Shown: positions 1 to 64,000 of the stretch, in pieces | Position numbering within the stretch: position 1 is the stretch's first letter | Layout of the letters: the number at the start of each line of letters is the position of its first letter | The notes under the pieces: model-generated | What the model was told of the DNA's origin: nothing | Seen by the model: only the letters and a program-made list of their open reading frames with translations | The model's database searches: none | Assembly (NCBI GenBank): GCA_964541895.1 | Contig: CAZISM010000001.1 | Coordinates: forward strand, 22,796 to 86,795 | Reading direction: 5' to 3' | Length of the DNA: 64,000 nt | From: an uncultured Cytophagia bacterium | GTDB lineage: Bacteria; Zhuqueibacterota; Zhuqueibacteria; Residuimicrobiales; Residuimicrobiaceae | Made by a program: the position numbers and the translations under genes

Positions 1-680
1 AGGCTGGGCTCGATGGTCCATTCGGACCAGACGCCGGCAGCAGGCACCGCTTCTGCATCGCGGGAGTCATACACGGCGCCGAGGCGGATGTAATTGGTAA
101 AGCCGCCCTCTTTGCCGTACGGCGGCGCCTGTTGAAAAAGCGACGGCAAGGGATAAGAGGAGATGCGATTATGGAAAATACCCACTCCGGTAAGCGCCCG
201 CCACTGGCTCTGCCGAATCGGCCGCTGCATGTTCACCATCAACGCGCGCCATTGCTGATGGACCCTATTATACTCTTCGCTGATAAAGCCGGGAGCCTCG
301 GGAGAGGACCATTCCGGTGCATAGCGCGGCTGATTGCCGAGTCCATAATAGTCTTGAGCGGACAGGTTTTTGTATTCGAAACGAACATCGAGCCTGGAAC
401 GGCGGCCCCAGACCTCCGGCAGATCCAGGAACAGATAGAAATCGGTCTTATCCTTGGTCGATTGGGTATAGTTCATCAGAACATGCCAGACATAGGGCTT
501 CCGGCTGGCGTTGCCGAATTGATAGGCGAAAAGTTTGCCGCCGTATTCCATACCCTCTCCATTGGAATAGGCCAGACTGGGTACCGGCAATATGGTAAAA
601 CCGTGCGGAGATTCTTCAGCGGGCGCGGAGGTTGCCAGGCCGCTGCAAAGAGTCACCACCAGCAGCAAACGGATATACAT
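1..680 (-). CDS. Secreted protein of unknown function (partial, runs off the window's left edge); signal peptide MYIRLLLVVTLCSGLATSAPA
   Basis: Manual reverse-strand translation from ATG at 680-678 is stop-free to position 1. N-terminal signal peptide. Not in the ORF track because it runs off the window's left edge. The overlapping + ORF 132..698 has no recognisable features. Confidence 0.5.
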   Translation of the reverse strand, partial: MYIRLLLVVTLCSGLATSAPAEESPHGFTILPVPSLAYSNGEGMEYGGKLFAYQFGNASRKPYVWHVLMNYTQSTKDKTDFYLFLDLPEVWGRRSRLDVRFEYKNLSAQDYYGLGNQPRYAPEWSSPEAPGFISEEYNRVHQQWRALMVNMQRPIRQSQWRALTGVGIFHNRISSYPLPSLFQQAPPYGKEGGFTNYIRLGAVYDSRDAEAVPAAGVWSEWTIEPS

Positions 681-686
681 AAGGGC

Positions 687-1796
687 TCAGGCCTTTAAAA
701 AGATTTTTTGTCTGTAGAGAAAATAGAGGAACAGCCATTTCACGCACAAGGTGGCCGCGATATAAAACGCAGGTCGGAAATCGCCCAGAAGATGGACGAA
801 ACCATGCACAAAAATATCGGTGATGGTGCTGAAGCGAAACAACGCCTGCACGAGATAAATCGTAATGGCGTTCATGCCGATCACCGTAAAGGCGAACGAC
901 CAGCGCTGCACGCCTTTGACATCGATGATCCAGTAAAAGAGGCTGAGCAGGAGCAGGCTCCAGCCGCCGGCAAAGAGGACATAGGAGCTGGTCCAGATCA
1001 GCTTGTTGATGGGGAACACCAGATCCCAGATCAGCGCCAGGCCGAGGCTGGCCAGCCCTGCCAAAACCATGAATACGGTTTTGCGTTCAGGGGTATGGCT
1101 GGAGCGCAGCCAGTGGCCGGTCAGAACGCCCATCAGGCAGGTGGCGATGGCCGGCAAGGTGCTCAAGAGTCCTTCATTGTCGCCAAAGGTAAAGCAGCAA
1201 AAGCGGCCCGGTAAGAATTCCCGGTCCAGGTACGAGGCCAGGTTCGCCTCCGGGGTCAACACGCCGGCGCCATAACCGGGCACGGGAATCAATACCATAG
1301 CCAGCCAGTACAGCACCAGGATGCCGGCAAAGATCCAGCCCTGCGTTTTCGGTTTGCTGTTCATGGCAATGATCGAGGCGGCTCCATAGCTGATGCCGAT
1401 TCGCTGCAGAACGCCGGCCCAGCGCATGCTGCCCCAGGTGAAATGAAGCAATCCGTTAACCAGAAAGCCGAAAAAAACAAGTTTGGCGGTACGAACGAGA
1501 ATATGTTTGTAGAGCGTTTTTTTATCCGACCCGGTCTGAACTCTTTTCGCCATGGCAAAGGGGATGCTGGCGCCGACGATAAAAATAAAGAGTGGAAAGA
1601 TGAGATCATAAAAGGTGAAACCGTGCCACTCGGAATGTTCGAACTGCTGCGCCAGATTCGATGCCCAGGGGGTGTTGATCAGCTTTAGCAAGGCGCTGCA
1701 GAGCGCTTCGCCTCCCATGATCCAGAACATATCAAATCCACGCAACGCATCGATCGAGTGTATGCGTCCGCCAGGTACCGACATCGTGTGGGCCAT
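687..1796 (-). CDS. DUF1624/DUF5009 acyltransferase-family integral membrane protein (HGSNAT-like)
   Basis: 369 aa, multiple TM helices. N-terminal SIDALRGFDMFWIMGG motif is typical of this family. Confidence 0.75.
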   Translation of the reverse strand: MAHTMSVPGGRIHSIDALRGFDMFWIMGGEALCSALLKLINTPWASNLAQQFEHSEWHGFTFYDLIFPLFIFIVGASIPFAMAKRVQTGSDKKTLYKHILVRTAKLVFFGFLVNGLLHFTWGSMRWAGVLQRIGISYGAASIIAMNSKPKTQGWIFAGILVLYWLAMVLIPVPGYGAGVLTPEANLASYLDREFLPGRFCCFTFGDNEGLLSTLPAIATCLMGVLTGHWLRSSHTPERKTVFMVLAGLASLGLALIWDLVFPINKLIWTSSYVLFAGGWSLLLLSLFYWIIDVKGVQRWSFAFTVIGMNAITIYLVQALFRFSTITDIFVHGFVHLLGDFRPAFYIAATLCVKWLFLYFLYRQKIFLKA

Positions 1797-2146
1797 AGCA
1801 GGGCCTCCCGGATTGGGTTAGAGTGTGGATTGCAGTTATATTTGTATGAACAGGATTACTATGACGCGAGGAGTGCGTCAAAGCGGTCTTGTTTGCATTG
1901 CACCTCTGTTTTAATGCAAAATGGGCAAAAAGTGTCAGAGACCGCTTTGGTCCGGAGTATGGCATAATGAGGCGTAATATAGTTACTATTATCCATCCTT
2001 GCAACTCTTGTTTTCGACCGGGCCGGGAATATTGTGGAGATCATCTATAAAAAGCTTGATATTTCATAAAAGTTTATTAACTTTATTGAAAATTTTGGGG
2101 ATAACACCAATTCATTGTTTGGCTGTTTGACAGAGGAGAATGAAAC

Positions 2147-3637
2147 ATGGAAAAAGCTCCGAAACTGCTGTTCTGGGCGTGCTTTATCGCTCTGGTCGCC
2201 ACATCGTTCGGATTTATTATTCGCGCCAATTTGATCGACACCTGGGCCACTCAATTCAATTTGAGTGAAACGCAGAAAGGCGAAATTCTCGGCGTCGGAT
2301 TGTGGCCTTTCGGCATCAGCATTGTGCTGTTCAGCCTCGTGTTGGACAAGATCGGTTATGGCCGGGCCATGGTCTTTGCCTTTGTCTGCCATGTCGTCTC
2401 CGCCATCATCACCATTTTCGCCAATGGTTACTGGGCGTTGTATATCGGACAGCTGATCGTTGCTCTGGGCAACGGAACGGTGGAGGCTGTCATCAATCCT
2501 GTTGTGGCCACCATTTTTAACAAGGACAAAACCAAATGGCTTAATATTCTCCACGCCGGCTGGCCGGGTGGCATGGTTCTGGGTGGCGTGATCATGCTGC
2601 TCATGGGACCTGCCGTGGATTGGCGCTTGAAAGTCGCGCTCATTTTTATTCCGGCCGTTCTCTACGGCATCATGCTGCTTCGCTGCACCTTCCCGGTTCA
2701 GGAAAGAGTCAAGGCCGGCGTCTCCTACAAAGCCATGTTGCAGGAAGCCGGCATACTCGGTGCGGCCATCATTATCATCATGATGACGCGCGAAGTGGGC
2801 CGCGTATTTGATGTGTCGCTGACGGCGCAGATTGTGGTCATTGCCGTATTGACCATTTCGTATGCCGCCTATGTCCGTTCGCTCGGCCGCGCCATGTTTA
2901 TCTTTTTGATGCTGATCATGATCCCGCTGGCCACCTGCGAACTCGGCACCGACAGCTGGATCACCGATCTGGTTAATCCGGTTATGAGCAAAATTGGCAT
3001 TCAGCCGCTCTGGGTGCTGGTGTACACGGCGTTTATTATGATGGTGTTGCGTTTTTCCGCCGGCCCGATTGTGCACCGCTTGTCGCCTCTGGGCATGCTC
3101 GCCTCTTGCTCGTTTATCGCTATTTTAGGCCTGATCTTTTTGTCCAAAGCCGCCGGCATCATGATCTTTGTGGCCGCCACGGTCTATGGTCTTGGTAAAT
3201 CCTTTTTCTGGCCCACCATTCTCGGTGTGGTGGCCGAGCGCTTCCCCAAGGGGGGCGCCATCACCCTGAACACCATATCCGGCGTGGGCATGCTCACGGT
3301 GGGTGTGATCGGTGCCGCTTTCCTGGGCAACATTCAGGACAAACACATCGACACGGTATTGGCGAAAAACAGTCCGTCGGTGCACGCTCAGGTTGTCGGT
3401 GAATCCAAATCCAGCGTCTTCGGCTCCTACCGCGCTTTGGATCAGGAAAAAATAGCCGCCCTGCCGGAACAGGATCGGCAAAGCATCACCGACATCATCA
3501 ACGAGGCTAAAAAAGGCGCCCTCTTCACCGTTGCCATTTTTCCGGCCATCATGCTGGTCTGCTTTATCATCCTGATTATTTATTTCAAATCCAAAGGCGG
3601 TTATACCGTGGTACATCTTGAAGAGGTAAAATCCTGA
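2147..3637 (+). CDS. MFS-type transporter
   Basis: 496 aa, about 12 predicted TM helices, glycine-rich helix packing. Own terminator downstream. Confidence 0.8.
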   Translation: MEKAPKLLFWACFIALVATSFGFIIRANLIDTWATQFNLSETQKGEILGVGLWPFGISIVLFSLVLDKIGYGRAMVFAFVCHVVSAIITIFANGYWALYIGQLIVALGNGTVEAVINPVVATIFNKDKTKWLNILHAGWPGGMVLGGVIMLLMGPAVDWRLKVALIFIPAVLYGIMLLRCTFPVQERVKAGVSYKAMLQEAGILGAAIIIIMMTREVGRVFDVSLTAQIVVIAVLTISYAAYVRSLGRAMFIFLMLIMIPLATCELGTDSWITDLVNPVMSKIGIQPLWVLVYTAFIMMVLRFSAGPIVHRLSPLGMLASCSFIAILGLIFLSKAAGIMIFVAATVYGLGKSFFWPTILGVVAERFPKGGAITLNTISGVGMLTVGVIGAAFLGNIQDKHIDTVLAKNSPSVHAQVVGESKSSVFGSYRALDQEKIAALPEQDRQSITDIINEAKKGALFTVAIFPAIMLVCFIILIIYFKSKGGYTVVHLEEVKS

Positions 3638-3683
3638 ACCGGATCTGCAATCGCAAATTCGATGGATAACTCAGGAGCATGAT

Positions 3684-3728
3684 AGGGCGTGTGCGGTCCG
3701 TTCCCGGCAGCACACGCCCTGCTTTTGG
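3684..3728 (+). terminator. Rho-independent terminator (11-bp perfect stem agggcgtgtgc/gcacacgccct plus T-run)
   Basis: Read directly: stem 3684-3694 pairs with 3710-3720, followed by gcttttgg. Confidence 0.6.
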
Positions 3729-3910
3729 GTGGCGGAAGGCCGGTACTGTGCGGCACGGTCAGGGGGAAGCTGCCTCGTTTTGGCAGAGGAGGCAGGCCTG
3801 CACCGCCGGCAGGGGAGGGGCTTGTTGATTTTTCACCTGACGAGTGATAACGCACCATCTCGGAACTTTGACTCTCCATCACACCCGGTCTCGATGCCAT
3901 AGGAGGTTTC

Positions 3911-5146
3911 ATGGGTACAAAATTCAAACTCGGAATGATGATGTTTCTGCAGTACGCCATTTGGGGAGCCTGGTATCCTGCGCTGTCGGCTTATCTGCAG
4001 CAGCACCTTGGTTTTTCCGGCACTCAAGTTGGAGTTATTTACAGTTTAATGCCTTTGGCGACCATTGTGGCCCCGTTTTTCGGAGGCCAGCTGGCCGACC
4101 GCTATTTTTCAACGCAGAATGTACTGGCGGTCTTGCAGCTGATCGGCGGCGTGTTTCTGCTCGTTACCTCCGGCATTGACGATTACACCTCGATGATCTG
4201 GATGATGCTCATCTATTCCATGTTATACACTCCGACATTGGCATTGACCAATTCGCTGACGTTTCATCATTTGACCGACTCTGAGCGGGAGTTCGGCTGG
4301 GTGCGCGTAGGCGGCACGATCGGCTGGATTGCAGTCGGCCTGGTGCTGTCCGGGTGGAGGGTATGGGCAGCCAAGGATCCGTCGCTGGCGCTGCCAGGTG
4401 ACACTCTTGTCCTGGCCGGTATCATGTCCATCATCATGGGCTTCTTTTCTTTCACGCTCCCGAAAACGCCACCTCAGAAAAAGAGCGGCAGCCCCCTGGC
4501 GTTTTTGGAAGCGCTCAAGATGCTTAAAAATCCCAATACCCTGGTCTTTTTTATATTGACCTTTGTTGTAACCACCGAGCTGATGTTTTACTATGTGCTG
4601 ACCGGCCCCTACCTGATTTCCCCCAAGATCGGCGTATCCAGCGAAATGCTTTCCGGCATCATGGTGATCGCACAGGTGGCGGAGATTTTCGTCATGGCCA
4701 TTCTGCTGCCCTATTATCTGCCCCGGCATGGCATGCGCAAGACTATGACCCTGGGCATCCTGGCCTGGCCGATCCGTTACATTATTTTTGCCATTGGCGC
4801 TCCCAAGTGGCTGGTGATCGCTTCGCTGTCATTGCACGGCTTCTGTTATGTTTTTTTCTTTACAGCGGCGCAGATTTACGTCGATACCATCGCACCCAGG
4901 GATATTCGCGCTTCAGCGCAAAGCCTGTATGCCATCATCAATCTCGGCCTCGGCATGTACGTCGGCAGCCTCTTTGCCGGCTGGGTTCAGAACGTCTTCT
5001 CTGATTTTGATACCGCCGGCCGGTTGATAAGCACAAATTGGACCCAGGTTTTTATCGTGCCGATCGTCCTGACCGTGGTTTGCGCAGCGGTTTTCCTGCT
5101 GACGTTTAAGGAAAAAAAGCAAGAGCCCAACACCACGAATATCTAG
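3911..5146 (+). CDS. Nucleoside:H+ symporter-family MFS transporter (NupG/XapB-like)
   Basis: N-terminal FLQYAIWGAWYPALSAYL resembles the Nuc_H_symport signature (FLQFFxWGxW). 12-TM protein. Confidence 0.7.
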   Translation: MGTKFKLGMMMFLQYAIWGAWYPALSAYLQQHLGFSGTQVGVIYSLMPLATIVAPFFGGQLADRYFSTQNVLAVLQLIGGVFLLVTSGIDDYTSMIWMMLIYSMLYTPTLALTNSLTFHHLTDSEREFGWVRVGGTIGWIAVGLVLSGWRVWAAKDPSLALPGDTLVLAGIMSIIMGFFSFTLPKTPPQKKSGSPLAFLEALKMLKNPNTLVFFILTFVVTTELMFYYVLTGPYLISPKIGVSSEMLSGIMVIAQVAEIFVMAILLPYYLPRHGMRKTMTLGILAWPIRYIIFAIGAPKWLVIASLSLHGFCYVFFFTAAQIYVDTIAPRDIRASAQSLYAIINLGLGMYVGSLFAGWVQNVFSDFDTAGRLISTNWTQVFIVPIVLTVVCAAVFLLTFKEKKQEPNTTNI

Positions 5147-5182
5147 CAGAGTTTCAGCGCGGCGTTCGCCATCATACGGCCG

Positions 5183-6385
5183 GTGGTATTGGTGCAAGAC
5201 GGGGAGGACCTGAACATAAAAACGGAACCATCGAATCTGACCCGGCTGTTGCTGGTCGGCGGCACCATCTTTGGTCTGTACCTGTACTCCATGACTGTCT
5301 TTATGCTTGGTGTGCTGTTGCCGGAACTGACCCTCAGGTTCAGTCTGAGCGCAGCGGAGCAGGGACGGCTGTTTCTGGTTCTGAACGCCGCGATATTTCT
5401 TGCCGTATACCTCGCCGGGCCTGTCATCAATGCGATCGGCCAGCGTCCCGTCGTACTAGTCGGAGCGCTTGCTGCCGGTTTGGCTTTTGCGGCCATTGGG
5501 CAAGTCCGTTCATGGCCCTGGCTCGCTTTTGTGCTGTTTTTTCTTGGCCTGGGAGCCGGGGCCATCAATATCGCCTGCAACACCCTTATCCCTGACCTTT
5601 ATCCACAGCGGCCGGCAGTGGCGTTCAGCCTGGCCAATATTTTTTTCGGTCTGGGCGGCATCACGCTGCCGTTCATGAGTTCGTTGTGGCTGGATCGACT
5701 TGGCCTGGAACGTTTCATGGTCCTGGTCGCCTGTTTCTCTTTGCCGCCTGTTCTCTTTCTGGCCTGGGTTCGCACTCCCTGCGTTCGCAAATCCTTTCGC
5801 TTCGGCTTTGCCCCTTTTGCGGCCGTGTTCCGCCTGCCGCTCTACAGCTTTTTTGCGCTGGTATTTTTCTTTTATGGCGGCCTGGAAGTGACTACCGCCG
5901 GTTGGCTTAAAACATATCTGATCGATCATCGTCATCTGGCTGCTGCGGAAGCGGGCTGGCTGTTGACCGCCTTTTCCTGCACTCTGCTGGTGGGCCGACT
6001 GGCAGGGAGTTATGTTCTGGCGCGGGTGGCGGAGATAAAAGCAGCGCTCTGTGCCGCCGCAGTGACAGGGATTGGTCTGTTGGTATTGACCCATGCGGAT
6101 CAGCTGCTATGGATAAGGTTCAGCATCGCGGTTACCGGGCTGGCGTTGGCTCCCATTTTCCCGGCTGCGCTGGGCCTGGTCAGTAAGCTCTTTAAAAACA
6201 ATAAAGACATGGTAATTGGCACACTGCTGGGTTGGGGCATCTTTGGCGGTGTCGTCACGCCTTACTTGCTGGGGCATCTGGGCGGCGATATGCAGTACAC
6301 CCTGGCGGTTGTCACATGTCTATTTATTGTACAACTGATGCTTAGTTATCGGCTCCAGGCGGCTGATTTAGAATATGCTGAATAA
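5183..6385 (+). CDS. MFS transporter
   Basis: 400 aa polytopic membrane protein, 36 nt downstream of the previous MFS gene; likely co-transcribed. Confidence 0.75.
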   Translation: MVLVQDGEDLNIKTEPSNLTRLLLVGGTIFGLYLYSMTVFMLGVLLPELTLRFSLSAAEQGRLFLVLNAAIFLAVYLAGPVINAIGQRPVVLVGALAAGLAFAAIGQVRSWPWLAFVLFFLGLGAGAINIACNTLIPDLYPQRPAVAFSLANIFFGLGGITLPFMSSLWLDRLGLERFMVLVACFSLPPVLFLAWVRTPCVRKSFRFGFAPFAAVFRLPLYSFFALVFFFYGGLEVTTAGWLKTYLIDHRHLAAAEAGWLLTAFSCTLLVGRLAGSYVLARVAEIKAALCAAAVTGIGLLVLTHADQLLWIRFSIAVTGLALAPIFPAALGLVSKLFKNNKDMVIGTLLGWGIFGGVVTPYLLGHLGGDMQYTLAVVTCLFIVQLMLSYRLQAADLEYAE

Positions 6386-6677
6386 CTCAAAAAAAAACTT
6401 GCATTTTACATTTGCATATACTACATTTAGTCGTATGTTTATCGGTAGTATATGTTCAATTTTGGGCATGTATACCCACTTTTTCAGAATCGCAGCTATA
6501 GAGATTGCAGCGACAGATCTGCGACTCTGCACCCGCCGTTATTTGCATCCATTGTGTTCAGATAGTGCACCTTCGTTTGCCTCCAGTGAACTTTACAATT
6601 CGTATGTACTCTGCGCCGAATGGAGTATGTGTCCAACGAACTTTACATTTTCTGAATTATAGACTGGACCACGACCT

Positions 6678-7793
6678 TTGGCTACGATCGAACAACAATG
6701 GCCCCGTCCGCATACACGGGACATGCGTGAAGAGCTCTATCAGACTCTTTTTGAGCATGCAGGCATTGCGGTGGCGGTGGTGCGTCAGGATGGTCTTTTG
6801 TTGACGGTCAATCGTCAGTTTGAACTGCTGAGCGGATTATCGCGTGCAGAGCTGGAAAATCGAAAGTATCTGTTCGATTTTTTCCGTCTGGATGACCGGC
6901 CTGCTCTTGAATCCTGTTTGCGCCGCAAGTGCGACCATACAGAGGGCGGCGGCTGCTATTCGGAAGGGCAGTGGCAGGCGAGCGAGACCGAGAGCCGTCA
7001 TGTACAGCTGAATATGAGCGCCATTCCACGTACCAACGAATCCATCGTGTCGATCACGGATGTGACGGAGCTTCGCCAGCTGCAATTTCAACTGGCACGG
7101 TCCAAGCAGCTGGCCGAGATCGGCGAGCTGTCAGCGGCCATTGCGCACGAAATCCGCAATCCGTTGGGCGCCATCAACACCTCGGTGGAGGTTCTGCGCA
7201 ACAGCCTGCAGCTCTCCGGCGAAGATCACGATCTGATGAACATTATCCAGGAAGAAACGCGCCGCCTGGACCGGATCGTCAAGGATTTTCTACACTTTGC
7301 CAGACTAAACCGGATGAGAATTGCCGCGGTCGATCTGAATCAACTCATTCGGGAAACGTTGTTTTTATACAAAAACACGCTGCAGGGAGGCATCCGGATC
7401 GAAATTGACCTTTATGCCGAGCTGCCGCTGCTCTACGGCGATGAAGATCACCTGCGCCAGGTGATGATCAATCTCCTCGTCAACAGCGTGGAGGCCATGC
7501 CTCATGACGGGTCGCTGACCATTCGTACTACTGTGCTAAAAGTAGAGTCGTTGAAAAGTTTCATCCAGATCCTGATTCAGGATACCGGATTGGGGATAGA
7601 ACAGAAATATCTGCATAAAATTTTCAAGCCTTTCTTTTCAACCAAGGAAAAGGGTGTTGGGATGGGACTCGCCATCTGCGAGCGAATTATTCATAATCAT
7701 GGCGGAACGATTGATGTCACCAGCGACGTCGGCAAAGGGACAACGTTTGTAATAACGTTGCCGGTCAATCACGCCATCCCCGTGGAGGAGTAG
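6678..7793 (+). CDS. Cytoplasmic PAS sensor histidine kinase (NtrB/PilS-like); TTG start at 6678, alternative ATG at 6723
   Basis: H-box ELSAAIAHEIRNPL, N-box LLVNSVEAM, G-boxes DTGLGI and GVGMGLAICERII. No TM segments. Cys-rich PAS segment. Confidence 0.85.
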   Translation: MATIEQQWPRPHTRDMREELYQTLFEHAGIAVAVVRQDGLLLTVNRQFELLSGLSRAELENRKYLFDFFRLDDRPALESCLRRKCDHTEGGGCYSEGQWQASETESRHVQLNMSAIPRTNESIVSITDVTELRQLQFQLARSKQLAEIGELSAAIAHEIRNPLGAINTSVEVLRNSLQLSGEDHDLMNIIQEETRRLDRIVKDFLHFARLNRMRIAAVDLNQLIRETLFLYKNTLQGGIRIEIDLYAELPLLYGDEDHLRQVMINLLVNSVEAMPHDGSLTIRTTVLKVESLKSFIQILIQDTGLGIEQKYLHKIFKPFFSTKEKGVGMGLAICERIIHNHGGTIDVTSDVGKGTTFVITLPVNHAIPVEE

Positions 7794-7800
7794 GAATCCT

Positions 7801-9129
<1,329 letters not shown>

Positions 9130-9175
9130 CAGCGTTTCGATAAAACAGGGCCGGCCTGCCGCCGGCTGTGATGAC

Positions 9176-9207
9176 AAAGGGCGACTCACCAGGTCGCCCT
9201 TTTTTTG
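9176..9207 (+). terminator. Rho-independent terminator after the NtrC-like gene (gggcgac/gtcgccc stem plus T7)
   Basis: Read directly in sequence. Confidence 0.6.
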
Positions 9208-9351
9208 TGTGCCTGCCGCCTCCTCCTTCCATATACCCTTTTCATTTTGAAATGGGGCCATTTTAAAATGAAATGGTCCAGCCGAATTCCTCCATTTTCT
9301 TTAAATTGCCGTTATTCGTAAGTACTATTATAAACAATGATATGTGCGTAT

Positions 9352-9380
9352 TTGCTCAAAGTGGCATTTTTTGGCATAAT
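9352..9380 (+). promoter_or_regulatory. Sigma-70-like promoter: -35 TTGCTC, 17 bp spacer, -10 CATAAT
   Basis: Hexamers at 9352-9357 and 9375-9380 in an AT-rich intergenic region upstream of the CheY-like gene. Confidence 0.4.
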
Positions 9381-9477
9381 CATTGATAAGACATAGAGTG
9401 GTGATGCGAGGGCGATGGGATGGACAAACACTACTAACTATCTGGTTTCTCCCCCGGCTTTGTGGATTGGGAAGGTC

Positions 9478-9867
9478 ATGTTACGTATCCTTATAGTCGA
9501 TGATAATCGCAACTTTCGCACCTCTTTAACCATCGGTTTACGACGAGAAGGTTTTATGGTGGAATCCAGCGGCAACCCGGTCGAAGCGTATTCTTTGATT
9601 CAGGAGAGATTGTTCGACGCTCTGTTAACCGATTTGCGAATGCCTTACATTAGCGGGTTTGAGTTGGCGAAACTGGCCAGGCGTCAGCAGCCCAATATTG
9701 TAGTCGTTCTGCTTTCGGCGTATGATTTCAAGGATATGCTGGCAGAGCCGTCTGTGGAAAGGGATTTCATGAAATTGTCTAAACCGTTCGATATGCAGGA
9801 GCTGCTGGGCCTGCTATCTGCAAGAAAACAGGCAACAAAAAGGGAACATCATTTAATTCACCAGTAA
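9478..9867 (+). CDS. Single-domain CheY-like response regulator; likely start 9478, ORF track gives 9415
   Basis: MLRILIVDD..LTDLRMP..LSAY..KLSKPF receiver motifs. No output domain. GGAAGG RBS before 9478. Confidence 0.75.
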   Translation: MLRILIVDDNRNFRTSLTIGLRREGFMVESSGNPVEAYSLIQERLFDALLTDLRMPYISGFELAKLARRQQPNIVVVLLSAYDFKDMLAEPSVERDFMKLSKPFDMQELLGLLSARKQATKREHHLIHQ

Positions 9868-9899
9868 GACCCATTAAACCTAACTAAAAGGAGTGAACA

Positions 9900-10313
9900 A
9901 TGGGACAGCAACAACTCTTATTAATCGTTCTGAGCGTCATCATCGTCGGAATCGCGGTGGTAGTCGGTATCAACATGTTTGGCGCTTCGGCCGCTTCTGC
10001 CAACCTGGAAGCCGTGTCGAATGATCTGCTGACCTTGGCTTCGGCCGCCCAGCAGTACTATGTAAAACCATCCTCCATGGGTGGTGGTGGCAATTCCTTT
10101 GCCGGCTTGTCTGCTGATGCGGCTGGCGTTGCCAAGCTGACCCCAAAAGCTTCCAACGACAATGGCACGTACAGTGTCAAGACCGCCGGCGACGCTACCA
10201 GTGTGGTTCTTTCAGGAGTTGGCAAGCATGACGGCGATGGTGATGATACCAACTGCACGGTGGACGTTACAGTGTACAACGATCACATTGCCACCACGAT
10301 CGTGAGCCGTTAA
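9900..10313 (+). CDS. Candidate major pilin-like protein (N-terminal hydrophobic helix, non-canonical leader)
   Basis: 137 aa. AGGAG RBS. N-terminus MGQQQLLLIVLSVIIVGIAVVVG followed by a Gly/Ser-rich secreted domain. Position matches pilS-pilR-pilA synteny. Strong terminator follows. Confidence 0.55.
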   Translation: MGQQQLLLIVLSVIIVGIAVVVGINMFGASAASANLEAVSNDLLTLASAAQQYYVKPSSMGGGGNSFAGLSADAAGVAKLTPKASNDNGTYSVKTAGDATSVVLSGVGKHDGDGDDTNCTVDVTVYNDHIATTIVSR

Positions 10314-10358
10314 GCCCAATACCCGCATACACGACACAAGAACCAGACGGGCTAACAG

Positions 10359-10394
10359 AGACCCCGGCCTTTGTACAAGACCGGGGTCTGTTTT
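10359..10394 (+). terminator. Rho-independent terminator (9-bp perfect stem agaccccgg/ccggggtct plus gtttt)
   Basis: Read directly. Typical attenuator placement after a highly expressed pilin gene. Confidence 0.65.
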
Positions 10395-10510
10395 AAAACG
10401 GCGATGAGAAATAAGGGATGCGGTCGGGCAGGGTGCAAGGAGCACGTGAAGTGGGTTATGCCGGCGGGGGCCGGCGGTGTGGTGGTATTCATTGATGAAA
10501 GAAGCGAATC

Positions 10511-11851
10511 GTGCGCGAATTTCGATATACAGGTCTGAATCTGCAGGAGAAACGGGTTATCGGCTATTTTGAAGCCGAAAACCTGCGGCAGGCCAAAAAA
10601 AGAGCAGAGATCATAAGCCGGCAATACGGCTTTCGCCTTACGGCTGTGCAAGCCAAGGCCGTCTTCCTCTATAAGGTGCAAGGGCGGGGCGGGGAGTGGC
10701 TGCGTGGGGAGCAGGAAGCATATACCCGGGAAGAGGTCGACCTGGCTCTGCGGCGCATGGGATTTGATCAGGTGTACGTGACCAAGCTGGTTCTCAACCT
10801 GAGCGGTAAACCCCCCTATTCTGATATAATAACGTTCATCCGACTCTCCGCCGATTTGTTGAAGGAAAAGCTGCCCTTTGACGAAATTCTGACTCTCCTT
10901 GAATCCGATATGTCCAATCGCGCCATGCGGCGCACGGTCAAGGAAATTCTTGCCGACTTGAAAAACGGCAAAGACGGCGAAGAAGCGTTCAATCGCCAGG
11001 CCAACAGTCTGGGAAAATTTCCCGCGCGTATGCTGGGGGTGGCCTCAAAAAGTGGTAACATGGCGGAGGTGTACGAGAACACAGCCAAGTTTCTTGAGAG
11101 GGATTATGAGTTTCGCAAGAGTCTTCGCAGTGCGCTGTTGCAGCCGTCGATCACCGTTTTGGCCCTGATGGGCGCGGTGGTGTTCTACATCGGCTATATT
11201 TTCCCCAAGACGGCGCAGCTGTTTGAAGACGTCGGCGCCAAGCTGCCGCCCATGACCCGGGCCAGCCTGGACCTCAGCCATTTTGTCCAGAACAACCTGA
11301 TGCTGATCATTATCACGATCCTGGCGCCCCCTGTGCTGTTCTGGCTTTTTATCCGTTCCGAAAAGGGGCAGATTCTGTTTGGTAAATATTTTATCAAAAT
11401 GCCCATCATCGGTTCGCTGTTTCATAAAATTTCCATAGAAATCTTTTGCCGCGTTTTTCATTCCATGTACAGCGGATCCGGTGAAAACATCGAAGTCATC
11501 CGTACGGCCGCCGAAGCCTGCAGAAACCGATACATGGAGAAGCGGATCAAGGAGGTGGCCATTCCGATGATGATGCGGGACGGCCGCGGCTTTGTCGAAT
11601 CGCTTAAATCCACCAACGTGTTTACGGAAAACGCGTTGAACCGTTTGAATGCCGGAGCGGAATCCGGAACATTGAAAAAGGTCACCTATCAGATAGCCAA
11701 TTTTTATGAGCGGGAAACCACCTATCGCATGCGTACGATCGTCGACTGGATTCAGATCCTGATTGCCTTTTTTATCATGATCGTGATGACACTGTTGACG
11801 ATTGTATCCTCGGAGACGGCGGTGGTGCAACCCAAAATGCCGGGAATGTAG
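10511..11851 (+). CDS. pilC: Type IV pilus inner-membrane platform protein PilC (GspF family); GTG start
   Basis: Two T2SSF repeats, three TM helices, PilC-like N-terminus FRYTGLN..G.FEAEN. Confidence 0.85.
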   Translation: MREFRYTGLNLQEKRVIGYFEAENLRQAKKRAEIISRQYGFRLTAVQAKAVFLYKVQGRGGEWLRGEQEAYTREEVDLALRRMGFDQVYVTKLVLNLSGKPPYSDIITFIRLSADLLKEKLPFDEILTLLESDMSNRAMRRTVKEILADLKNGKDGEEAFNRQANSLGKFPARMLGVASKSGNMAEVYENTAKFLERDYEFRKSLRSALLQPSITVLALMGAVVFYIGYIFPKTAQLFEDVGAKLPPMTRASLDLSHFVQNNLMLIIITILAPPVLFWLFIRSEKGQILFGKYFIKMPIIGSLFHKISIEIFCRVFHSMYSGSGENIEVIRTAAEACRNRYMEKRIKEVAIPMMMRDGRGFVESLKSTNVFTENALNRLNAGAESGTLKKVTYQIANFYERETTYRMRTIVDWIQILIAFFIMIVMTLLTIVSSETAVVQPKMPGM

Positions 11852-11853
11852 TC

Positions 11854-13638
11854 ATGCAAACCAAAGCCCCTGTTCCCAATGCGGTCATGGAAAAATTGTC
11901 CGGCAACGGCTTTTTTACCAAAGAGCGTCTGGAACAGGCCTTTAAAACCCTGGCCCAATCCTCCGGGCGACGATCGCTCAGCGACATTCTTATCAACGAC
12001 CTGGGCTATGATCGTCATACGGTGATGCAAAAGCTGTGCGAAGTGTATGCCTTTCGCGAAATCCGTTTGAATCCGGCGGCGCTGTCGGAAGGCTGGGTTA
12101 AATTCATCCAGAAATATTTCAAGTCGCTGGAGGAAAAGAACAAGAAGGCGTTCATCGAGCAAAAGATCATCCCCTTCGGATACAGTGAACGCAATCGGGA
12201 TGTGCTGATCTTCATCACCCCCGATCCCACCGTCCGCCGGGTGGCCGAAATTCTGCACCAGGCCGGCGTGGTCAAGTTTGAGCTGGCCTATGCCAAGCTG
12301 GAAGAGGTCAACGATCTGTTGACCAAGACGATGACCAGCGAAAACGAATACCTCAACAAGCTCAAAGAGGCCAGCAACGAGATCGCGCTGCAAAAGCTGG
12401 ATGAGGATGAGAAGGGGATTGATGAAGACGAGCTCAACGCGGCCATCAATAAAAGCCTGCTAGTCAATTTATTCGAGGCCGCTCTGATCGAGTCGGTCCG
12501 TCGCGGCTCCAGCGATATTCATATTATCCCGCGGGAGCACAACCAGACCGACATCTATTTGCGCGTCGACGGTCGCCTGCAACTGTGGCATCGACAGGAT
12601 TCGGTAAAGCCGGAGGCCTTTCTCGCTGTGGTCAAGGACCGTACCAAAAACGTCGATCGCTTTGAATGGGAGACGGCTCAGGACGGTTTCATACAACGGC
12701 AAATTGACAATTACACCATCCGCTATCGAGTTTCCATTTTACCCATTGTCTCCACCGCGCTGGCCCGCAAGTACGAGAGCGTCGTCATCCGTGTGCTCGA
12801 TGACCGCAAAGTGATTACCGATCTGGAGAAGCTGGGATTCGACGACTATGCCAAAAAGGAATTTGTCAAGGCGATCACCAAGCCGCAGGGCATGGTCATT
12901 CTCACCGGTCCGACCGGATCCGGAAAGAGCACCACCCTGGTGGCCGCTCTCAGCCAGGTCATGACGCCGGAGCTCAATATTCTGACGGTCGAGGATCCGG
13001 TGGAATACAACATTCGCGGCGCGCGGCAGCTCAAGCTGGGTAACAAGATGAACTTTGATCAGGCCATCCGCAGTATTCTTCGCCATGATCCGGATATCGT
13101 GATGGTCGGTGAAATCCGTGACGCCAAGACGGCGGAAATCGCCATCAAACTGGCCAACACCGGCCATCTGACCTTCAGCACCGTGCACACCAACGATGCC
13201 GCCAGTGTGGTTTCACGATTGTACAAGATGGGCATCGAGCCGTTTTTGATCGCCTATGCCATCAACCTGGTGGTGGCGCAGCGTTTGATCCGAATGCTGT
13301 GCAAGCATTGCAAAAAGCCGATCGAAAAGCTGGATCCCTCGATTCCGCTCTCCATGGGATTCAGCGAGGAAGAAGTTGCCCGAGCGCAGTTTTATCAGAC
13401 GGTCGGGTGTCCTAAATGCCGCAACGGCTACGCCGGCCGCAGCGGTATCCATGAAGTGTTGACCTTTACCAATCCGATTCGGCGTCTGATTTTCGAGGCC
13501 AAGGGAGAGGTCAACGAAGAGGCGATCAGAGACGAAGCGGTCCGAAACGGCATGTCCACGCTGCGTGCCGCCGCCCGGCGCCGCGCGCTGTTGGGACAAA
13601 CGACCCTGGAAGAGGTGGCCGCGGTGACCACCGAATAG
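11854..13638 (+). CDS. pilB: Type IV pilus assembly ATPase PilB (GspE family)
   Basis: T2SSE_N-like N-terminal domain. Walker A GPTGSGKST. Asp/His boxes. Tetracysteine CKHC..CPKC motif. Confidence 0.9.
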   Translation: MQTKAPVPNAVMEKLSGNGFFTKERLEQAFKTLAQSSGRRSLSDILINDLGYDRHTVMQKLCEVYAFREIRLNPAALSEGWVKFIQKYFKSLEEKNKKAFIEQKIIPFGYSERNRDVLIFITPDPTVRRVAEILHQAGVVKFELAYAKLEEVNDLLTKTMTSENEYLNKLKEASNEIALQKLDEDEKGIDEDELNAAINKSLLVNLFEAALIESVRRGSSDIHIIPREHNQTDIYLRVDGRLQLWHRQDSVKPEAFLAVVKDRTKNVDRFEWETAQDGFIQRQIDNYTIRYRVSILPIVSTALARKYESVVIRVLDDRKVITDLEKLGFDDYAKKEFVKAITKPQGMVILTGPTGSGKSTTLVAALSQVMTPELNILTVEDPVEYNIRGARQLKLGNKMNFDQAIRSILRHDPDIVMVGEIRDAKTAEIAIKLANTGHLTFSTVHTNDAASVVSRLYKMGIEPFLIAYAINLVVAQRLIRMLCKHCKKPIEKLDPSIPLSMGFSEEEVARAQFYQTVGCPKCRNGYAGRSGIHEVLTFTNPIRRLIFEAKGEVNEEAIRDEAVRNGMSTLRAAARRRALLGQTTLEEVAAVTTE

Positions 13639-13688
13639 TCGCCGGCCAACGCTTTCCTGACGTTAACGAATGACAAAGGATGCGGTTC

Positions 13689-14645
13689 ATGTCTGACATA
13701 CTTGTGGTGGATGATGATCCCGAAATACGGAGCTCGTTTGTGGAGATATTGCAGACGGCGGACATGCAGGTCGACACCGTAGCCGATGCGGATGAGGCGG
13801 CCAACAAAATCAAGGCAAAAAACTATGAGCTTATTCTGGTAGATTTATTGCTGCCGGGAGAGATCAACGGCATGTCTTTGATCGAATCCTTCCGCGCCCT
13901 GGTGGCCCAATCGTATATCATTGCCTATTCCGCCTACAGCGGACGTACTATTGCTGAAAAAGCGTTACGGGCCGGCGCCAACGGCTTTGTCCCCAAAGCC
14001 TATTTGAAAGATCATCTTCTGCAGACCGTTATGAATGTGTTAACCGGCCCCAAGGGCAAGACCATCCTGCCGGGCCCGGCGGCCGCAGCGCCCGAACCGT
14101 CGCCGGCACCGGCTCCTGCACCGGCTCCTGCACCGTTTTTGGAGACCAGGCCGGCCCAGGATGTAGTGCCGCTGCTGTTTCTTAACTTGCCCCGTCAACA
14201 GGTGCAGGAATTGCTGACGCTGGCTGACCAGCGTACGCTGCCGCGCGGCGATTCGTTCCTGGTGCAAAGCCAGCAGAATATCGTCACCATCGGACGCGGC
14301 CAGGCCGATCTGCTTTATCGCAACAGAAAAATAGGACAAATGAACGAAGGCGAAACCATCGGAGAAGCTTCCTTTTTCGACACCAGCAATGACAACCATG
14401 TATTCGCGCTGGTAGCAAAGAATGACTGCGTTTTGTACCTGTTTAATAAAAGCGATCTGAAAAACTATTTTAAGGATCATGGCAGAAATGTAACGCTTCG
14501 ATTCGCAGCCAACATCGTGTGGAGTGTTTCCAACACCATGATGAAATGCGTTAAAGAGCTCTATCGGACGGACGAAGTGCCGGTCAAAAGTGAATCCCTG
14601 TTTGAAAATAGAAAACCATGGTCGGCGGAGGTTCTGGTCAATTGA
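13689..14645 (+). CDS. Response-regulator receiver fused to a cyclic-nucleotide-binding (CAP effector) domain, no HTH; ORF track start 13680
   Basis: REC motifs ILVVDDD and LILVDLLLPG. (AP)n linker. cNMP-binding motif GETIGEASFF. No DNA-binding region at the C-terminus. Confidence 0.8.
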   Translation: MSDILVVDDDPEIRSSFVEILQTADMQVDTVADADEAANKIKAKNYELILVDLLLPGEINGMSLIESFRALVAQSYIIAYSAYSGRTIAEKALRAGANGFVPKAYLKDHLLQTVMNVLTGPKGKTILPGPAAAAPEPSPAPAPAPAPAPFLETRPAQDVVPLLFLNLPRQQVQELLTLADQRTLPRGDSFLVQSQQNIVTIGRGQADLLYRNRKIGQMNEGETIGEASFFDTSNDNHVFALVAKNDCVLYLFNKSDLKNYFKDHGRNVTLRFAANIVWSVSNTMMKCVKELYRTDEVPVKSESLFENRKPWSAEVLVN

Positions 14646-15907
14646 CGGAGAACAGCCAACATAAGGACAATGGCCTGTACCGGTTCGCGCCGGAGGGGGT
14701 GGAGCTGTTCGAACGGCTCATCCGTCGGGTACCGCCCGATCTCGAAGGCTACGATCGCCAGGAGCAGCTTGCCCGGTTGATGGCTGAATGCACCCACGAA
14801 CAACGGCGGCTTTTGCGCGCGGTTGTTGATGGCTTTCTGCTGCATATGCGTCGGTTGGAAGCTTCGGATATTGAAATCGGCGGCGCCCATGCCGGCAGTT
14901 CCATATGGCTCCGCATCCAGGGCCGTAAAATGGCACGGCCGGAAATGGGCAAATGGAGCCTGCCGCAATCCGATGTGCTCATCCATGCGCTGTTGACCGC
15001 CAAACAGAGCGAGCGGCTGCTGAGAAATCGAGCCGTCGATTTTTCCTATGCCATGGAAAAAGAGGGTGCCACGCTTCGCTGGCGCGCCTGCGCCTATTTT
15101 GACCTGGGTGTTCTGGCGCTTAACATGCGCACCATCTCTCACAAGGTGTTTCCGTATCAGAAATTGAATATACCGGATCCTATTACCAAGAGCCTTTCCC
15201 TGGCCCATGAAAAACAGGGATTGATCCTGTTGACCGGCATCACCGGATCCGGAAAAAGCACCACCATGGACAGCATCATCGACGCCAACAATCAAACGGT
15301 CGATGGCCATATTGTTATCGTCGGGGACCCCATTGAGTATATTCATGAATCCAATCGATGTATCATTCGCCACCGGGAGGTGGGGCGCGATGTGCCTTCC
15401 TTCAAGGACGGAGCGGTGCAGGCGCTTCGCCAGGATCCGGATATCATCGTCATCGGCGAAATGCGCGATCCGGAAACCATCATGACCTGTCTGGAGATCG
15501 TCGATACCGGCCACAAAGTGTTTTCCACGCTGCATACCGGTTCTGCCGTGGAAACCATCGACCGCATTGTGGCAGAATGCCCCGGCAATGAACAGGATCG
15601 TGTGCGGAATCGGCTGGCGGACGTGTTACGGGTGATTATCTCCCAAAAGCTGATTCCAGGCACCGAAGGCAAACTGGTGCTGGCTAAAGAAATTTTATTG
15701 GTATCGTCGCCGGTTCGCGCCGCCATTCGCAACCGCAATACACACGAAATCTATCAAATGATAAGCGAATCCGGAAAATGGGGCATGATGACCCTGGAAC
15801 AGGATCTGCTGCGGTTGTGGAAAATGCGTCTCATCACCGAAGGCGATGCCTTTGACTACGCCAACAATAAACGTCGCATGCAGGAATTGATGTATCAGAG
15901 GGTGTGA
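14618..15907 (+). CDS. pilT: PilT-like type IV pilus retraction ATPase with about 55-aa N-terminal extension; alternative start 14780
   Basis: Walker A LLTGITGSGKST. GEMRD Asp box. His box HTGSAVETIDR. ASDIEI corresponds to the PilT N-terminal ASDLHL. Overlaps the upstream gene by 28 nt if started at 14618. Confidence 0.85.
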   Translation: MVGGGSGQLTENSQHKDNGLYRFAPEGVELFERLIRRVPPDLEGYDRQEQLARLMAECTHEQRRLLRAVVDGFLLHMRRLEASDIEIGGAHAGSSIWLRIQGRKMARPEMGKWSLPQSDVLIHALLTAKQSERLLRNRAVDFSYAMEKEGATLRWRACAYFDLGVLALNMRTISHKVFPYQKLNIPDPITKSLSLAHEKQGLILLTGITGSGKSTTMDSIIDANNQTVDGHIVIVGDPIEYIHESNRCIIRHREVGRDVPSFKDGAVQALRQDPDIIVIGEMRDPETIMTCLEIVDTGHKVFSTLHTGSAVETIDRIVAECPGNEQDRVRNRLADVLRVIISQKLIPGTEGKLVLAKEILLVSSPVRAAIRNRNTHEIYQMISESGKWGMMTLEQDLLRLWKMRLITEGDAFDYANNKRRMQELMYQRV

Positions 15908-15913
15908 TCAGTT

Positions 15914-17470
15914 ATGAAAAAGTATGCCCTGGGCATATATATAGACGGCACGGTGTTGCACGCGGCTCTGTTGAGCAAGCAGACCGGCCGTCCCTATATC
16001 GAAAATCTGGAACGGTTTCAGCTGTTCGGTCCGCTCGAGCAGCGGGAAATCATCGAGCAGCACAAGCGGGCCGTGGCGGGCAATGAGACGGTGCTGAAAA
16101 AGGATGATCCATTCGGCCTGGATGCCCTCTTCAAGCGGACCGATTCCATCATCAGCGATACGGAATCCAAAAACAACATCGACGTCATCTTTAAGATACT
16201 GACCACGTTCTGCCCGCGGGGCACACAGATCGCCTTCAATCTGTCCGAAGTCTTTACGTTCTACAAGCATCTGCCGCCGATCAAGGAGGCGTCGGGGCTC
16301 AAGCACAAAAAAGCCGTATGGCAGGCGTTCACGGGTGAAATGCACTCGGAGCCGAAGAATGAGAACGTCGGCTCTTTTTCGCTGCCGGATCAATCGGTTT
16401 TTGCCCTGCTCCACAACGACCCGCTGGTGTTTTCATCGCTGCTGATGGATGCCATCAGCATGCTGCATTCGACACCGCCCAAGATAAAGTTGGTGGATTC
16501 GGTGGAATTCGTGCTCGCGCACGAAATCATGCATACCTTTCAGTTGACCGATCAGGATCATACGGCCGTTATCCTGTTCTCCAACAACTGCACGCGCATC
16601 TTTTTTATGCGTGGCCATCTGATTCATACGGTGTTACCGACGATTTATGAAGGCTCCGAATCCGAGACGGTCTGCGATACGGCGTTCGCCAAAATATTGT
16701 TCGAATTCGACACCGGCAAACTGGTGGCCTTGAACCGTATCATCCTCGCCGGGGATGCAAGCCGGATGAGGGCGGAAACCTATTTTCGTGACAAATGGCC
16801 GGCGGCAACCGTCACTCGCCTAGAAATGGTCCGTCCGGTTCTCAATGAAAAACTGGAAGCCATGGAGGGGCGAATCTCGGCGTTCTCCGTCCCCATCGCC
16901 CTGGGCCTGAAAACGCTGGATGAGCATCCGAAAGCGCCTTATGATCATAATTTTTTACCGTCTCGCATCAAGGAAAAGCAATCGGTGTATCGAATCGCCT
17001 GGCACGGCGTGCTGCTGCTCTCGATTCTGTTTCTGTTTGTCATCTTTATGACCTACCAGTCGGTCCGCAGCAGCCAGAATCTGAGCCGGGCCCGAAGTGA
17101 AGGCAAATTGCTCTCTGTGCAGTTGATGGATCTGCAGAATGTGGCCAATGAAGTCGACAGCCTGCGCGCGAAAATCAGTATCCTCGAAAAGGGCACGGCG
17201 TTGATCGATTCCCTTAACAAGAACACCATGCGATGGACGCCGGTTCTGCGTTCTTTTTCAGAAGCCTTTGATAAGGCAGGGCCGTTTTCGATCGTCAAGG
17301 CGGAAACCAATAACAGCAGGCAAATGATCGTTACCCTCGAAGTCAATCGGGAAGAGCAGGTCGCCGCCCTGGAAAGAGTGCTGCGGCCCTTCACCGTCAC
17401 CAGCGTGCTGCGCAACCAGGAAGCGGACGATCGCTGGATGCAGGTCGAATTTACGTGCATGATAAACTGA
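15914..17470 (+). CDS. PilM-PilN-like fusion: actin-like cytoplasmic domain, one TM helix, periplasmic coiled-coil domain
   Basis: N-terminus YALGIYIDGTVLHAALLS is PilM-like. TM helix near residue 355. Coiled-coil and PilN-like periplasmic domain follow. Confidence 0.6.
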   Translation: MKKYALGIYIDGTVLHAALLSKQTGRPYIENLERFQLFGPLEQREIIEQHKRAVAGNETVLKKDDPFGLDALFKRTDSIISDTESKNNIDVIFKILTTFCPRGTQIAFNLSEVFTFYKHLPPIKEASGLKHKKAVWQAFTGEMHSEPKNENVGSFSLPDQSVFALLHNDPLVFSSLLMDAISMLHSTPPKIKLVDSVEFVLAHEIMHTFQLTDQDHTAVILFSNNCTRIFFMRGHLIHTVLPTIYEGSESETVCDTAFAKILFEFDTGKLVALNRIILAGDASRMRAETYFRDKWPAATVTRLEMVRPVLNEKLEAMEGRISAFSVPIALGLKTLDEHPKAPYDHNFLPSRIKEKQSVYRIAWHGVLLLSILFLFVIFMTYQSVRSSQNLSRARSEGKLLSVQLMDLQNVANEVDSLRAKISILEKGTALIDSLNKNTMRWTPVLRSFSEAFDKAGPFSIVKAETNNSRQMIVTLEVNREEQVAALERVLRPFTVTSVLRNQEADDRWMQVEFTCMIN

Positions 17471-17471
17471 T

Positions 17472-18434
17472 GTGGTCCCTATGTCCTACGCTGTACGAAA
17501 TACGTTGATTATCGCCACAATTTGGGCTGCCATTTTATTTTGCGGCATTTATTATATCTACGGCGTGCAGCAAAAGCGCGAACGGATTCAGCTGGTCGAT
17601 AACATGGGTAAGCGAAAACGGCTGGATGATCTGCAGCGGCTCAAGCAGGACCGTACGGTGCTGCAAAACGAAAAAGCACGGCTTTTGGAGCTGAGTTCGG
17701 GCCGAATGGGCGTTCTGGCCTCACAGGAGTCGCCGGGCGAAACCTACGATTATCTGTTGCGGGAGATGCGCAGGAATCGCTTCGACCTGCAGTTCAGTCT
17801 GGAAATGAACCGTGAAGATTCGTACATGGGAGTGCTGCGGCGGACCTATACGCTTAATGGAGCAGGCGCTTTTACCGATCTGTATTACCTGATGTCCTAT
17901 CTGGAGAGCGGCCCTCTCTTTTATGATATCCACTCCGTAAAGCTCGAACGGGCCAATCGCACCGCGCAGGAGAAGCGGGCCCACCGCAAAGGCCATGTCC
18001 AGTTCACGCTGACCCTGGCCGGCTTTAACCGCCACGAAGGCCCGAACATCGCTTCCGTGGAACGGACCGGAACCTTGCCGGAGCGCATCGCTGAAATGGT
18101 CACCAATAGGGAAGTAAAGACCGTCTTGCCGGACGCCGCGCCGGCGGCTCCGGAGGTGACGGCGCCCGCCAAAATGGCCCAGGAAACAAAGCCGGCGCCA
18201 CGCATCAACAGCGATGGGCTGCCGGAGGTGGATGAAGCGTGCTCACTGCTGGCGGTGACAGCCCAAAGTGTGCTTGTACGCGATCGCCGCGGATCTACCG
18301 TTCGATTGCGGGCCGGGGACCGGGTTTGGCAGGGACGGGTGGCGGAGATACATCCGGCGGACAAACGCGTCGTATTTGAAATTAATCAGAACGGAAATGC
18401 CGAACGCTTTTCGCTTACAACGACCATTAAATGA
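17472..18434 (+). CDS. PilO-PilP-like fusion: N-terminal TM + coiled coil + PilO-like domain, Ala/Pro linker, PilP-like beta domain
   Basis: TM NTLIIATIWAAILFCGIYYIYG. C-terminal VLVRDRRGSTVRLRAGDRVWQGRVAEI resembles PilP. Confidence 0.55.
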   Translation: MVPMSYAVRNTLIIATIWAAILFCGIYYIYGVQQKRERIQLVDNMGKRKRLDDLQRLKQDRTVLQNEKARLLELSSGRMGVLASQESPGETYDYLLREMRRNRFDLQFSLEMNREDSYMGVLRRTYTLNGAGAFTDLYYLMSYLESGPLFYDIHSVKLERANRTAQEKRAHRKGHVQFTLTLAGFNRHEGPNIASVERTGTLPERIAEMVTNREVKTVLPDAAPAAPEVTAPAKMAQETKPAPRINSDGLPEVDEACSLLAVTAQSVLVRDRRGSTVRLRAGDRVWQGRVAEIHPADKRVVFEINQNGNAERFSLTTTIK

Positions 18435-20168
18435 GTGACGATCATGTGGAAAAACATCGTTCAAGCCATTGCCATACCCGTCATCATGTCGGCGCAATGG
18501 CTTTTTGGCCAAAATGAATTGCCCAGGGAGTACGTTCCGGCTGAGGAGATGATCAGCCTGAACAGCAACCTGGATTTCATTTCAGCGCTGGATCTCATCA
18601 GCGAGTATTCGGTTCGTTTTACCGGAAAACCGCTATTTGATCCCACCCGGCAGGAGGGAGCGATCGGCATAGAGATCTCGACCATGCCCTGGGAAAAGGC
18701 GCTGCAAGCCATTTTGAGCCGGCGGGGACTCTGGTATAACGAGCGCGATCACTTTTTTCAAATCGTAACGCCGGTCGAAAAGAACCAAAAAGAGGAAAAT
18801 ACCGTCCCGGACGACATCAAGTTCAAGCTTGGCCATCGCGAAGTAAAAATTGAAACTATATTTTTTGAAGGCGATCGAAAGGCCCTGTCGGAAATCGGCA
18901 TCGACTGGACCAGCTTTTACGACGGCAAGGTGGATCTGACCGCCAGTCAAATGACCGCCCTGAACGTGTCCGAAGATATGTTTACTACCTCCGTCAAAAT
19001 ACCCAAATCGCTGTTCAGCGTGGACATTAAAGTGTTACTCAAGGTGCTGGATTCACAAAATATCGGACGGGTGATTGCACAACCGCAAGTGACGGTAACA
19101 GAGGCCAATGAAGGCAAGATTCAGGTAGGTCAGGATTTTTCCATAAAGACCAGGGACTTTGCCGGCAACTTGATCGACCGGTTTTTCAGCACCGGCACCA
19201 TCCTTCAGGTCACGCCGTACCTCTATTTTGATGAAAGGCGTGTGCCGGTGATTTTTATCAAGGCGCATGTAGAGCGCAGCCAGGCGTTTCCAGACGTCGT
19301 CAGCACCATCATCAAAAAGTCAGAGGCCAATTCCTACGTGCAGCTGTTCGATGCGGAAGAAACCATGATCGCCGGACTGTATTCCACGGAAAACAATCAC
19401 CTGCGCAAAGGCGTTCCGATTCTCAAGGATCTGCCCTGGTGGCTGCTGGGCCTCCGTTACGTGTTCGGCTTTGAGCGACAGGAAGAAGTGCAGAAAGAAT
19501 TGATTATTATCCTCAAAGCCAGCCTGCTGCCGGAGGTGTACTCCCGACTCGACCAGTACAAATCCTCGGCCAAACCGAAAACCATGGAAGACAAGCTGAA
19601 TCGATTCCGACAGCCTTTTCTGAGACCAGGAGCCGGGCTTCCCCAAAGCACACCGCCGCCAGAGTCCAAAACGCTCATGAACGATCAGACCGCTCAGGAC
19701 CCGAGCGTTGCACCGACCCCGGAGGCTGTGGAAAAATTTTCCAGCCTCCAGGACCAGGGACCGGTTCAGGCCGACATGGTTAGCGACACCCAGGAGGCGC
19801 CTTCGAAAAAACTGCGACCGGTAACGGAGAGCGAGGGAAGCAAATCAATTTCGGCACCCTATTTCCCCGATTTTACGCCGGTGACAAAAACGGAAAAGAT
19901 CGCGCCCCCGGAGCCGGCCGGCGATGTCTACAGAGGCGTTATCAGTAAAGTGGTCAATGATATGGTCGTCATCGAGTGGCATCGCGGAGCGGATCCTGCA
20001 GCCCTGCCGCTGCAGGATTTAACCGTATTCCGCCGAATGGCGGACAGCAAGCAGTACCGGGCCGTTGGCAAGGTGGCCATGGTTCGGACCATGGAGGCAA
20101 AAACCGTCGCCCGATGCAGGCCGGGCTCTGTTATCCTGCCAGGCGATCAGGTGGTCGTTAAATTATAA
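18435..20168 (+). CDS. pilQ: Secretin (PilQ/GspD family), compact, with Pro/Ser/Thr-rich linker and extra ~80-aa C-terminal domain
   Basis: Secretin motifs RVIAQPQVTVTEANEGKIQVGQ and KGVPILKDLPWWLLGLRYVFGF. About 110-aa low-complexity linker, then a beta-rich C-terminal domain. Confidence 0.8.
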   Translation: MTIMWKNIVQAIAIPVIMSAQWLFGQNELPREYVPAEEMISLNSNLDFISALDLISEYSVRFTGKPLFDPTRQEGAIGIEISTMPWEKALQAILSRRGLWYNERDHFFQIVTPVEKNQKEENTVPDDIKFKLGHREVKIETIFFEGDRKALSEIGIDWTSFYDGKVDLTASQMTALNVSEDMFTTSVKIPKSLFSVDIKVLLKVLDSQNIGRVIAQPQVTVTEANEGKIQVGQDFSIKTRDFAGNLIDRFFSTGTILQVTPYLYFDERRVPVIFIKAHVERSQAFPDVVSTIIKKSEANSYVQLFDAEETMIAGLYSTENNHLRKGVPILKDLPWWLLGLRYVFGFERQEEVQKELIIILKASLLPEVYSRLDQYKSSAKPKTMEDKLNRFRQPFLRPGAGLPQSTPPPESKTLMNDQTAQDPSVAPTPEAVEKFSSLQDQGPVQADMVSDTQEAPSKKLRPVTESEGSKSISAPYFPDFTPVTKTEKIAPPEPAGDVYRGVISKVVNDMVVIEWHRGADPAALPLQDLTVFRRMADSKQYRAVGKVAMVRTMEAKTVARCRPGSVILPGDQVVVKL

Positions 20169-20244
20169 CTATCGTGTCCTTGTGGCATGCGACGAGGCCG
20201 CACATCATATTGTGTGGTAACACGTTAAACCGGGAATGGTCATC

Positions 20245-23200
20245 ATGAACAGAAAAATTCTGCCGGCTATTCTGCTTACCCTGGTTGGGTTGTGGAGTTG
20301 TGGTGGTGAGAAAGAACAGATTACCAGCAGTTATGCCGTGGATGATTTCCAGGCCGCTCAGATCCGTATTTTGGCGGACGGGCTCGCATCCACTACGCTT
20401 ACCGTTCTGGTCATGGATAGTGTTAACATGCCGGCTGCCAATATTCGGGTCTTTTTCAATACCAGCGCCGGCACCATAACCAAACAGAGCGTCACTTCAG
20501 AGTACGGCAAAGCGACCGCCACGCTGACGGGTGTGGCCAGCGAACTGGATATCACAGCGGTTGTTACAGCCACGGTAATTGACAGCTCCGCCCTGAAGAA
20601 AAGCATTCCTTCTCTATACCGGCTTTCTTTCGCCGGCGAGCCCGGAGAGGCGATACCGTCGTTAAAAAAGGCCGGAGCCGAACCTGGTCCCAGCGCAACT
20701 GTCGAAGTAACGTTTGCAGGCATTTCGTTTTCTTCCGAGCTGGAGAAATCCGTTTTGCCGGCCGATGGAATCAGCCAGGGCCAGGTGCAGATCATCTTGC
20801 GGGAAACCGTTACGGGCAAAAATATCGCCGGCGCGAAATTATCCCTAAGGGCTCGCAAGATTCACATCGTCGGTGAAACCATCACCTCGGAACGTGGTCA
20901 GGCGGAAGTGGCCTTTACGGCCGTCAGTCAGGCCGGCGACGACACGCTGTACATCGACTATGGAGCTTTTAAAAGCAGAGTGCATGTGCTCAAGTTTATG
21001 GCCACCAGACTCAATCTGACACCCGTTCACAGCAAGTTGAAATCGGACGGCAAAAGCCGCACCTCGCTGACGGCTCAATTGGTCAATCATGCCAATAATC
21101 CCGTGGTCGGGGCGACGATTCGCTTTACCTGTGATCAGGGCGTCATATCGGGAACCGCGGTTACCAACAGCCAGGGTGAAGCCATAGCCGAGCTGACCAG
21201 TGCAGCCGCCAACCGTAACGACGTTAAAGTTGTTGCCGATTTTAACGGCGTGCTGGATACGGCATGGGTGGATTATGTAAGCTCCACGGCGGCATGGTTG
21301 GAGCTCTCTTCGGAGGCGGCTGTCCTGCGAGACGGTCAGACCAAATTGACGATGAAAGCGGTGCTGACCGACGATTATCAGCTGCCGGTCGCAGATGCCT
21401 TGATCCGGTTTTCCACTTCTATCGGCAGCGTGGACAGCGTGGTAAAAACCAACAACGCCGGTGAAGCGATGATCCGATATATGCCGGATGCCGGCGAGAG
21501 TGACGTTGTAGCCGCCATCACCGCCAGTCACGATCTGCTGCGCAAAACCAGAACGGTCAAGCTGACCGGCATCAGTTTCAGCTCTGATTCTGCACCGGAT
21601 TCTATCCTGGCGGACGCCAGATCGCAATCCACGATTTCGGTGCAACTGAAAACGACCACCACCCATACGGCGCTGACGGGCGTACCGGTCTATTTTTCAG
21701 CCAGCAAGGGCCGTATCGATAACATGGTGACAACCGACCAGTACGGGATAGCCAGGGCAACGCTGACCTCCAACACGACACCCGGCTCCAGTTCCATCCT
21801 CATCACTGCCGCCGGCTTGAGTAAAACCGTAAACGTTTTTTTCCTCGGTTCTGTCGCCCAGAAAATGACCATACAGCCGCTGGGCAGCCAAAAGCCGGCT
21901 CGCGATGGCATAACTTTGCAGTCCTTCCAGATTCGTCTGCTGGACAATTTGAATAATCCGCTGGCGGATCGCAAAATTGTACTCTCCTCGCTGTACGGTC
22001 GCATCGACAGTCTGGCGACCACCGGCTCCGATGGCACGGCCGTCGTGCAGTATCGGCCTGACGCCAACAGTGCTGATGTGACGGAAACCATCACCGCCCG
22101 CTGCGGGGATCTGGCTACCAACCTGTCGTTCAAGCTGTATGGCATCTCTTTGGCGCTCTCGGTCAGTCCCGACTCACTGCCGGCAGACGGCAAATCCACG
22201 GCAGCCGTCACAGCCCAGTTGAAATACACCTCGGCCAATACGGTGATCCAGGGTGCCACCGTATCGTTCAGCTCTTCTCTGGGCAGCATTCCAACAGCCA
22301 GCGTCAGCGACGGGCTGGGAGTGGCGACCACAAAATTCACGGCGCCGATTACCGCCGGCCTGGCCACTATAACGGGCACGTATGGCGGATTGTCCAAAAG
22401 TGTTTCTGTTAAATTGGTGGCGGACACGCCGTCCACCATTCTGTTGTCGGCGGCACCTGAATTCATCTGGGTGACAGAAACCGGCAACCTGGATTTGACT
22501 TCCATCACGGCAACGGTGCTGTCCACCACCGGCGAAATCATCGGCAACGAGACCGGTCTTCGTTTCGCCATTCGCAACGGTCCCAACGGCGGTGAACAGA
22601 TCACTCCGTCCAGTGGCGCTTCCAGCCGCGAGACCTCGGTACTGCGCACGGTGCAGGGCCGGGCGCGAGCGACGCTGAAATCCGGCATCCGCTCCGGTAC
22701 GGTTGAAATCCAGGCGTATCTCGCCGAGCGGCCTGAAGTCATTTCAAGGAAATCACTGATTGTGATCCGGTCCGGACCGCCCTATATCTATGTCAATCCG
22801 GCCAACAAGAACGATTTCACCACACACATGACGCTGGCGACCGATTATCTGAATCTGTACGGCTGGAATTTTGTCAATACCTTCAACATCAGCGTGTACG
22901 TCGGCGATAAATACAACAATCCGGTCGAAGAGGGCACCACCGTCTATCTGACCACAACGGCGGGCATCGTCACCACAGATGTGAAAACCAATGCGGTAGG
23001 GAAAGGTACCGCGATTCTGATGACAACCAATCCGCGGGCCTACGTCAACCCCAAAGACGGCACAGCCCTGTCACCGCTGCGGATCCCGAATCCGAACGAT
23101 GCCGGATTGATGTTGCCGAACGCTCTGCCTACCTTTGAGGGCTGGCGGGTCAAAGATCTTTTCGATCATACCGGCGAAGGGGATGGCTGCCTGACTCTGC

Positions 23201-23610
23201 TGGCCTATACTCATGGCAAGGACCAGAAATCGCAGGATGCGGTCGTGTTTTCGACTCACAACCTCATCACCAGCGCCGGCATGTATGTCATGGAGGTGAC
23301 GTCTTCGAAATCGGAGTTGCGTCTGGGCGAGTCCACGGTGATCAATATTCTTCTCTACGACATCAATGGCAAACCGCCTTCGGCCGGATCTTCGCTGACC
23401 GTGAGCGCCACGGCAGGCAAGATTTCGGAGGCCAATCTCATGCCCTCGGGCGATCAATACGGTTATGGCGCCACCCGCTACAGTACCACGCTGGTGAACA
23501 CGCTCGATCCGTTGCAGGATAAAGCCACTATATCTGATGTCAATGTCCGTTTGAACAGCCCCAACGGCATGATGAGCCGAACGATCGGCATCCAGCTCTA
23601 CATCAATTAG
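20245..23610 (+). CDS. Large Ig-like (Big_1) repeat lipoprotein of about 1120 aa (invasin/intimin-type repeats); ORF track start 20236
   Basis: Lipobox LVGLWSC. At least eight ~100-aa repeats with Big_1 signatures (TLTAQL..VVGATIRF, AAVTAQLKYT, ISVQLKTT). Confidence 0.8.
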   Translation: MNRKILPAILLTLVGLWSCGGEKEQITSSYAVDDFQAAQIRILADGLASTTLTVLVMDSVNMPAANIRVFFNTSAGTITKQSVTSEYGKATATLTGVASELDITAVVTATVIDSSALKKSIPSLYRLSFAGEPGEAIPSLKKAGAEPGPSATVEVTFAGISFSSELEKSVLPADGISQGQVQIILRETVTGKNIAGAKLSLRARKIHIVGETITSERGQAEVAFTAVSQAGDDTLYIDYGAFKSRVHVLKFMATRLNLTPVHSKLKSDGKSRTSLTAQLVNHANNPVVGATIRFTCDQGVISGTAVTNSQGEAIAELTSAAANRNDVKVVADFNGVLDTAWVDYVSSTAAWLELSSEAAVLRDGQTKLTMKAVLTDDYQLPVADALIRFSTSIGSVDSVVKTNNAGEAMIRYMPDAGESDVVAAITASHDLLRKTRTVKLTGISFSSDSAPDSILADARSQSTISVQLKTTTTHTALTGVPVYFSASKGRIDNMVTTDQYGIARATLTSNTTPGSSSILITAAGLSKTVNVFFLGSVAQKMTIQPLGSQKPARDGITLQSFQIRLLDNLNNPLADRKIVLSSLYGRIDSLATTGSDGTAVVQYRPDANSADVTETITARCGDLATNLSFKLYGISLALSVSPDSLPADGKSTAAVTAQLKYTSANTVIQGATVSFSSSLGSIPTASVSDGLGVATTKFTAPITAGLATITGTYGGLSKSVSVKLVADTPSTILLSAAPEFIWVTETGNLDLTSITATVLSTTGEIIGNETGLRFAIRNGPNGGEQITPSSGASSRETSVLRTVQGRARATLKSGIRSGTVEIQAYLAERPEVISRKSLIVIRSGPPYIYVNPANKNDFTTHMTLATDYLNLYGWNFVNTFNISVYVGDKYNNPVEEGTTVYLTTTAGIVTTDVKTNAVGKGTAILMTTNPRAYVNPKDGTALSPLRIPNPNDAGLMLPNALPTFEGWRVKDLFDHTGEGDGCLTLLAYTHGKDQKSQDAVVFSTHNLITSAGMYVMEVTSSKSELRLGESTVINILLYDINGKPPSAGSSLTVSATAGKISEANLMPSGDQYGYGATRYSTTLVNTLDPLQDKATISDVNVRLNSPNGMMSRTIGIQLYIN

Positions 23611-23642
23611 CATGGGCGTCAACGGGGGATACACGTGGAATT

Positions 23643-24131
23643 ATGAATAATGCAGAAGTTATTCTTACGATAGGCTCGCTGGTGCTGCTGACGCTTTTTT
23701 CGTTGTCCTTGAACGGTTCCATCGTTCAGGATAACATCCAGATGTACCAGAGTGCCCAGGTCACTGAAGCGCTGGTACTGGCTCAACGCTTCATCGAAGC
23801 AGCCGAGACCGCTCAATTCGACGAAAACAGCAGCGCCACCATACCCTCGTCGTTTTCGTCGACGCTCGGGCCGGAAAACGGCGAAGTCTATCCCAATTTT
23901 GACGATATCGATGATTATAACGGGCTATTGATTACGCAGAACTGGGGAGGCAGCATTTCCTTTACGGTCCGCATCCAGGTGTATTATGTTTCAGAGTCGT
24001 CGCCGTTTACTCAGACCCTATTGCGCACGTATAAAAAGTTTATGGAAGTGCAGGTGACCTCGGCCCAGGATGTAACCGTTAACGTGAAACTGGAACGCCT
24101 GTTCGCTTTTCACTATTTCTTTGTAGAGTAG
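23643..24131 (+). CDS. Minor pilin/pseudopilin-like protein (N-terminal TM helix, non-canonical leader)
   Basis: 162 aa. N-terminus MNNAEVILTIGSLVLLTLFSL. Tandem with two similar genes after the secretin. Confidence 0.5.
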   Translation: MNNAEVILTIGSLVLLTLFSLSLNGSIVQDNIQMYQSAQVTEALVLAQRFIEAAETAQFDENSSATIPSSFSSTLGPENGEVYPNFDDIDDYNGLLITQNWGGSISFTVRIQVYYVSESSPFTQTLLRTYKKFMEVQVTSAQDVTVNVKLERLFAFHYFFVE

Positions 24132-24134
24132 TCT

Positions 24135-24722
24135 ATGAATTCGCTCCTGTACATCACCGTTGGATTGATCATTATCGGCATGCTGACGCTGTTGCTCATA
24201 CAAATGGACACCACCGTTAAAATCCATTCCACCTTCATGGTTCATGCTATGGCGAACGGAGGCAACCTGAATGTCATTAGCCGCATCCTGGAGTTTGATC
24301 TGCGCAAAATCGGCCATGGCCTGCGCGCGCCTTTGCGCGCCATCCATGTCGCCGACAGTTCCAGAATCCTGTTCTCGTATGACCAGCAACCGTTCAGCCT
24401 GTTCGACTCCATTCGCGTGGATTACCAGTTGAGCGACAATGCGGTTACGCCCAATCCAAGAGACAAGCTGCTGACCCGGACGGTGAACGGCAATCGACAA
24501 ACCCGGATCTCCATGGGCGTGACCCGGTTGCGCTTTCGCTATTTCAACCAGTCCGGCACCGAGCTGCCGACGCCGGTGGTGTCGGATTCCCTGTCAAAAA
24601 TCAAATCCGTTCGACTGCTCCTGGCCATCCAGAATACCGAGAGCATCAACGGCAAGTATGCAACGGCGTATTACAGCACCCAGATTTCGCCGAAGAATCT
24701 TTTGGTCCGTTACGGACGTTGA
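24135..24722 (+). CDS. Minor pilin-like protein (PilW/GspJ-like architecture)
   Basis: 195 aa. N-terminal helix LLYITVGLIIIGMLTLLLIQ. 3-nt gap to previous gene. Confidence 0.5.
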   Translation: MNSLLYITVGLIIIGMLTLLLIQMDTTVKIHSTFMVHAMANGGNLNVISRILEFDLRKIGHGLRAPLRAIHVADSSRILFSYDQQPFSLFDSIRVDYQLSDNAVTPNPRDKLLTRTVNGNRQTRISMGVTRLRFRYFNQSGTELPTPVVSDSLSKIKSVRLLLAIQNTESINGKYATAYYSTQISPKNLLVRYGR

Positions 24723-24733
24723 GGTAACCGATC

Positions 24734-26002
24734 ATGGGACGATACTCCTCGATGATGGTCATCATGCTTTTCATGGGCGTTCTGTTCATGCGCCTGCAAA
24801 CGCAAAACACCATCGTGCAAGGCTGGAATCAAAAGATGGTGCAGTACAATCGACTGCGGGTTCACAATATTGCCAATGGGGGCGTCACCAATGCGCTGAA
24901 CGCTCTGACCCTGGACGTGAACGCCTCTGCAGCGGTAAGCAATGTCAGTCTGGCCGGCGGCACTTACTCCTACTCCTTCGCGCGCAAGGAGCAGGATGCC
25001 ACTTTGGGGGTTACGGATATCCGCGTCACCGCCATCGGCCGCTATCGCGATTTGAACGACACCGTTGTCGTACTGCTGACCCGCCCCTCATTTTCGCGCT
25101 ACGCTTATTTTACCAATGACGAAGGAACCATCTGGTTTCAGACCGGCGATACACTGACCGGCCCGGTTCATACCAACGGCTATTTCAATATGCAAGGCTA
25201 TCCGGTCTTCTATGGTAAAATAACCAGTCACGGAGTATACAGTTCCTCAAGTCCGTACCGAAAGTATTCGTCTGGCGTTACCAGCCCGGCTTTCGACGGT
25301 GGCTCGGAGTGGGGGGTGCCGACGCTGGAAATGCCAACCGTTATTCCTGCCGATTTGAAAGCGGCGGCGCAATCGGATGGTCTCTATATCGGCACCTATT
25401 CCTATGTATGGATGGAATTCCTGAGCAACGGCACCGTCAAGGTGGCTAAATCCAATTCCAGCAGCACGCCCTCTTCCGGTTCGTATGTCAGCTATGATCT
25501 GAGCTCTTTGAACGGTGTGTTCCTGGTGGAAAAATCAGGCACCACGCCCGTCGTACATGTGAAAGGTACGGTCAATGGCCAGGTAACGGTTGCCTCCTCA
25601 GGTAACATAAAAGTGACGGGCAATCTGCTGCTGGCGGATAATCCGCAGACCAATCCCGCCTCGGACGATATCGCGGGTTTGTGTGCGGCAAAAAATATCA
25701 TTGTAACCAATAATTCGCTGGATGATGATCGTATCATTCAGGCCACCTGCATGACCATGAACACCTCCGTTTCCAGTACAACCAATTTTAATGTGGAAAA
25801 CTACAGTACAACCCGGTACGGCACTCTGAGCCTGCTGGGAGGGCTGATACAACGGGGTCGTGGAGCAGTAGGTACGGTGGGTACGGCCACCACTCGAAAA
25901 GGATATATCAAGGATTATGTCTGGGATTCCCGGCTGCAGGACATAGCACCGCCCTATTTCCCCATGCTCTTTGTGCTGCGCAAAATATCCTGGTATGATT
26001 AA
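24734..26002 (+). CDS. PilX-like minor pilin/pilus assembly protein
   Basis: 422 aa. N-terminus MMVIMLFMGVLFMRLQTQNTIVQGWNQ resembles the PilX_N helix followed by Q/N-rich segment. Large beta-rich body. Confidence 0.5.
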   Translation: MGRYSSMMVIMLFMGVLFMRLQTQNTIVQGWNQKMVQYNRLRVHNIANGGVTNALNALTLDVNASAAVSNVSLAGGTYSYSFARKEQDATLGVTDIRVTAIGRYRDLNDTVVVLLTRPSFSRYAYFTNDEGTIWFQTGDTLTGPVHTNGYFNMQGYPVFYGKITSHGVYSSSSPYRKYSSGVTSPAFDGGSEWGVPTLEMPTVIPADLKAAAQSDGLYIGTYSYVWMEFLSNGTVKVAKSNSSSTPSSGSYVSYDLSSLNGVFLVEKSGTTPVVHVKGTVNGQVTVASSGNIKVTGNLLLADNPQTNPASDDIAGLCAAKNIIVTNNSLDDDRIIQATCMTMNTSVSSTTNFNVENYSTTRYGTLSLLGGLIQRGRGAVGTVGTATTRKGYIKDYVWDSRLQDIAPPYFPMLFVLRKISWYD

Positions 26003-26048
26003 AAGAGGGTAGCAGCCCGAGTCCCCGGCGGATTGAACGACAGACAGG

Positions 26049-26095
26049 AAACGCCCGGAGCGGTCGCAGAGTGCGACAGCATCCGGGCGTTTTTG
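26049..26095 (+). terminator. Rho-independent terminator ending the pilus gene array (aaacgcccgga/tccgggcgttt stem plus T-run)
   Basis: Read directly. Confidence 0.55.
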
Positions 26096-26146
26096 AGTTA
26101 GTCAGAGATTCACGCCGTCGGTTTTGGCACACGGCGCGGCCGGCCG

Positions 26147-27646
26147 TCATGGCATGATGATCACCACATCGATGCGGCGGTTTTGCATGCGACCTTCGGA
26201 TGTTTCGTTGTTGGCAATGGGGCGGCTTTCACCGTAGCCGATCGCTTCGATGTTTTCCGCTGCGGTGGCTGCATTGGCGATAAAATAGGAGCGAACCGAT
26301 TCGGCGCGTTGGCTGGAAAGGCGTTCATTATAGCGCTCATCGCCCACATGGTCGGTGTGACCTTCGATGATCACTCTGGAATCCGGATATTCGCGCATGG
26401 CCCGTTCCACTTTGGCCAACAGGCTAAAGTACTCTGGTTGAATTACGGATTTGCCGACCGGGAAGGTCAGGCCGATCAGGCGCACGATCAAATGCTGTCC
26501 GTCCAGCAATACCGACGCTTCGTTGGCGTTGAACATGTCGCGCACCTTGACGATGCGGGCTTCGCGCCGCTGTTTCTCTTCCAGCTCTTTCTGCTTGGCC
26601 AGCAGCTCACCCTGCAGTCCGGCCTCTTTTTGTTCAAAAGCCAGTTTTTGATTTTCCGCCTTTTCCGTAAGGGCCGTGATTTGATTTTTAAAAGCGGCTT
26701 CCTGTTTCAGATAGCTCTGTTGATTTCGTTCTGATTCCGCATGAAGGTCTCGCAGATCTTTCAGCAGCGAGCTGCGCTCTTCTTTCAGACTTTTGATGGC
26801 ACTGACCATGTTCTGCGTGGGCCGGCTTAGTACGGTATCGAACGTGGCGACAAAACTGAGCTCCCTGGCCACAGCTGTCAAAGCATCTTCGTACTGGAGT
26901 ATGATCTCTTCGCTGGTACGCTTCTTCTCCTTGAGATAGCGGGTGATCTGCAGGGCATGGCGCGCCTCATAGGTGGCCTTTTCCGCTTTTTCTGTGGCCT
27001 CGGCTACAGCATGGCGGTTTGAGTTGAGGGTTTCCTCGGCCAGCGTCAGCAAGGATTTGGCCGTGGCAAAGGTTTTGGGTGCCTGCTTGTCCGCTTCCAT
27101 CTTTAGCGCCATGGCCACCGCCTCACGGGCCGGTCCGATGACGCTGATTTTGATGGCCACCAGTTCGGAATCGCGGTAGCGGTTGGCCGCTTCCAGCGCT
27201 TTTTGTTTGGCCTTTTGGCTGTCCCCATTCTCAACCGCTGCGCCGGCTTCTTTAAGGGACAGCTCGCTTTTATTGAACTCGTCGAGCGCCACTTCCGGGG
27301 CGCGGGCGTTTAAAGCATCTTCGCGTGCTTTCAGGACCTCCTTGAAAAGGGTTTGACCGTTCCAGAGCGCCAGTTCTGTCTTTTTGACATATTCATTCAT
27401 TTCCTGCAGCCGTTTGCGCACTTCGGGCGCTTCCTTACCTTTTCGAAAATCCTCCAGAGCACGGCCATACAGGGTTGAAACCTGTTCAAAGGCATTAGGT
27501 GACAACAGATCGGCATGCTGTTTTTTCAACTCGGAGATTTTTTTATCCGGCTCCGTGAACAGCAGTTTGAAAAGTTCGTTGTTTTGCGCCGGCAGCGCCC
27601 ACACCAGGCCAAGCAGGCCTGCCACTACCAATAACCGCTTCGACAT
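26147..27646 (-). CDS. OmpA-family peptidoglycan-binding protein with long N-terminal coiled-coil region
   Basis: Signal peptide MSKRLLVVAGLLGLVWALPAQ (GGAGGTGG RBS). C-terminal OmpA_C domain: EGHTDHVGDERYNERLSSQRAESV..RRIDVVI. Confidence 0.85.
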   Translation of the reverse strand: MSKRLLVVAGLLGLVWALPAQNNELFKLLFTEPDKKISELKKQHADLLSPNAFEQVSTLYGRALEDFRKGKEAPEVRKRLQEMNEYVKKTELALWNGQTLFKEVLKAREDALNARAPEVALDEFNKSELSLKEAGAAVENGDSQKAKQKALEAANRYRDSELVAIKISVIGPAREAVAMALKMEADKQAPKTFATAKSLLTLAEETLNSNRHAVAEATEKAEKATYEARHALQITRYLKEKKRTSEEIILQYEDALTAVARELSFVATFDTVLSRPTQNMVSAIKSLKEERSSLLKDLRDLHAESERNQQSYLKQEAAFKNQITALTEKAENQKLAFEQKEAGLQGELLAKQKELEEKQRREARIVKVRDMFNANEASVLLDGQHLIVRLIGLTFPVGKSVIQPEYFSLLAKVERAMREYPDSRVIIEGHTDHVGDERYNERLSSQRAESVRSYFIANAATAAENIEAIGYGESRPIANNETSEGRMQNRRIDVVIIMP

Positions 27647-27844
27647 AGCCACCTCCATGTTAATTGGCACAAGAAGAAATTACCATTTTTATCTTTGTAA
27701 AGCAAGCATTTATGATATACACCGCTGTGCGCCTACCTATTCCATAACATAGATGGTGCAGCTTGTGTTCCAGAATTTCAAAAATGCGCTATATTTTTCC
27801 GGCTAAAACTCTTATATTAATTTTACTGTGGAAAGGATCGTGTA

Positions 27845-29611
27845 ATGGCGAACATACGGATAAAATTGCTCCGGCTGGCCGGCCTCTTTTTGATATCAGG
27901 TGCCACTGTAGCCGGTCAGCCCACCCGATTTGAGCTTACACAAGGGGCCGAGACCGCCAATCTGGATGAAACCTACGACTATTTCAGCCGGCTGGCACGC
28001 GCATCCATGCAGGCCAGGTGGCTGTCGTTCGGGACCACACCGGAAGGGCGTGCCATGAATATGCTGATCGTCTCCGCAGATGGCTGCTTTACGCCGGAGC
28101 AGGCTCACCGCCGTCGAAAACCCATCATACTGGTTCAGGGCTGCATCCATGCCGGCGAAACCGAAGGCAGTGATGTGTGTCAAATGCTGGCGCGCGATCT
28201 TGTTGTCCGAAACGCCTACCCGGACCTTATGGAACATTTAATCCTCATTTTCATTCCGGTGTTCAACGTTGACGGTTTTTTTCGCTTCTCACCCTATCAT
28301 CGCATAAACCAGAATGGTCCGCGTGAAATGGGATGGAGAGCGACGTCCACGCGTCACAACCTCAACCGTGATTTCATAAAGGCCGACACACCCGAAATGC
28401 GGCAGTGGCTCAAGATGTTCCACAGCTGGCAGCCGCATCTCTTTTTTGATTGTCACACCACCGACGGCCAGGATTTTCAATACGTTCTTACTTATAACAT
28501 CGATACCCATCCCGAGTATGGCGGCGCTGTTTCGCAGTGGGCGAAGGACGATCTGCTGCCGCCATTGCGGCGTGCCCTTGGTCGGCGTGGTTTGATAACA
28601 GGACCCTATGCCGGGCTGATCGATGAAAAAAAGCCGGAACAGGGTATGCTCGGCGGCGTATGGCGGCCTATGCTGTCCAACAGTTTTGCCACGTTATGCA
28701 ATCGTGCCGGTTTTTTGATTGAGGCCCATTCCCTCAAGCCCTATAACCAACGCGTCCATGCCACCATGGATCTCATCCTGGAGAGTCTGCATCAACTCTG
28801 CGCAGCGCCGGACGGGCTGGTACAGGCGGTACAGAATGAAGACGCCAAGGCTGGTCGCTGGGCTGGATCAGCAACTGCAGCGATCCCGCTGCAGTTTAAG
28901 ACCTGTATGGACCGGTACGACACTTTAACCTACTACGGTTATAAAACCGAATATGTCAGGGGTGTCATCAGCGGACAAACGTATCCGGTTTATACGCAGC
29001 AACCGCAAAATACGGCCAGCAAGTACTATAATGATGTGGAAACGGTGGTCTCGGTTCAACCGCCGCTTGGCTATATCGTACCGGCGCAATGGACGGCGGT
29101 GTTGGATGTTTTGGCGGCCCATCAGATCCCGCTGCTGCGTTTGCCGCGACCCATCTCACAGACCTTTGAAATGTACCGTTTGCAGGATGTCCGCTTTCGA
29201 ACTAGTTCCTATGAGGGCCGACAGACGGTGACCTGTTCTGCCCAGTCGGTTCGGGTAAACAGCACCTTTGATGCTGGCGACGTTTATGTTTCTCTTAAAA
29301 CACCTAAAGCTAAACTTATCATGTACTTGCTGGAGCCACAATCTCCGGACGCTCTCCTCGCTTGGGGCTTTTTTAACACCATCTTTGAGGATAAAGAGTA
29401 TTTTGAAGAGTATGTCATGGAGCCCATGGCGCAGCAGATGTTAAAAATAGATACAACACTGGCAAAGCGTTATTGTCAAAAACTTGCACAGGATTCACTG
29501 TTTGCCGCATCTGGTCGCGAACGCCTGCGCTTTTTTTATGAAAAATCACCCTATTTTGACGAAGAAAAGAATCTATATCCAGTGGCGCGGGTAGTGAATG
29601 CCATTGAATAA
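27845..29611 (+). CDS. Secreted M14-family zinc carboxypeptidase
   Basis: Signal peptide. Zn ligands HAGETEG (HxxE). NLNRDF motif. Downstream His in FFDCHTTDG. Confidence 0.75.
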   Translation: MANIRIKLLRLAGLFLISGATVAGQPTRFELTQGAETANLDETYDYFSRLARASMQARWLSFGTTPEGRAMNMLIVSADGCFTPEQAHRRRKPIILVQGCIHAGETEGSDVCQMLARDLVVRNAYPDLMEHLILIFIPVFNVDGFFRFSPYHRINQNGPREMGWRATSTRHNLNRDFIKADTPEMRQWLKMFHSWQPHLFFDCHTTDGQDFQYVLTYNIDTHPEYGGAVSQWAKDDLLPPLRRALGRRGLITGPYAGLIDEKKPEQGMLGGVWRPMLSNSFATLCNRAGFLIEAHSLKPYNQRVHATMDLILESLHQLCAAPDGLVQAVQNEDAKAGRWAGSATAAIPLQFKTCMDRYDTLTYYGYKTEYVRGVISGQTYPVYTQQPQNTASKYYNDVETVVSVQPPLGYIVPAQWTAVLDVLAAHQIPLLRLPRPISQTFEMYRLQDVRFRTSSYEGRQTVTCSAQSVRVNSTFDAGDVYVSLKTPKAKLIMYLLEPQSPDALLAWGFFNTIFEDKEYFEEYVMEPMAQQMLKIDTTLAKRYCQKLAQDSLFAASGRERLRFFYEKSPYFDEEKNLYPVARVVNAIE

Positions 29612-29855
29612 TAAATTATTTTAAAAAATGCTTGCTTATTGATCATTTTATGCATACCTTCCATAGAGGCCATAACATTTCGCTATGGTTAGGGGTTAGC
29701 TAGCTTACGCTCTCGGGAATTTTGGTCCTCACCATCTCATTTCACAGCATCTCGCATTCGCACACTTTGTAGAGCATCCCAAGTCTTTGCACACCGTTCA
29801 ATTTCCAATCACAGTGACGTAATTGTCAAAGGCATCGTATTATCAGGGAGGCACT

Positions 29856-31466
29856 ATGGTGTTGCGGCGAATGTTTCATGCGGTCGCAGGTGTTGCTTTT
29901 GTTTTGATGATGACGCTTTATGTTTCATGCGGCTTGAAGCAGACATCAGACCCATTGTCGGCAACGAATTTCATGATCAGCGAATCGAGTTCGTTGCACG
30001 ATTTTTCCGGAACGGAGCGTATCAACTATTACTACGGAGAAACCATCTATCTGTCGCTGGATAAGCTGTATCCGGAATGGCAGACGCTGATCCGGGTCAG
30101 CAAAAACGGCGTGCAGAATTACAACGGCGACCGTTACATCAGTTCGCTGGTAGCGGTCAGCGACCGGTTCGGTCGCATCAGCAATCTGGAAATCTGGTAC
30201 AACGTGGGTATCGACGTCAACGGCCAAACCAGAGATGTGGCCGGGCAATACACGGTACAGATCCTGCAGACCAGCCAAAACAATCCCTGGAAAAATTTTA
30301 AAATCCCGTTTACGGTCTCCAATTCGGTCCCACCGCAAGCGCACGTGGATGTAAAGAGAAGCGATGGCACCTATTTGGGCAACGGCGTCCTCACCGGCCA
30401 GGATATTTACGCGCAGGGGGGTGGATTTGTGCCGGCAGCGAACGTTCGCCTGACCATCGTCAGGGACAAAGATCTCTATAGCAGCGGCGATCCGCTGGTG
30501 GATGAAAGCGGCGGCGCTGAAGAGATCACCGTCACTGCCGCGGGCGAGGTTGCGCTGACGAAAATCTGGTCGGCCGCCGGTTTAATCGGCGTCTACGATC
30601 TGGTGGCGGATACGCCGCCGTTCGGCCAGTTCAATATCGGTGACGTGGTTCAGCAGTCCCTGTCCGCCGGATTGATCATCCAGTCGGCGCCTAGCCTGAC
30701 GGATATCGTTATGGATATCGCCTGTGATGGCAATGGCATCCATCAGAACATTTTTTCCAATCTGGACGCGCTCTATGCCAAAGCCAATCCGTTGGTTCGC
30801 CCGTCAGGATTGACCACCATGGGGCATGTCAGCCACAGCGGCATTTTTGTCAGTCCTCACAAGCCGGTCTGGAACAGCGGTGATCGTTTGGTGCATATCG
30901 AGACCGTAGGCAGTATGAACTCGGCGATTGAAGCGCTGGTGGATACCAGTTCAGGCGCTCTGGCTTTGACGCTGGTACGGGGGGCGGCCAAGGCCGGCTA
31001 TCGCGAGCCTCTGCGGCTTTGGGCGGGCGATTACGATGTTATTGTCGACATCAACAATAACACCCTGTACGATCCGGGAGTGGATTTGCTGGACGGTGGT
31101 TCGCAGGTTGGATTTACGATCCCCGGTACACCGCCGGCCGTAAAGATGATTTTCTACGCTCTGCCCGACCTGGATCTCTCGAACCATACGCCCATGCGCG
31201 TTGTTCTATTGCGCGGAAATGGCAATCCGATTGTGGGCGCGACCGTAACTTTTAATGTCGGCAAAGGGCCGGGATCCGTATCGCCCACCAGTGTGATCAC
31301 CGACAGCGAAGGCATGGCCACTACCTATTTCACCGGTGCCGAGCAGGGGCAGTGGTCCATCGTTCGCGCCCTGGTTTCCGTCGATGGGATCCAGTATGTA
31401 GCGAGAATTTCGGTCTGGGGCGACCTCACCTATACTCATAATCAGGGCATCATTTTAGGCAACTAG
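29856..31466 (+). CDS. Lipoprotein of unknown function with C-terminal Ig-like (Big-like) domain; ORF track TTG start at 29823
   Basis: GGGAGG RBS before ATG 29856. Lipobox LYVSCG. C-terminus VVLLRGNGNPIVGATVTFNVGKG..TDSEGMATTYFTG is Big_1-like. Confidence 0.65.
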   Translation: MVLRRMFHAVAGVAFVLMMTLYVSCGLKQTSDPLSATNFMISESSSLHDFSGTERINYYYGETIYLSLDKLYPEWQTLIRVSKNGVQNYNGDRYISSLVAVSDRFGRISNLEIWYNVGIDVNGQTRDVAGQYTVQILQTSQNNPWKNFKIPFTVSNSVPPQAHVDVKRSDGTYLGNGVLTGQDIYAQGGGFVPAANVRLTIVRDKDLYSSGDPLVDESGGAEEITVTAAGEVALTKIWSAAGLIGVYDLVADTPPFGQFNIGDVVQQSLSAGLIIQSAPSLTDIVMDIACDGNGIHQNIFSNLDALYAKANPLVRPSGLTTMGHVSHSGIFVSPHKPVWNSGDRLVHIETVGSMNSAIEALVDTSSGALALTLVRGAAKAGYREPLRLWAGDYDVIVDINNNTLYDPGVDLLDGGSQVGFTIPGTPPAVKMIFYALPDLDLSNHTPMRVVLLRGNGNPIVGATVTFNVGKGPGSVSPTSVITDSEGMATTYFTGAEQGQWSIVRALVSVDGIQYVARISVWGDLTYTHNQGIILGN

Positions 31467-31667
31467 CCGCAAGTATCATGTTAAAGGGCGCTGGTGTCAT
31501 TCCAGCGCCCTTTTTTTATGCCTATCCGGCCCGGCACCAGCAGGCCGCCCTTGGCGGACTAACAGATATCTTGCAGGCAAGACGCACCGGACAGGCGTCG
31601 CTGGTCAGGGCGCCGCCGGTCCGGTGGTGTGATTGTTGGTGGATGAAGCCCTGGGGATCGCGGCAGA

Positions 31668-32921
31668 TTATTCGTAACGAAGCGCGATGATGGGATCCAG
31701 GCTGGCTGCTTTGCGAGCCGGATATATTCCGAAAAACAATCCGACCGCGGAAGCAAAGCCAAAGCTGTAGCCGATGGAGGAGAGAGAGATCATGGTATTC
31801 CACTGCGCCCAGGCGGACAGCGCATAGGACACGGCGATGCCGGTCAAGATGCCGATGACGCCGCCCGAGATGCTGATGGCAACGGATTCCACGAGAAACT
31901 GCAGCAGAATATCGCTACGCCTGGCGCCGATGGCTTTGCGAATGCCGATTTCACGGGTACGTTCGGTCACGGACACCAGCATGATGTTCATGATGCCGAT
32001 GCCGCCGACGATGAGTGACACGCCTGCGATGGAGGCCAGCAGAAAACCGAAAGCCCGATTCGTCTCCTGAAAAGTGTCGATAATATCCGACTGGTTGCGG
32101 ATGTTGAAATCGTTATCCTGCTCGCGGCTCAGGCGATGCTGTCGTCGCAGGATTTTCTCAGCCTGTATAAAGGCTTCTCCGGTCATGGTTTCGTTCAGAA
32201 CCTTGATCGTAATTCCGGTAAGGTAATCCGCACCGAAGAGGCGGTTCTGTGCCGTGGTGATGGGAATCAGAATTTGGTCGTCATTGTTCATCCACCCGGT
32301 CTGACCTTTCTTTTCCAGAATGCCGAGGACGACATAGTTGTCCTTGTTGATGCGGATGATTTCTCCGATGGGCGATTTGTCGCCGAACAGATTGCTCTGT
32401 ACTTCCACGCCGATGATGGCGACGCGCTGGTAGGTGTTCACTTCGTCCTGAGTGAAATAGCGGCCTTCTGTCACTTTGGTGTTGCGCACCGTCTCATACT
32501 CCGGCACCGTGCCGACGATGGATGAGTTCCAGTTGTTGCCGCCCCATTGCACCTGGGCGTTGCGGCTGAACTCGGGGATGACAAACGCGGCCAGAGTGCA
32601 TTTCTCCTGCAAGGCTTTCAGATCTTCATCCTTGAGTCGAACGCTGCTGCCGAATCCGAAATGGACATGTCCGGACCGCGAAGAGCCGGGTCGCACGAAA
32701 AGCAGGTTCGACCCCAAAGACTGTATACGATCCGCTACGGCGCGCTGGGCGCCGGCCCCGAGAGCCACCATGGTGATGACGGCGGCCACGCCGATAATAA
32801 TACCCAGCATGGTCAGGGCGGCGCGCATCTTGTTGGCCGTCAGAGAGGAGAGCGCGATGTTGACGCTCTCCATGATCTCAGAGTAGAGATATTTTTTGTT
32901 TTTATTCATGTGTTTGCTCAT
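31668..32921 (-). CDS. ABC transporter permease, MacB/FtsX family (MacB periplasmic domain + FtsX), without ATPase domain
   Basis: N-terminal TM helix LTMLGIIIGVAAVITMVAL. Large periplasmic domain. C-terminal four-TM FtsX region. Start taken 11 nt after the HlyD stop. Confidence 0.8.
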   Translation of the reverse strand: MSKHMNKNKKYLYSEIMESVNIALSSLTANKMRAALTMLGIIIGVAAVITMVALGAGAQRAVADRIQSLGSNLLFVRPGSSRSGHVHFGFGSSVRLKDEDLKALQEKCTLAAFVIPEFSRNAQVQWGGNNWNSSIVGTVPEYETVRNTKVTEGRYFTQDEVNTYQRVAIIGVEVQSNLFGDKSPIGEIIRINKDNYVVLGILEKKGQTGWMNNDDQILIPITTAQNRLFGADYLTGITIKVLNETMTGEAFIQAEKILRRQHRLSREQDNDFNIRNQSDIIDTFQETNRAFGFLLASIAGVSLIVGGIGIMNIMLVSVTERTREIGIRKAIGARRSDILLQFLVESVAISISGGVIGILTGIAVSYALSAWAQWNTMISLSSIGYSFGFASAVGLFFGIYPARKAASLDPIIALRYE

Positions 32922-32931
32922 CCTGCCCGGT

Positions 32932-34293
32932 TTATCGAGGTCCGCCGCCAGAGCCACCGCTTTGACTGCGAAAGCCGGCGTTCATACCGCTCATTTGCGT
33001 CATGCGCTGGCGAAATTGATCGCTGGCCTGCTTGGCTCTGGAGAAAAAGGTATACATGACCTCGTCTCCCTCCTGCAGACCGCTGATTACTTCTGTGTGA
33101 TCGAAATTGGCAACTCCGGTTTCCACCATACGGGGGCGAAAGTCCTCGCCTTGCTTCAGGATAACACCTCGGCGGAGATTTTCATTGTCAACCCCGCCGC
33201 CTTCGTTCGGCCGGCCCTCGCCACGGCGTTCACCACCCTGGGCCGGACCGCCTTCCGGCTGGCGTCGTCGTCCGCCTTCCGGACGGCCGCCGGGGCGGCC
33301 TTCATTACGCGCTCCTGGCGTGGTTGTGCCCATGGCCATCCGAAGCTTGCTCATTTCCTGCATCAAATCGGATCGCGTCATCAGCGCTTCATTGGGGAGG
33401 AGGAGAACATTCTTTTTATCCGCCACCAGGATTTCCACTGAAGCGTTCATGCCGGCCTTGAGCAGACTGCCGGGATTGTTAACCATAATGGTCACCTCAA
33501 AGGTGGTAACGTTGGACGTGACCTTGGACTGTGCGGCAATTCGCAGCACTTTGCCCCTGAACAGCTGATTGGGATAGGCATCGGCCGTCACTTTGGCCTC
33601 CATACCGGCCTGAATTTCACCGATATCCACTTCATCCACATCGGCTTTCACATACACCTCTTTCATATCAGCCACCGTGGCGATGAGCGTGCCGCCCGAT
33701 ACGTTGGAAATGCCTGAGGAGATAATCTGACCCACCTCAACATTTTTGGTCAGAACGACGCCGGTAATGGGAGAACGGACAATGGTCTCCTTCAAACGGA
33801 TATCGCTGTTATCCAGATTGATGCGAGCCCGGACCAGCTGGGCGTTGGCCTGCACCACCGCCAGGCGGGCCTGATCGAATTCGGCTGCGGAAATCAAACC
33901 TTTATCGTAGAGCTCGTTGCTGCGCTGGAAATCGCTTTTCGCCTGTTTCAGGTTGGCCTCGGCGACCTCCAGATCGGCGACAGCCTGATCGTAGGCGTTT
34001 TTGGTATCCTTTTGATCGAGGCGAGCGATCAGATCGCTTTTGGCGACGAGATCCGATTCCTCTATGTTTAATTCTTCGATTTGGCCGCTGGCTTTGGATT
34101 TGATCTCGACCTTGTTGATCGGCTGGATAATGCCGGTGGCGGAGACGATCACGGACAGATCTCCGCGCGTTACTTTTTCCGTTTGCGGCACAAAGGCCAT
34201 CGGGGCGGCACCAGGCTGCGAAGTACCTTTAAAGAACCAGAAAGCTGCGACGGCCAGGATGCTCAGGCCGCCTAGCCAATACCACTTTTTCAT
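32932..34293 (-). CDS. HlyD-family periplasmic adaptor (membrane fusion protein) with Gly/Arg/Pro-rich C-terminal tail
   Basis: N-terminal TM. Coiled-coil hairpin. Beta-barrel/lipoyl-like regions typical of MFP. About 120-aa low-complexity tail. Confidence 0.8.
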   Translation of the reverse strand: MKKWYWLGGLSILAVAAFWFFKGTSQPGAAPMAFVPQTEKVTRGDLSVIVSATGIIQPINKVEIKSKASGQIEELNIEESDLVAKSDLIARLDQKDTKNAYDQAVADLEVAEANLKQAKSDFQRSNELYDKGLISAAEFDQARLAVVQANAQLVRARINLDNSDIRLKETIVRSPITGVVLTKNVEVGQIISSGISNVSGGTLIATVADMKEVYVKADVDEVDIGEIQAGMEAKVTADAYPNQLFRGKVLRIAAQSKVTSNVTTFEVTIMVNNPGSLLKAGMNASVEILVADKKNVLLLPNEALMTRSDLMQEMSKLRMAMGTTTPGARNEGRPGGRPEGGRRRQPEGGPAQGGERRGEGRPNEGGGVDNENLRRGVILKQGEDFRPRMVETGVANFDHTEVISGLQEGDEVMYTFFSRAKQASDQFRQRMTQMSGMNAGFRSQSGGSGGGPR

Positions 34294-34328
34294 GAACGGC
34301 TACTCCTCTTTAACTGTTTTATATGGAA

Positions 34329-34721
34329 CTACTCCTGTCTGGGCGGAGGTCCAGGGGGTTGGTTCGGTGGTGTTTGTCTGCTGGAAAATTCGTCAAATTT
34401 TTTTTGCTGTTCCTCGGACAGTATTTTTTTGAAATGGACGCGAAAGTCTTCACGGACCTGACGGTATTGCGGTCCGACCGTTTCTCTGATTTTGTCGTGT
34501 TTGGCCTTGAGATCAGCCAGGAGCGTTTTCAATTGTGTTTGCTGATCAATGGTCAGGTTCAACTCTTTGCTTAAACGCTCGACAAAATCCGGGCGGTGGC
34601 GGCGATCAAAGCCCGGCGGCATGTGCCTGGAGAAGAGAAAGCGGTCTCCCAGCCAGCCCGCCACAAAACCCAGAACAAATACCGCTGTCAGGCTGATAGC
34701 AGCCGCGCGTTTGGAATTCAT
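34329..34721 (-). CDS. Spy/CpxP-like periplasmic protein (LTXXQ motifs)
   Basis: Signal/TM at N-terminus. Motifs LNLTIDQQTQL and ILSEEQQKKF. Pro-rich tail. Overlaps the anti-sigma gene by 4 nt. Confidence 0.6.
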   Translation of the reverse strand: MNSKRAAAISLTAVFVLGFVAGWLGDRFLFSRHMPPGFDRRHRPDFVERLSKELNLTIDQQTQLKTLLADLKAKHDKIRETVGPQYRQVREDFRVHFKKILSEEQQKKFDEFSSRQTPPNQPPGPPPRQE

Positions 34722-35197
34722 TTAAATTCTCCTGCAGATAAGGACGACTGAACGTTTAATGCAAAACGCAAGGCCTGATCATCGCTGGCGAGCGGTTCGA
34801 CCGGCTCCTGGAACGTAGAGAGCGGATCGTAGGTGATCAGCTCGCTGCCGGCATCCGTTTTGATTTTCGTGCCCGGCCAGATGATCAACAGCGCCCATAT
34901 CACCAGCATCACCGCTGCGGCACGCCAGACAAAGGGCCGCACCACTTGCACCAGCCCGGCCCAGATGGTATCCTGATCGGCGCCGCGCAAGCGAGCCATA
35001 ATACGGGTGGAAAAAAAGGGCGATACATGAATCCGGGTGTGCGTCTGCAGCTGCTGTCGGACAAAACGCATCTGTTGCAGCGCCTGCCGACACTGTTGAC
35101 ATTCGGCCAGATGCTGTTTGATGTCGGCTGCCTGCACTTCGGAGAGCCGGCCGTCAAAATACTCGGATATCAGCAAGGTGGGATGCGCTTGTTTCAT
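34718..35197 (-). CDS. Anti-sigma factor (zf-HC2 zinc finger + single TM)
   Basis: HLAECQQC motif (HxxxCxxC). TM helix AAVMLVIWALLIIW. 4-nt overlap (ATGA) with the sigma gene. Confidence 0.7.
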   Translation of the reverse strand: MKQAHPTLLISEYFDGRLSEVQAADIKQHLAECQQCRQALQQMRFVRQQLQTHTRIHVSPFFSTRIMARLRGADQDTIWAGLVQVVRPFVWRAAAVMLVIWALLIIWPGTKIKTDAGSELITYDPLSTFQEPVEPLASDDQALRFALNVQSSLSAGEFK

Positions 35198-35769
35198 ATC
35201 GCTTCCTCCATGTACTCCTTTAACATATGAGCGAGCTCTTTACGGGCTCTGAACAAACGCGATTTGATCGTACCCATGCGCCATCCTAACAGTTGAGCGA
35301 TCTCTTCATAGGTGAACTCTTGCAAGTCGCGCAGCACCAGCACCTGACGAAGCGGATCCGGTAAACGGGCGAGCGCGTTATGAACGAGCGCGGCCCGCTC
35401 CTTCTGTTCCAGGTTTGCCAGGGCATCCGGTTGTGGATCAATATATTCTATTTCCTCTTCATCGACCGGATTATGAAATGAACCCATAATCTTGCGCACC
35501 TTGCGCTTGCGCAGTTGATCGCGACACAAATTCATGGCGATGCGGAAAAGCCAGGATCGAAATGGTGCCCGGAATTCATACTTTTTTATAGCCAGGAAAG
35601 CACGCAAAAAGGTGTCTTGCGCCAAATCTTCAACCAGATGTTTGTCTCCGAGCAGCGCAAAAATAAAGCCCTGAACGGCCTCCGCGTGGAGGTCTATCAG
35701 TCTGCTTATGGCGGTTGCATCGCCCGCCTGGCTTGCTAAGACAAGATCATGATCGTCAATTGGATCCAC
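35194..35769 (-). CDS. ECF (RpoE-like) sigma-70 family factor; GTG start
   Basis: Region 2 (DLAQDTFLRAFLAIKKYE) and region 4 (YEEIAQLLGWRMGTIKSRLFRARKEL). Confidence 0.85.
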   Translation of the reverse strand: MDPIDDHDLVLASQAGDATAISRLIDLHAEAVQGFIFALLGDKHLVEDLAQDTFLRAFLAIKKYEFRAPFRSWLFRIAMNLCRDQLRKRKVRKIMGSFHNPVDEEEIEYIDPQPDALANLEQKERAALVHNALARLPDPLRQVLVLRDLQEFTYEEIAQLLGWRMGTIKSRLFRARKELAHMLKEYMEEAI

Positions 35770-35903
35770 AAGACCGGCTCATTCTTTTCATAATAGACGT
35801 GCGGGCAAGGTTAAAGTTCTCATAAACGAGAAAATCGGCTCTTTCATTTTGCGGGCAAACGCGTTTCGCTGTTAGGCGGTAAGCCATTAAATTCATAAAA
35901 GAC

Positions 35904-35932
35904 TTGACAAATAGGGCAATCTTGGCTAATTT
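35904..35932 (+). promoter_or_regulatory. Sigma-70-like promoter candidate: -35 TTGACA, 17 bp spacer, -10 TAATTT
   Basis: In the 362-bp divergent intergenic region upstream of the LPP20/CsgG-like gene cluster. Confidence 0.3.
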
Positions 35933-36131
35933 AATGATAATTAATCTCCGCACGGAGTGATTTTATGCTGTAATAGTATGAAAAAATTGGAATAATTGCA
36001 AAAACTTTCTGTTCTAAACTGTGTAGGCCTGCTTTTTGTGAGCCGAATCACCCCAAACGGTTCCTGGGGGTCGTAAAATAACCCTGTCGTTCAGAAAATA
36101 CCTTTACACACATTAACGGGAGGACACTCGC

Positions 36132-37037
36132 ATGAAGCTCCATCGGTTGTGGATGCTCGCCATTGTTATCATGGCCGTAGTGATCGGTAACAGCTTTGCA
36201 CAAAATGTGAATCAACAAGTAGGTAGCAACGGCACTGTGGACTGGTCCAATCAGATTATCCGTTCGACAGGTATCGGATCGCCCAATCCCAATATGCCTG
36301 AAACCGCGCAGCGTGCCGGCGCCATCGATGCCGCAAAAAAGGCGGCCTTGCGGAATTTGCTCGAAACCGTCAAAGGCATGACGCTGGATGCGGAAACAAC
36401 AGTTAGAAATTTCATGGTCGAGAACGACGTCATCAATACGCGCGTCGCCGGCGTGGTTCGCAATTTCACGGTTGTGGATACCAAGTACATGTCCACCGGT
36501 GATATCGAAGTAACGGTGGAAATGCCCATTTCCGGGGCGCTGGCCGATGCCTTGCTGCCGCAAGGGATGGGCGGGATGACCCTGGGGCCTGTGAGCGGTA
36601 CTGTCTGTCCGTGCTGCGGACAGCCGTGGCCGGCGGGTCGGCCGGTTCCCAGCGGCATGACCCTGAATCAGCCTCCGGCGGCGACAACGGCCGGAGGAGC
36701 CTTTACCGGTCTGATCATCGACGCCAAAGGCCTGGGGATTCGCCCGGCCATGGCGCCCAAAATTGTGGATGAATCCGGTCAGGAAATTTATGGCAGCAAG
36801 TTTGTCAGCCGCGATTGGGCGGTGCAAATCGGCATGGTCGGTTACGACAAAGATGTCATGCGCGCCCGCAGCAATGATCGCGTGACGGCGAATCCGCTGG
36901 TGGTCAAGGCCATCAAGGCCTCCGGCCCCAACAAGGCCGACGTGGTGGTGTCCGCTGCTTCGGCAACGGCCATTCGAAATGCGGCGTCCACGCAAAACTT
37001 TTTGGACAAATGCAAAGTGATGTTCATCGTGGATTAA
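36132..37037 (+). CDS. Secreted LPP20-domain protein (LPP20/FlgP-like N-domain plus unknown C-domain)
   Basis: GGAGG RBS. Signal peptide. RAGAIDAAKKAALRNLLETVKG..GDIEVTVEMPI matches LPP20-family motifs. Paralogous N-domain in 38274..39488. Confidence 0.65.
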   Translation: MKLHRLWMLAIVIMAVVIGNSFAQNVNQQVGSNGTVDWSNQIIRSTGIGSPNPNMPETAQRAGAIDAAKKAALRNLLETVKGMTLDAETTVRNFMVENDVINTRVAGVVRNFTVVDTKYMSTGDIEVTVEMPISGALADALLPQGMGGMTLGPVSGTVCPCCGQPWPAGRPVPSGMTLNQPPAATTAGGAFTGLIIDAKGLGIRPAMAPKIVDESGQEIYGSKFVSRDWAVQIGMVGYDKDVMRARSNDRVTANPLVVKAIKASGPNKADVVVSAASATAIRNAASTQNFLDKCKVMFIVD

Positions 37038-37055
37038 CTTTGACGGGAGAAAAAT

Positions 37056-38204
37056 ATGAAACGTCTTTTTGTATTGTGTTCGGCTCTGGCCTTGCTTCTG
37101 GCCATCGTTGGCTGCGGACCCAAGGCCATCAAGGAAGCCTCGGTTCTGGATACGCCGGAAAACCACTATAATCAGGGCATGCGCGAGCTGGATCGCGGCA
37201 ACCTGGACAATGCGATGGGCGAATTCCAGCGTGCGCTGGCGCTGAATCCCAATTTTCCGGAAGGATTTGCCGGTCTCGGACTCGTGTGGGCCAATAAGGG
37301 TGATTTTAAAAAGGCCTATGAAAACGTCGACAAGGCGCTGGACAAGAACGACAAATCTCTGGACAGCCGCGTCATTAAGGGCCGCATCATCGTGATGGAA
37401 CGCAAAGGGGATGACTGGATCGACAAAGCAGTGAAAGAATTCGACAAAGCCAGCGAGATCAATCCCAATTCGCCCAAACCCGTTTTTTACAAAGGGGAGG
37501 CGCTGAAAGCCGGTTACCGTTTTCTCGATGCAGCCAACGCCTATAGCCGGGTCATCGCCATGAAGGGCGACTATGCGGCTGAAGCGGACAAATCCTGGTC
37601 GCTGGTGCAAAAGATACAGCGAGCCGCTCCTGGCACCAAAGTCGGCGCCAAAATCGCCCTGATCGACGAAATCGATCGCGCCGATGTGGCGGTCCTGTTT
37701 ATGGAAGAGCTGAAACTTCTGGAGATCATCAACAAAAAACGCCCCAAAACCTATGACACCGGTTTCAAGGCGCCCGATGATCCGACCAAAATGCAGACCT
37801 CGCAAACCGTGCAAATGGCCGATGTGACGGATGTAGCGACGCATTGGGCCAAAAACTGGATCAACGACATCGTGAAAGCACGCGGCATGGAGGTTTTTCC
37901 GGATCATACCTTCCGTCCGGATGAAAAAATTTCCCGCGCCGATTATGCCATGATGCTGCAGAACATTCTGGTCATGGCCACGGCCGATGAAACCCTGGCG
38001 ACCAAATATATCGGTACCGACTCGAGATTCCCGGATGTCAACGCCAGCCATTATGCCTACAACGCCACCTGCCTGATGGCCGATCGGGGTATCATGTCAG
38101 CCGACAAGATGACCGGCGCCTTTGACATCAACGCCCACGTTTCCGGTGCGGATGCATTATTGATTATTCGTGATTTTCAAAACGCCTTGCGAATGACTTT
38201 TTAA
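37056..38204 (+). CDS. TPR-repeat lipoprotein with two C-terminal SLH-like domains
   Basis: Lipobox LLAIVGCG. TPR repeats (LALNPNFPEGFAGLGLVW..). C-terminus has two SLH-like segments (FPDHTFRPDEKISRADYAMML; FPDVNASHYAYNATCLMADRGIM). Confidence 0.65.
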   Translation: MKRLFVLCSALALLLAIVGCGPKAIKEASVLDTPENHYNQGMRELDRGNLDNAMGEFQRALALNPNFPEGFAGLGLVWANKGDFKKAYENVDKALDKNDKSLDSRVIKGRIIVMERKGDDWIDKAVKEFDKASEINPNSPKPVFYKGEALKAGYRFLDAANAYSRVIAMKGDYAAEADKSWSLVQKIQRAAPGTKVGAKIALIDEIDRADVAVLFMEELKLLEIINKKRPKTYDTGFKAPDDPTKMQTSQTVQMADVTDVATHWAKNWINDIVKARGMEVFPDHTFRPDEKISRADYAMMLQNILVMATADETLATKYIGTDSRFPDVNASHYAYNATCLMADRGIMSADKMTGAFDINAHVSGADALLIIRDFQNALRMTF

Positions 38205-38273
38205 ATTCCAGAAAGGCGGCGGAGGCGGACCGTGAAAGAGGCCCGTCGCCGCCGCTTCTGCCGAGAAACGGAG

Positions 38274-39488
38274 ATGACTTTGAGCAGAAAACCGCTGTAT
38301 GTGATCCTGTTGCTGGGCATGCAGTTGGCCTTTGGTCAAACCGGATCGCAGCAGGTGCAGGCCACCGGCATGGGGGCTATCACCTACAACGATGTTGCGG
38401 CGGCGCGCGATCGTGCCTTGCAGGACGCTTTGCGCAAAGCCGTGGAACAAACGCTGGGCACGTTTATCGACTCCCAGACACGCGTTGAAAACTATATGGT
38501 CGTTGAGGACCGGATTCTGAATTGGACCCGCGGCTATGTCAACAATTATCAGATCGTCGCTGAACGGAAAGCGGCCGCGGACATGTATGAAGTCACCGTG
38601 AACGCCACCGTGGATGTCGGCGACCTTTCCAAAGACATGAATGCGCTGCAGAATCTGATTCAGAACATGGGCAATCCACGGCTCATGTTTCTGGTGGATG
38701 AAAAAAACATCGGCGATACGTTTGACCGCTACCACTATTTCGCCGTTGATATGACGGCCACGGAAACGGTTCTGATGAATAAATTCATGGAGAAAAACTT
38801 TGAGGTCGTGGATCCGTCGACCGTTCGCGCCAACAAGGAACGCGATGCGGTCATGGCGGCCATCAACGGTGACAACAGAGCGGCGGCGGCCATTGCCAAC
38901 GCGCTCGATGCGGAGGTGGTCATCACCGGCAAAGCCGTGGTTACCGTCGCCAGCGGTGTAAATCTGGCCGGTATGAAATCGTGTCAGGCCAATATCACCG
39001 CCCGTGTTATCGACGCCGATGTCGGCAGCGTTCTGGCCACCTCGATGAAAAACGCCGCCTATCCCCATATCGACGAGGTGACCGGCGGCAGCAAGGCGAT
39101 TGAAAAAGCGGCCGGTGCGCTGGCCGACGAACTCATCGCCAGAATCACTGAAAAATGGCGCAGCAAATTCTATCAGGCGGCCACCGTCAAGCTGCTGGTC
39201 ACCGGTTTGAGCAGTTATACCGATGCTTCCAACTTTCGCGGTGCGCTGCAGTATCTGGGGCGCGGCATCAAAGCCGTCAACCAGCGCAACATGAACGCCG
39301 GCGTGGGTGAATTCGATGTACAGATCGCCGGCAATGCCGATCAGTTGGCGCGCGAGCTCGATCAACGCAAGGTGACTAATTATTCAATCGTGGTAACAGG
39401 GGCGACCGCCAACAAGGTAACGTTAAAAGTGGTTCATGAAAACACAGGCGCTGCTCCTGCAGCTGCTGATACCCTGCGGCAAAATTGA
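38274..39488 (+). CDS. Secreted LPP20-domain protein with central CsgG/LpoB-like alpha/beta domain; ORF track GTG start at 38232
   Basis: Signal peptide MTLSRKPLYVILLLGMQLAFGQ. N-domain paralogous to 36132..37037. Central RLMFLVDEKN..NALDAEVVITGKAV pattern resembles the CsgG/TolB-N/LpoB fold. Confidence 0.6.
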   Translation: MTLSRKPLYVILLLGMQLAFGQTGSQQVQATGMGAITYNDVAAARDRALQDALRKAVEQTLGTFIDSQTRVENYMVVEDRILNWTRGYVNNYQIVAERKAAADMYEVTVNATVDVGDLSKDMNALQNLIQNMGNPRLMFLVDEKNIGDTFDRYHYFAVDMTATETVLMNKFMEKNFEVVDPSTVRANKERDAVMAAINGDNRAAAAIANALDAEVVITGKAVVTVASGVNLAGMKSCQANITARVIDADVGSVLATSMKNAAYPHIDEVTGGSKAIEKAAGALADELIARITEKWRSKFYQAATVKLLVTGLSSYTDASNFRGALQYLGRGIKAVNQRNMNAGVGEFDVQIAGNADQLARELDQRKVTNYSIVVTGATANKVTLKVVHENTGAAPAAADTLRQN

Positions 39489-39578
39489 CCGGTGTATCAG
39501 CTCTACGCACTCTTTTGCCGCCGTGATTCCAGCAAGGAGTCAGACTCTGACAGAGAAGATTTATAAGTGAGGTGTTCC

Positions 39579-40481
39579 ATGCGCAAAGTAATTGCTTCAA
39601 TTTTTATCCTGATGGTCGCCGTGACCATCGTAGCCGCCCAGGGGAAGAAACGAGTCGCTGTGTTTACTTTCGAGGACAAAACGGCGCATACGTGGCACTG
39701 GTGGACCGGGCAGCCGGTGGGGGAGGGGATGGCGGATATGCTGATCACATCCCTTGTAAAGACGGGAAAATATACCGTGCTGGAGCGAACACAGATCGCC
39801 AAACTGATGGAAGAACAAAAGCTGGGCCAGACCGGTGCCGTCACGCCGGAGAGCGCGGCCAAAGTGGGGCAGCTGCTCGGCGTCGAACTGGCCATTATGG
39901 GTTCGGTAACCGAATTCGGCTATTCCAAGAAGGAGGTAGGGGGTGCTCTTAAAAAAGTAGGCTTTGGTGTAGGCGTAAAAAGCCAAAAAGCGACCGTTGC
40001 GGTTGATGTTCGTTTTGTCAATACCAGCAGCGGCGAGATCATGTCCGCGGAATCGGTGCGTGAAGAAGAGTCTTCCAAAGGGATTTCCCTGGACACCCAG
40101 AAATTCGATTTTGACAATCAGAGCCAATTCGACGAGTCCATCGTCGGCAAGGCGACTCGCAAAGCCATTGACAAGATGGTCGGCCTGATCGACGGTGCCT
40201 CTGCCAATGTGTCGTTCTCCGCCAAAATCATCAAAGCCGATGGTCAGATCTTTATCAATGTCGGCGCCGCATCCGGCGTTAAAGTCGGTGATGTGTACAC
40301 CGTGTACCGTAAAGGGGAAGATTTGACCGATCCGGATACAGGCCTGTCGCTGGGCGCCACCGAAAGCAAAATCGGCCGCATCAAAGTGGTCGACAATAAC
40401 ATCGGCAACGGCAAGGCCTCCTCATGTGAAGCCATCGAAGGATCCGGATTTCAGAGGAATGACCTGGTAAAACAGAAATAG
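39579..40481 (+). CDS. CsgG-family protein (curli-type outer-membrane secretion channel homologue); ORF track GTG start at 39567
   Basis: KRVAVFTFEDKT..GEGMADMLITSLVKTGKYTVLERTQIAKLMEEQKLGQTGAV..VGQLLGVELAIMGSVTEFG is the CsgG N-terminal signature. Signal peptide has no lipobox Cys. Confidence 0.75.
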   Translation: MRKVIASIFILMVAVTIVAAQGKKRVAVFTFEDKTAHTWHWWTGQPVGEGMADMLITSLVKTGKYTVLERTQIAKLMEEQKLGQTGAVTPESAAKVGQLLGVELAIMGSVTEFGYSKKEVGGALKKVGFGVGVKSQKATVAVDVRFVNTSSGEIMSAESVREEESSKGISLDTQKFDFDNQSQFDESIVGKATRKAIDKMVGLIDGASANVSFSAKIIKADGQIFINVGAASGVKVGDVYTVYRKGEDLTDPDTGLSLGATESKIGRIKVVDNNIGNGKASSCEAIEGSGFQRNDLVKQK

Positions 40482-40561
40482 CGGCAGCAATGAGCTGAAC
40501 GGGCATGGAGGAGTTGATGCAGCGTGCGACTCCTCTTTTATTTTATGGAGAGTCAGGAACT

Positions 40562-41305
40562 ATGAACATGGGCAAACAGGTGTGCATGATTCTCATGGCG
40601 ATGGCCCTGATCTGGAGTGGAACGGCGCCGGCGGCTAAACCGATCGGAACCTTTGCCTTTATCCTCGGCGGTCCGCAGGATGTTCAAGTGAAAAGCAAAG
40701 GCGGAGCGGTCTGGAATTCGGCCAAGCTGGGACTGACGGTGAGCGACGGCGACTGGATCAAGACCAAAAAAGAGTCGCGTTGTGAAATCAAACTGGCGGA
40801 CAAGAGTCTGATTCGCCTCGGTGAGGAAACCGAGTTTGAATTTACGGCGGCGAATATCACGGCGCAGCAGCGCAACGTCAAGGGCGATTTGAAAACCGGT
40901 CAGGTTTATCTTAACCTGAACACAAAAACGTCCAGCAAAAGTCAGTTTCAGATCAAGGCGCCTACTGCGGTCTGCGCAGTCCGGGGCACCATTTACCGCA
41001 TCGATGCAGACTCGACCACCCAGTGCACCGTGTACGACGGCACCGTGGACGTAGGGCCGGCCAAGTTGTGGGGTCAGCCGGTCAAGCGGGAAGGTAAAAG
41101 CCTGCAACCCTATCAGGTGCCGGGTCCGTCGCAGGTACCGGGTCCGTATGAAGTGAGCCTGGATCAATGGGTACAGATTGTCAAGGGATTCCAGATCACG
41201 GTGCGCCGGGACGGCAAATTCGCTAAAACACAATTCGATGCCCAACAGGATGCCGGGGACGAGTGGGTCAAGTGGAACAAGCAACGTGATGGCATGGTGA
41301 AATAG
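40562..41305 (+). CDS. FecR-domain secreted protein
   Basis: Signal peptide MNMGKQVCMILMAMALIWSGTAPAA. FecR-like beta segment (CEIKLADKSLIRLGEETEFEF..VRGTIYRIDAD). Confidence 0.65.
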   Translation: MNMGKQVCMILMAMALIWSGTAPAAKPIGTFAFILGGPQDVQVKSKGGAVWNSAKLGLTVSDGDWIKTKKESRCEIKLADKSLIRLGEETEFEFTAANITAQQRNVKGDLKTGQVYLNLNTKTSSKSQFQIKAPTAVCAVRGTIYRIDADSTTQCTVYDGTVDVGPAKLWGQPVKREGKSLQPYQVPGPSQVPGPYEVSLDQWVQIVKGFQITVRRDGKFAKTQFDAQQDAGDEWVKWNKQRDGMVK

Positions 41306-41316
41306 CGACACGGACT

Positions 41317-42552
41317 ATGGCCTCTTCCAAATTCGAAAAGATTGACAGCATCATCGTCGTATTCCTTTCTCTGCTCTTCGCTCTTTTTCTATATGAAATG
41401 CGACTGGCGCTGATACCGCCGTTTCTTACGATCATCCTGGTCATTTTACTGCTGCCGCTGCGGCAGCACGCCTATGTTCGCTATATCATCGGTGTGGTGA
41501 TCGCCATATTTGTCTTCTGGTTCATGCGTGAAACCAAAGCCATCATCGCGCCTTTTGCCATCGCGCTGGTATTGGCCTATCTTTTTGACCCGCTGGTCAC
41601 CGCATTGGAAAAAAGACACATTGCGCGCCTGGCCAGCGTATCCATTATTGTGGTTTCGACCGGGTTGATTTTCGGCAGCCTGCTCTATTTCATGATACCC
41701 CGCATGTTCGCGGAAATGCGCGATTTGCTGGTGTTTATGCTCGGGACGCCCACCCGTTTGACCGAATGGTTGAAAGCGGATGGCGCCGAGTTTTTTAAGA
41801 GTCTAGGCATCGATCCGGTGCAGGTGGAGGCGTACATTGCCGCCAAACTGCCGCTCAAGTACTACCAATGGCTGGAAGCGGCCCTCAACTGGGTTATGGC
41901 ACTGCCCAAAAACGCGCCGCGTATTTTCAGCGGCCTGGTCTACGCTGTTCTCATTCCTTTTCTGTTTTTTTATATTCTCAAGGATTTCGACAAGGTCAAG
42001 CGCTGGACCAAAGAGCTGCTGCCCATAGAAAGCAGCTGGGTGGTCAAAGACTATCTGGACCGCATCAATGCCATCATCAGCGGCTTTTTTCGCGGCCAGC
42101 TCATCGTCTGCCTGACGGTTGGAATTTTGACTACGCTGGTGTTGCTGATTCTGCAGGTGCAATATGCCGTTTTGCTCGGCCTGCTGGCCGGCGCGCTCAA
42201 CATTGTGCCCTATGTCGGGCTGGGCATCACGCTGTTTATCGGTCTGCTCATTGGCTTAACCGGGCCCAATCCGATGGTCACATCGGCAAAAATCGTGTTT
42301 GCCATCGAAGGGGTTCGCTTGCTGGAGGGGTCGTTTATTGCCCCGAGAATCGTCGGCGATCGCGTCGGGCTGCATCCGGTTTGGGTGATCTTTTCCATCC
42401 TGATTTTTGCGCATCAGCTCGGCGTTCTGGGACTGGTGATTGCCGTACCGCTGGCAGCCAGCTTGAAGATATTTATCTCCATAGGCATTCGAAGTTACCG
42501 AAGAAGGGTCTGGCGCCGGCCAGTGCGGAAACATGAAGATACGTCGCGTTGA
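41317..42552 (+). CDS. AI-2E family transporter (PerM/YhhT, UPF0118)
   Basis: 8-TM protein. Conserved C-terminal GLLAGALNIVPYVG..GLLIGL motif. Confidence 0.8.
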   Translation: MASSKFEKIDSIIVVFLSLLFALFLYEMRLALIPPFLTIILVILLLPLRQHAYVRYIIGVVIAIFVFWFMRETKAIIAPFAIALVLAYLFDPLVTALEKRHIARLASVSIIVVSTGLIFGSLLYFMIPRMFAEMRDLLVFMLGTPTRLTEWLKADGAEFFKSLGIDPVQVEAYIAAKLPLKYYQWLEAALNWVMALPKNAPRIFSGLVYAVLIPFLFFYILKDFDKVKRWTKELLPIESSWVVKDYLDRINAIISGFFRGQLIVCLTVGILTTLVLLILQVQYAVLLGLLAGALNIVPYVGLGITLFIGLLIGLTGPNPMVTSAKIVFAIEGVRLLEGSFIAPRIVGDRVGLHPVWVIFSILIFAHQLGVLGLVIAVPLAASLKIFISIGIRSYRRRVWRRPVRKHEDTSR

Positions 42553-43804
42553 ACCGAAATCAGCCGCCGCCAGGGCGGGATTTCGCGACGGGGATGATAT
42601 ACTGGAAATCAACGGTTTTGCCATTCGGGATGAGATCGATTTTTACTATCATGCCGCCGATGATGACCTCGAATACCTCGTCCAACGACACGATCGCAGG
42701 TTCATGATTCCCGTTCCGCTGGCCATACACGGCGGCTTTGGCCTTGAATTTGAGGGCATGGACTATCGCCACTGCGGTAACAACTGCATCTTTTGCTTTG
42801 TGGATCAAAATCCTTCCGGTCTTCGGCAACCGCTCTATTTCAAAGATGAAGACTACCGGCTTTCATTCCTGTACGGCAACTATGTCACGCTGACGAACGT
42901 TTCCAAGAATCAGATGCAGCGCATTGTGGATCAGCGGTTGTCGCCGCTGTACATCTCTGTGCATGCCGTTGATCCCCTGGTCCGGCAAAAAATGCTCGGC
43001 CTGCGGCGAGACGACCGTTTGCTGGAGAAAATGGCTTTCCTGGCCGATCACCAAATTCAAATGCACACCCAGCTGGTGTTGTGTCCGGGCTGGAATGACG
43101 GTGCTGTGCTGGAAGACAGCCTGCAAAAGCTGGCCGGTCTCTTCCCGGCTGTGCAGTCCATTGCCGTGGTGCCGTTGGGCTTGACCCGACACCGTCAAGA
43201 ACTGCCGATGCTGCAACCGGTAACCCGGCCACACGCCCGTCGCATCATCACCCAGGTGGAACGCGCCGCCGTCCGATTTAAAACCAAGCTTGACTCTTTT
43301 TTTGTCTACCTGGCGGATGAATTCTATATCAAGGCCGGCCATGAGATACCCGCAAGTGAGCGCTATGACGATTTTCCGCAGATCGAAAACGGAGTCGGCA
43401 TGTGTCGTCGGTTTCTGCAGGATTTGGCCAGAGAGAGACGGTATTTCCCGAAAAAAAGCAAAAAGACGAGCGCACTGATCGTAACCGGGCTGTCGGCGGC
43501 GCCTTTTCTACGCCGACACCTGCTGCCGGCGCTTGACACGGTTCGCGGTTTCTCGGCCGAGGTGGTGCCCATACGCAATCGTTTTCTGGGCCCGCGCGTC
43601 ACCGTATCCGGACTGTTAACCGGACAAGATATATATAATCAATTAAAAGCCCGTCACGACAGCGATCTTGTTTTTTTGCCGCCGAACTGTTTGAATGAGG
43701 ACGGACTTTTTCTGGACGACTGGACACCGCAGCAGCTGCAGGACCGGCTTGGTGTCCCTGTTAAGCAACCTTTACGTTTGAGAGACCTGGTTAAAACCCT
43801 ATGA
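42533..43804 (+). CDS. PDZ-domain + DUF512 radical-SAM-like protein (CxxxCxxC)
   Basis: N-terminal PDZ (AGFRDGDDILEING). HCGNNCIFC cluster. Overlaps both flanking genes. Confidence 0.65.
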   Translation: MKIRRVEPKSAAARAGFRDGDDILEINGFAIRDEIDFYYHAADDDLEYLVQRHDRRFMIPVPLAIHGGFGLEFEGMDYRHCGNNCIFCFVDQNPSGLRQPLYFKDEDYRLSFLYGNYVTLTNVSKNQMQRIVDQRLSPLYISVHAVDPLVRQKMLGLRRDDRLLEKMAFLADHQIQMHTQLVLCPGWNDGAVLEDSLQKLAGLFPAVQSIAVVPLGLTRHRQELPMLQPVTRPHARRIITQVERAAVRFKTKLDSFFVYLADEFYIKAGHEIPASERYDDFPQIENGVGMCRRFLQDLARERRYFPKKSKKTSALIVTGLSAAPFLRRHLLPALDTVRGFSAEVVPIRNRFLGPRVTVSGLLTGQDIYNQLKARHDSDLVFLPPNCLNEDGLFLDDWTPQQLQDRLGVPVKQPLRLRDLVKTL

Positions 43805-45123
43805 ACAAAAAAATACCCGTCGTCGCCATCGTGGGTCGCCCCAATGTGGGCAAATCGACCCTTTTCAACAGAATCATTCAAAAGCGCGAAGCCATAGTCG
43901 ATGACAAGCCCGGAGTCACGCGAGATCGCAAGCAGGAACGGGCTGACTGGATCGGCGTCGCCTTTGAGGTGGTGGACACCGGTGGGTATGTGACCGGTCG
44001 AGAAGATGTGTTTGCCAATGCCATTCGGGAGCAGGTCCACTATGCTCTGCAGCAGGCCGATGTCGTCGTCCTGGTCGTCGATATCACCACCGGTGTGACC
44101 GCGATGGACCTCGATATCGCCCGGCTTTTGCACAAAGCCACTCTGCCGGTGCTCCTGGCGGTTAACAAAATTGACAATGAAAAGAGAGAGTACGACCTCG
44201 GCGAATTTTACAGCCTGGGCCTCGGCGAACCGATTCCCGTATCCGCTATGAGCGGTAGGATGATGGGGGATTTTCTCGATGCCGTTGTGGGCCAATTGCC
44301 CCATCGGCCGAAACCGGAAGAAGAAAAAGGGGCGGCCTTGAAACTGGCCATCATCGGCAGGCCGAATGTGGGCAAGTCGTCTTTCATTAACGCTATCCTG
44401 GGCGAGAACAAGCAAATTGTGACCGATATCCCGGGCACCACTCGCGACAGCATCGATACGCGCATGCGTTATCAGAATACCGAATTCGTTCTCATCGATA
44501 CGGCCGGATTGCGCCGTAAGGCGCGCGTCAAAGAGAATATCGAATATTTCAGCACGGTTCGAACGCACAACGCCATCAAGCGATGCGACGTAGCCGTCGT
44601 CATTCTGGATGCCACTGAGATAATCGCCGACCAGGACAAAAAAATCATGGAAGCGGCCCTCACCGCAGGCAAAGGCGTGGTGGTGGCGGTCAATAAATGG
44701 GATCTGATCGAAAAGGATACGCTCACTGCGCAGAAATTCCGGCAGCAACTGCAGGAATCGGTCCGCGACATGCAATTTCTACCGATCTTGTTCATCTCGG
44801 CCAAGGTGCAGCAGAGAGTGTTCAAGGTTCTTGATACGGCGTTGCAGGTTTTTGAAGAGCTGCACAAACAGCTTAAAACAGCCGAGCTGAACAAATTTCT
44901 CGAAGCCGCCGTTGAGCATAACCACCCGCCGGCCTTTGGCGACAAGTGGGTTAAAATCAATTATGTGACGCAAACAAAAGTCAAGCCGCCGCTGTTCAGC
45001 TTTTTTACCAACGAGCCCAGAGGCATTCCGCAGAATTACCGCAACTATCTGGAAAACCTGCTGCGCGAACAATTCGGTTTTCTCGGCGTTCCCATTCGTT
45101 TTGTATTTCGAAAGAAAAACTAG
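43801..45123 (+). CDS. der: Ribosome-associated GTPase Der (EngA): two GTPase domains + KH-like C-terminal domain
   Basis: G1 motifs [12 protein letters not shown] and [16 protein letters not shown] and DTAG G3 motifs. NKID and NKWD G4 motifs. Confidence 0.92.
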
Positions 45124-45125
45124 CC

Positions 45126-46838
45126 ATGCGGTATGATTTGTGTCTGCTGCTCCTTGTGGGCGGATTATCAGCGCTCCCGGCCAAAGATACGGCTCTGCAA
45201 CGAATCGAATCTGATTTTGCGGCCGGCATGCTTTCGCGTGCGCGAGCCGTGGCCTATCAGCTGCAGGCCATACGCGAGCCGGAGAAATTGCCGGACCCTT
45301 ATCGCTCACTGGACGCAGGCCTGACGCGTGAGGCCACTCGCCTGAAAAACGAAGCCTTGTCGCTGATCGACGGAGCCCTCCCGCAGGAGCGGGAACTTTT
45401 GCAGCAGGTCCTGCTGCGGCCGGAGCTGCCCCTGAGCCTGGTCAGCAGCGGCGGCCATTTTAAAATCCATTATACCCTGGAAGGTATCAACGCGGCGACG
45501 CCGGATTTTGTGCAAGCTGCAGCCGCGGCGTTTGAATATTGCTGGAGGGTGGAAGTGGAGCAGTTGGGCTTTCAGCCGCCGCCGCCGGATGATGTCGATG
45601 GCCCAGAGATTGATGTATATGTTCTTCAATATGGAGATTACGGTTCCACCACACCGGATCGTCCCGTGCCCTCCACGCCGCAGGAGGACTATACGTCGTG
45701 GATTGAAATGGATAACGATTTTATCCATACCCCCACCAGAGGGCTGGATGGCATGCGCGTAACCGCGGCCCACGAACTGTTTCACACCATCCAATTCGGC
45801 TACCGCTCTTATCAGACCACGACACAGTCTTCCGTTTACTTTTACGAAGCAACGGCCGCATGGATGGAAGACGTTGTATACGACGACATCAACGACTATC
45901 TGAACTATCTCAAATCGTTTTTCCGCTCTCCGGAGATACCGTTTACAAGCGCCAACGGCACCGTCGAATATGGTCGGGCAATATTTTTTCACATGCTGTC
46001 AGAAAAATATGATACCGGCATTATGAAAGCCATCTGGGATGAAATGAGAACGACCGAACCCCTGGAGGCCTTGTACACAGTGCTGGTTCGCCGGGGCAGC
46101 AATCTCAATATGGCGCTGGCGGAGTTTGCCGTCTGGAACTGCCATACGGCGACGCAGGCAGACACCAGCCGCTTTTACTCAGAGGGACATCTGTTTCCCG
46201 CCCTGACGGCCAACACCTCTTTTGAACTGACCTCGTCGCTGGCGATTTCCGGGACCGCAGCGCCTCTATCAACGCATTATTATAAAATCACCAGCCAGGC
46301 CGGCCTGGCAGATATTCTGGTGTCACCGTCGCTTTCCGATCCTTTTAATGCCGTTTATGCGCTGTCATGGCAGAACTGGACCGCTACCCCCTTGTCAGAC
46401 GTGCTGGCCGGCCCCACCAGCAAGAACCTCGCCAGCGTGTCCGGCAGCGCCCCGCTCTGGATCATGCCGATTTATACGCGATCGCCCTATACCGCCGGCC
46501 GTGATTTGTCTTTCACCTTTGCACTTAACCTTGGTGAGGAAAAGTCGATCTCATCCCAAATCGTATTGGCCTATCCTAATCCATTTCGGCCGCCGGCTGA
46601 TCGCAAATTGACCATCGCCTTTCTGATCCAGACCGCAGAACAGGTCTCTGCCAGCATACTGTCCGAGCAGGGGATTGAAATCTGGTCCCAGTCTTTGGGC
46701 GCGTGCCCTAAAGGCTGGAACAAATGCGAGTGGGACGGCAAGGACAGAAGCGGCCGTTACGTGGCATCAGCCATTTATCTATTTATGATTCGTACAGCTT
46801 CCTGGACCGAGGTGTGCAAATTTTCTTACCTCCGTTAG
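45126..46838 (+). CDS. Secreted HExxH zinc metalloprotease with T9SS (Por) C-terminal sorting domain
   Basis: Signal peptide. TAAHELFHTIQFGY motif. C-terminal AYPNPFRPP..WDGKDRSGRYVASAIYLF matches the TIGR04183-type CTD. Confidence 0.75.
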   Translation: MRYDLCLLLLVGGLSALPAKDTALQRIESDFAAGMLSRARAVAYQLQAIREPEKLPDPYRSLDAGLTREATRLKNEALSLIDGALPQERELLQQVLLRPELPLSLVSSGGHFKIHYTLEGINAATPDFVQAAAAAFEYCWRVEVEQLGFQPPPPDDVDGPEIDVYVLQYGDYGSTTPDRPVPSTPQEDYTSWIEMDNDFIHTPTRGLDGMRVTAAHELFHTIQFGYRSYQTTTQSSVYFYEATAAWMEDVVYDDINDYLNYLKSFFRSPEIPFTSANGTVEYGRAIFFHMLSEKYDTGIMKAIWDEMRTTEPLEALYTVLVRRGSNLNMALAEFAVWNCHTATQADTSRFYSEGHLFPALTANTSFELTSSLAISGTAAPLSTHYYKITSQAGLADILVSPSLSDPFNAVYALSWQNWTATPLSDVLAGPTSKNLASVSGSAPLWIMPIYTRSPYTAGRDLSFTFALNLGEEKSISSQIVLAYPNPFRPPADRKLTIAFLIQTAEQVSASILSEQGIEIWSQSLGACPKGWNKCEWDGKDRSGRYVASAIYLFMIRTASWTEVCKFSYLR

Positions 46839-46868
46839 GCAGGTGTACAAAAATTGGACAAAAACCGC

Positions 46869-46897
46869 TTGACAAAGCTCTTTTTTATTTCTAAATT
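46869..46897 (+). promoter_or_regulatory. Sigma-70-like promoter candidate: -35 TTGACA, 17 bp spacer, -10 TAAATT
   Basis: Read directly. Lies about 300 nt upstream of the next gene inside a 353-bp AT-rich spacer. Confidence 0.3.
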
Positions 46898-47084
46898 CAA
46901 TAAATAGGCAATATTGTGTCACAAGAACGTGATAAAAGCCAGATGTACTCTTTCGAAACAGTGGTGCAGTAAAAGCAGGCAAAAAAGGGTCAGTTTGCAC
47001 AGCAGCAGATAGTTCTCAATACGTAGTGATGGTATAACTCATTTATAAACAACATCTGCACGAACCGCTCCCGGTGCAGCCACC

Positions 47085-47100
47085 TGGCATTATTATTGCA
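47085..47100 (+). promoter_or_regulatory. Sigma-54 promoter: TGGCAT-N5-TTGCA (-24/-12 elements, canonical spacing)
   Basis: ctGGcattattatTGCa: GG and GC exactly 10 nt apart. About 90 nt upstream of ATG 47192. Confidence 0.6.
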
Positions 47101-47191
47101 ATGCACTATCAGGAGAATTATATCGGGCAGGGCAACTGACGGTTATGAGCAATTTAACACCATTCAAGCCTTCTGATAGGGGAAGCGACCT

Positions 47192-48496
47192 ATGAGGTAC
47201 AAGTTAGTCGTTCTATTCGTGTGTGCCATGGCCTTTGTGACCCAGGCAGCAGATGCACCCAAAGAGAAGGAAGCAAAGCTGGGCATCGGCCTTAATGCGG
47301 GCGTGCAAAAACCGTATTGCGACGTTCTGCACACCGGTTTGGCACCGGCCGGCGAAGTAATGATGCGCCTGCTGTTAGGCAAAATGTTCAACATCTCTCT
47401 TTCTGTAGGTGGAGGCCTGCTGAGTGACGGCTTTTCCTATTCCACCTTTAAAACGACGATGGCGGTGGCGGATTTAAAGCTTAACGTCAATCTGAGCACC
47501 ACAGGCCGCATGCGACCATACCTCTCGGTGGGTGCCAGCGGCTACAGCTTTGATTATAAAAAAGAAAAGCCGTGGGCGATCGGCTTGCCCGGCAATGAGG
47601 GCAAGCGTTTTACCTCCAGCGCTGTTATCTTTGGCGGCGGCGTCGAGTATTTGACCTCGCCGAAATTTGCCATCAACCTCTTTGCCGATTACCGGCATAC
47701 ACCGACTGATTTGCTGGATGGTGCCGAAATCGGCAAAGCCAAGGACGGCTATCTCAACGGCAGAGTCGGTTTCACCTATTATCTGGGCGGCCGTTCCATC
47801 AAAAAAGCCGGCAAGCCGGAGGACGATCTGATCGCCCTGCAACAGGGTGAGGCCGGCGATCTGAACGCAGTGAACAAGGACAAATTGGCGACCTTTGAAG
47901 CCAAGCTCGACAAACTGGAAGCCGGTGACGCCGACCTCTCCATGGAGTCCTATGTGCGACTAAAGTCGCGCGTGGACGAACTTGGCCAGTTGATAGAGAG
48001 CAAAGAGAAAGAGCTGGACGATCTGCACTCGGCGCTGGATTTTAAAAATCGCCGCATCGCGGATCTGGAATCTTCGCTGCAAAAGGCAACAAGCGTCGGC
48101 ATTCCTGCCGGCAGCGTGAGCGTGACGGACTTTAGCCCGGCCTACGATCAGGCTCTGCGCAATTTCTACAGCCGCAACTACAACGAAGCCATTGCCGTGT
48201 TCGAACAGCTCAAGATCAAATATCCCAACCATGCCCTGGCAAGCAACTGCCAATACTGGGTGGGAGAGTGTTACTTTGGCATGCAGAACTATCAGCAAGC
48301 CCTGGACGCATTTCAAGGTGTTTTCAACTGGGCCAATTCCACCAAAAAGGATGATGCAACCCTCATGCTGGGCAGGTGCTATCTCAACCTGAAAGATCAG
48401 GAAAAAGCGCGCGGCTACTTTAAGGGGGTCATCGACGATTATCCGGATAGCGAGTATCGCGAAAAAGCCAGACAATGGCTGAATAGAATAGGCTGA
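47192..48496 (+). CDS. Outer-membrane beta-barrel (OmpA-N-like) fused via coiled coil to YbgF/CpoB-like TPR domain
   Basis: Signal peptide. Beta-strand-rich N-terminal half with aromatic-ended strands. Coiled coil (KLDKLEAGD..IADLESSLQK). C-terminal YbgF-like TPR (NYNEAIAVFEQLKIKYPNHALASNCQYWVGECYF). Confidence 0.7.
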   Translation: MRYKLVVLFVCAMAFVTQAADAPKEKEAKLGIGLNAGVQKPYCDVLHTGLAPAGEVMMRLLLGKMFNISLSVGGGLLSDGFSYSTFKTTMAVADLKLNVNLSTTGRMRPYLSVGASGYSFDYKKEKPWAIGLPGNEGKRFTSSAVIFGGGVEYLTSPKFAINLFADYRHTPTDLLDGAEIGKAKDGYLNGRVGFTYYLGGRSIKKAGKPEDDLIALQQGEAGDLNAVNKDKLATFEAKLDKLEAGDADLSMESYVRLKSRVDELGQLIESKEKELDDLHSALDFKNRRIADLESSLQKATSVGIPAGSVSVTDFSPAYDQALRNFYSRNYNEAIAVFEQLKIKYPNHALASNCQYWVGECYFGMQNYQQALDAFQGVFNWANSTKKDDATLMLGRCYLNLKDQEKARGYFKGVIDDYPDSEYREKARQWLNRIG

Positions 48497-48501
48497 AAAT
48501 T

Positions 48502-48538
48502 AAAAAGGCCGACCTGTAACAGAGGTTGGCCTTTTTTC
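48502..48538. terminator. Bidirectional rho-independent terminator (A5-ggccgacc/ggttggcc-T6)
   Basis: Read directly, between convergent genes. Confidence 0.6.
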
Positions 48539-48575
48539 TTAAGGGCTTGCAAGCCCACCGCGGATGGGTGGGCGG

Positions 48576-48758
48576 CTATTTCTTCTCCCCATATTTTTCC
48601 ACAAACGACCTGATCTCGTCAAGGTGCTGCAAAATCAGTTTTGCTTTTCCCACACCAAAACTGAACGGAAACCGTTCACCCGGATTCAAGGTCAGCACCG
48701 GGTTCCCTTTGTATTCGCCCACGATCGGGCCGGCAGGTTTTTCTTCCTGATCGCTCAT
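48576..48758 (-). CDS. Small hypothetical protein (60 aa) immediately downstream of the cyclase gene
   Basis: Co-oriented, 11-nt gap after the cyclase stop. No recognisable domain. Overlaps two + strand ORFs of similar size. Confidence 0.35.
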   Translation of the reverse strand: MSDQEEKPAGPIVGEYKGNPVLTLNPGERFPFSFGVGKAKLILQHLDEIRSFVEKYGEKK

Positions 48759-48769
48759 AGGATTTCCTC

Positions 48770-50881
48770 TTATTTATGTTCCATGTCATAGACGCCGTTC
48801 CAGTTATCCGGAACGGGATTTTCCAGATTATTCAGACAACGGCCGGTATACAGGCGGGAAGGGCCATCAGAGGGAAAATAGCGCAACACCCTGCGGAATT
48901 GACGCAAGGACTCTGCCCAGCGTCGCTCCCGGTACGCCTGTACGCCTTCGCCGAAAATGTCAACGATAAACTCCTGTTCGATGTCAGGCAGGGTCTTGAT
49001 GCCACGCAATTCGTAGATCCGGAGAGGTTTGCTTCTTCCCATCACCCGCACCAGATCCAGTTCACGAACGCAGACCAGATCCTTGACGGGTTCATAGGTT
49101 TGCTCGCTGATGATGATGGTGGTTTCATAATACTTGTTCAGACCTTCCAGGCGGGCGCCCACGTTTACCTCGTCGCCGATTACTGTGTAGTCGAACATCT
49201 GGCGCGAGCCCAGGTTGCCAACGATCACTTTGCCGCTGTTGATGCCGATACCGATGTTAAAGTATTCCTTGTAGTCAATGGACCAACGCTTCTGTATCTG
49301 CCGCAGGTTATCCACCATATCCAAAGCGGTCCTGCAGGCCCGTTCAGCATGATCCGCGTAGAAATAGGGGGCGCCATACACCGCCATGATTTCGTCGCCG
49401 ACAAATTTGTCGAGGGTGCCGTCGTATTTAAAGATGATCTCGACCATTTCAGACAGATATTCCTGCAAGCGATGAACGACCACTTCAGGTTCATGGGTTT
49501 CTGAAAACGAAGTAAACCGTCTGATATCGGAAAACAGCACGGTCAATTCCCTGCGCTCTCCGCCATAGGAGGGCAACTCGCCGCTGCTGAGCATTTTTTC
49601 TACCACGCTGGGGGCAACATACTGCTGAAAGGTTTTGCGAATACGGGCTTTTTCTCTCTGTTCGGTAACCGTCTGGAAGGCCAGTCCGACAATGTAGGTG
49701 AATAGCACGGTGAGTACCGGCATGACCAGGTTGAGAACGGTACGGTAATGAATGAAGAGAAGATACCCGGCCGTAACCGCCAGGAGCCCCAGGCTGACGC
49801 TGACAAAAAGTGCGCGAAACGGTTTGAGGGACAGGGTGACCGCGCTGGTCAACAGGGCCAACAGGATCACAAGAGTGGCTGTTAGCCACAGGGGGGCATC
49901 GCGCAGAAACGCATGGTGAAGCAGCGTATTCAAGGCATTGGCGTGCATCTCTACGCCCGGCAATTTTTGTCGCTTGCCGCCATGCTCAAAAAAAGGGGTG
50001 TATTTGTTATCCTGCAATTCTTCCGCCGAAGCGCCGACGAACACTATTTTGTCGCGAAAGGTGTTCCACAGCAGATGCTGTTCAAAGACATCGGTATCTT
50101 CATCTTCGGCGAGATCAAACTCGGCGTCATCCAGAAGAGTGGAGAGTGAATAAGTTCTGAACGTCTGTGCCGGACCTGCGAAATTGACGTACATGGTGTT
50201 ATCCGAAACGGTGGGCACCTGCAGCGGTCCGTACTGAAAAAAGCCTCCGGCCACCCGGGGCGGCGCCAGGCCGGGACGGACAGCGTGCAGGGACAAAAAG
50301 GCCTGCACAGCCAGCGGGAAATAGGGGCGGTCTGGCATCTGCTGAAATAGCAAGTATTGCCGGATAAAGCCGTCTGCATCTTCGACGACGTTGACCAGGC
50401 CGATGTCAGCGCCTGTGGCCAGCAGGGGCGCGACGGGCTTGAGAATAAAGTGGTTGTTGACGCTGCGGCGACTCTGATCCAGGACCACCTTGCCGGCCAG
50501 TATGACGTTGCCTGCTCCGGCAACGGCGGCGGCCAGCGAGTCGTCTTCCTGCGGGTGTTCCCGGCTGGGCTCGGTGAACTCTACATCAAAGACGATCAGG
50601 CGGGCGCCGGCCAGCTGCAGGTTGTGGATCATGCGCGCGAAATAGGTTCTCGGATAAGGCCATTTGGTCGGCAGGCTTTTCATGCTTTCATCGTCGATGG
50701 CCACAATAACGATAGAGGTATCGGCTGACGCGTCAGCTCCGCGCAGGCTGAAAAGAGTATTGATAGTACGAAGTTGAAAGTTGCGTGATACACCCAGTGA
50801 AGAGAGGGCCGCGGCCAGCATTAATCCGAGAGAGGCAAACCGCAGAACGTTAAAAGCCAGTTTTGTCGCCTTTTTGCTCAT
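48770..50881 (-). CDS. CHASE2-domain membrane sensor fused to class III adenylate/guanylate cyclase
   Basis: N-terminal TM, periplasmic CHASE2 region, three TM helices. Catalytic domain motifs TVLFSDIRRFT, FVGDEIMAVYG, GIGINSGKVIVGNLGS. Confidence 0.85.
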   Translation of the reverse strand: MSKKATKLAFNVLRFASLGLMLAAALSSLGVSRNFQLRTINTLFSLRGADASADTSIVIVAIDDESMKSLPTKWPYPRTYFARMIHNLQLAGARLIVFDVEFTEPSREHPQEDDSLAAAVAGAGNVILAGKVVLDQSRRSVNNHFILKPVAPLLATGADIGLVNVVEDADGFIRQYLLFQQMPDRPYFPLAVQAFLSLHAVRPGLAPPRVAGGFFQYGPLQVPTVSDNTMYVNFAGPAQTFRTYSLSTLLDDAEFDLAEDEDTDVFEQHLLWNTFRDKIVFVGASAEELQDNKYTPFFEHGGKRQKLPGVEMHANALNTLLHHAFLRDAPLWLTATLVILLALLTSAVTLSLKPFRALFVSVSLGLLAVTAGYLLFIHYRTVLNLVMPVLTVLFTYIVGLAFQTVTEQREKARIRKTFQQYVAPSVVEKMLSSGELPSYGGERRELTVLFSDIRRFTSFSETHEPEVVVHRLQEYLSEMVEIIFKYDGTLDKFVGDEIMAVYGAPYFYADHAERACRTALDMVDNLRQIQKRWSIDYKEYFNIGIGINSGKVIVGNLGSRQMFDYTVIGDEVNVGARLEGLNKYYETTIIISEQTYEPVKDLVCVRELDLVRVMGRSKPLRIYELRGIKTLPDIEQEFIVDIFGEGVQAYRERRWAESLRQFRRVLRYFPSDGPSRLYTGRCLNNLENPVPDNWNGVYDMEHK

Positions 50882-50918
50882 GTTGCCCTGTTCAGAGAGT
50901 GCGCCGCGGCGAGCCGGA

Positions 50919-53501
50919 CTAGAAATATTTATCGTATCGAATCCGGAAGAGTTTATCCGTATAAGCGCCCGTGCTGCTGTTGGCCGTCGTCTTCATATTG
51001 ATAAAGTCGGCGTCTGCTTTGAGGGTATGTTGCCTGGCTATGGTGAAGGTTAATCCTAATCGCGCCTGATCTCGATCCAGAGAACCGATCGCCGCAGAGG
51101 CACCAGCCATACGAATCCTTCTGCCATCAATGTACGAAGTTAAACGATCCCGCACAATAGCATATTCGGCGGCGCCGCCGATCATGGTGTAGTCGAGTTG
51201 GCCCTGCTGCAGCGCTCCGTTGTTCTGGTTGGTGGCATAGCTCAACGTCGCCTTGAGCGGGAAAGAAAATTGTGTGGCCCACGAGATCATGGCGATGGAG
51301 GTGCTGATTTCCCGGCTGAGATAACCGGGCAAACGCGTGGCGTTGTACTCGTCGATGTTTCGGGAGGAGGTAAAGCTGAGATTCAACGTGTGCTGCAGAT
51401 CAAACAGATGCACGTCGTATCCCAATTGCGCGGAAAGATCGTTATAGATGGTGCGTTCGCGATTATCCACCAGGGTGGTATCCAGGGTAAGGCCGGTGTT
51501 GAGAATTCTGGTTTCGACCAGGGATACGCCGTTGTCGCGATGATGGTCGCGTTTGCTGAGGGTCAGTTGCGGCAAACCCATGCCGGGATAAAAGGTGATG
51601 CCATAGTTCAGAGTCTTGAGGGAGATGGCCGGATTGGCATTCTGTTCGCTGAAATTATCCAGATAATCTTCGTACCCCAGATTGACGTACAGTTTGTTTT
51701 TGAAGAGACGGATGCGGTCAGAGAAATAGAGGCCGGCGATGTCCTTGCGCAGCCAGGCGTTGGCCAGGGAAAGGTAGGCGCCGCCGATGGATTTGTAGCC
51801 CACCTGCAGCAGGTTGTGGAAATAATCCAGTTTGATGGAGCCGTCATAGGCGACAGAGCTCATTTCCAGCGGGTTGATGGGCGAGGTGCTTTCGTTAATG
51901 ACCAGATATTTTTCCAGACTTTGTGGGTCGATGGGCAGTTCCGTGTCAGAACCGAAAATACGTTTCACATCATCCGAGTTGATGGAACCGGGCGCTGTGT
52001 TGTTGGTGAGAAAACTCATGGCCGCGTTGGCCTCGATGACAAAACGGCCGCGATCGAAAACGATTTTCATGTCCGGCCCGAACACCAGGTTGTCTTTGGG
52101 CATGGTGCCGTACCTGATGGACTTGATCTGATCCTTGACCTTGATCAGGGACAGGCCCAATTGAAATCGTTTGCCGCTGCCCAGGCTGGGGCGGATGCCA
52201 ATCAGGTCCTGACCATAGGTGCCGTAGCCGGCCATAGCGATAGAATCGGCGCCACTGGCGGATTTGAGCAACAGCGTCCGTCCTTCGATGGCGCGATTGG
52301 TCTCGCCGCTGATAAAATCAACATTGATGAATCCCAGGTGCAGAAAACCGGAGAGGCCGCGCACCCGTTTGCCCCACAGAATCAGCGGATTATACATGGG
52401 ATGATTATCACCGGCGGCGATGCCCAGCCAGGAGGTATACAGGGTCATGTAATACTGGTTGCGCGGCTGATAGGTGCGATCTTCCTGCGACGTAAGATAC
52501 ACATTGCCTTGATAATGCAAACCGCCGTACTGACCGTTAAAATCAAATCCACCCGTGTAGTAGGCGTTGTCAGTAGCGTGCACCTGTTCGCTGCGGCCAT
52601 CGGCAAAGATGTGGATCTGTCTGTTTTGTTTCACCGCCGGCTTTTGTTTTTCCTCTGCCACGCGGAACGAGAGGCCGACAGGCGGGAGGTCCACCCCGGC
52701 TATGCTTCTGCCTTCGATTTCAACAGAATGTTTGCCGGGCTTTAAATGTTTGGGTTCCAGAATGACCAGGCTGGCGCTGATGGAAGCGATGGTAGTCATG
52801 TCAGCCCCGTCCAGCCAGATCTTGATCGAGCTGGAATCCACCTGTACCTCTGAAGTGATGAGACTCACGGCAATGGACAATTCATCGGCGGCTACTTCTT
52901 CATCCGGATCCGGCGACAGGAACAGCAGCGGCGAACCCGTGATCTCCGCTGCGGATTCGGATGGCGCAGGCGATGCTTGTGCTTTGCTGGAGTCTGTGCG
53001 GGCGGCCGCTTTGGATTGAAATTCGGGAAAGGCAGCCGCCTGGGCCGCCGCTTTGATGCTTGATACTTTCTCAGGCACGCTGTTTGGTTCAGGGACCGGG
53101 AGCGCTGATTCCGTGACGAGGATCTCTTCCGGCCGATTGTAGGGATTGATTTCCGGATAGGACAACACCGTCTCGTTGTCGACCGCAGCGGAGATAAAGT
53201 ACTGCATGCGCGGCGCTTTCACGGCGGCGGCCGGAATGGTGGCGATCCAGCTCGAACCCTGCGGTGTCATCTGAATCTGATGAAAGGTGGTCTCGTTGAT
53301 GTTCCGATAGTATACTCTCGCCTGATACACGCGCAGCAGAGAGGGGGTAAAATTAGCCTCCAGCGTTACCGCCGTACCGGCAGCGGCTGCAGTGATCGGC
53401 TGATGCAACAAGCGCGCTATCTGCGTCAAGCCGGAGGCCGGACATACCAGCAGAGCCGATATACTGATCCACAGTGACAACCGTTTCAGGAACATATTCA
53501 T
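50919..53501 (-). CDS. Large outer-membrane beta-barrel protein of unknown family (860 aa)
   Basis: Signal peptide MNMFLKRLSLWISISALLVCPASG. C-terminal aromatic ...IRYDKYF. Alternating amphipathic strands. Ala/Ser/Pro-rich linker after the N-domain. Confidence 0.7.
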   Translation of the reverse strand: MNMFLKRLSLWISISALLVCPASGLTQIARLLHQPITAAAAGTAVTLEANFTPSLLRVYQARVYYRNINETTFHQIQMTPQGSSWIATIPAAAVKAPRMQYFISAAVDNETVLSYPEINPYNRPEEILVTESALPVPEPNSVPEKVSSIKAAAQAAAFPEFQSKAAARTDSSKAQASPAPSESAAEITGSPLLFLSPDPDEEVAADELSIAVSLITSEVQVDSSSIKIWLDGADMTTIASISASLVILEPKHLKPGKHSVEIEGRSIAGVDLPPVGLSFRVAEEKQKPAVKQNRQIHIFADGRSEQVHATDNAYYTGGFDFNGQYGGLHYQGNVYLTSQEDRTYQPRNQYYMTLYTSWLGIAAGDNHPMYNPLILWGKRVRGLSGFLHLGFINVDFISGETNRAIEGRTLLLKSASGADSIAMAGYGTYGQDLIGIRPSLGSGKRFQLGLSLIKVKDQIKSIRYGTMPKDNLVFGPDMKIVFDRGRFVIEANAAMSFLTNNTAPGSINSDDVKRIFGSDTELPIDPQSLEKYLVINESTSPINPLEMSSVAYDGSIKLDYFHNLLQVGYKSIGGAYLSLANAWLRKDIAGLYFSDRIRLFKNKLYVNLGYEDYLDNFSEQNANPAISLKTLNYGITFYPGMGLPQLTLSKRDHHRDNGVSLVETRILNTGLTLDTTLVDNRERTIYNDLSAQLGYDVHLFDLQHTLNLSFTSSRNIDEYNATRLPGYLSREISTSIAMISWATQFSFPLKATLSYATNQNNGALQQGQLDYTMIGGAAEYAIVRDRLTSYIDGRRIRMAGASAAIGSLDRDQARLGLTFTIARQHTLKADADFINMKTTANSSTGAYTDKLFRIRYDKYF

Positions 53502-53517
53502 GGGATCCTTTAGTAAG

Positions 53518-54189
53518 CTATTTTTTCTTGAAGCGGATTTTCAATGTCTTTTTCTGACCTTCTGAATTCTGAAACTCGATGTCGAGATCCTGCTCCTCAT
53601 CAGCCAGTGCCCAGTCGGGTACGCTGCCGCCGGGAGAGGAGGAGGGCTTTTCGCCTTTTTTGGAAAATCCCATCTCACCTTTGCCGACCAAAACTTCGCC
53701 GAGTTCGTTCAACAGCTGGACCAGGCCCTCTACACCGAAAATAAAGGTCTGTCCCAGGTTGTCTACGACCGTGTAAAACTCGGTCCCTTTCACCGCAGCA
53801 ACGCCGGAAGGGGTTTGTACGCGATAGCCGGCGCCGTTGGGGGTGACCTTGCTCCACAATTCACCCACGCTTACGTACAGTTCTTTGCTGATGCCTTTTT
53901 CCTTCTTTTCGCCCTTGATTTCCACATCGGAGTTGGCGCGTATTTTCATCATCGTCTTGTCATCCAGGAACACCAGCGAAACCAGGGCGTTTTCCTGAGT
54001 GCGGATGCGATCGCCGCTATGGACACGGCTGCCTTTTTTGAGAACGGCCCAATCCTGGTTGGCTGTTTTTATGCTGGCGGAGCCGACCACCTTGAGAACA
54101 AAGGCGATTTCTCTGACCGGGGCGGCGGTAAGCCAGACAGCCCAAACGAGCATCAGAGCAGCAAGCGAAAAAGAAATTCTAGCGGACAT
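53518..54189 (-). CDS. FecR-domain secreted protein
   Basis: Start at the Met with GAGAGAGG RBS. Signal peptide MSARISFSLAALMLVWAVWLTAAPV. FecR-like beta segment. Lys-rich C-terminal tail. Confidence 0.65.
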   Translation of the reverse strand: MSARISFSLAALMLVWAVWLTAAPVREIAFVLKVVGSASIKTANQDWAVLKKGSRVHSGDRIRTQENALVSLVFLDDKTMMKIRANSDVEIKGEKKEKGISKELYVSVGELWSKVTPNGAGYRVQTPSGVAAVKGTEFYTVVDNLGQTFIFGVEGLVQLLNELGEVLVGKGEMGFSKKGEKPSSSPGGSVPDWALADEEQDLDIEFQNSEGQKKTLKIRFKKK

Positions 54190-54205
54190 ATTTACCTCTC
54201 TCAGC

Positions 54206-55342
54206 TCATTCACAGGATACATGGACAATCGTGTACTCGCCGTTTTTAATTTTAGCCAACAGAGCGAGAACCTGATCCATAGAGTAGGGTCTGCCATTGA
54301 TGGTAAAGACGCCAGTCGGCGTAAAGCCGTTGAGCGGACCGGAGGCGATCAGCAGCGCTGCCAGTTGATCACCCAGCACGCCGCCCAGCTCGGACAGCAG
54401 GAACGAAGGGGCCCCCTCGCCGCTGCTGGAGAAATCAACCAGTTTGAACGCCCAGATTTCGCCGGGCAATTCCACCTCGGTTCCGGAGGTGGCTGCCAAT
54501 CCTGTGATCTGCCAGTAATAGGTTTTGCCGCGCTCCAACGGCCACACGCCGCTGGCTGGGTACTGATAGGCGGTGGTGGCGAGAACGTCGATGCCGTTGG
54601 CCAAAGCCCGGTCGATGCGGAAGGTGCGGTCAAAACGCACCCGGTCGCGCATAACTTCTTCAGGGCTGGCGCCGGCATGCACATCCGGCAGCTTTTCAGC
54701 AATGCGCAGGCGGAATTTGTCCAGATTGGAATCCCAGCGAAACAGGGGCAACAGAGTATAAACAGGCATGGGTTCTTCCCGGCCGGCCGGGCTGCCTGGA
54801 CTGATCAGAGTCAGGGTGGAGGGATTGTCCACTCGAATCGAAATCTCGGCGTGGCTGACGTGAGAGGAATTCAATTGATGCAAATCAAAAAGAAAATAAT
54901 AGGTATCAGAGGGCAGCTTTCCCGTGGCCAGCAGACGATTTTTCAGTTCATTTCCGGCCCCTTCGATAGAATAGTCCTGCAGGCGAAATTGCTGCGCCTC
55001 GGTGAAGAGATTCTGATTGGTTAATCGAATGGCTTGTGCCGGATTCAGCGTAAAAGGCTGCGTCCGCCCGGAAGCCAGTTCGCCCATGGCATCGGAGCGG
55101 ATGGTCAGCACCAGGTAACAGGGGACCGCTGTGAGTGAAGAATTGTTCATAACAATTGAAAAAATATCACCGCTGCTGGTCCCTTTGCCCGTCAAATTAA
55201 AATCACTCAGGAAGAATATTCTCAAGCCAGGGTTCAGGAGTTGGGCTGAAATATTAACCTGCTGAGCAAAGCCTCCATGGACCATGAGGACGAGGACCAA
55301 CAACAAGGTTAATGACATGACCGGAAAACGGGTAGCGTGCAT
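54206..55342 (-). CDS. Secreted hypothetical protein; first gene of the FecR/OMP/CHASE2-cyclase operon
   Basis: Start at the Met with GGAGGGG RBS (55342). Signal peptide MHATRFPVMSLTLLLVLVLMVHGGFAQQ. No recognisable domain. Confidence 0.6.
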   Translation of the reverse strand: MHATRFPVMSLTLLLVLVLMVHGGFAQQVNISAQLLNPGLRIFFLSDFNLTGKGTSSGDIFSIVMNNSSLTAVPCYLVLTIRSDAMGELASGRTQPFTLNPAQAIRLTNQNLFTEAQQFRLQDYSIEGAGNELKNRLLATGKLPSDTYYFLFDLHQLNSSHVSHAEISIRVDNPSTLTLISPGSPAGREEPMPVYTLLPLFRWDSNLDKFRLRIAEKLPDVHAGASPEEVMRDRVRFDRTFRIDRALANGIDVLATTAYQYPASGVWPLERGKTYYWQITGLAATSGTEVELPGEIWAFKLVDFSSSGEGAPSFLLSELGGVLGDQLAALLIASGPLNGFTPTGVFTINGRPYSMDQVLALLAKIKNGEYTIVHVSCE

Positions 55343-55383
55343 AACCCCTCCAAAGGTTCGATTGCAACTATCATACATAAAGT

Positions 55384-55399
55384 TACAATTCGAATGCCA
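55384..55399 (-). promoter_or_regulatory. Sigma-54-like promoter candidate on minus strand: TGGCAT-N5-TTGTA (imperfect -12)
   Basis: Reverse complement of 55384-55400 reads ttGGcattcgaatTGTa. Correct spacing, but -12 is GT not GC. About 30 nt upstream of the 55342 start. Confidence 0.25.
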
Positions 55400-55538
55400 A
55401 AAAAATATTATTGATTTATTTATAGTTAGTGCAGGACAAGCAGGCTGGAATATGTTGTATTTTGAAATAGTGTATCATATAAATACAGATAACATTGCAT
55501 TTATAAAGTATTATTCCTATATTGTTAAGCGGGTAAAA

Positions 55539-56360
55539 ATGATATGTTTTGTTCATGATGAGCGGAAATCAGCCAAACAGATTAACAAATCCGTGTTACT
55601 ATCCGGCAAAAATATTCTGATCAGCGGTGCCTCCTCCGGGATCGGACAGGAACTGGCGAAACAGCTGGCGGCAAAAGGCAACCGTCTTTTTTTAATGGCT
55701 CGACGGCAGGACTTGCTGCACGATCTGGTGCAGCAGCTCGCGCCGCATGCGCAGGGGCATCGATATTATCTGTGCGACGTCAGCCATCGCAGCCAGGTGC
55801 AGGAGGTGTGCCGCCGCATTCTCGATGAGACCTCAGAGTTAGATCTGCTCATTTTAAACGCCGGCGTCGGCGGCGGTTTTGACAGTCTGCACATGGATGT
55901 CGACAATATGCGCTATCAGTTTGATGTCAATTTTTGGGGTGTGGTCTATCCACTGGCCGACCTGCTGCCGGGCATGGCGGCGCGCCGAACTGGCCAGGTG
56001 GCGGTGATGAGCAGTCTGGCGGGGTATCGCGGCCTGCCGCGGTCGGCGCCCTATTCGGCCAGCAAGGCCGCCTTGCGCAACCTTACCGAAAGCCTGCGCA
56101 TCGATCTGCAGCAGGCGGGCATAACGTTTTCGCTGATCTCGCCCGGTTTCGTCAAAACACCCATGACGGATCTCAATGACTTTTATATGCCCTTCATGAT
56201 GACGGTGGACAAAGCCGGCCGGATTATTATTCGAGGTTTGGAGAAGCAAAAAACAGAAATTCATTTTCCTTACCGTCTTTCCCTTTTGGTCAAGGCCGCA
56301 CGCTGGCTGCCTGACCGTTGGTACGCGCGCTTATTCAAAATAACCACATTCAGCTGGTAA
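55539..56360 (+). CDS. Short-chain dehydrogenase/reductase (SDR family)
   Basis: Cofactor motif ISGASSGIG. Catalytic YxxxK (YSASKAA). First ATG after an AT-rich promoter region. Confidence 0.75.
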   Translation: MICFVHDERKSAKQINKSVLLSGKNILISGASSGIGQELAKQLAAKGNRLFLMARRQDLLHDLVQQLAPHAQGHRYYLCDVSHRSQVQEVCRRILDETSELDLLILNAGVGGGFDSLHMDVDNMRYQFDVNFWGVVYPLADLLPGMAARRTGQVAVMSSLAGYRGLPRSAPYSASKAALRNLTESLRIDLQQAGITFSLISPGFVKTPMTDLNDFYMPFMMTVDKAGRIIIRGLEKQKTEIHFPYRLSLLVKAARWLPDRWYARLFKITTFSW

Positions 56361-56381
56361 GGAATCGCCACGGATGAACCT

Positions 56382-57248
56382 ATGAAAAAACTGGCCTTTG
56401 TTCTTTTCTGTTCTTTTTTGTTGGGATGCCGGACCACGACAGATCCTGTCGACAACCGGCTTGTCATTGCCACCAGCATTGCGCCCCTGGCGGATTTCGT
56501 TCGGCAAGTGGGCGGTGAGCGTGTACGCGTCTTCAGCATCGTCCCCTCCGGCGCCAATCCGCACACCTTTGAAATGACTCCGGACCAGCTGTCCCAGCTG
56601 GCCAAGGCGCGTGTAATGTTTATCAACGGCATCGGTCTGGAGTACTGGGCCGATAAAGTCCTTGATAACTTTATTTCGCACGGTCTTCAGGTCGTGGATG
56701 TTTCAACCGGTATACCGGTCCTGGCGGACGAAGATCACGCCGGCGGTAATCCGCACGTCTGGCTCAATCCGCAGTATGCCGCCAAGCAGGTTGAAAGCAT
56801 CCGTCAGGGCTTGTGCCGGGTTGATAGTGCTTTCGCCGCCTATTACAACCAAAACGCCGATCAGTACCTCGCCCGTTTGCAGCAGTTGGATCGCGAGATC
56901 GAACAGGAAATCAGGCAGTGGCGTTACCGCTCGTTTATCTGTTTTCATCCCTCCTGGAACTATTTTGCCGATCGTTACGGGCTGATCCAGGCGGCGGTCA
57001 TTGAAAAGCGCCCCGGTTTTGAGCCAACCCCCGGCGAGGTGGCGGAAATCATAACCCTTGTTCGCAAGATCGAAGCCAAAGCGATTTTCGCAGAAATGCA
57101 ATTTCCGCTCAAAATCAGCCAGATGATTGCCCAGGAGGCCGGCGCCATGGTGCTGGTGCTGGATCCGTTGGGAGAAGATACGGAGCATTACACCTACGTG
57201 GATATGATACGCGCGAATGTGCAAACCATGGCAAAGGCGTTACGATAA
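56382..57248 (+). CDS. Metal (Zn/Mn) ABC transporter substrate-binding lipoprotein (ZnuA/TroA family)
   Basis: Lipobox LLGCRTT. Metal-ligand histidines (NPHTFEMTP, GGNPHVWLNP). Confidence 0.75.
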   Translation: MKKLAFVLFCSFLLGCRTTTDPVDNRLVIATSIAPLADFVRQVGGERVRVFSIVPSGANPHTFEMTPDQLSQLAKARVMFINGIGLEYWADKVLDNFISHGLQVVDVSTGIPVLADEDHAGGNPHVWLNPQYAAKQVESIRQGLCRVDSAFAAYYNQNADQYLARLQQLDREIEQEIRQWRYRSFICFHPSWNYFADRYGLIQAAVIEKRPGFEPTPGEVAEIITLVRKIEAKAIFAEMQFPLKISQMIAQEAGAMVLVLDPLGEDTEHYTYVDMIRANVQTMAKALR

Positions 57249-58037
57249 ATGAACGCAGAACCCGCCGTTGATATTAAGCATCTCTATGTCGCCTATGAAG
57301 ACAAACTGGCGTTGGAAGACGTCACGTTTGCCATCGGCCGTGGCGAGTTCTGGGGCATTCTTGGGCCCAACGGTTCCGGCAAGACGACCTTGCTGCGAGC
57401 CATGGTGGGGCTGCTGAAGCCGCTTTCCGGCGGCGTACAGCTTTTCGGCAAAAGTATTAACGACCTGGGGAGCGCGCGGGAAAAAATCGGCTATGTTCCG
57501 CAACATTCGCAGATAGATATCCAGTTCCCCATCAAAGTCAAGGATGTGGTCATGCTGGGTCGTTGTGGCAAGATCGGTATGGGCAAGCGACCGGGCAAAG
57601 CGGATTGGGCGGCGGTGGACGAAGCCCTGCGCCTGGTCGATCTTGTCGATCTGGCGGATCGGCAAATCGGACAGCTGTCCGGCGGCCAACGGCAAAAGGT
57701 GTTGATTGCGCGTGCCCTCGCCCTGCATCCCGAGTTGCTGCTGCTGGACGAGCCGACGGCGGCCCTGGATGTGGGCGCCTCTGAAAGTTTTTATGCCTGG
57801 CTGCACCAGATGCATACCCGATTAAACGCCACTCTGGTGATCGTTTCTCATGATGTGGGCGTTGTCTCCCGATACGTAACCGCGGTGGCGTGCCTCAACC
57901 GGACGCTGGTGGCGCACGGACTGCCGAGCGAAATTTTGAGCCAGGATACTCTGGAAGGGATGTACGGCTGCGACGCCATGTTTTTCCGGCATGGCGATGT
58001 CCCGCACCTGGTGGTGCCGCACGTCCATCGTCACTAG
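57249..58037 (+). CDS. Metal ABC transporter ATP-binding protein (ZnuC-like)
   Basis: Walker A GPNGSGKTT. Signature LSGGQRQKV. Walker B LLLLDEP. Confidence 0.85.
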   Translation: MNAEPAVDIKHLYVAYEDKLALEDVTFAIGRGEFWGILGPNGSGKTTLLRAMVGLLKPLSGGVQLFGKSINDLGSAREKIGYVPQHSQIDIQFPIKVKDVVMLGRCGKIGMGKRPGKADWAAVDEALRLVDLVDLADRQIGQLSGGQRQKVLIARALALHPELLLLDEPTAALDVGASESFYAWLHQMHTRLNATLVIVSHDVGVVSRYVTAVACLNRTLVAHGLPSEILSQDTLEGMYGCDAMFFRHGDVPHLVVPHVHRH

Positions 58038-58090
58038 TCCTTCTGATCAGAATCGTCAGGTCAAACGTGGAAATTCTACAATACACTTTT

Positions 58091-58912
58091 ATGCAGCGGG
58101 CGGTGCTGTCGGCGACCTTGATCGGTGCGCTCTGTGCACTGATCGGCGTCTATATTGTGCTGCGCAGCATGTCCTTCATCGGCGCCGGCATAGCGCACGC
58201 CTCGTTCGGCGGTGTGGCCTTGGGCTTTCTGTTGCACATCAACCCCTTTTTTACCACCATCGTTTTTTCGACTTTGACCGCCTGGGCCATCGCGTTCGTC
58301 AGCGAGAAGCAAAAAGTGCGCGAAGACACGGCCGTGGGCATTTTTTTTGCTTCCACCATGGCGTTCGGTGTGCTCCTGATCGGATTGATGCGCGGCTACA
58401 ATGTAGATCTGTTCAGTTATATCTTTGGCAATATTCTGGCAGTCAGCCGGTTTGACATCTATGCCGGTTTGATCCTCGCTTTGATCGTCATCGGTTTTAT
58501 CGCCTTTTTTTTCAAGGAATTTCTCCTGATCACCTTTGACGTGGAAATGGCGCGGGTGCTGGGACTGCCGGTTCGTCGTTTGAACCTGCTCATGCTCACT
58601 CTGGTGGCCATGACCATTGTCATTTCCATAAAAAGCGTCGGCATCGTGCTGGTGTCCGCCCTGATCGTAACCCCGGCGGCGGCGGCCTATCTGCTCACCT
58701 CGGATTTTAAAAAAATGATGTGGCTGTCGGTGGCTATCGGCGTCGGCTCTTCCTGGGCCGGGCTCTTCATCTCCGTCGCGCTGAATCTCGCCTCCGGAGC
58801 AGCCATCGTGCTGGCGGCCACGCTGTTTTTTTTCTGCTGCCTGATGTTCTCGCCCAAACAGCGGCATCTGCGCACGCGGGTTGGCATGCTGCAACAACTG
58901 ATCAAGCGATAG
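58091..58912 (+). CDS. Metal ABC transporter permease (ZnuB-like, ABC-3 family)
   Basis: 8-TM protein. ORF track extends to 57890; ATG 58091 taken as start. Confidence 0.75.
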   Translation: MQRAVLSATLIGALCALIGVYIVLRSMSFIGAGIAHASFGGVALGFLLHINPFFTTIVFSTLTAWAIAFVSEKQKVREDTAVGIFFASTMAFGVLLIGLMRGYNVDLFSYIFGNILAVSRFDIYAGLILALIVIGFIAFFFKEFLLITFDVEMARVLGLPVRRLNLLMLTLVAMTIVISIKSVGIVLVSALIVTPAAAAYLLTSDFKKMMWLSVAIGVGSSWAGLFISVALNLASGAAIVLAATLFFFCCLMFSPKQRHLRTRVGMLQQLIKR

Positions 58913-58926
58913 CAGGAGGAGAATCC

Positions 58927-59298
58927 ATGTCCGGATCAAGCGGATCTGTAAAGCATTACTCGGAAATTCCGGCCCAGCCCTTCGGCCCGGAAGCGCCCGG
59001 CACCGCTATTCGGGTGTTATTGAGCGAGGCGCAGGACGGCGCGCCGGTGTATAGCATGCGGATGATAGAGATCCAGCCCGGCGGCCATTCGCCGTTGCAT
59101 CACCATCCCTACGAGCATGAAAATTTTATTCTGGAAGGAGAAGGTGAAGTCGAGATCGATGGCCGCTGTTACTCACTGAGGGCCGGGACGGTGGTGCTGG
59201 TGCCGGCGGAAGCAACGCATCAATACCGCAATACCGGTTCGGTTTTGCTTCGTTTTCTCTGTAGTATCCCTGTTGAAAAATATCGGAAATTAGTTTGA
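58927..59298 (+). CDS. Cupin-domain protein
   Basis: AGGAGG RBS. Cupin motifs GGHSPLHHHPYEHENFILEGEG and RAGTVVLVPAEATHQYRN. Confidence 0.75.
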   Translation: MSGSSGSVKHYSEIPAQPFGPEAPGTAIRVLLSEAQDGAPVYSMRMIEIQPGGHSPLHHHPYEHENFILEGEGEVEIDGRCYSLRAGTVVLVPAEATHQYRNTGSVLLRFLCSIPVEKYRKLV

Positions 59299-59308
59299 GA
59301 GGAGGAGT

Positions 59309-59920
59309 ATGATCACAGAATTTATCGACATGCCCAGACTGGAGCGTTGGGTGGGCCAAACGTTTCGCTTTCTGTCACCCAATACGTGGACAACGATTTC
59401 CCTCTTTGCTGCGGTTTTTGCTTTTGCCGTTGTGTGGACGGGGCATAGCACCTTGGGAGCGGCCTGTTTTGGCGTGGGGGCGTTGCTGGACGTGATTGAT
59501 GGCAAGGTGGCGCGGTTGACCGGTCGCTCGACCAGGCTCGGCGCGTTCTGGGACGGCACCGTGGACCGCTTCGTGGATATGCTGATGATTTTGGCACTGT
59601 TCAAGCTGCCGATGCCTGATTCACTGCTGCCGCAGGGTATTCTGCTCTTTTTGTTGCTTTTCACCACACTGTTACCCCCCTTTATCGTGGCCTATGCCAA
59701 CCATCGCGGTGCGGTCCCGGATCCGACGGAAAAAGTGATTTGGCGATTCGCCTTTCGGGTCGAGTACGTCATTCTTTTTGTCGCCGCCATCCTGTTGTAC
59801 GGCTTTTCGCCCCTCTGGAGTCTCTATACGGTATATGCCGCTCTTTTTCTGATGAGTGCTACGGTCATTCAGGCCATACTGCTTGTGTTCATCAAATCTA
59901 AAAATTATCCCCAACAATAA
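59309..59920 (+). CDS. CDP-alcohol phosphatidyltransferase family protein
   Basis: DVIDGKVAR..G..WDGTVDRFVD (DG..AR...G...D...D signature). Multi-TM. Confidence 0.75.
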   Translation: MITEFIDMPRLERWVGQTFRFLSPNTWTTISLFAAVFAFAVVWTGHSTLGAACFGVGALLDVIDGKVARLTGRSTRLGAFWDGTVDRFVDMLMILALFKLPMPDSLLPQGILLFLLLFTTLLPPFIVAYANHRGAVPDPTEKVIWRFAFRVEYVILFVAAILLYGFSPLWSLYTVYAALFLMSATVIQAILLVFIKSKNYPQQ

Positions 59921-59939
59921 GCGTTTTGCCCGTATCCTG

Positions 59940-59982
59940 ATAGATCGATACACCTCGTATGTTTCGAGGTGTATCGATCTAT
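59940..59982. terminator. 18-bp perfect inverted repeat with 7-nt loop (atagatcgatacacctcg / cgaggtgtatcgatctat); likely bidirectional terminator
   Basis: Read directly, between convergent genes. Unusually long perfect stem. Confidence 0.55.
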
Positions 59983-60129
59983 TTCTAACCGGACTGTGCC
60001 CGGTCGGATTTATTCCCGGCGATCCGATGCGCGAGCCTTTGGCGCCATACTATGTATGTCTTGCGCACGATGGTCTAAACAGGTCAGGCCCTGCCACGGT
60101 GTCTGACAGAGGCTTCCGGGTGACACAGG

Positions 60130-62871
60130 TTACGGTCTGCCAAAATAAAAATAGAGGGTGGCCTGATAATCGCCATCGGCACGAGTTTTTTCACTCATGG
60201 GGCCCAGGTTGTCCGGCTCGAGAAATTTCGTACCTATAGGTGCGATGGCGTGCAGAAAAGAGATGTCCAGAGCTGGAAAGCGAGACAGGCAGGACATGGG
60301 ATTGGGTCCGCTGGTCGGCGTGTAGAGAAGAAAATAGAGATCAGGGGTGGCACTGCAGATGGTGACAGGGCCGTCGGCCGTTTCCAGCACAAGCCAATAC
60401 CAGTGGCCAAAGTAACCTTTGAATTCCGGATAATCCCAGGATTGGCCGGTCACGGTGTCGTTGTATCGGTTTTGCCAGATATTGAGATGTCCTCCGGCAC
60501 GGCGATTCTTCCAGACCCGATACGGTCCCTGGCCGAGCCATTTGGCAGAGCGGATTTTTGATTCGGGACAGGAAAATGAAATGCCCATGAAATCGACCGG
60601 GCCGAAGAGCTGGTACTGGTAATCGAGCCGCAACCAGCCGCCGGGATACACGGTCCAGCGCAACGAGCGAAACGCCCCGGCATTAAAGGTGGTTTCGATC
60701 GTGCATGCATCTTCTGTGACTTTGCAAAGCGTCCGGGCATTGCGCGTATTCCCGGTAGCCAGACTTGGGCCGTTATTGAAAGAGATCTCCCGGCCGCTGC
60801 ACAGGACACGTGACAGTTTGCCATGACGGGAAAATCGAAATTCTGTTTTTCCGGCCGTTACGGTGATGGTGCTTTCGCCTTCTTCGATTTGAATGGATCC
60901 CATGCCTCTATGTACCATGGCTTGCACGTATTCGTTCGCCTCCTTGAACGAAATGGTTTTGGCCAACACCATACGTCCAGAGCCGTCGATAAAAATGATC
61001 CGAAGAGCGTCATGAGATTGAAAGAATTCAGGTAATGGCAGGGCAATGTCCCGGCTGGTATGGGGCGGGATGGATGGTAAGGGCATCTCATGGCGATAGG
61101 AAATCCAGGCCATACTGGTATCAAAGGGTGAGGGGAAGTCGACGAGTTCAAGGCGCAGGCGGCCACTGGCCAGGTCGGTAAAATCATACCGGTTTTCCAC
61201 CTTGATCTTGCCCTGGAATCGTTCATTGCCATTGATAAAATCGATATGCAGCGGAGCAAAGATTTCCTTTATGGTGAAAAAGCTGCCCTCTTTTTCCCGA
61301 TGCGGTCCGAGGATCCCGTCCGGGGCCTGATTGCCTGCTGTGTCCAGTCGATGATTGTCGTCCGTCCGCACCACCGCTTCATCCAGCAAAGCCCAGAGAA
61401 ACGCGCCGCTGACACACGGTTGGGTTCTGGTGAGATCCCAAAAGTCCTGCAGGCCGGCGCCCAGACCGCCGTCGTACAGGCCGTGCAACAGCTCTGTCGG
61501 CATCAGAAGGTCCGGGCCCTGTGCAAAGCGGCGGTTGGTTTCATACGGTTGATAGTGCGCCGTATTTATGCCGTTACTGGTTTCCCAGGGATGCAACACA
61601 ACTCTTTTTTGCGGATCCCATCTGTAAAATTCATCTTCAAGGCTGTAATTGAAACCTCCCTCATTGCCGTTGTCCCAAAACAGCACACACGGATGGTTGA
61701 CATCACGAGTCACCAGCTCTTTAACCAGGGTTCTGCCGATGTCCGTATCATAGGCCGACTGCCAGCCGGCTAATTCATCCAAAACATACAAGCCCAGCGA
61801 ATCGCATATATCCAAAAAGTGAGAATCAGGCGGATAATGGGACATGCGAACGCTGTTCATGTTCATCTCCTTGATTAAAAGAGCGTCCTGGAGACTGATG
61901 TCACGACTGAGCGTTCTGCCTGATTCCGGCCAGAAGCAGTGTCTGTTCACACCTTTGAGCAGAATCTTGCGGTCATTTAGATAAATGCCGTCACCCGGTT
62001 TTACCGCCAGGGTGCGGAAACCGATTTTTTCCCTGACGCGATGGAGCAGTTTGTGCGAGGCAAGCTCCACCGTCACATCATAGAGATAGGGTGTTTCCGC
62101 ACTCCACGTATTAATGTTCTGAATGAGCGTTTGCAGAGTTGCTTTAGCGGTTCCGGGGATTAGGGTTGTTTTAAGCGGTGCACCGACCAGGCGGCCCTGG
62201 GGTGTATAAAGCTGGGCGGTGATGGTTCTGGTCGTGGTTATATTGCCAGGAAACACATCGATCGTCAATGTGCCGTCGCCTGCGGCCGCAATAGCGCAGC
62301 GATCGATATATTCCTCAGGTCGAATCAGCAGATAGACCGGCCGGAAAATACCACCGAAAATCCAGTAATCAGCCTGGCGTTCTGCCCGATTGACAGACGC
62401 ATTATCCGACTGTTTGGCGACCCGAACCTCAAGCAGATTTTCCCTGCCAAAGTGCAGCAGGGAGTCAACCGCATAGCTGAAGCGATAAAATCCGCCGCAA
62501 TGGACCGCTCCAGCCAGACGGCCGTTTACCATCACTCTGGTCTCGGTCATGACGCCTTCAAAAACCAGATCGACATGCCGTCGCTTCCAGGAGAGGGGTA
62601 CCATAAACCGGTGGCGATAGAGACCGACTTCGTTGCCAGCCTGTCGGTCTCTGCCATAGTTGTAGGTACCAAATCCTTGCAGTTCCCAACAGGAGGGAAC
62701 CGGAATGGTGCTCCAAAAACCGCTATTCCTGCCGCTGCTGCATTGGAATTCCCAGTTCACCGTATGATCCTTGTCCCTACCGGAGAGATAAAAGATTTCG
62801 TTCTCCTGTGCCTGCGCAAAAGCGGACACGAACAGGCTCAAAGCAGCGATTTTAATGATCCTTGTAATCAT
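60130..62871 (-). CDS. Glycoside hydrolase family 2 enzyme (beta-galactosidase/beta-mannosidase-like), secreted
   Basis: Signal peptide MITRIIKIAALSLFVSAFAQA. GH2 motifs NHPCVLFWDNGNEGG. Sugar-binding, Ig-like and TIM-barrel order. Confidence 0.8.
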   Translation of the reverse strand: MITRIIKIAALSLFVSAFAQAQENEIFYLSGRDKDHTVNWEFQCSSGRNSGFWSTIPVPSCWELQGFGTYNYGRDRQAGNEVGLYRHRFMVPLSWKRRHVDLVFEGVMTETRVMVNGRLAGAVHCGGFYRFSYAVDSLLHFGRENLLEVRVAKQSDNASVNRAERQADYWIFGGIFRPVYLLIRPEEYIDRCAIAAAGDGTLTIDVFPGNITTTRTITAQLYTPQGRLVGAPLKTTLIPGTAKATLQTLIQNINTWSAETPYLYDVTVELASHKLLHRVREKIGFRTLAVKPGDGIYLNDRKILLKGVNRHCFWPESGRTLSRDISLQDALLIKEMNMNSVRMSHYPPDSHFLDICDSLGLYVLDELAGWQSAYDTDIGRTLVKELVTRDVNHPCVLFWDNGNEGGFNYSLEDEFYRWDPQKRVVLHPWETSNGINTAHYQPYETNRRFAQGPDLLMPTELLHGLYDGGLGAGLQDFWDLTRTQPCVSGAFLWALLDEAVVRTDDNHRLDTAGNQAPDGILGPHREKEGSFFTIKEIFAPLHIDFINGNERFQGKIKVENRYDFTDLASGRLRLELVDFPSPFDTSMAWISYRHEMPLPSIPPHTSRDIALPLPEFFQSHDALRIIFIDGSGRMVLAKTISFKEANEYVQAMVHRGMGSIQIEEGESTITVTAGKTEFRFSRHGKLSRVLCSGREISFNNGPSLATGNTRNARTLCKVTEDACTIETTFNAGAFRSLRWTVYPGGWLRLDYQYQLFGPVDFMGISFSCPESKIRSAKWLGQGPYRVWKNRRAGGHLNIWQNRYNDTVTGQSWDYPEFKGYFGHWYWLVLETADGPVTICSATPDLYFLLYTPTSGPNPMSCLSRFPALDISFLHAIAPIGTKFLEPDNLGPMSEKTRADGDYQATLYFYFGRP

Positions 62872-62920
62872 TGGAAACTCCAAAGCTTGCAACGGCAGTC
62901 AAAGTAATGATCAGTATCGG

Positions 62921-63997
62921 TCAGTTTATCTTTTTCGCTTTGTGCTCGCTGCCGCTATGTGAGATAGTCATGCCTTGAACATGGCCATGGCTGTCGATAT
63001 TGAACAGCAATCGCACATCAATGATGGTCGCATTGAACAGGGTCTCTGATTCGGGCGTGATTTCCACTTTGTGCTTGGGGTACATGGCCAGATACAGGGT
63101 ATTGCCTTCGCGGCTGATGTTGGTAAAGTTGTTCGGGCTGGTTTCGTATTTGCCGACATAGCGATCCAGTTTTTCCGGCGCTAAGGCGATAATCTTGTCC
63201 GGCGGCCGGGTGCAGGCATCGCCGGCCAGTTGACCTCGTTCCGGCAGTTCACGAACCCAGATGTTGCGGTATCGCACCGGATTGCCATGATCCTGCAGTC
63301 CCAGCGGCAGCTTGTCGGCGTGTTGGACATAGGTTTCCCGGCTCATCCAGGAGGTGGGGCCGTATATTTCCACATCGTCCTGCACCAGAACACCGTTGTG
63401 GATGACTGTGATGCGAGCGCGGCTGGCGAGGTTGCCTCTATCATCAAAACGGGGTCGATGAAAAATGATATCGTAGATTTGCCATTGGCCGGGCGGCAGA
63501 CAGGCGTTCACCATGGGCGGATGTTGACCATAGATAGCGGCGCATTGCCCGTCGGCGTAGGTGTGATTCTGATAGGAATCCAGAACCTGCACTTCATAGG
63601 TGGACATCAGAAAGACACCGCTGTTGCCGCGCCCCTGGCTGTGGCCTTCCGGCGGGGTGGGCGCGGCGAATTCGATGTGAAGCTGGCAATCGCCAAATCC
63701 CTGCTTGGAAAAAATAAAGCCGCTGCCTTTAACGCATTCCATGTAATCGCCGCTGACGATCCATTTGGAGGGATGGCCGTCTTTATCGCACCAGTTTTTC
63801 AGATTGCTGCCATCGAACAGGACGACGGCATCCGAAGGGGCTTTGCCGACGCGGTCCTGGGTGCTGGGGATCGCGGGCGTAATAACCGGACGCGCCGGTC
63901 GAATGGTATCGTGATTTTTCCATCGACCTGGTATTTGAGCAAAAAGAAAACCGGCACAGCCTAAAAGACAAAATGCAGCAAAGACAATTTTGTACAT
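62921..63997 (-). CDS. DUF1080 (3-keto-disaccharide hydrolase-like, LamG fold) secreted protein
   Basis: Signal peptide. Conserved NSGVFL, E..V.D, RYRNIWVREL segments of PF06439. Confidence 0.7.
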   Translation of the reverse strand: MYKIVFAAFCLLGCAGFLFAQIPGRWKNHDTIRPARPVITPAIPSTQDRVGKAPSDAVVLFDGSNLKNWCDKDGHPSKWIVSGDYMECVKGSGFIFSKQGFGDCQLHIEFAAPTPPEGHSQGRGNSGVFLMSTYEVQVLDSYQNHTYADGQCAAIYGQHPPMVNACLPPGQWQIYDIIFHRPRFDDRGNLASRARITVIHNGVLVQDDVEIYGPTSWMSRETYVQHADKLPLGLQDHGNPVRYRNIWVRELPERGQLAGDACTRPPDKIIALAPEKLDRYVGKYETSPNNFTNISREGNTLYLAMYPKHKVEITPESETLFNATIIDVRLLFNIDSHGHVQGMTISHSGSEHKAKKIN

Positions 63998-64000
63998 AAA

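Follow-up and report, generated by a model that had tools for sequence, protein, structure and literature searches.

A receiver and CNB-homology response regulator encoded between pilB and pilT is probably a lineage-specific type IV pilus regulator and not a cAMP/cGMP switch

The gene lies at 13689..14645 on the + strand of a 64,000-nucleotide stretch of contig from an uncultured bacterium (the whole stretch is referred to as the window) and encodes a response regulator of 318 amino acids, as assigned from the ORF list, the ribosome-binding-site context, the N-termini of homologues and Pfam. The reading frame spans 13680/13689-14645, with an alternative upstream ATG at 13680; translation likely begins from the ATG at 13689, because an AAGGA Shine-Dalgarno-like motif is positioned 8-9 nt upstream and the N-termini of the homologues all read MSDIL or MSYIL. 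An identical copy of the protein is present in an NCBI-derived record (P0001), and a Logan record (L003) also encodes an identical protein. The protein is comprised of a canonical receiver (REC) domain, a disordered Pro/Ala linker, a domain with the cyclic nucleotide-binding (CNB) fold that ends in a long C-helix, and a 22-residue tail. The Pfam scan found no helix-turn-helix (HTH) in the protein, and in the AlphaFold model only 22 disordered residues lie between the C-helix and the protein end, leaving no room for a winged HTH domain. A PATAN domain ahead of the receiver is likewise absent, as the receiver begins at residue 4 with nothing upstream. The original prediction, made from the letters of the DNA, described a CheY-type receiver joined through an (AP)n linker to a CAP-type domain without an HTH, and this architecture is borne out by Pfam, AlphaFold and the family profile. 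Two other readings of the gene were rejected: a CRP-type transcription factor, as there is no HTH, and a gene-calling artefact, as the ORF is kept with intact domains in ~20 diverged clusters.

The surrounding genes form a type IV pilus cluster on the + strand. The cluster starts with a PilS-like PAS-HisKA-HATPase_c histidine kinase (6678-7793) and a PilR-like sigma54-dependent REC-AAA-HTH_8 regulator (7801-9129), both assigned by Pfam and both kept upstream in the relatives L001 and L085; this PilS/PilR-like pair is a candidate source of phosphate for the regulator. A stand-alone CheY-like receiver follows at 9478..9867 (Response_reg, 69 bits; gene calls in L001 and L085), and its start is probably M22 of a 150-aa ORF, given that the relatives are 129-132 aa long. 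The pilin-like protein of 137 aa (9900..10313) is identified by its operon position and by the invariant hydrophobic N-terminus in alignment A6; no Pfam or NCBIfam family matched it at curated cutoffs, with a single sub-threshold MacB_PCD match in Pfam and zero matches in NCBIfam. The PilC platform protein (10511..11851; T2SSF 102.9 bits, PilC/GspF NCBIfam matches) and the PilB-type extension ATPase (11854..13638; T2SSE 340 bits) come next, the latter with TIGR02538 PilB as its best NCBIfam match (418.8 bits, below the equivalog cutoff) and with a gap of 50 nt to the regulator gene. The PilT-family retraction ATPase on the other side (14642..15907) is 421 aa long from a conserved TTG and 429 aa long from an ATG at 14618. 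It scores 320.2 bits with TIGR01420 (cutoff 319.1), the match beginning at residue 74 of the 429-aa ORF, and carries a ~60-aa N-terminal extension in alignment A5. From 15914 to the secretin gene, a 518-aa and a 320-aa protein occupy the PilM/N/O/P position on the + strand, with the same gene order in all relatives. Neither has a family or sequence match in Pfam, NCBIfam or the PDB, and the label "PilMN fusion" first given to the 518-aa protein therefore stays unconfirmed. The PilQ secretin is encoded at 18435-20168 (Secretin, 72.8 bits). Elsewhere in the window, a CHASE2-class III nucleotide cyclase is encoded on the - strand at 48770-50881 (Guanylate_cyc, 85.9 bits). The window proteins scanned, a subset of the ORFs, include no CheA, CheW or MCP, and the Rfam scan of the whole window resulted in no match.

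The regulator gene overlaps pilT with either of the two pilT starts. In all four loci compared, the conserved start is the TTG at 14642 (context aaTTGAc), which gives an overlap of 4 nt, whereas the ATG at 14618 arises from the Pro-Trp codons of the regulator (CC-ATG-G) and is absent in the relatives L084 and L085. The overlap that had been predicted is thus real; its length of 28 nt is not, as it assumed that pilT starts at the non-conserved ATG. The overlap of 4 nt suggests translational coupling, through which the regulator and PilT would be made together. No promoter- or terminator-like signal above background was detected between the regulator and pilB or pilT. Counts in the sigma70 and terminator scans were not above shuffled background, a hairpin at 9176-9202 alone standing out, and the sigma54 promoter consensus had no match near the pilin gene and was at chance level over the window as a whole.

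The receiver domain (residues 4-118; 13698..14042, + strand) was assigned from its Response_reg match, the AlphaFold model and an active-site census. Response_reg (PF00072) covers residues 4-114 with 80.7 bits against a cutoff of 30.2, and the model shows the (beta-alpha)5 pattern, with strand and helix alternating five times and pLDDT >90. The active site of the window protein is made up by the acidic pocket D8/D9, the phospho-acceptor D52, S81, F100 and K103. Among 23 family members D52 is found in every one (23/23), and the other positions are kept nearly as well: D8 in 20/23, D9 in 18/23, S/T81 in 22/23, F/Y100 in 21/23 and K103 in 22/23. With its complete phospho-acceptor site, the receiver looks phosphorylatable and can serve as a phosphorylation switch. 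The linker that follows (residues 119-156; 14043..14156), delimited by AlphaFold, column conservation and TRF, is rich in Pro and Ala and includes (AP)5. Residues 121-156 have pLDDT <50, only 11 % of the columns are invariant among four close relatives, the length is variable, and residues ~128-149 derive partly from a 12-nt tandem repeat (14106-14135, x2.5, TRF). The C-terminal tail (residues 297-318; 14577..14642) is also predicted to be disordered, with pLDDT <50, yet it is conserved. Its consensus is ESLFENxxPWSAEVLxN, and 68 % of its columns are invariant among the close relatives, compared with 56 % for the folded CNB-like domain. Conservation in a stretch of predicted disorder suggests that the tail is a short linear motif.

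Residues 157-296 (14157..14576, + strand) form the CNB-homology domain, in which all elements of the CNB fold are present: alpha-A, an 8-stranded beta-barrel with a short cassette helix, alpha-B, and an alpha-C helix of 30 residues. The Pfam model cNMP_binding (PF00027) matches residues 186-263 with 26.0 bits (E 9e-6), just under the gathering cutoff of 27.5; three close relatives score 21.2-23.5 bits and are also below the cutoff. A profile of 21 family sequences confirmed the CNB fold in a comparison with the PDB, with matches to PKA-R (4.6e-7), bacterial CNB proteins (1.6e-5), Plasmodium PKG (2e-23 as the sum of four domains) and CRP (0.01). The best Foldseek matches are CRP/FNR-family regulators; among the nearest structures are Clp (3iwz), which responds to c-di-GMP, HcpR, a haem sensor, and the PycTIR CNB domains, which bind cUMP/cCMP.

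In CNB domains the Gly-Glu of the phosphate-binding cassette contacts the ribose 2'-OH, and an Arg with the Ser/Thr that follows it (R82/S83 in CRP) binds the cyclic phosphate. The cassette of the regulator (residues 224-243, IGEASFFDTSNDNHVFALVA; 14358..14417, + strand), as delimited by a column census and hhalign mapping, is degenerate. The Gly-Glu is kept, with G225/E226 aligned to CRP G71/E72 and with Gly in 21/21 and Glu in 17/21 of the aligned C-domains. In the positions of CRP R82 and S83 the regulator has N236 and V238, the alignment containing a 1-residue insertion. No conserved Arg is present in the cassette, as every column holds Arg in at most 2 of the 21 aligned C-domains, and the Arg is also absent from three further paralogs. 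The cassette is 1-2 residues longer than that of CRP or PKA. One tandem paralog in L091 exceeds the cNMP_binding threshold with 33.6 bits, and it too lacks the Arg at the canonical position. CNB-fold domains without the cassette Arg, such as KCNH CNBHDs, CooA and the degenerate Plasmodium PKG CNB-C, do not bind cyclic nucleotides in the canonical manner. The predicted cAMP/cGMP input is not supported: a lack of the conserved cassette residues, which the original prediction itself named as evidence against it, is what the alignment shows, with N236 and V238 in place of the phosphate-binding pair, and the longer cassette and the sub-threshold Pfam score point the same way. Given the loss of the Arg and the Ser/Thr, the C-domain is better regarded as a CNB-homology domain than as a sensor of cAMP/cGMP.

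The same REC-CNB architecture is found in ~20 diverged clusters (21-84 % identity) that come from apparent relatives of candidate division KSB1 or Calditrichota, as judged by a single marker, the neighbours of the Der GTPase. This family was seen by an exhaustive profile search with the C-domain alone. A whole-protein search of an index of 5.8 billion proteins returned four full-length relatives only, as receiver words dominate such a search, and a word-indexed search with the family profile A4 gave four proteins. Receiver-derived patterns (A1) used in a profile search of genome contigs yielded 80 unrelated response regulators and no family members, and a profile search of metagenome contigs with alignment A2 found no relative. 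The common gene order is pilin-PilC-PilB-X-PilT-...-secretin, where X is the regulator. The regulator is directly downstream of pilB in the same operon in 10 of the 12 family clusters sampled, down to 21 % identity; in the clusters read on both sides, the next gene is that for PilT, or 1-2 signalling genes are inserted before it. The location between pilB and pilT claimed in the original prediction therefore holds in the window and in relatives, and the lack of conservation beside the pilus ATPases that would have spoken against it was not found. In L086 and L091 the gene immediately downstream of the regulator codes for a PilS-like 6TM+HisKA protein. Two family members (P0063 and P0068) lie outside pilus clusters, indicating that the domain pair is not intrinsically pilus-specific. 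A functional link of the regulator to the type IV pilus is strongly supported by this conserved gene order; position speaks to the link only and not to which component is contacted. The regulator shows 21-35 % identity between relatives where PilT shows 62-74 %. A protein tightly bound to a conserved surface would not be expected to evolve so much faster than PilT; contact with the variable N-terminal extension of PilT would explain it.

Together these features indicate that the protein is probably a new, lineage-specific pilus regulator that does not switch on cAMP or cGMP. We put at about even the chance that it is a phospho-switched, non-DNA-binding response regulator, accessory to the type IV pilus of this lineage, whose CNB-homology domain and tail act through protein contacts. 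The receiver would be phosphorylated, likely by the PAS histidine kinase with which the cluster opens, and in some relatives the phosphodonor may be the PilS-like membrane protein encoded next to the regulator. The output would reside in the CNB-fold domain with its CRP-like long C-helix, without an HTH and without the cassette Arg and Ser/Thr that hold the cyclic phosphate. Phosphorylation may alter dimerisation or the exposure of this domain and the conserved tail motif, a switching mechanism that is conjecture, as AlphaFold gives no confident placement of the domains relative to each other (pTM 0.45). The CNB-like domain and the tail could then bind a component of the pilus motor and bias extension versus retraction. 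The partner could be PilB, PilC or PilT, the last with an N-terminal extension particular to this lineage. Such a mode of action would have parallels in the PatA-type regulators and in DrdR, where direct binding to PilB/PilC or to PilB/PilT takes place. These precedents and the gene position make a direct effect on PilB/PilT plausible. Against a purely protein-binding role, the conserved Gly-Glu of the cassette and several conserved polar residues of the C-helix (N275, S279 and S281) may point to a ligand pocket that still functions. A bolder version, which we regard as doubtful, makes the protein a core regulator of KSB1-type pili: a phosphorylation-controlled adaptor whose CNB-homology domain and tail dock on PilT (for example on the 60-aa extension) and/or PilB and so select the ATPase that engages the platform. 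In this version a cyclic-nucleotide module would have been repurposed as a motor-exchange switch, perhaps with gating by a non-canonical ligand.

The dual-input switch of the original prediction would combine phosphorylation of the receiver with cAMP or cGMP bound by the CNB domain and relay both inputs to PilB/PilT. Its phosphorylation input is supported by the receiver active site, largely kept among 23 members, and its cyclic nucleotide input is not supported, given the degenerate cassette; as a whole we judge it very unlikely. It draws on the CNB fold, on the invariant Gly and the Glu kept in 17/21, on the L091 paralog above the Pfam threshold, and on the CHASE2-class III cyclase, whose presence in the window indicates that the organism makes cyclic nucleotides. 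These points are set against the missing Arg and adjacent Ser/Thr (N236, V238; no column with more than 2/21 Arg), the additional 1-2 cassette residues and the scores of 21-26 bits that the window protein and three close relatives reach against a threshold of 27.5. The threshold-passing paralog itself lacks the Arg, and it is established knowledge that Arg-less CNB-fold domains such as those of KCNH channels, CooA and PKG CNB-C are not canonical binders. The domain could instead sense another small molecule, a nucleotide second messenger or a metabolite, and integrate it with phosphorylation for pilus control. CRP/CNB-fold domains are known to have adapted to other ligands, and the structural neighbours Clp, HcpR and PycTIR, as well as the cassette Gly-Glu and the polar C-helix residues conserved across the family (the near-invariant N275 and an S-x-S), are consistent with this. 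However, the family as a whole has no conserved His, Cys or similar candidate ligand-binding residue, the high variability of the cassette loop is unexpected for a shared specific ligand, and none of the analyses run indicated a ligand, which makes a sensor of this kind unlikely.

A regulator without any contact to the motor was also considered, acting as a phosphate sink, connector or kinase partner in a PilS/PilR-like circuit that tunes sigma54-dependent pilin expression. The histidine kinase, sigma54-type regulator and third, stand-alone receiver at the start of the cluster fit such a role, as do the PilS-like 6TM+HisKA proteins, which lack an ATPase domain, after the gene in L086 and L091; a general signalling module would also agree with the tandem duplicates and with the paralog pairs outside pilus clusters. 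The gene is nevertheless consistently located between pilB and pilT, overlapping pilT, and not beside the kinase/regulator pair. L087 and L088 keep the order pilB-gene-pilT although neither a kinase nor a sigma54 regulator is encoded in the 8 kb read upstream, and a pure phosphate sink would not require a conserved 140-aa output domain and a tail motif. We consider such a circuit role quite unlikely.

The fold of the output domain, with its beta-barrel and long dimerising C-helix, is shared with the CRP/FNR regulators (E. coli CRP, P. aeruginosa Vfr and Xanthomonas Clp), of which Vfr, like SyCRP1, links cAMP to pilus gene expression. In contrast to these proteins, the regulator has an N-terminal receiver, no equivalents of R82/S83 and no C-terminal wHTH, and so cannot bind DNA in the CRP/FNR manner. 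The CNBHDs of KCNH/EAG/hERG channels and the Plasmodium PKG CNB-C, which are among the sequence and structure matches of the C-domain, likewise combine the CNB fold with a degenerate, lengthened cassette without the phosphate-binding Arg, and are protein-interaction or regulatory modules that do not bind cNMPs. They belong to eukaryotic channels and kinases, and the KCNH pocket is filled by an intrinsic-ligand strand after the C-helix, whereas the conserved tail of the regulator (residues 297-318) is predicted by AlphaFold to be disordered and undocked, and self-liganding is not predicted. Similar in the proposed mode of action are the PatA-type (PATAN-REC) regulators PixE and PixG of cyanobacterial phototaxis (bioRxiv 10.1101/2021.06.11.447907; PMC11181946), which are also two-domain, non-DNA-binding response regulators with the output in a non-REC domain. 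That output binds PilB1 and the N-terminus of PilC and controls pilus activity, the PATAN domain of PixE binding PilB1/PilC (bioRxiv 10.1101/2021.06.11.447907). In PatA-type proteins the output domain is an N-terminal PATAN, a chemotaxis-like CheA system drives them and their genes do not lie between pilB and pilT, whereas here a C-terminal CNB fold would provide the motor binding, which for this protein we infer. DrdR of Xanthomonas campestris, also without a DNA-binding output, binds PilB as well as PilT and stimulates their ATPase activity (PMC13507683), which is the mode proposed here; it differs in being a REC-REC protein (pseudo-receiver plus receiver) without a CNB-like domain, encoded by an orphan gene outside the pilus operon. 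PilG and PilH of the Pil-Chp system, response regulators that act on type IV pilus motors (PMC8325320), provide a precedent for receiver-based, post-translational control of the balance of extension and retraction, but are single-domain receivers under a CheA-type kinase. A literature search found no paper describing a REC-CNB pilus regulator of such architecture, in agreement with the earlier view that it is not a characterised one.

It is not yet settled how bacteria choose between extending and retracting their pili. The answers known are lineage-specific adaptors that bind PilB or PilT, namely PilZ/FimX, PatA-type regulators and DrdR, and the REC-CNB family would be one more such solution, from an uncultured lineage that has hardly been studied, as well as a clear bacterial case of the CNB fold reused for a role other than cNMP sensing. 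Its practical importance is limited, as the family has no known cultured host and its function is read from context. The analysis also corrects a mis-annotation, since databases label the family "cNMP-binding" or even "DNA-binding NarL/FixJ response regulator".

The gene between the two pilus motor ATPase genes is an open reading frame of 321 codons in the ORF list (13680–14645, + strand), and its start is likely the second ATG (13689), because an AAGGA motif lies 8–9 nt 5′ of this codon and the homologues in the alignment all have MSDIL or MSYIL as their N-terminus. Pfam finds Response_reg at residues 4–114 of the protein (80.7 bits), cNMP_binding at residues 186–263 slightly below its gathering score (26.0 bits, E 9e-6; gathering score 27.5), and no DNA-binding family. 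The domains are joined by a Pro/Ala linker with (AP)5, encoded in part by a 12-nt tandem repeat (14106–14135). In the AlphaFold prediction made with the family alignment, the receiver (residues 1–118) and C-domain (160–296) each have pLDDT >90, and the linker (121–156) and tail (297–318) are disordered. The architecture of the original prediction, a receiver, an (AP)n linker and a CNB-fold domain with no HTH, agrees with the Pfam hits, the linker repeat and the fold matches. The receiver active site comprises the acidic pocket Asp-8 and Asp-9, the phospho-acceptor Asp-52, Ser-81, Phe-100, and Lys-103; conservation of these positions across 23 family members (Asp-52 23/23, Ser/Thr 22/23, Lys 22/23, aromatic 21/23) makes a phosphorylation input well supported at the sequence level. 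Among the four close relatives, invariant columns make up 82% of the receiver, 11% of the linker, 56% of the CNB-like domain and 68% of the tail (ESLFENxxPWSAEVLxN). Because it is this invariant though predicted to be disordered, the tail looks like a short linear docking motif; the C-termini of distant members recurrently end in an acidic-hydrophobic pattern (..D/E-[IL]-[IL]-x-[LI]) or in ..x-x-N.

As the protein alone was marginal against Pfam, the family was built first. A word-indexed search gave only four full-length relatives (alignment A1). When the C-domain profile was run exhaustively with HMMER against 1.84 billion cluster representatives, 36 proteins came up at E≤1e-3; some 20 are 280–360 aa long and have the domain at the same position. 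A receiver, a variable low-complexity linker and the C-domain follow one another throughout the aligned family (A3; C-domains only in A4). Against solved CNB domains, the family profile matched yeast PKA-R (E 4.6e-7), the bacterial CNB proteins 3h3z and 3fx3 (1.6e-5), Plasmodium PKG (2e-23, four domains summed), the KCNH CNBHD (1e-3), and CRP (0.01), and with the predicted structure these matches make the CNB fold secure. The C-helix is long and CRP-like, and the protein ends 22 residues past it, leaving it with no HTH. To map the phosphate-binding cassette, the family was aligned to E. coli CRP (UniProt P0ACJ8) with hhalign. CRP Gly-71 and Glu-72 are kept as Gly-225 and Glu-226, Arg-82 corresponds to Asn-236 and Ser-83 to Val-238, and His-237 is a one-residue insertion relative to CRP. 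Across 21 family C-domains, Gly is present in 21/21 and Glu in 17/21, there is no conserved Arg (at most 2/21 in any cassette column) and no conserved Ser/Thr, and the cassette exceeds that of CRP or PKA by 1–2 residues. The C-domains of the three close relatives likewise fall under the Pfam cNMP_binding threshold; a tandem paralog in locus L091 exceeds it (33.6 bits) and also lacks Arg at the canonical position. In cNMP-binding CNB domains the Arg and Ser/Thr pair holds the cyclic phosphate, and CNB folds without it (KCNH CNBHDs, CooA, and the degenerate CNB-C of PKG) are put to other purposes. The protein therefore lacks the conserved residues on which the proposed cAMP/cGMP input depended, and canonical binding of either nucleotide probably does not occur.

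The placement between pilB and pilT is confirmed in the window, with a PilB/GspE-type ATPase gene (11854–13638) directly upstream and a PilT-family ATPase gene directly downstream (TIGR01420, 320.2 bits against a cutoff of 319.1). It also recurs in relatives: the family gene directly follows pilB in 10 of the 12 family clusters examined. Besides the window (100% identity), these encode, with identities to the window protein, P0002 (loci L001/L002, 83%), P0004 (L084, 68%), P0003 (a JGI contig whose upstream gene is seen only partially, 68%), P0050 (L085, 35%), P0051 (L086, 30%), P0077 (L087/L088, 21%), P0066 (L090, where the PilB C-terminus lies upstream, 24%), P0057 (L091/L092, 30%), and P0059 (L094, where the PilB-regulator-PilT order is Pfam-confirmed, 28%). 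Long contigs repeat the whole order pilin, PilC, PilB, regulator, PilT, ~520-aa protein, ~320-aa protein, secretin. One or two signalling genes are added between the regulator and pilT in L086 and L091 (L086 5499–6470; L091 10063–11019 and 9030–9986), among them a PilS-like 6TM+HisKA protein in both; L091 also has the second, tandem REC-CNB paralog. No HATPase_c domain is detectable in either PilS-like protein, and their presence points to a dedicated partner in the membrane, either a phosphatase or a phosphotransfer protein, missing from the window. The other two clusters carry a paralogous subfamily, P0063 (L089) and P0068 (L093), away from any pilus genes, as a tandem REC-CNB-like pair followed by an Exo_endo_phos gene (L089 6974–9891; L093 3512–6532), so at least one other use of the domain pair exists in those genomes.

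The genes overlap as originally described, by a shorter stretch. The proposed 28 nt requires ATG 14618 as the pilT start, a codon that arises from the Pro-Trp codons (CC-ATG-G) of the conserved tail and is absent from L084 and L085, so PilT as annotated, at 429 aa, probably starts 8 codons too early. The TTG at window 14642, within the sequence aaTTGAc, is conserved in the four loci compared (window 14618–14700; L001 10900–10990; L084 1632–1722; L085 8885–8975), the PilT proteins align from this codon onward, and gene callers chose it in relatives; the true overlap is thus most likely 4 nt (TTGA), suggesting translational coupling. From this start, the PilTs of this operon type are all extended at the N-terminus by ~60 aa (14642–14830, residues 1 to ~60; alignment A5), IFERxxxxxPxDLEGLDRQ..., preceding the canonical LEASDIEIGG start; the TIGR01420 match begins at residue 74 of the 429-aa ORF. 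Speculatively, the extension is a candidate docking surface for the regulator.

The + strand of the window encodes, in order, a PAS histidine kinase, a sigma54-type response regulator, a stand-alone receiver, a pilin-like protein, PilC, PilB, the regulator, PilT, a 518-aa protein, a 320-aa protein, the PilQ secretin, and a 1124-aa Big_1/Invasin_D3 protein. A strong terminator-like hairpin (9176–9202; 11-bp stem, T-tract) just past the sigma54-regulator gene suggests that the pilus structural genes are transcribed separately from the kinase/regulator pair, and between pilB, the regulator gene and pilT no terminator- or promoter-like signal rises above background. The pilin-like protein (9900–10313) begins MGQQQLLLIVLSVIIVGIAVVVGI, almost unchanged in six diverged loci, the one difference being Ile to Leu in L087 (alignment A6). 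It lacks the canonical prepilin G/FTLIE motif and Glu5, reaches the curated cutoff of no Pfam or NCBIfam family, and may represent a type IV pilin of an unusual class with an unusual processing site. The 518-aa (15914–17470) and 320-aa (17472–18434) proteins occupy the PilM/N/O/P position and are conserved in every related operon; neither has a Pfam, NCBIfam or PDB sequence match, which leaves the earlier "PilMN fusion" label unconfirmed. The ~1100-aa protein with repeated Big_1/Invasin_D3 domains (20236–23610) comes after the secretin both in the window and in four related loci (L001, L085, L086, L087), or 4/5 long contigs, L091 having a DUF4900 gene there instead; it could serve as an adhesin associated with the pilus, or as a surface protein that is exported or displayed along with the pilus machine.

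The regulator thus combines a phosphorylatable receiver with a CNB-fold output that has a CRP-like helix, no HTH and a degenerate cassette, and in most lineages it is an obligate operon member between both motor genes. Phosphate could come from the PAS kinase of the cluster, or from the PilS-like proteins in relatives; phosphorylation would alter how the CNB-homology domain and tail dimerise or are exposed, and these would then contact PilB, PilT or PilC and bias extension versus retraction. Experimental precedent for this mode comes from other response regulators without DNA binding: PixE binds PilB1 and PilC through its PATAN domain (bioRxiv 10.1101/2021.06.11.447907), DrdR binds both PilB and PilT and increases the ATPase activity of each (PMC13507683), and PilG and PilH have opposing effects on polar pilus activity (PMC8325320). 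That the protein is a genuine cNMP sensor is very unlikely. A fusion of a CHASE2 sensor with a class III adenylate/guanylate cyclase domain (48770–50881, minus strand; Guanylate_cyc 85.9 bits), 34 kb from the pilus cluster, indicates that the organism has cNMP signalling and favours this reading, but the cassette is without the residues that hold the cyclic phosphate. Sensing of another ligand is possible, if unlikely, and a role as phosphate sink or connector in a PilS/PilR-like circuit is distinctly unlikely.

Both domains, and the concept of response regulators acting on pilus motors, are well known. Domain databases list REC-cNMP_binding architectures that are, to our knowledge, uncharacterised, and in the literature searched no REC-CNB regulator was described from a pilus cluster, in line with the unfamiliarity noted in the original prediction, whose architecture and context hold and whose cAMP/cGMP half does not. 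What is new is a defined family of ~20 diverged clusters, its cassette degenerate across the sampled members, its fixed place between pilB and pilT, and its restriction to an uncultured lineage. All members come from metagenome-assembled genomes. The nearest named relatives of the window Der GTPase are "candidate division KSB1" (59–63% identity) and "Calditrichaeota" MAGs (64–65%), and Der on the contigs with P0050, P0077 and P0063 is 73%, 64% and 64% identical; by this single marker, the family appears restricted, as far as sampled, to a KSB1/Calditrichota-related lineage of the FCB group. The regulator is 21–35% identical where PilT is 62–74% and Der 64–73% identical, indicating fast evolution. 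P0089, in the cluster of P0050, is named "DNA-binding NarL/FixJ family response regulator" by JGI; the family has no DNA-binding domain, and the name is a mis-annotation that could propagate.

Follow-up and report, generated by a model that had tools for sequence, protein, structure and literature searches.

We found that the gene between the secretin and minor-pilin genes of an unusual type IV pilus cluster encodes a large lipoprotein of immunoglobulin-like (Ig-like) domains, here named BIG, and that BIG represents a large family tied genetically to pilus machines in KSB1, Calditrichota, Latescibacterota, Kryptonia and related lineages. Since this linkage is kept across several little-studied phyla, BIG is probably an undescribed outer-membrane or cell-surface pilus accessory and not a tip adhesin. 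Type IV pilus biology rests almost wholly on Proteobacteria, Myxococcus, Thermus, cyanobacteria and Firmicutes, and searches of the literature on Big_1 together with secretins, on DUF4900, and on the pili of KSB1, Ignavibacteria and Calditrichota gave no description of a BIG protein. Should BIG prove to be a partner of the pilus at the cell surface, the type IV pilus machine would gain a new accessory class, and there would be a way into asking how bacteria of sediments and the subsurface adhere to particles or import polymers or DNA.

The open reading frame of BIG (20236..23610, + strand) encodes 1124 aa from its first ATG and 1121 aa if it starts at 20245; P0001, a homologue with 93% identity, is also called at 1121 aa. 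The coordinates in a preliminary description of this DNA therefore match the 1121-aa form, and its title the 1124-aa form. Within the window, by which we mean the whole stretch of 64,000 nucleotides analysed, the parts of BIG are as follows:

20245..23610, + strand: BIG, multi-Ig lipoprotein, 1121 aa (open reading frame, Pfam, homologues)
20245..20301, + strand: 19-residue signal peptide with lipobox, Cys19 predicted to be acylated, then GGEKEQ (read from the translation)
20374..22359, + strand: stalk of seven canonical Big_1 domains (aa 44-705), variable in length across the family (self-profile repeats)
22450..23607, + strand: conserved C-terminal module (aa 736-1121), three Ig-like sandwiches (conservation, AF2)

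The N-terminus, MNRKILPAILLTLVGLWS followed by Cys19 and GGEKEQ, reads as a lipoprotein signal ending in LWS before the cysteine. A cysteine stands straight after the hydrophobic stretch in almost all of the 81 homologues listed; a strict lipobox pattern matched 46 of the 81, and the others were judged by eye. The first Big_1 domain begins about 25 residues past this cysteine. Pfam matched Big_1 over eight stretches (E=2.7e-56, 188.1 bits against a gathering cut-off of 34.9) and Invasin_D3 over seven (E=1.8e-52, 176.3 bits against 33), and a self-derived repeat profile placed canonical repeats at aa 44-104, 173-234, 267-327, 362-422, 456-515, 553-613 and 647-705, with an extra Big_1-like domain at aa 879-934. 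The C-terminal module, about 385 aa long, was modelled by AF2 with a pLDDT of 87 and a pTM of 0.76; it contains only Ig-like sandwiches, the second of which carries an insertion of about 50 aa. In total, BIG has about ten Ig-like domains. The gene had been described as encoding a large Big_1-repeat lipoprotein without a PilY1 or von Willebrand domain, and the open reading frame, the lipobox, the Pfam and NCBIfam searches and the all-Ig AF2 model bear this out, while the domain annotation and structure prediction then proposed resolved seven canonical Big_1 domains and the three-sandwich module.

Pfam gave no match in BIG to PilY1, vWA, the inverse autotransporter (IAT) beta-barrel, LysM or lectin at E<=1 and found no TPR or PulS_OutS domain, and NCBIfam has no family for the protein. 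A T9SS sorting domain (Por_Secre_tail or TIGR04183-type) was likewise absent (Pfam E<=1, NCBIfam E<=0.01), and BIG has a lipoprotein signal in place of the type I signal usual for T9SS cargo. Identity as a bacterial alpha-2-macroglobulin was considered and rejected: bMG3 was sub-threshold (26.6 bits against 34.9), as was MG4, and Pfam found no thioester or A2M domains. A 547-aa lipoprotein encoded at 29823-31466 was also set aside as a second family member, having one Big_1 domain in common with BIG and no more.

An exact-sequence look-up returned no identical protein on record. The search for homologues found 44, the closest at 93, 77, 51 and 48% identity, and family members carry source annotations that say just 'Ig-like' or 'invasin domain' protein. 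At E<=1e-30 the family is matched by 1129 clusters (50% identity), a count that includes giant repeat proteins with common Ig units. No tandem repeat was found in the gene at the DNA level, and the repeats are therefore old. Lengths range from 458 to 2031 aa across the family and from 742 to 1138 aa among closer relatives of the window protein, a spread that appears consistent with differing repeat number, and the C-terminal module is retained. This module is usually the more conserved part (51-59% identity against 33-48% for the repeats in the same homologues). When compared with machine genes in the same genome pair (52-53% against 39-58%), it evolves about as slowly as the machine parts, a rate that suits a self partner no less than an external ligand. 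Its top TM-score in a Foldseek search of the PDB was to the surface adhesin FdeC (4e9l); intimin D0-D1 and S-layer proteins were also matched, as were MG domains of complement. Its Ig units are also repeated in giant proteins, which reach 7473 aa and show 10-45 matched stretches, a pattern typical of extracellular adhesins.

Around BIG, the window holds the following pilus genes:

9900..10313, + strand: putative major pilin, 137 aa, begins MGQQQLLLIV, without a leader peptide (sequence)
10511..11851, + strand: PilC-like platform protein (Pfam T2SSF, 1.6e-29)
11854..13638, + strand: PilB-like assembly ATPase (Pfam T2SSE, 1.2e-101)
14618..15907, + strand: PilT-like ATPase, 429 aa (Pfam T2SSE, 3.3e-36)
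15914..17470, + strand: p518, probable PilM-PilN fusion (weak profile match and equivalent genes)
17472..18434, + strand: p320, bitopic protein in the PilO/PilP position (gene order alone)
18435..20168, + strand: secretin, 577 aa (Pfam Secretin, 3.2e-20, at aa 205-364; best NCBIfam match PilQ)
23643..24131, + strand: m162, minor-pilin-like, begins MNNAE, with Glu at position 5 from Met1 (N-terminal hydrophobic helix)
24135..24722, + strand: m195, minor-pilin-like (profile match to pilins)
24734..26002, + strand: m422, large modular pilin (DUF4900), ComZ-like (Pfam DUF4900, 2.3e-10, AF2, Foldseek)

The secretin upstream and the pilin-like m162, m195 and m422 downstream confirm the placement of BIG given in the preliminary description, and the flanking intergenic gaps are short (76 nt on the secretin side, 32 nt on the m162 side). 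A promoter and terminator scan returned no more sites than in shuffled sequence. The putative major pilin had no above-threshold Pfam pilin match; its MGQQQLLLIV-type N-terminus recurs upstream of pilC in L111, and in L107. Assignment of p518 as a probable PilM-PilN fusion draws on a weak match of its C-terminal profile part to Myxococcus PilN (3jc8, E=0.011) and on its equivalents in L005 and L007, which carry PilM_2. The single match of p320, to DotF, was weak (E=0.058), and gene order suggests that it is PilO/PilP. The minor-pilin-like genes m162, m195 and m422 are kept side by side in 23 loci. Pfam N_methyl was found in none of the three proteins, and sequence-profile searches of the PDB gave no match for m162 or m422, while the m195 profile matched pilin N-termini, that of the Thermus type IV-like pilin TTHA1219 among them (E=7.7e-4). 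The AF2 model of m422 (pLDDT 92) has an N-terminal pilin helix (residues 2-60) and a beta-rich domain, with Thermus ComZ (6qvi) as best Foldseek fold match (E=5e-8, 12-14% identity). The pilins of the window appear to be made without a leader peptide, and the machine encoded around BIG is a non-canonical type IV pilus with an unusual cluster.

We then counted pilus genes around BIG relatives at the 46 genome loci where each flank spanned 5 kb or more. Of these, 38 (83%) carried one or more pilus-machine markers and 35 carried three or more, a secretin gene lay within 2 kb of BIG in 26, and no pilus marker was nearby in the remaining eight. By a rough estimate, chance would place BIG within 10 kb of a pilus cluster of about 15 kb in a multi-megabase genome in less than 1% of cases; the linkage is not due to chance. 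It extends over KSB1, Calditrichota, Latescibacterota, Kryptonia and others, with five or more different gene orders:

Window type: SEC-BIG-minor pilins
L005 type: PilMN-PilO-BIG-OMP260-x-SEC-PilT
Kryptonia type: minor pilins...SEC-BIG
L102 and L104: m422-BIG-PilT
L051 and L055: PilC-BIG-OMP260-m195-m422, partly kept in L061-L063

BIG accompanies canonical machines, with Peptidase_A24 and N_methyl pilins, and non-canonical ones alike. In an m422-centred metagenome sample, six close relatives, with m422 identity of 51% or more, had upstream DNA in view, and each of them carried BIG; this sample was drawn with a narrower m422 alignment, as the broad alignment had no sufficiently conserved stretch. 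Absence of the gene from orthologous pilus loci, raised beforehand as a test, is refuted by these comparisons, in which every close relative examined had the same gene in the same place and the linkage outlived rearrangements; this supports a functional tie between BIG and the pilus locus. BIG is missing from some distant loci with this class of machine (L111, L116, L124 and L127), and family members at L028 and L033, together with six Ignavibacteriaceae proteins, stand away from pilus genes, so the coupling is not obligatory. A role for BIG as PilP was also weighed and set aside, on positional grounds that are weak: the PilP position is taken by further small bitopic genes (p320, and 159-164 aa proteins in L005 and L007), whose own identity as PilP is inferred.

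The reading that we tentatively prefer, and regard as quite possible, is that BIG is a surface-displayed, lipid-anchored Ig stalk working with the pilus. BIG would be made from one transcription unit with the non-canonical pilus machine, and its acylated Cys19 would anchor it in the outer membrane. The seven Big_1 domains would form a rod, with the ten-domain protein spanning a few tens of nanometres as estimated from typical Ig-domain dimensions, and the three-domain C-terminal module would be the distal, partner-binding end. Standing out as a stalk, most probably from the cell surface, BIG would act with the pilus and not on it: it would be a short-range holdfast or docking element for the fibre or for material drawn in by pilus retraction, with the ComZ-like m422 supplying the tip module. 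Among classes of explanation, the most plausible would be that BIG is a partner of the secretin or machine at the cell surface, one of the roles first suggested for the protein.

A possible route to the surface is suggested by OMP260, a secreted, beta-rich protein of about 258 aa encoded directly downstream of BIG in 40 of 72 loci. OMP260 has weak matches to OMP_b-brl and OmpA_membrane and is a putative outer-membrane barrel. Where it is present, the lipid cysteine of BIG is followed by the motif C-[ST]-x-K-x-P-[LIM]-D-P-T-S in 26 of 34 loci, and where it is absent in none of 30. Together, OMP260 and the motif resemble the intimin and invasin arrangement of a barrel with a Big_1 passenger, split over two genes. 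BIG shares with the inverse autotransporters (intimin, invasin and FdeC; type Ve) a Big_1/Invasin_D3 stalk array, a C-terminal module that matches FdeC and intimin D0-D1 and, in sister lineages, a small putative barrel gene next door. However, it has no IAT beta-barrel, LysM or C-type lectin tip (Pfam, and AF2 of aa 736-1121), it is held by an N-terminal lipid with the barrel, if any, a separate gene that the window lacks, and its gene is embedded in a pilus cluster. No homologue of OMP260 scoring better than E=1.6 turned up in the window or in loci of the window and Kryptonia types (filters off), and the barrel argument therefore applies to the window's clade by analogy only. By sequence reading, the C-terminal extension of the window secretin consists of a low-complexity linker followed by a small domain at the end; as it is not barrel-like, it was rejected as a replacement for OMP260. 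More speculatively, BIG and, in most lineages, OMP260 may form a module of the outer membrane, so far unrecognised, that belongs to type IV pilus machines of the FCB group and neighbouring candidate phyla, a lipid-anchored, split-intimin-like Ig stalk whose conserved distal module docks the fibre, its ComZ-like tip or captured material, and which in the window serves a machine with apparently leaderless pilins; we hold this fuller picture to be somewhat doubtful.

In the OMP260-less clade of the window, the residues after the cysteine typically form acidic runs (CGKDEEK, CGKDDDK, CGEDEDL and CDQDEDK). The order of lipobox Cys, polar or basic residue and then acidic residues recalls Bacteroidetes surface lipoproteins such as SusD-like proteins, SiaC constructs and MucG. 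Bacteroidetes export signals take the form of K-(D/E)2, Q-A-(D/E)2 or SDDDD-like runs after the +1 Cys, and the first of these is matched by CGKDEEK and CGKDDDK (PMC5080379). The window's own CGGEKEQ, with two non-adjacent Glu and no consecutive acidic pair, is a weaker match, and the host is not a Bacteroidetes, its closest named relatives being KSB1. The acidic runs may be likened to a signal validated in Bacteroidetes only. Together, the co-varying lipoprotein motif and barrel would make a testable case of lipoprotein surface display beyond that group.

The position of BIG inside a pilMNOPQ-type block beside the secretin gene in many lineages is more typical of a structural machine component, and counts against the stalk, as does the slow evolution of the C-terminal module. 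This position would suit a periplasmic secretin accessory in the inner leaflet of the outer membrane, with the C-terminal module binding the secretin or alignment complex as a pilotin-like factor, peripheral ring, tether or plug, which we take to be a serious competitor, albeit an unlikely one. Secretin-associated outer-membrane lipoproteins are common (PilF/Tgl, GspS, BfpB-BfpG), and TsaP is a secretin-associated ring protein that is not a lipoprotein. Similar to PilF/PilW/Tgl, GspS and BfpB-BfpG, BIG is a predicted outer-membrane lipoprotein whose gene usually adjoins the secretin gene, directly so in several independent orders and between pilO and secretin in the L005 type. Moreover, no TPR-type pilotin gene was seen among the Pfam-scanned cluster genes, and the C-terminal module and machine proteins are conserved at an equal rate. 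Known pilotins, however, are small and not Ig arrays, whereas BIG is 5-20 times larger, all-Ig, variable in length, devoid of a TPR, LysM or PulS fold, and missing from some loci of its machine class. Its fourfold length range also sits badly with a fixed-width periplasm or a stoichiometric ring, some BIG and OMP260 pairs stand away from any pilus gene, and a periplasmic lipoprotein needs neither a barrel partner nor a co-varying post-Cys motif.

We consider it improbable that BIG is cargo sent through the secretin by the pilus or a pseudopilus (compare PulA, SslE and MtrC/OmcA, or TcpF and CofJ), or is docked like PilY1 on a minor-pilin tip complex. Type II systems do carry lipoproteins to the surface, and like their substrates PulA, SslE/YghJ and MtrC/OmcA, BIG is encoded beside a secretin-containing type IV filament machine, in the window directly upstream of three minor-pilin-like genes; its C-terminal module could serve recognition or docking. 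However, BIG has no enzymatic or cytochrome domain, it has a barrel partner in sister lineages that would offer a route independent of the secretin, and the PilT-like retraction ATPase and PilM/N-like genes make the machine look like a type IVa pilus and not type II secretion. PilY1 is likewise a large non-pilin protein encoded beside minor pilins, and the proposal that BIG occupies the equivalent position holds for the window and its close relatives; elsewhere the gene is found beside pilC or in the stretch from pilO to the secretin gene, and in L005-type and Kryptonia-type loci it is outside the minor-pilin block. Unlike PilY1, BIG has neither propeller nor vWA and is a lipoprotein, and its conserved N-terminal acylation cysteine is hard to square with riding on a pilus tip, as a triacylated N-terminus would be hard to carry there. 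With the ComZ-like m422 also adjacent as the likely tip module, the earlier suggestion of a PilY1 equivalent or tip adhesin finds no support, and a role at the tip is unlikely.

Lastly, BIG is very unlikely to be a generic adhesin or S-layer-like envelope protein placed near pilus genes by co-regulation or history with no mechanistic tie, since the linkage far exceeds chance placement and survives repeated rearrangements across phyla, although eight well-flanked loci lack a marker, such Ig arrays are widespread in giant adhesins, and S-layer proteins are among its fold matches.

The minor pilins downstream of BIG recall Thermus thermophilus ComZ with PilA2 and PilA3, in the pilin helix and beta-rich domain of m422 and the TTHA1219 match of m195. 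A ComZ-type large modular pilin has been described as a tip-associated receptor in Thermus (PMC6561018). The two systems differ in the 12-14% identity of m422 to ComZ and in that the window pilins have no leader peptide. These apparently leaderless pilins of the BIG locus are noteworthy in their own right.

The gene for the multi-Ig lipoprotein BIG lies within a type IV pilus-like cluster, whose members are listed here from upstream to downstream in the window.

9900-10313, pilin-like protein, putative major pilin (starts MGQQQLLLIV)
10511-11851, PilC (T2SSF)
11854-13638, PilB (T2SSE, 1.2e-101)
13680-14645, cNMP-binding response regulator, encoded between PilB and PilT
14618-15907, PilT-like ATPase
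15914-17470, p518, whose C-terminal part matches PilN (E=0.011)
17472-18434, p320
18435-20168, secretin
20245-23610, + strand, BIG (Big_1/Invasin_D3)
23643-24131, m162, minor-pilin-like
24135-24722, m195, minor-pilin-like, with a profile match to the Thermus pilin TTHA1219 (E=7.7e-4)
24734-26002, m422, minor-pilin-like (DUF4900)

Past the secretin domain, whose end lies near aa 364, the protein continues with a ~110-aa Pro/Ser/Glu/Gln-rich low-complexity linker and a ~75-aa C-terminal domain (aa ~390-577), an extension missing from Kryptonia-type secretins (~410 aa). Just ahead of the pilin gene (6678-9867), translations read by eye have the look of a PilS/PilR-like arrangement. Two genes beyond the cluster hold the same position in the related loci L001 and L170, and the second was rejected as a BIG family member on account of its single Big_1 domain.

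6678-7793, histidine kinase (read by eye)
7801-9129, NtrC-type regulator with GESGTGKE and ESELFGH motifs (read by eye)
9415-9867, single-domain receiver (read by eye)
26147-27670, - strand, coiled-coil protein ending in an OmpA-like peptidoglycan-binding domain
29823-31466, + strand, 547-aa lipoprotein with one C-terminal Big_1 domain (2.5e-9)

The longest BIG ORF (20236-23610, +) encodes 1124 aa, while the ATG at 20245 yields the 1121-aa form used for residue numbering throughout, a length also called for P0001, a 93% identical homologue. The protein begins with a lipoprotein signal (MNRKILPAILLTLVGLWS-C19-GGEKEQ), and Pfam assigned it Big_1 (E=2.7e-56, 8 stretches) and Invasin_D3 (E=1.8e-52), with other Ig-like matches (bMG3, Glyco_hydro2_C5) all sub-threshold. 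Pfam found no PilY1, vWA, intimin barrel, LysM or lectin domain, in agreement with the preliminary description of a Big_1 lipoprotein devoid of PilY1 or vWA domains, and an NCBIfam search returned no family. A repeat profile derived from BIG itself delineated seven canonical Big_1 domains (aa 44-705) and a Big_1-like domain at aa 879-934. As no tandem repeat was found at the DNA level in the gene, the array is old.

Segment-wise BLAST against 44 homologues identified aa 736-1121 as common to most full-length relatives, and this C-terminal module is usually better kept than the repeats (51-59% versus 33-48% identity in homologues P0003-P0007). An AlphaFold2 model based on an 18-sequence alignment (pLDDT 87, pTM 0.76) predicts three more Ig-like sandwiches, the second bearing a ~50-residue insertion. 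Foldseek matches in the PDB were Ig arrays only, with FdeC (4e9l) having the top TM-score (TMq 0.39), followed by intimin D0-D1, S-layer proteins and complement MG domains; BIG is thus predicted to be Ig-like throughout, with about ten such domains and no other kind. When 1.84 billion representative proteins were searched with a profile, 5676 matched at E<=1e-3 and, at the stricter E<=1e-30, 1129; among them are giant proteins of up to 7473 aa in which the module's first two Ig units recur as 10-45 matched stretches. We define the BIG family proper by a full-length match sited at the C-terminus.

The preliminary description had placed BIG between the secretin and minor-pilin genes, and this position is kept in relatives: targeted look-ups found identical gene order at 77%, 51% and 48% identity, and in a reverse metagenome scan centred on m422, BIG preceded m162 in 6/6 close loci whose upstream DNA was visible. 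At 39% identity the genes are reshuffled with linkage to pilus genes kept, and relatives at 24-29% identity are still in pilus clusters, at new positions: flanked by PilMN/PilO on one side and the secretin gene on the other, immediately 3' of a short secretin gene, or downstream of a secretin gene with one gene intervening. Using the C-terminal module to search 185,579 species genomes gave 200 relatives, with 80 loci retained, labelled KSB1, Zhuqueibacterota, Calditrichota, Latescibacter, Kryptonia and Ignavibacteria, with some bins under other labels. Using HMMs grown from the window proteins to mark machine genes, we found at least one marker near BIG in 38 of the 46 loci flanked on each side by at least 5 kb, at least three in 35, and a secretin gene within 2 kb in 26. 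The exceptions are L028 and L033, where BIG and a partner gene stand alone, and six ~470-aa Ignavibacteriaceae proteins. Since several remoter loci from the m422-centred scan, with this same class of machine, stop at the secretin gene and lack BIG (L111, L116, L124, L127), BIG is a frequent accessory whose linkage is maintained, but not a universal core part.

BIG belongs to a known kind, the Ig-repeat envelope or adhesin proteins, and its homologues carry only the source names 'Ig-like domain-containing', 'invasin domain 3-containing' and 'adhesin/invasin'. What is apparently undescribed is the conserved association with type IV pilus machines; full-text literature searches on Big_1 lipoproteins in pilus loci, DUF4900 pilins and pili of these phyla found no description.

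The minor-pilin genes of the preliminary description proved real though non-canonical, given the m195 match to TTHA1219 and the fold of m422. The AlphaFold2 model of m422 (pLDDT 92) combines an N-terminal pilin helix of 60 residues with a large beta-rich domain. In the PDB its sole significant fold match is ComZ (6qvi, E=5e-8), a Thermus competence pilin that PMC6561018 describes as belonging to a tip-associated DNA receptor. The model thus portrays m422 as the type of large modular pilin that a pilus tip would be expected to have. The block as a whole resembles the Thermus competence pilin set (m422~ComZ; m195~TTHA1219), and some loci (L092, on metagenome contig OMKS01000463.1, L094, L130, L131 and L135) have two tandem m162-m195-m422 sets.

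Leader peptides are missing from the pilin-like proteins of the window (9900-10313, 23643-24131, 24135-24722, 24734-26002), L111 (4967-5368) and L124 (3657-4145). The longest ORFs of m162 start MNNAEVILTIG or MGQKELLLTLG, with Glu at position 5 counting from Met1; the longest possible m195 ORF starts MNSLLYITVG, and m422 starts MGRYSSMMVIM. No Pfam N_methyl match was obtained for the cluster's pilin-like proteins, nor did the scanned ORFs include a prepilin peptidase gene. From their sequences, these pilins look as if encoded in mature register, which would be unusual among type IV filaments.

In other lineages, BIG is accompanied by OMP260, a ~258-aa putative outer-membrane barrel with a signal peptide and a beta-rich sequence, found directly 3' of BIG in 40 of the 72 loci whose downstream sequence was long enough. 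One member weakly matches OMP_b-brl (4e-4) and OmpA_membrane (4.7e-3). The gene occurs in the following four loci and 42 others.

L005, 14045-14830, OMP260
L028, 11159-11947, OMP260
L033, 11153-11932, OMP260
L048, 11101-11949, OMP260

No OMP260 homologue was found in the window clade or the Kryptonia clade (best E=1.6, filters off). The residues after the lipid Cys of BIG co-vary with OMP260: the C-[ST]-x-K-x-P-[LIM]-D-P-T-S type occurs in 26/34 loci with OMP260 and 0/30 without, and an acidic run (>=3 D/E in +2..+8) in 1/34 and 11/30, respectively. Examples of acidic runs are CGKDEEK, CGKDDDK, CDQDEDK and CGEDEDL; in the window protein the stretch reads CGGEKEQ. These runs are like the surface-directing lipoprotein export signal of Bacteroidetes, K-(D/E)2 or Q-A-(D/E)2 in C. 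canimorsus, SDDDD in B. fragilis and SDDFE in F. johnsoniae (PMC5080379). The OMP260 partner and the acidic run are two different features, each suggesting a possible route to the cell surface.

We tentatively read BIG as a surface stalk working as a pilus partner, because of its lipid anchor, distal module, adhesin-type Ig units, the family's range of lengths (458-2031 aa in genome-scan loci) and the barrel partner in sister lineages. An anchor, a conserved distal module and a stalk of variable length would make up the same layout as intimin, invasin and FdeC, except that here the protein is a lipoprotein and, in most lineages, the barrel is a separate gene. The main rival, a periplasmic secretin accessory, is rather doubtful: BIG often adjoins the secretin gene, can sit within a pilMNOPQ-like block and has a distal module conserved to a machine-like degree, but the 4-fold length variation, the machines without BIG, the BIG-OMP260 pairs standing alone and the very existence of a barrel partner argue against it. 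Of the suggested tip or pilus-associated adhesin, the genetic association with pilus machines stands, whereas a PilY1-like tip adhesin is unlikely, since the N-terminus is predicted to be acylated, a ComZ-like m422 is present and the position of BIG relative to the minor pilins varies. That BIG is cargo exported via the secretin, or a tip protein, is improbable, a machine with PilT and PilM/N making cargo less likely. The absence of any functional link to the pilus is about as improbable; linkage expected by chance is, by rough estimate, well under 1%.

In the pilus cluster, the cNMP-binding response regulator keeps its place between PilB and PilT in L001 and L170, and the window also encodes a CHASE2 sensor fused to an adenylate/guanylate cyclase (48770-50881, - strand), with which a regulatory link is possible.

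Follow-up and report, generated by a model that had tools for sequence, protein, structure and literature searches.

A conserved five-gene cluster in candidate division KSB1 encodes exported proteins that may form a wall-anchored periplasmic scaffold

We analyzed a 64-kb stretch of DNA (the window) from a MAG of the uncultured candidate division KSB1 (Zhuqueibacterota). It contains a cluster of five genes, P1 to P5, that are conserved together and encode exported proteins. With slightly better than even confidence, we propose that the products make up a Sec-exported, multi-protein periplasmic scaffold that is anchored to the wall and likely forms a ring or lattice beneath the outer membrane. 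This reading rests on sequence, structural models and analogy. A scaffold appears likelier than a curli-type secretion pore because the exported proteins share modules with flagellar outer rings. The original prediction described four consecutive exported proteins and their domains at 36132-40481. We found all four ORFs at those coordinates, co-directional on the + strand, and added P5 to the cluster. The genes, their domains and the gene that follows are:

36132..37037, + strand: P1, 301 aa, exported; signal peptide ...SFA/Q, no Cys
about 36315-36524, + strand: P1 N-terminal FlgP/LPP20-type SHS2 domain; LPP20 and FlgP profile matches
36684-37034, + strand: P1 C-terminal Tp0624-D2-like domain; profile match to Tp0624
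37056..38204, + strand: P2, 382 aa lipoprotein; lipobox IVGC, Cys20 at 37113
about 37155-37595, + strand: P2 TPR region; TPR_2 50 bits
37827-37949, + strand: P2 SLH module 1; SLH 37.3 bits in two stretches (cut-off 20.8)
about 38028-38177, + strand: P2 SLH module 2; second stretch of the same SLH match
38274..39488, + strand: P3, 404 aa, exported, FlgT/LipL46-like; an alternative GTG start at 38232 gives 418 aa
38352-38606, + strand: P3 FlgT_N SHS2 domain; FlgT_N 32.6 bits (cut-off 28.8)
about 38676-39173, + strand: P3 CsgG/TolB-N-like middle domain, from the model
about 39180-39437, + strand: P3 small alpha/beta C-terminal domain
39579..40481, + strand: P4, 300 aa, exported, without lipobox; deposited gene calls start at ATG 39579, not GTG 39567
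39636-40190, + strand: P4 CsgG-family domain; CsgG (PF03783) 134 bits, model positions 6-197 of 210
39687-39728, + strand: P4 invariant WW-G-P-G loop, where CsgG has its constriction loop
40242-40469, + strand: P4 FlgT_C/TsaP-like beta domain; TsaP sequence-profile match, E 7e-7
40568..41305, + strand: P5, 245 aa, exported, LipL45/Lsa33-like; FecR domain at 40757-41047 (60.8 bits)
41317..42552, + strand: AI-2E family transporter; AI-2E_transport 172 bits, 11 bp past P5, co-directional

The LPP20 domain predicted for the first protein is marginal by its own profile, whose cut-off of 25.9 bits it narrowly misses with 25.6. Further support comes from Campylobacter FlgP (PDB 9hmf_C), which P1 matches with an E of 1e-3 in an alignment that runs gap-free through the ring-forming hairpin insert. 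A Cys/Pro-rich linker joins this domain to the C-terminal domain, whose profile matches residues 140-263 of Tp0624 (5jir_B) with an E of 8e-10. P2 is the predicted TPR lipoprotein with two SLH modules. All P2 orthologs shown carry an xGC/GPK motif, and 28/50 fit the strict lipobox pattern. The other accessory proteins had also been taken for lipoproteins, a view that does not hold. A lipobox or conserved Cys occurs only in P2 and, where present, in the P4 paralog P4b; the signal peptides of P1, P3, P4 and P5 are Cys-less, and a lipobox was found in 0/49 P1 orthologs.

For P3, the expected combination of an LPP20-type domain with a CsgG-like alpha/beta domain was borne out. FlgT_N, matched by P3, is the flagellar equivalent of the LPP20 fold, and the AF2 model of P3 (pLDDT 77) includes a CsgG/GNA1162/PelC-like alpha/beta domain. 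The AF2 models describe single chains, with moderate confidence (pLDDT 77-80). FlgT (8z5n/3w1e) was the best Foldseek match of P3, followed by GNA1162, the CsgG pre-pore and PelC; a PqiC-like protein also matched. The P3 profile matches FlgP 9hmf_C (E 2e-4), and P1 and P3 each align gap-free to C. jejuni FlgP residues 75/85-163, hairpin insert included. Profile-profile comparison of the P3 middle domain with P4 gave a weak match (hhalign probability 2.8%). P3 probably starts at ATG 38274 rather than at the deposited GTG 38232; cluster members of 402 aa favor the later start.

The cluster is syntenic across genomes. The order P1-P2-P3-P4 is kept in ~96% of 59 related genomes, and essentially every recovered KSB1 genome carries the cluster. 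At loci found through P3, the companions were P1 in 43/44, P2 in 49/51, P4 in 50/52 and P5 in 34/39, the last lying after P3 or P4 in these KSB1 loci and likewise in loci from Nitrospinota, Myxococcota and Pseudomonadota. This synteny exceeds chance by far. The original prediction withstands both the CsgG profile search and the comparison across genomes, since the CsgG assignment holds and the genes stay together in many genomes. A P1-(P2)-P3-FecR core also occurs in four MAGs that carry the labels Nitrospinota, Myxococcota, Pseudomonadota and Fibrobacterota; the Fibrobacterota MAG keeps P1-P2-P3 alone, and the Pseudomonadota and Myxococcota loci have the core without any CsgG-like gene. The cross-phylum core is thus P1-(P2)-P3-P5, and the non-lipidated CsgG-family protein P4 is a KSB1 addition. 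Because the core recurs in other phyla, we regard the CsgG-like gene as a lineage add-on outside it. Many KSB1 lineages also add P4b, which is lipidated.

We found no terminator-like site between genes from P1 to Der, and the operon continues downstream into the housekeeping genes DUF512 and Der. The AI-2E family transporter gene follows P5 in 11 KSB1 loci, and one lies near the P3 gene in a Gemmatimonadota locus (L063). It is possibly co-transcribed with P1-P5, its membership being uncertain. Three features stand upstream of P1:

35904..35932, + strand: putative sigma-70-like promoter TTGACA-N17-TAATTT, read from sequence, in the divergent intergenic region 5' of P1
36037..36052, + strand: CRP/FNR-type palindrome TGTGA-N6-TCAC(C), 81 bp 5' of the P1 start codon
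36074..36079, + strand: -10-like hexamer TAAAAT, read from sequence, 29.5 nt past the palindrome center

The cluster had been placed downstream of an ECF sigma envelope-stress operon. That operon lies on the opposite strand, is divergently transcribed and adjoins the cluster in only 12/33 related loci; the conserved element is instead a CRP-type operator. The palindrome has its sole exact match across the window here. In 713 kb of related loci, 25/26 exact matches fall directly 5' of the P1 ortholog, covering 25/48 loci; allowing ≤1 mismatch raises coverage to 28/48, a ~14-fold enrichment. TAnnnT-type hexamers occur at the same spacing from the palindrome in orthologous loci. From this spacing we infer class II activator geometry, with the site centered at -41.5. 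The operon would then be expressed from a class II promoter that needs an activator of the CRP family, of cyclic-nucleotide type. The CTTGACAA...TAAtTTA block is kept in seven alignable orthologous intergenic regions, and an N-run hides the eighth.

In the proposed scaffold, P2 would be lipid-anchored, presumably in the outer membrane. Its two SLH modules would fix the assembly to the wall and its TPR repeats would recruit partners. The earlier view of an envelope system with a cell-wall-polymer anchor, the two SLH modules, is supported. P1 and P3 would each bring a FlgP/FlgT_N-type SHS2 domain with a beta-hairpin insert. The same insert polymerizes through sheet extension in flagellar basal disks and H-rings, and Drobnic et al. 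tied the FlgP insert to ring oligomerization (PMC12222027). P3 and P4 would supply CsgG/TolB-N-type alpha/beta domains, a fold that may build rings here as in CsgG, PelC, PqiC and FlgT. The C-terminal beta domain of P4 appears to be of the FlgT_C/TsaP type, which in known systems docks wall-binding partners; in TsaP, such domains form spokes around the secretin (bioRxiv 10.1101/2020.05.29.123786). FecR-domain P5 would be a constant partner. It is from the homology of these modules that we infer ring formation. Such a scaffold could brace the outer membrane to the wall generally, or serve a trans-envelope machine.

P4 is central to an alternative that we consider unlikely, a CsgG-type outer-membrane channel. 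Its pore would export an unfolded protein, an amyloid or a polysaccharide-anchoring factor encoded elsewhere, and P1, P2, P3 and P5 would assist or gate that pore from the periplasm and provide the wall anchor, like curli CsgEFG or Caulobacter HfaABD. The original prediction called P4 a bona fide CsgG, and family membership is clear. The 134-bit match spans nearly the whole Pfam model, PDB CsgG is matched with an E of 2e-9, and identity is 23% with 149 residues structurally aligned; in sequence, P4 is closer to CsgG than to FlgT_M (E 0.16). P4 keeps Gly-rich TM1 equivalents with the same position, length and G-x-G-x-G pattern as in CsgG, and three of its four TM-equivalent strands (TM1a, TM1b, TM2b) match E. 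coli in the hydrophobicity of one face. The retained TM1-like segments and WW-G-P-G loop would allow for a P4 pore. In addition, CsgG/HfaB-family clusters with lipoproteins and without curli genes are widespread in Gram-negative bacteria, though largely uninvestigated, and in A. baumannii such a cluster has an effect on PNAG, CUP pili and biofilm (bioRxiv 10.1101/2021.05.19.444899).

The role of P4 as a central channel fares less well. A lipobox was found in 0/48 homologs. E. coli CsgG without lipidation is said to remain a soluble pre-pore (reportedly the finding of Goyal et al. in 2014). In the TM2a equivalent, mean hydrophobicity on the best face is -0.56 +/- 0.36 versus +1.09 in E. coli, and in the AF2 model the next helix begins at residue 188, which leaves ~19 residues for TM2. 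The segment FDES(I/L)VGKATR is almost invariant, which is atypical of a lipid-facing strand, and the best structural match of P4 is periplasmic FlgT. The predicted lack of curli genes was confirmed, with no match to the CsgA, CsgB, CsgE or CsgF families among 49 window products scanned, and no Q/N-rich or curlin-repeat ORF occurs in the window. An amyloid or other unfolded cargo is pure speculation. The core in other phyla does without the CsgG-like gene altogether. Of the predicted channel with accessory lipoproteins and wall anchor, we therefore retain the anchor, the envelope location and the CsgG homolog, and set aside the central channel and any lipoprotein besides P2.

Peptidoglycan synthesis or remodelling offers a further, distinctly unlikely, explanation. 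The proteins would be regulators or scaffolds akin to LpoB, LpoA, CpoB or TolB-Pal, with outer-membrane-anchored TPR and LpoB-fold proteins reaching the wall machinery. P4 and P4b match LpoB weakly (P4b with 26.6 bits, cut-off 22.3), TolB-N, LpoB and LptE are among the fold matches, wall-binding modules in or beside the cluster include SLH, SPOR (L066) and a TPR+Amidase_3 gene (L068), and the operon runs on into DUF512 and Der. However, the LpoB resemblance is generic, since the fold is common to many unrelated lipoproteins. Neither a penicillin-binding protein nor a Tol gene is linked, and the SHS2, Tp0624-D2 and FecR parts are without counterpart in those systems.

We give similarly low credence to an accessory ring for a secretin machine (type IV pilus/T2SS), in which P2 would resemble the TPR pilotin Tgl/PilW and P4 would resemble TsaP, supporting the secretin 16 kb upstream in the window. 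TsaP is the best PDB sequence match of the P4 C-terminal domain and pairs a wall-binding domain with FlgT_C-like domains, and genes for T2SSF, two T2SSE ATPases and a secretin lie at 10.5-20.2 kb of the window. In NCBIfam, the N-terminal part of P2 matches Tgl best (E 3.5e-10), then PilW, but both matches fall far under their cut-offs and reflect generic TPR repeats. Moreover, the pilus cluster and the operon lie 10 kb apart, with unrelated genes on both strands between them, and no pilus or secretin gene occurs ≤8 kb from the cluster in any of 60+ related loci.

That the cluster encodes a flagellar motor accessory, equivalent to an H-ring, T-ring or basal disk in KSB1, is very improbable: the module set parallels FlgT, FlgP, FlgO, MotX and MotY, and NCBI names P3 homologs 'flagellar assembly protein T N-terminal domain-containing protein', but no flagellar gene occurs in the window or any flank, the matches to Pfam FlgT_M (E 0.16) and FlgT_C (20.4 bits, cut-off 27) are sub-threshold, and the near-universal KSB1 distribution of the cluster is unlike that of flagellar genes, which are reported from clades II and IV only (PMC9012183), clade II having since been removed from KSB1 (PMC11683472).

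We compared the proposed scaffold with known systems. The CsgG/HfaB clusters with GNA1162-like lipoproteins likewise pair a CsgG-family gene with envelope partners and no curli subunits, and GNA1162-like genes adjoin P3-type genes in two loci (L064, L065). Those clusters have three or four lipoprotein genes and a lipidated CsgG homolog, and lack a TPR-SLH lipoprotein, a Tp0624-D2 domain and a FecR protein. In its core fold and TM1-like hairpin P4 resembles E. coli CsgG, and it has a conserved loop where the constriction lies. Unlike CsgG, P4 has no lipid anchor, its TM2 equivalent is short and polar, it carries the additional FlgT_C/TsaP-like domain, and csgE, csgF, csgA and csgB are absent here. 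P3 matches the NCBIfam model of Leptospira LipL46 almost full length (E 9e-21, score 74 against a cut-off of 400), and P5 matches Lsa33 (E 7e-16) and LipL45 (E 8e-15) through its FecR domain, with scores of 55-58 against cut-offs of 350-420. The Leptospira proteins are lipidated, in contrast to P3 and P5, and the literature found describes LipL46 chiefly as a surface or adhesin antigen.

TsaP has FlgT_C-like domains like that of P4, paired with a peptidoglycan-binding module (bioRxiv 10.1101/2020.05.29.123786). It consists of a LysM and two FlgT_C-like domains with no CsgG-like domain, and no secretin is linked to our cluster. In Treponema pallidum Tp0624 (PDB 5JIR), D1 and D2 are found only together and were treated as one unit, fused to an OmpA-like wall-binding domain, for which an envelope scaffold was proposed (PMC5104382). 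P1 shows the same order, an SHS2-like, putatively D1-type domain followed by the D2 homolog. A wall-binding module is linked in both cases, fused in Tp0624 and present here as SLH in the neighboring P2. The Vibrio H-/T-ring is built from FlgT, the LPP20-like FlgP, FlgO, MotX with its helical repeats and MotY, which binds the wall (bioRxiv 10.64898/2025.12.02.691832). It differs in that no flagellar genes are linked here, most KSB1 lineages reportedly being without flagella (PMC9012183). The three FlgT domains are split between P3 (N+M) and P4 (M+C), the wall-binding module is SLH rather than OmpA-like, P1 has an extra Tp0624-D2 domain, and the partners include an obligate FecR-domain protein. 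Common to both are the FlgP/FlgT_N SHS2 domain with hairpin insert in P1 and P3, FlgT as the best structural match for P3 and P4, and a make-up in which soluble ring proteins occur alongside an anchoring lipoprotein, a helical-repeat protein and a module that binds the wall.

The cluster comprises five genes (P1-P5) at 36132-41305 on the plus strand, spaced 18-90 bp apart. We assigned the domain content of their products using Pfam and NCBIfam scans:

36132-37037, plus strand: P1, 301 aa; LPP20 at 25.6 bits (cut-off 25.9); C-terminal half without a Pfam or NCBIfam assignment
37056-38204, plus strand: P2, 382 aa; lipobox IVGC; TPR repeats; two SLH (PF00395) stretches, 37.3 bits (cut-off 20.8), the best at residues 258-298
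38274-39488, plus strand: P3, 404 aa; FlgT_N at 32.6 bits (cut-off 28.8); sub-threshold, near-full-length match to Leptospira LipL46 (E 9e-21)
39579-40481, plus strand: P4, 300 aa; CsgG at 134 bits; FlgT_C-like C-terminal domain (sub-threshold)
40568-41305, plus strand: P5, 245 aa; FecR at 60.8 bits; LipL45/Lsa33-like

The five protein sequences are on record at NCBI, with close homologues named as candidate division KSB1, the phylum now called Zhuqueibacterota (PMC11683472). A 667-aa ORF on the minus strand (36048-38051) runs antisense over P1 and P2. We dismissed this ORF, which is most likely a shadow of GC-rich coding sequence; the records list plus-strand P1 and P2 here.

Each of the five proteins begins with a signal peptide. 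The scans and signal peptides confirm the original prediction of four consecutive exported proteins with LPP20, TPR plus SLH, and CsgG domains, including the SLH modules of the TPR lipoprotein. The P2 homologues of two related loci, L064 (Nitrospinota) and L066, likewise received SLH calls. The accompanying description of several accessory lipoproteins did not hold. P2 alone has a lipobox, and lipobox-like motifs are rare among homologues of P1 (0/49), P3 (1/42), and P5 (2/41). The FecR domain of P5 is preceded by a cleavable-type signal peptide without an N-terminal anti-sigma region. We rejected P5 as a FecR-type anti-sigma factor, as it does not combine an N-terminal cytoplasmic anti-sigma domain with a TM helix. 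The window also encodes a 507-aa OmpA-family protein (26147-27670, minus strand) and an outer-membrane beta-barrel protein (47192-48496, plus strand) with a fused coiled coil and TPR repeats resembling those of CpoB/YfiO. Canonical peptidoglycan-binding modules thus coexist with the SLH protein P2.

Three co-directional genes follow P5, coding for an AI-2E family transporter (41317-42552), a DUF512 radical-SAM-like protein, and the GTPase Der. A terminator scan of the window found no intergenic terminator-like site between P1 and Der, which is weak evidence that this entire stretch may be co-transcribed. The AI-2E transporter also lies 3' of the cluster in 11 KSB1 loci and in L063 from Gemmatimonadota (13630-14709), which hints at a conserved association.

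We examined conservation by scanning the P3 alignment against one genome per species. This recovered 59 loci, of which 58 appear KSB1-like by P3 identity (at least 38%) and shared gene order; depositor labels vary. The remaining locus is from a Fibrobacterota MAG. We labeled ORFs of the related loci with the window proteins and counted only loci long enough to judge. P1 was present in 43 of 44 loci, P2 in 49 of 51, and P4 in 50 of 52, while 34 of 39 had P5 within 5.5 kb. The clustering of P1-P5 exceeds chance, and the expected synteny in related genomes is borne out.

Several loci carry additional genes. A second CsgG-family paralogue (P4b; CsgG 85 bits, LpoB 27 bits), probably lipidated, lies between P4 and P5 in at least 10 of 39 loci. 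It is found at 10200-11255 in L029, with equivalents in L022, L024, L025, L028, L030, L031, L035-L038, L058, and L061. P4b is not present in the window, whose lineage either lost it or carries it elsewhere. In three deep-branching KSB1 loci (L042, L044, and L050), an inserted gene for a secreted DUF4412 protein separates P4 from the FecR gene. At this position L042 and L044 also have a nucleotidyltransferase-like gene (judged from sequence), and L050 has two tandem small-gene pairs (181+150 aa and 140+141 aa). L059 (285-4163), the KSB1-like locus that diverges most, encodes two further proteins 5' of P3: one is a CsgG/LpoB/FlgO-like protein of 238 aa whose C-terminal tail is hydrophobic, and the other is a 1048-aa lipoprotein ending in an FGE-sulfatase domain. 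This domain also occurs in the gliding/T9SS protein GldK/PorK. L002 (5467-7926; CP070762.1, a complete 5.2-Mb genome) has a 301-aa P3 fragment followed by a P4 homologue, without P1 or P2, and the fragment shares a stop-to-stop frame with the preceding BcGHD glycoside-hydrolase-like ORF. Judging the L002 copy to be rearranged or paralogous, we kept it out of the analysis.

Relatives of the cluster extend beyond KSB1. Using the P3 profile in a full HMMER search, we obtained 9,645 cluster representatives at E <= 1e-3, of which 900 reached E <= 1e-30. Named members were from Nitrospinota, Nitrospirota, Gemmatimonadota, Firestonebacteria, Myxococcota, and deltaproteobacterial/Pseudomonadota MAGs; all were labeled 'hypothetical' or 'FlgT N-terminal domain-containing'. 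The gene contexts of related loci were as follows:

L062, Fibrobacterota: P1, P2, P3
L063, Gemmatimonadota: P1 ... P3, TPR ... CHASE2/cNMP-binding protein, AI-2E transporter
L064, Nitrospinota: lipidated CsgG+FlgT_C-like protein, P1, P2 (TPR+SLH), NHL/fn3/CsgG fusion, P3, FecR
L066: LPP20 gene, P1 C-domain as its own gene, TPR+SLH, P3, TPR+SPOR
L067, Myxococcota: ECF sigma, membrane protein, P1, P3, FecR
L068, Pseudomonadota: TPR+Amidase_3, TPR, P1, P2, P3, FecR

From these contexts, the conserved core is therefore P1-(P2)-P3-FecR. The CsgG-like gene is an addition in particular lineages and dispensable to this core. L064 additionally has, upstream of the cluster, a GNA1162-like gene and a further FlgT_N gene. 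The Amidase_3 domain of the gene heading the L068 cluster is a peptidoglycan amidase. PilZ (c-di-GMP-binding) genes flank the cluster in both L064 (9944-10537) and L068 (3188-3517).

The 362-bp divergent intergenic region between P1 and an ECF operon contains two conserved elements, listed here with a downstream hexamer:

35904-35932, plus strand: sigma-70-like promoter TTGACA-N17-TAATTT, conserved
36037-36052, plus strand: CRP/FNR-type palindrome TGTGA-N6-TCAC, 81 bp before the P1 ATG, conserved
36074-36079, plus strand: TAAAAT hexamer, 29.5 nt after the palindrome center

The spacing of the palindrome and hexamer is the predicted geometry of a class II activator. TGTGA-N6-TCAC has no other exact match in the 64-kb window. 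Related loci totaling 713 kb contain 26 exact matches, and 25 of these sit immediately 5' of a P1 orthologue; allowing one mismatch gave approximately 14-fold enrichment. The deepest KSB1 branches are without the palindrome. We recognized no CRP-family regulator gene in the window. Cyclic-nucleotide genes recur near the cluster, both in other loci (cNMP-binding in L063 and L066, guanylate cyclase in L067) and in the window. On the minus strand, window positions 48770-55378 include a second FecR-domain protein (53518-54297), beside which are a CHASE2 adenylate/guanylate cyclase (48770-50881) and 860-aa and 390-aa proteins without a Pfam match. No Rfam family reached threshold in the 190-nt P1 leader, and we dismissed a pntA-like match there (E 0.2). 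The ECF operon (sigma factor, zf-HC2 anti-sigma factor encoded separately from P5, and LTXXQ protein; 35769-34329) had been noted as an envelope-stress operon directly preceding the cluster. It lies divergently on the opposite strand and is adjacent to the cluster in only 12 of 33 loci. We therefore treat it as a neighbor and reject ECF control of P1-P5. The conserved CRP-type operator gives a testable entry point into regulation of the cluster.

We compared P1 and P3 with known SHS2-domain proteins. The LPP20 domain proposed for P1 falls 0.3 bits under the Pfam cut-off, but it gains support from alignment to Campylobacter jejuni FlgP (9hmf_C). The SHS2 domains of P1 and P3 align to this protein without gaps over the hairpin insert (E 1e-3 and 2e-4, respectively). 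In the LPP20/FlgP family, ring formation correlates with a beta-hairpin inserted between the SHS2 helix and strand 2 (PMC12222027). These alignments place the N-terminal domains of P1 and P3, as predicted members with a ring-type insert, in that family. For P3, a combination of LPP20 and a CsgG/LpoB-like domain had been proposed. The SHS2 domain stands with its label changed from LPP20 to FlgT_N, and the second domain was recovered by structure. The AF2 model of P3 (pLDDT 77) matched FlgT best, spanning its N and M domains (Foldseek E 2e-11), with GNA1162, the CsgG pre-pore, HpaA, PelC, and a PqiC-like protein ranking next. The profile-profile match between P3 and P4 was marginal (hhalign probability 2.8%, E 0.016), so our reading of the P3 middle domain as CsgG-like comes from the structure search. 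No single cluster protein contains all three FlgT domains (N SHS2, M TolB-N/CsgG-like, and C beta-roll) in FlgT order.

No other part of the cluster is as conserved as the C-terminal domain of P1 (~118 residues). Its profile matched residues 140-263 of Treponema pallidum Tp0624 (5jir_B, E 8.2e-10), up to the Cys-containing C-terminal end, which makes domain D2 of Tp0624 (Y198-C317) its homologue. The fold description suggests that the P1 N-domain is equivalent to D1. The authors of the Tp0624 structure found no structural analogue of the D2 fold and suggested a scaffolding role in the envelope or peptidoglycan; D2 was seen only together with D1 and, in treponemes, is fused to an OmpA-like wall-binding domain (PMC5104382). 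The cluster lends genomic context to D1-D2 of this syphilis spirochete protein, whose D2 had neither relatives nor a function on record. LipL46 and LipL45, both Leptospira antigens, gain context likewise; the LipL46 papers appear to be proteomic or adhesin-binding studies.

The main rival to a scaffold is that P4 forms a CsgG-type pore, as originally predicted. P4 matched PF03783 at 134.1 bits (cut-off 20.8; model positions 6-197 of 210), and this strong membership favors a pore. It scored only 37.7 bits against the NCBIfam CsgG equivalog (cut-off 505). P4 is thus a CsgG family member and not an orthologue, and its description as a bona fide CsgG homologue stands at the family level. The TM1 equivalent (134-154 in E. 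coli) is a Gly-rich hairpin that equals CsgG in length and has one hydrophobic face. In a hydrophobic-face test of the P4 hairpins, three of four strands were as hydrophobic on one face as in E. coli, and one was clearly unlike it. The TM2a equivalent (TM2 spans 184-208 in E. coli) has no hydrophobic face (best face -0.56 +/- 0.36 vs +1.09), which counts against a pore. The AF2 monomer model of P4 (overall pLDDT 80.5, low at 118-132 and 170-175) starts the next helix at residue 188, leaving only ~19 residues for TM2. The loop at the CsgG constriction position speaks for a pore in its invariant WW-G-P-G residues (W41, W42, G44, G48, and G50); it is three residues shorter and does not keep E. 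coli Tyr51, Asn55, and Phe56. An almost invariant FDES(I/L)VGKATR segment also argues against a pore, as does the missing lipid anchor. P4 has no lipobox Cys (its signal peptide ends ...IVAA/QGKKR), and lipobox-like motifs were found in 0 of 48 family members.

Genomic context also weighs against a pore. As predicted, no csgE, csgF, or curlin subunit gene was matched by Pfam among the 49 window products scanned, nor did any appear in the flanks of related loci with Pfam calls listed. The proposed search for Gln/Asn-rich repeat cargo covered the window and found no Q/N-rich, curlin-motif, or repeat protein. The CsgG-like gene is, moreover, dispensable in other phyla. We consider a P4 pore improbable. 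P4 is a caution against labeling PF03783 matches as curli channels, being a 134-bit match with no lipid anchor and only partly CsgG-like hairpins.

Structure searches with the P4 model returned Vibrio FlgT (3w1e, E 4.6e-15, 292 columns), FlgT in the LPHT ring (8z5n, E 5.5e-15, 289 columns), and CsgG (E about 3e-8). In sequence-profile comparisons, the P4 N-domain resembles CsgG (E 2e-9) and the C-domain resembles TsaP (E 7e-7); Pfam FlgT_M (E 0.16) and FlgT_C (20.4 bits, cut-off 27) were sub-threshold. TsaP is a secretin-associated ring protein with FlgT_C-like domains that form spokes and a LysM wall-binding domain (bioRxiv 10.1101/2020.05.29.123786). The TsaP resemblance of P4, a resemblance to Tgl, and a T2SS/T4P-like cluster at 10.5-20.2 kb weakly suggest a secretin-associated role; that cluster is unlinked to P1-P5. 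Its full extent is 9415-26002 on the plus strand, where it encodes T2SSF (10511-11851), two T2SSE ATPases (at 11854-13638 and 14618-15907), and a secretin (18435-20168). Alongside these are a response regulator, a pilin-like ORF (9900-10313) and further small ORFs of pilin type, a Big_1/invasin-D3 protein of 1124 aa (20236-23610), and a DUF4900 protein. The cluster P1-P5 is unlikely to have a flagellar role, as flagellar genes are reported in KSB1 clades II and IV only (PMC9012183) and none (flgH/I, flgO/P, motX/Y) was found among the scanned window products or flanks.

All component families are already known, and NCBI labels homologues 'CsgG/HfaB family' or 'FlgT N-terminal domain-containing'. 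CsgG-family clusters without curli genes are widespread and uninvestigated (bioRxiv 10.1101/2021.05.19.444899). Our literature search found no papers joining CsgG with LPP20 or FlgT with CsgG, and the cluster goes unmentioned in two papers on KSB1 genomics (PMC11683472, PMC9012183). The literature found does not describe the five-gene architecture, the cross-phylum core, the FlgT-like P3 and P4, the Tp0624 D2 link, or the CRP-type operator.

Our functional assignment draws on sequence and monomer models from uncultured organisms. We lean slightly toward a model in which the P1-P5 products form a periplasmic ring or lattice, tethered by the P2 lipid and anchored to the wall by its SLH modules. 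A bolder version, possible but doubtful, is that the cluster encodes a free-standing, non-flagellar ring or disk organelle that is widespread in uncultured phyla. Such an organelle would be built of FlgP/FlgT-type SHS2, CsgG/TolB-N-type, and Tp0624 D2 domains, with one lipoprotein reaching the membrane and SLH modules the wall, and a cyclic-nucleotide (CRP-type) regulator would turn it on. It would range across KSB1, Nitrospinota, Nitrospirota, Gemmatimonadota, Myxococcota, deltaproteobacterial MAGs, and Fibrobacterota. Its family could then be the ancestral source of flagellar basal disks, H-rings, TsaP, and perhaps the CsgG pore.

We favor the periplasmic scaffold because of the points against a CsgG pore and because its module set is that of the Vibrio H- and T-rings. 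If this model is correct, the rings found on high-torque flagellar motors have a non-flagellar relative in this cluster, which would be a concrete and widely distributed candidate for the envelope-protein pool that supplied those rings. The Vibrio rings likewise combine SHS2 (FlgP/FlgT_N), CsgG/TolB-N/FlgO-fold, and FlgT_C domains with a helical-repeat protein and a wall-binding module (bioRxiv 10.64898/2025.12.02.691832).
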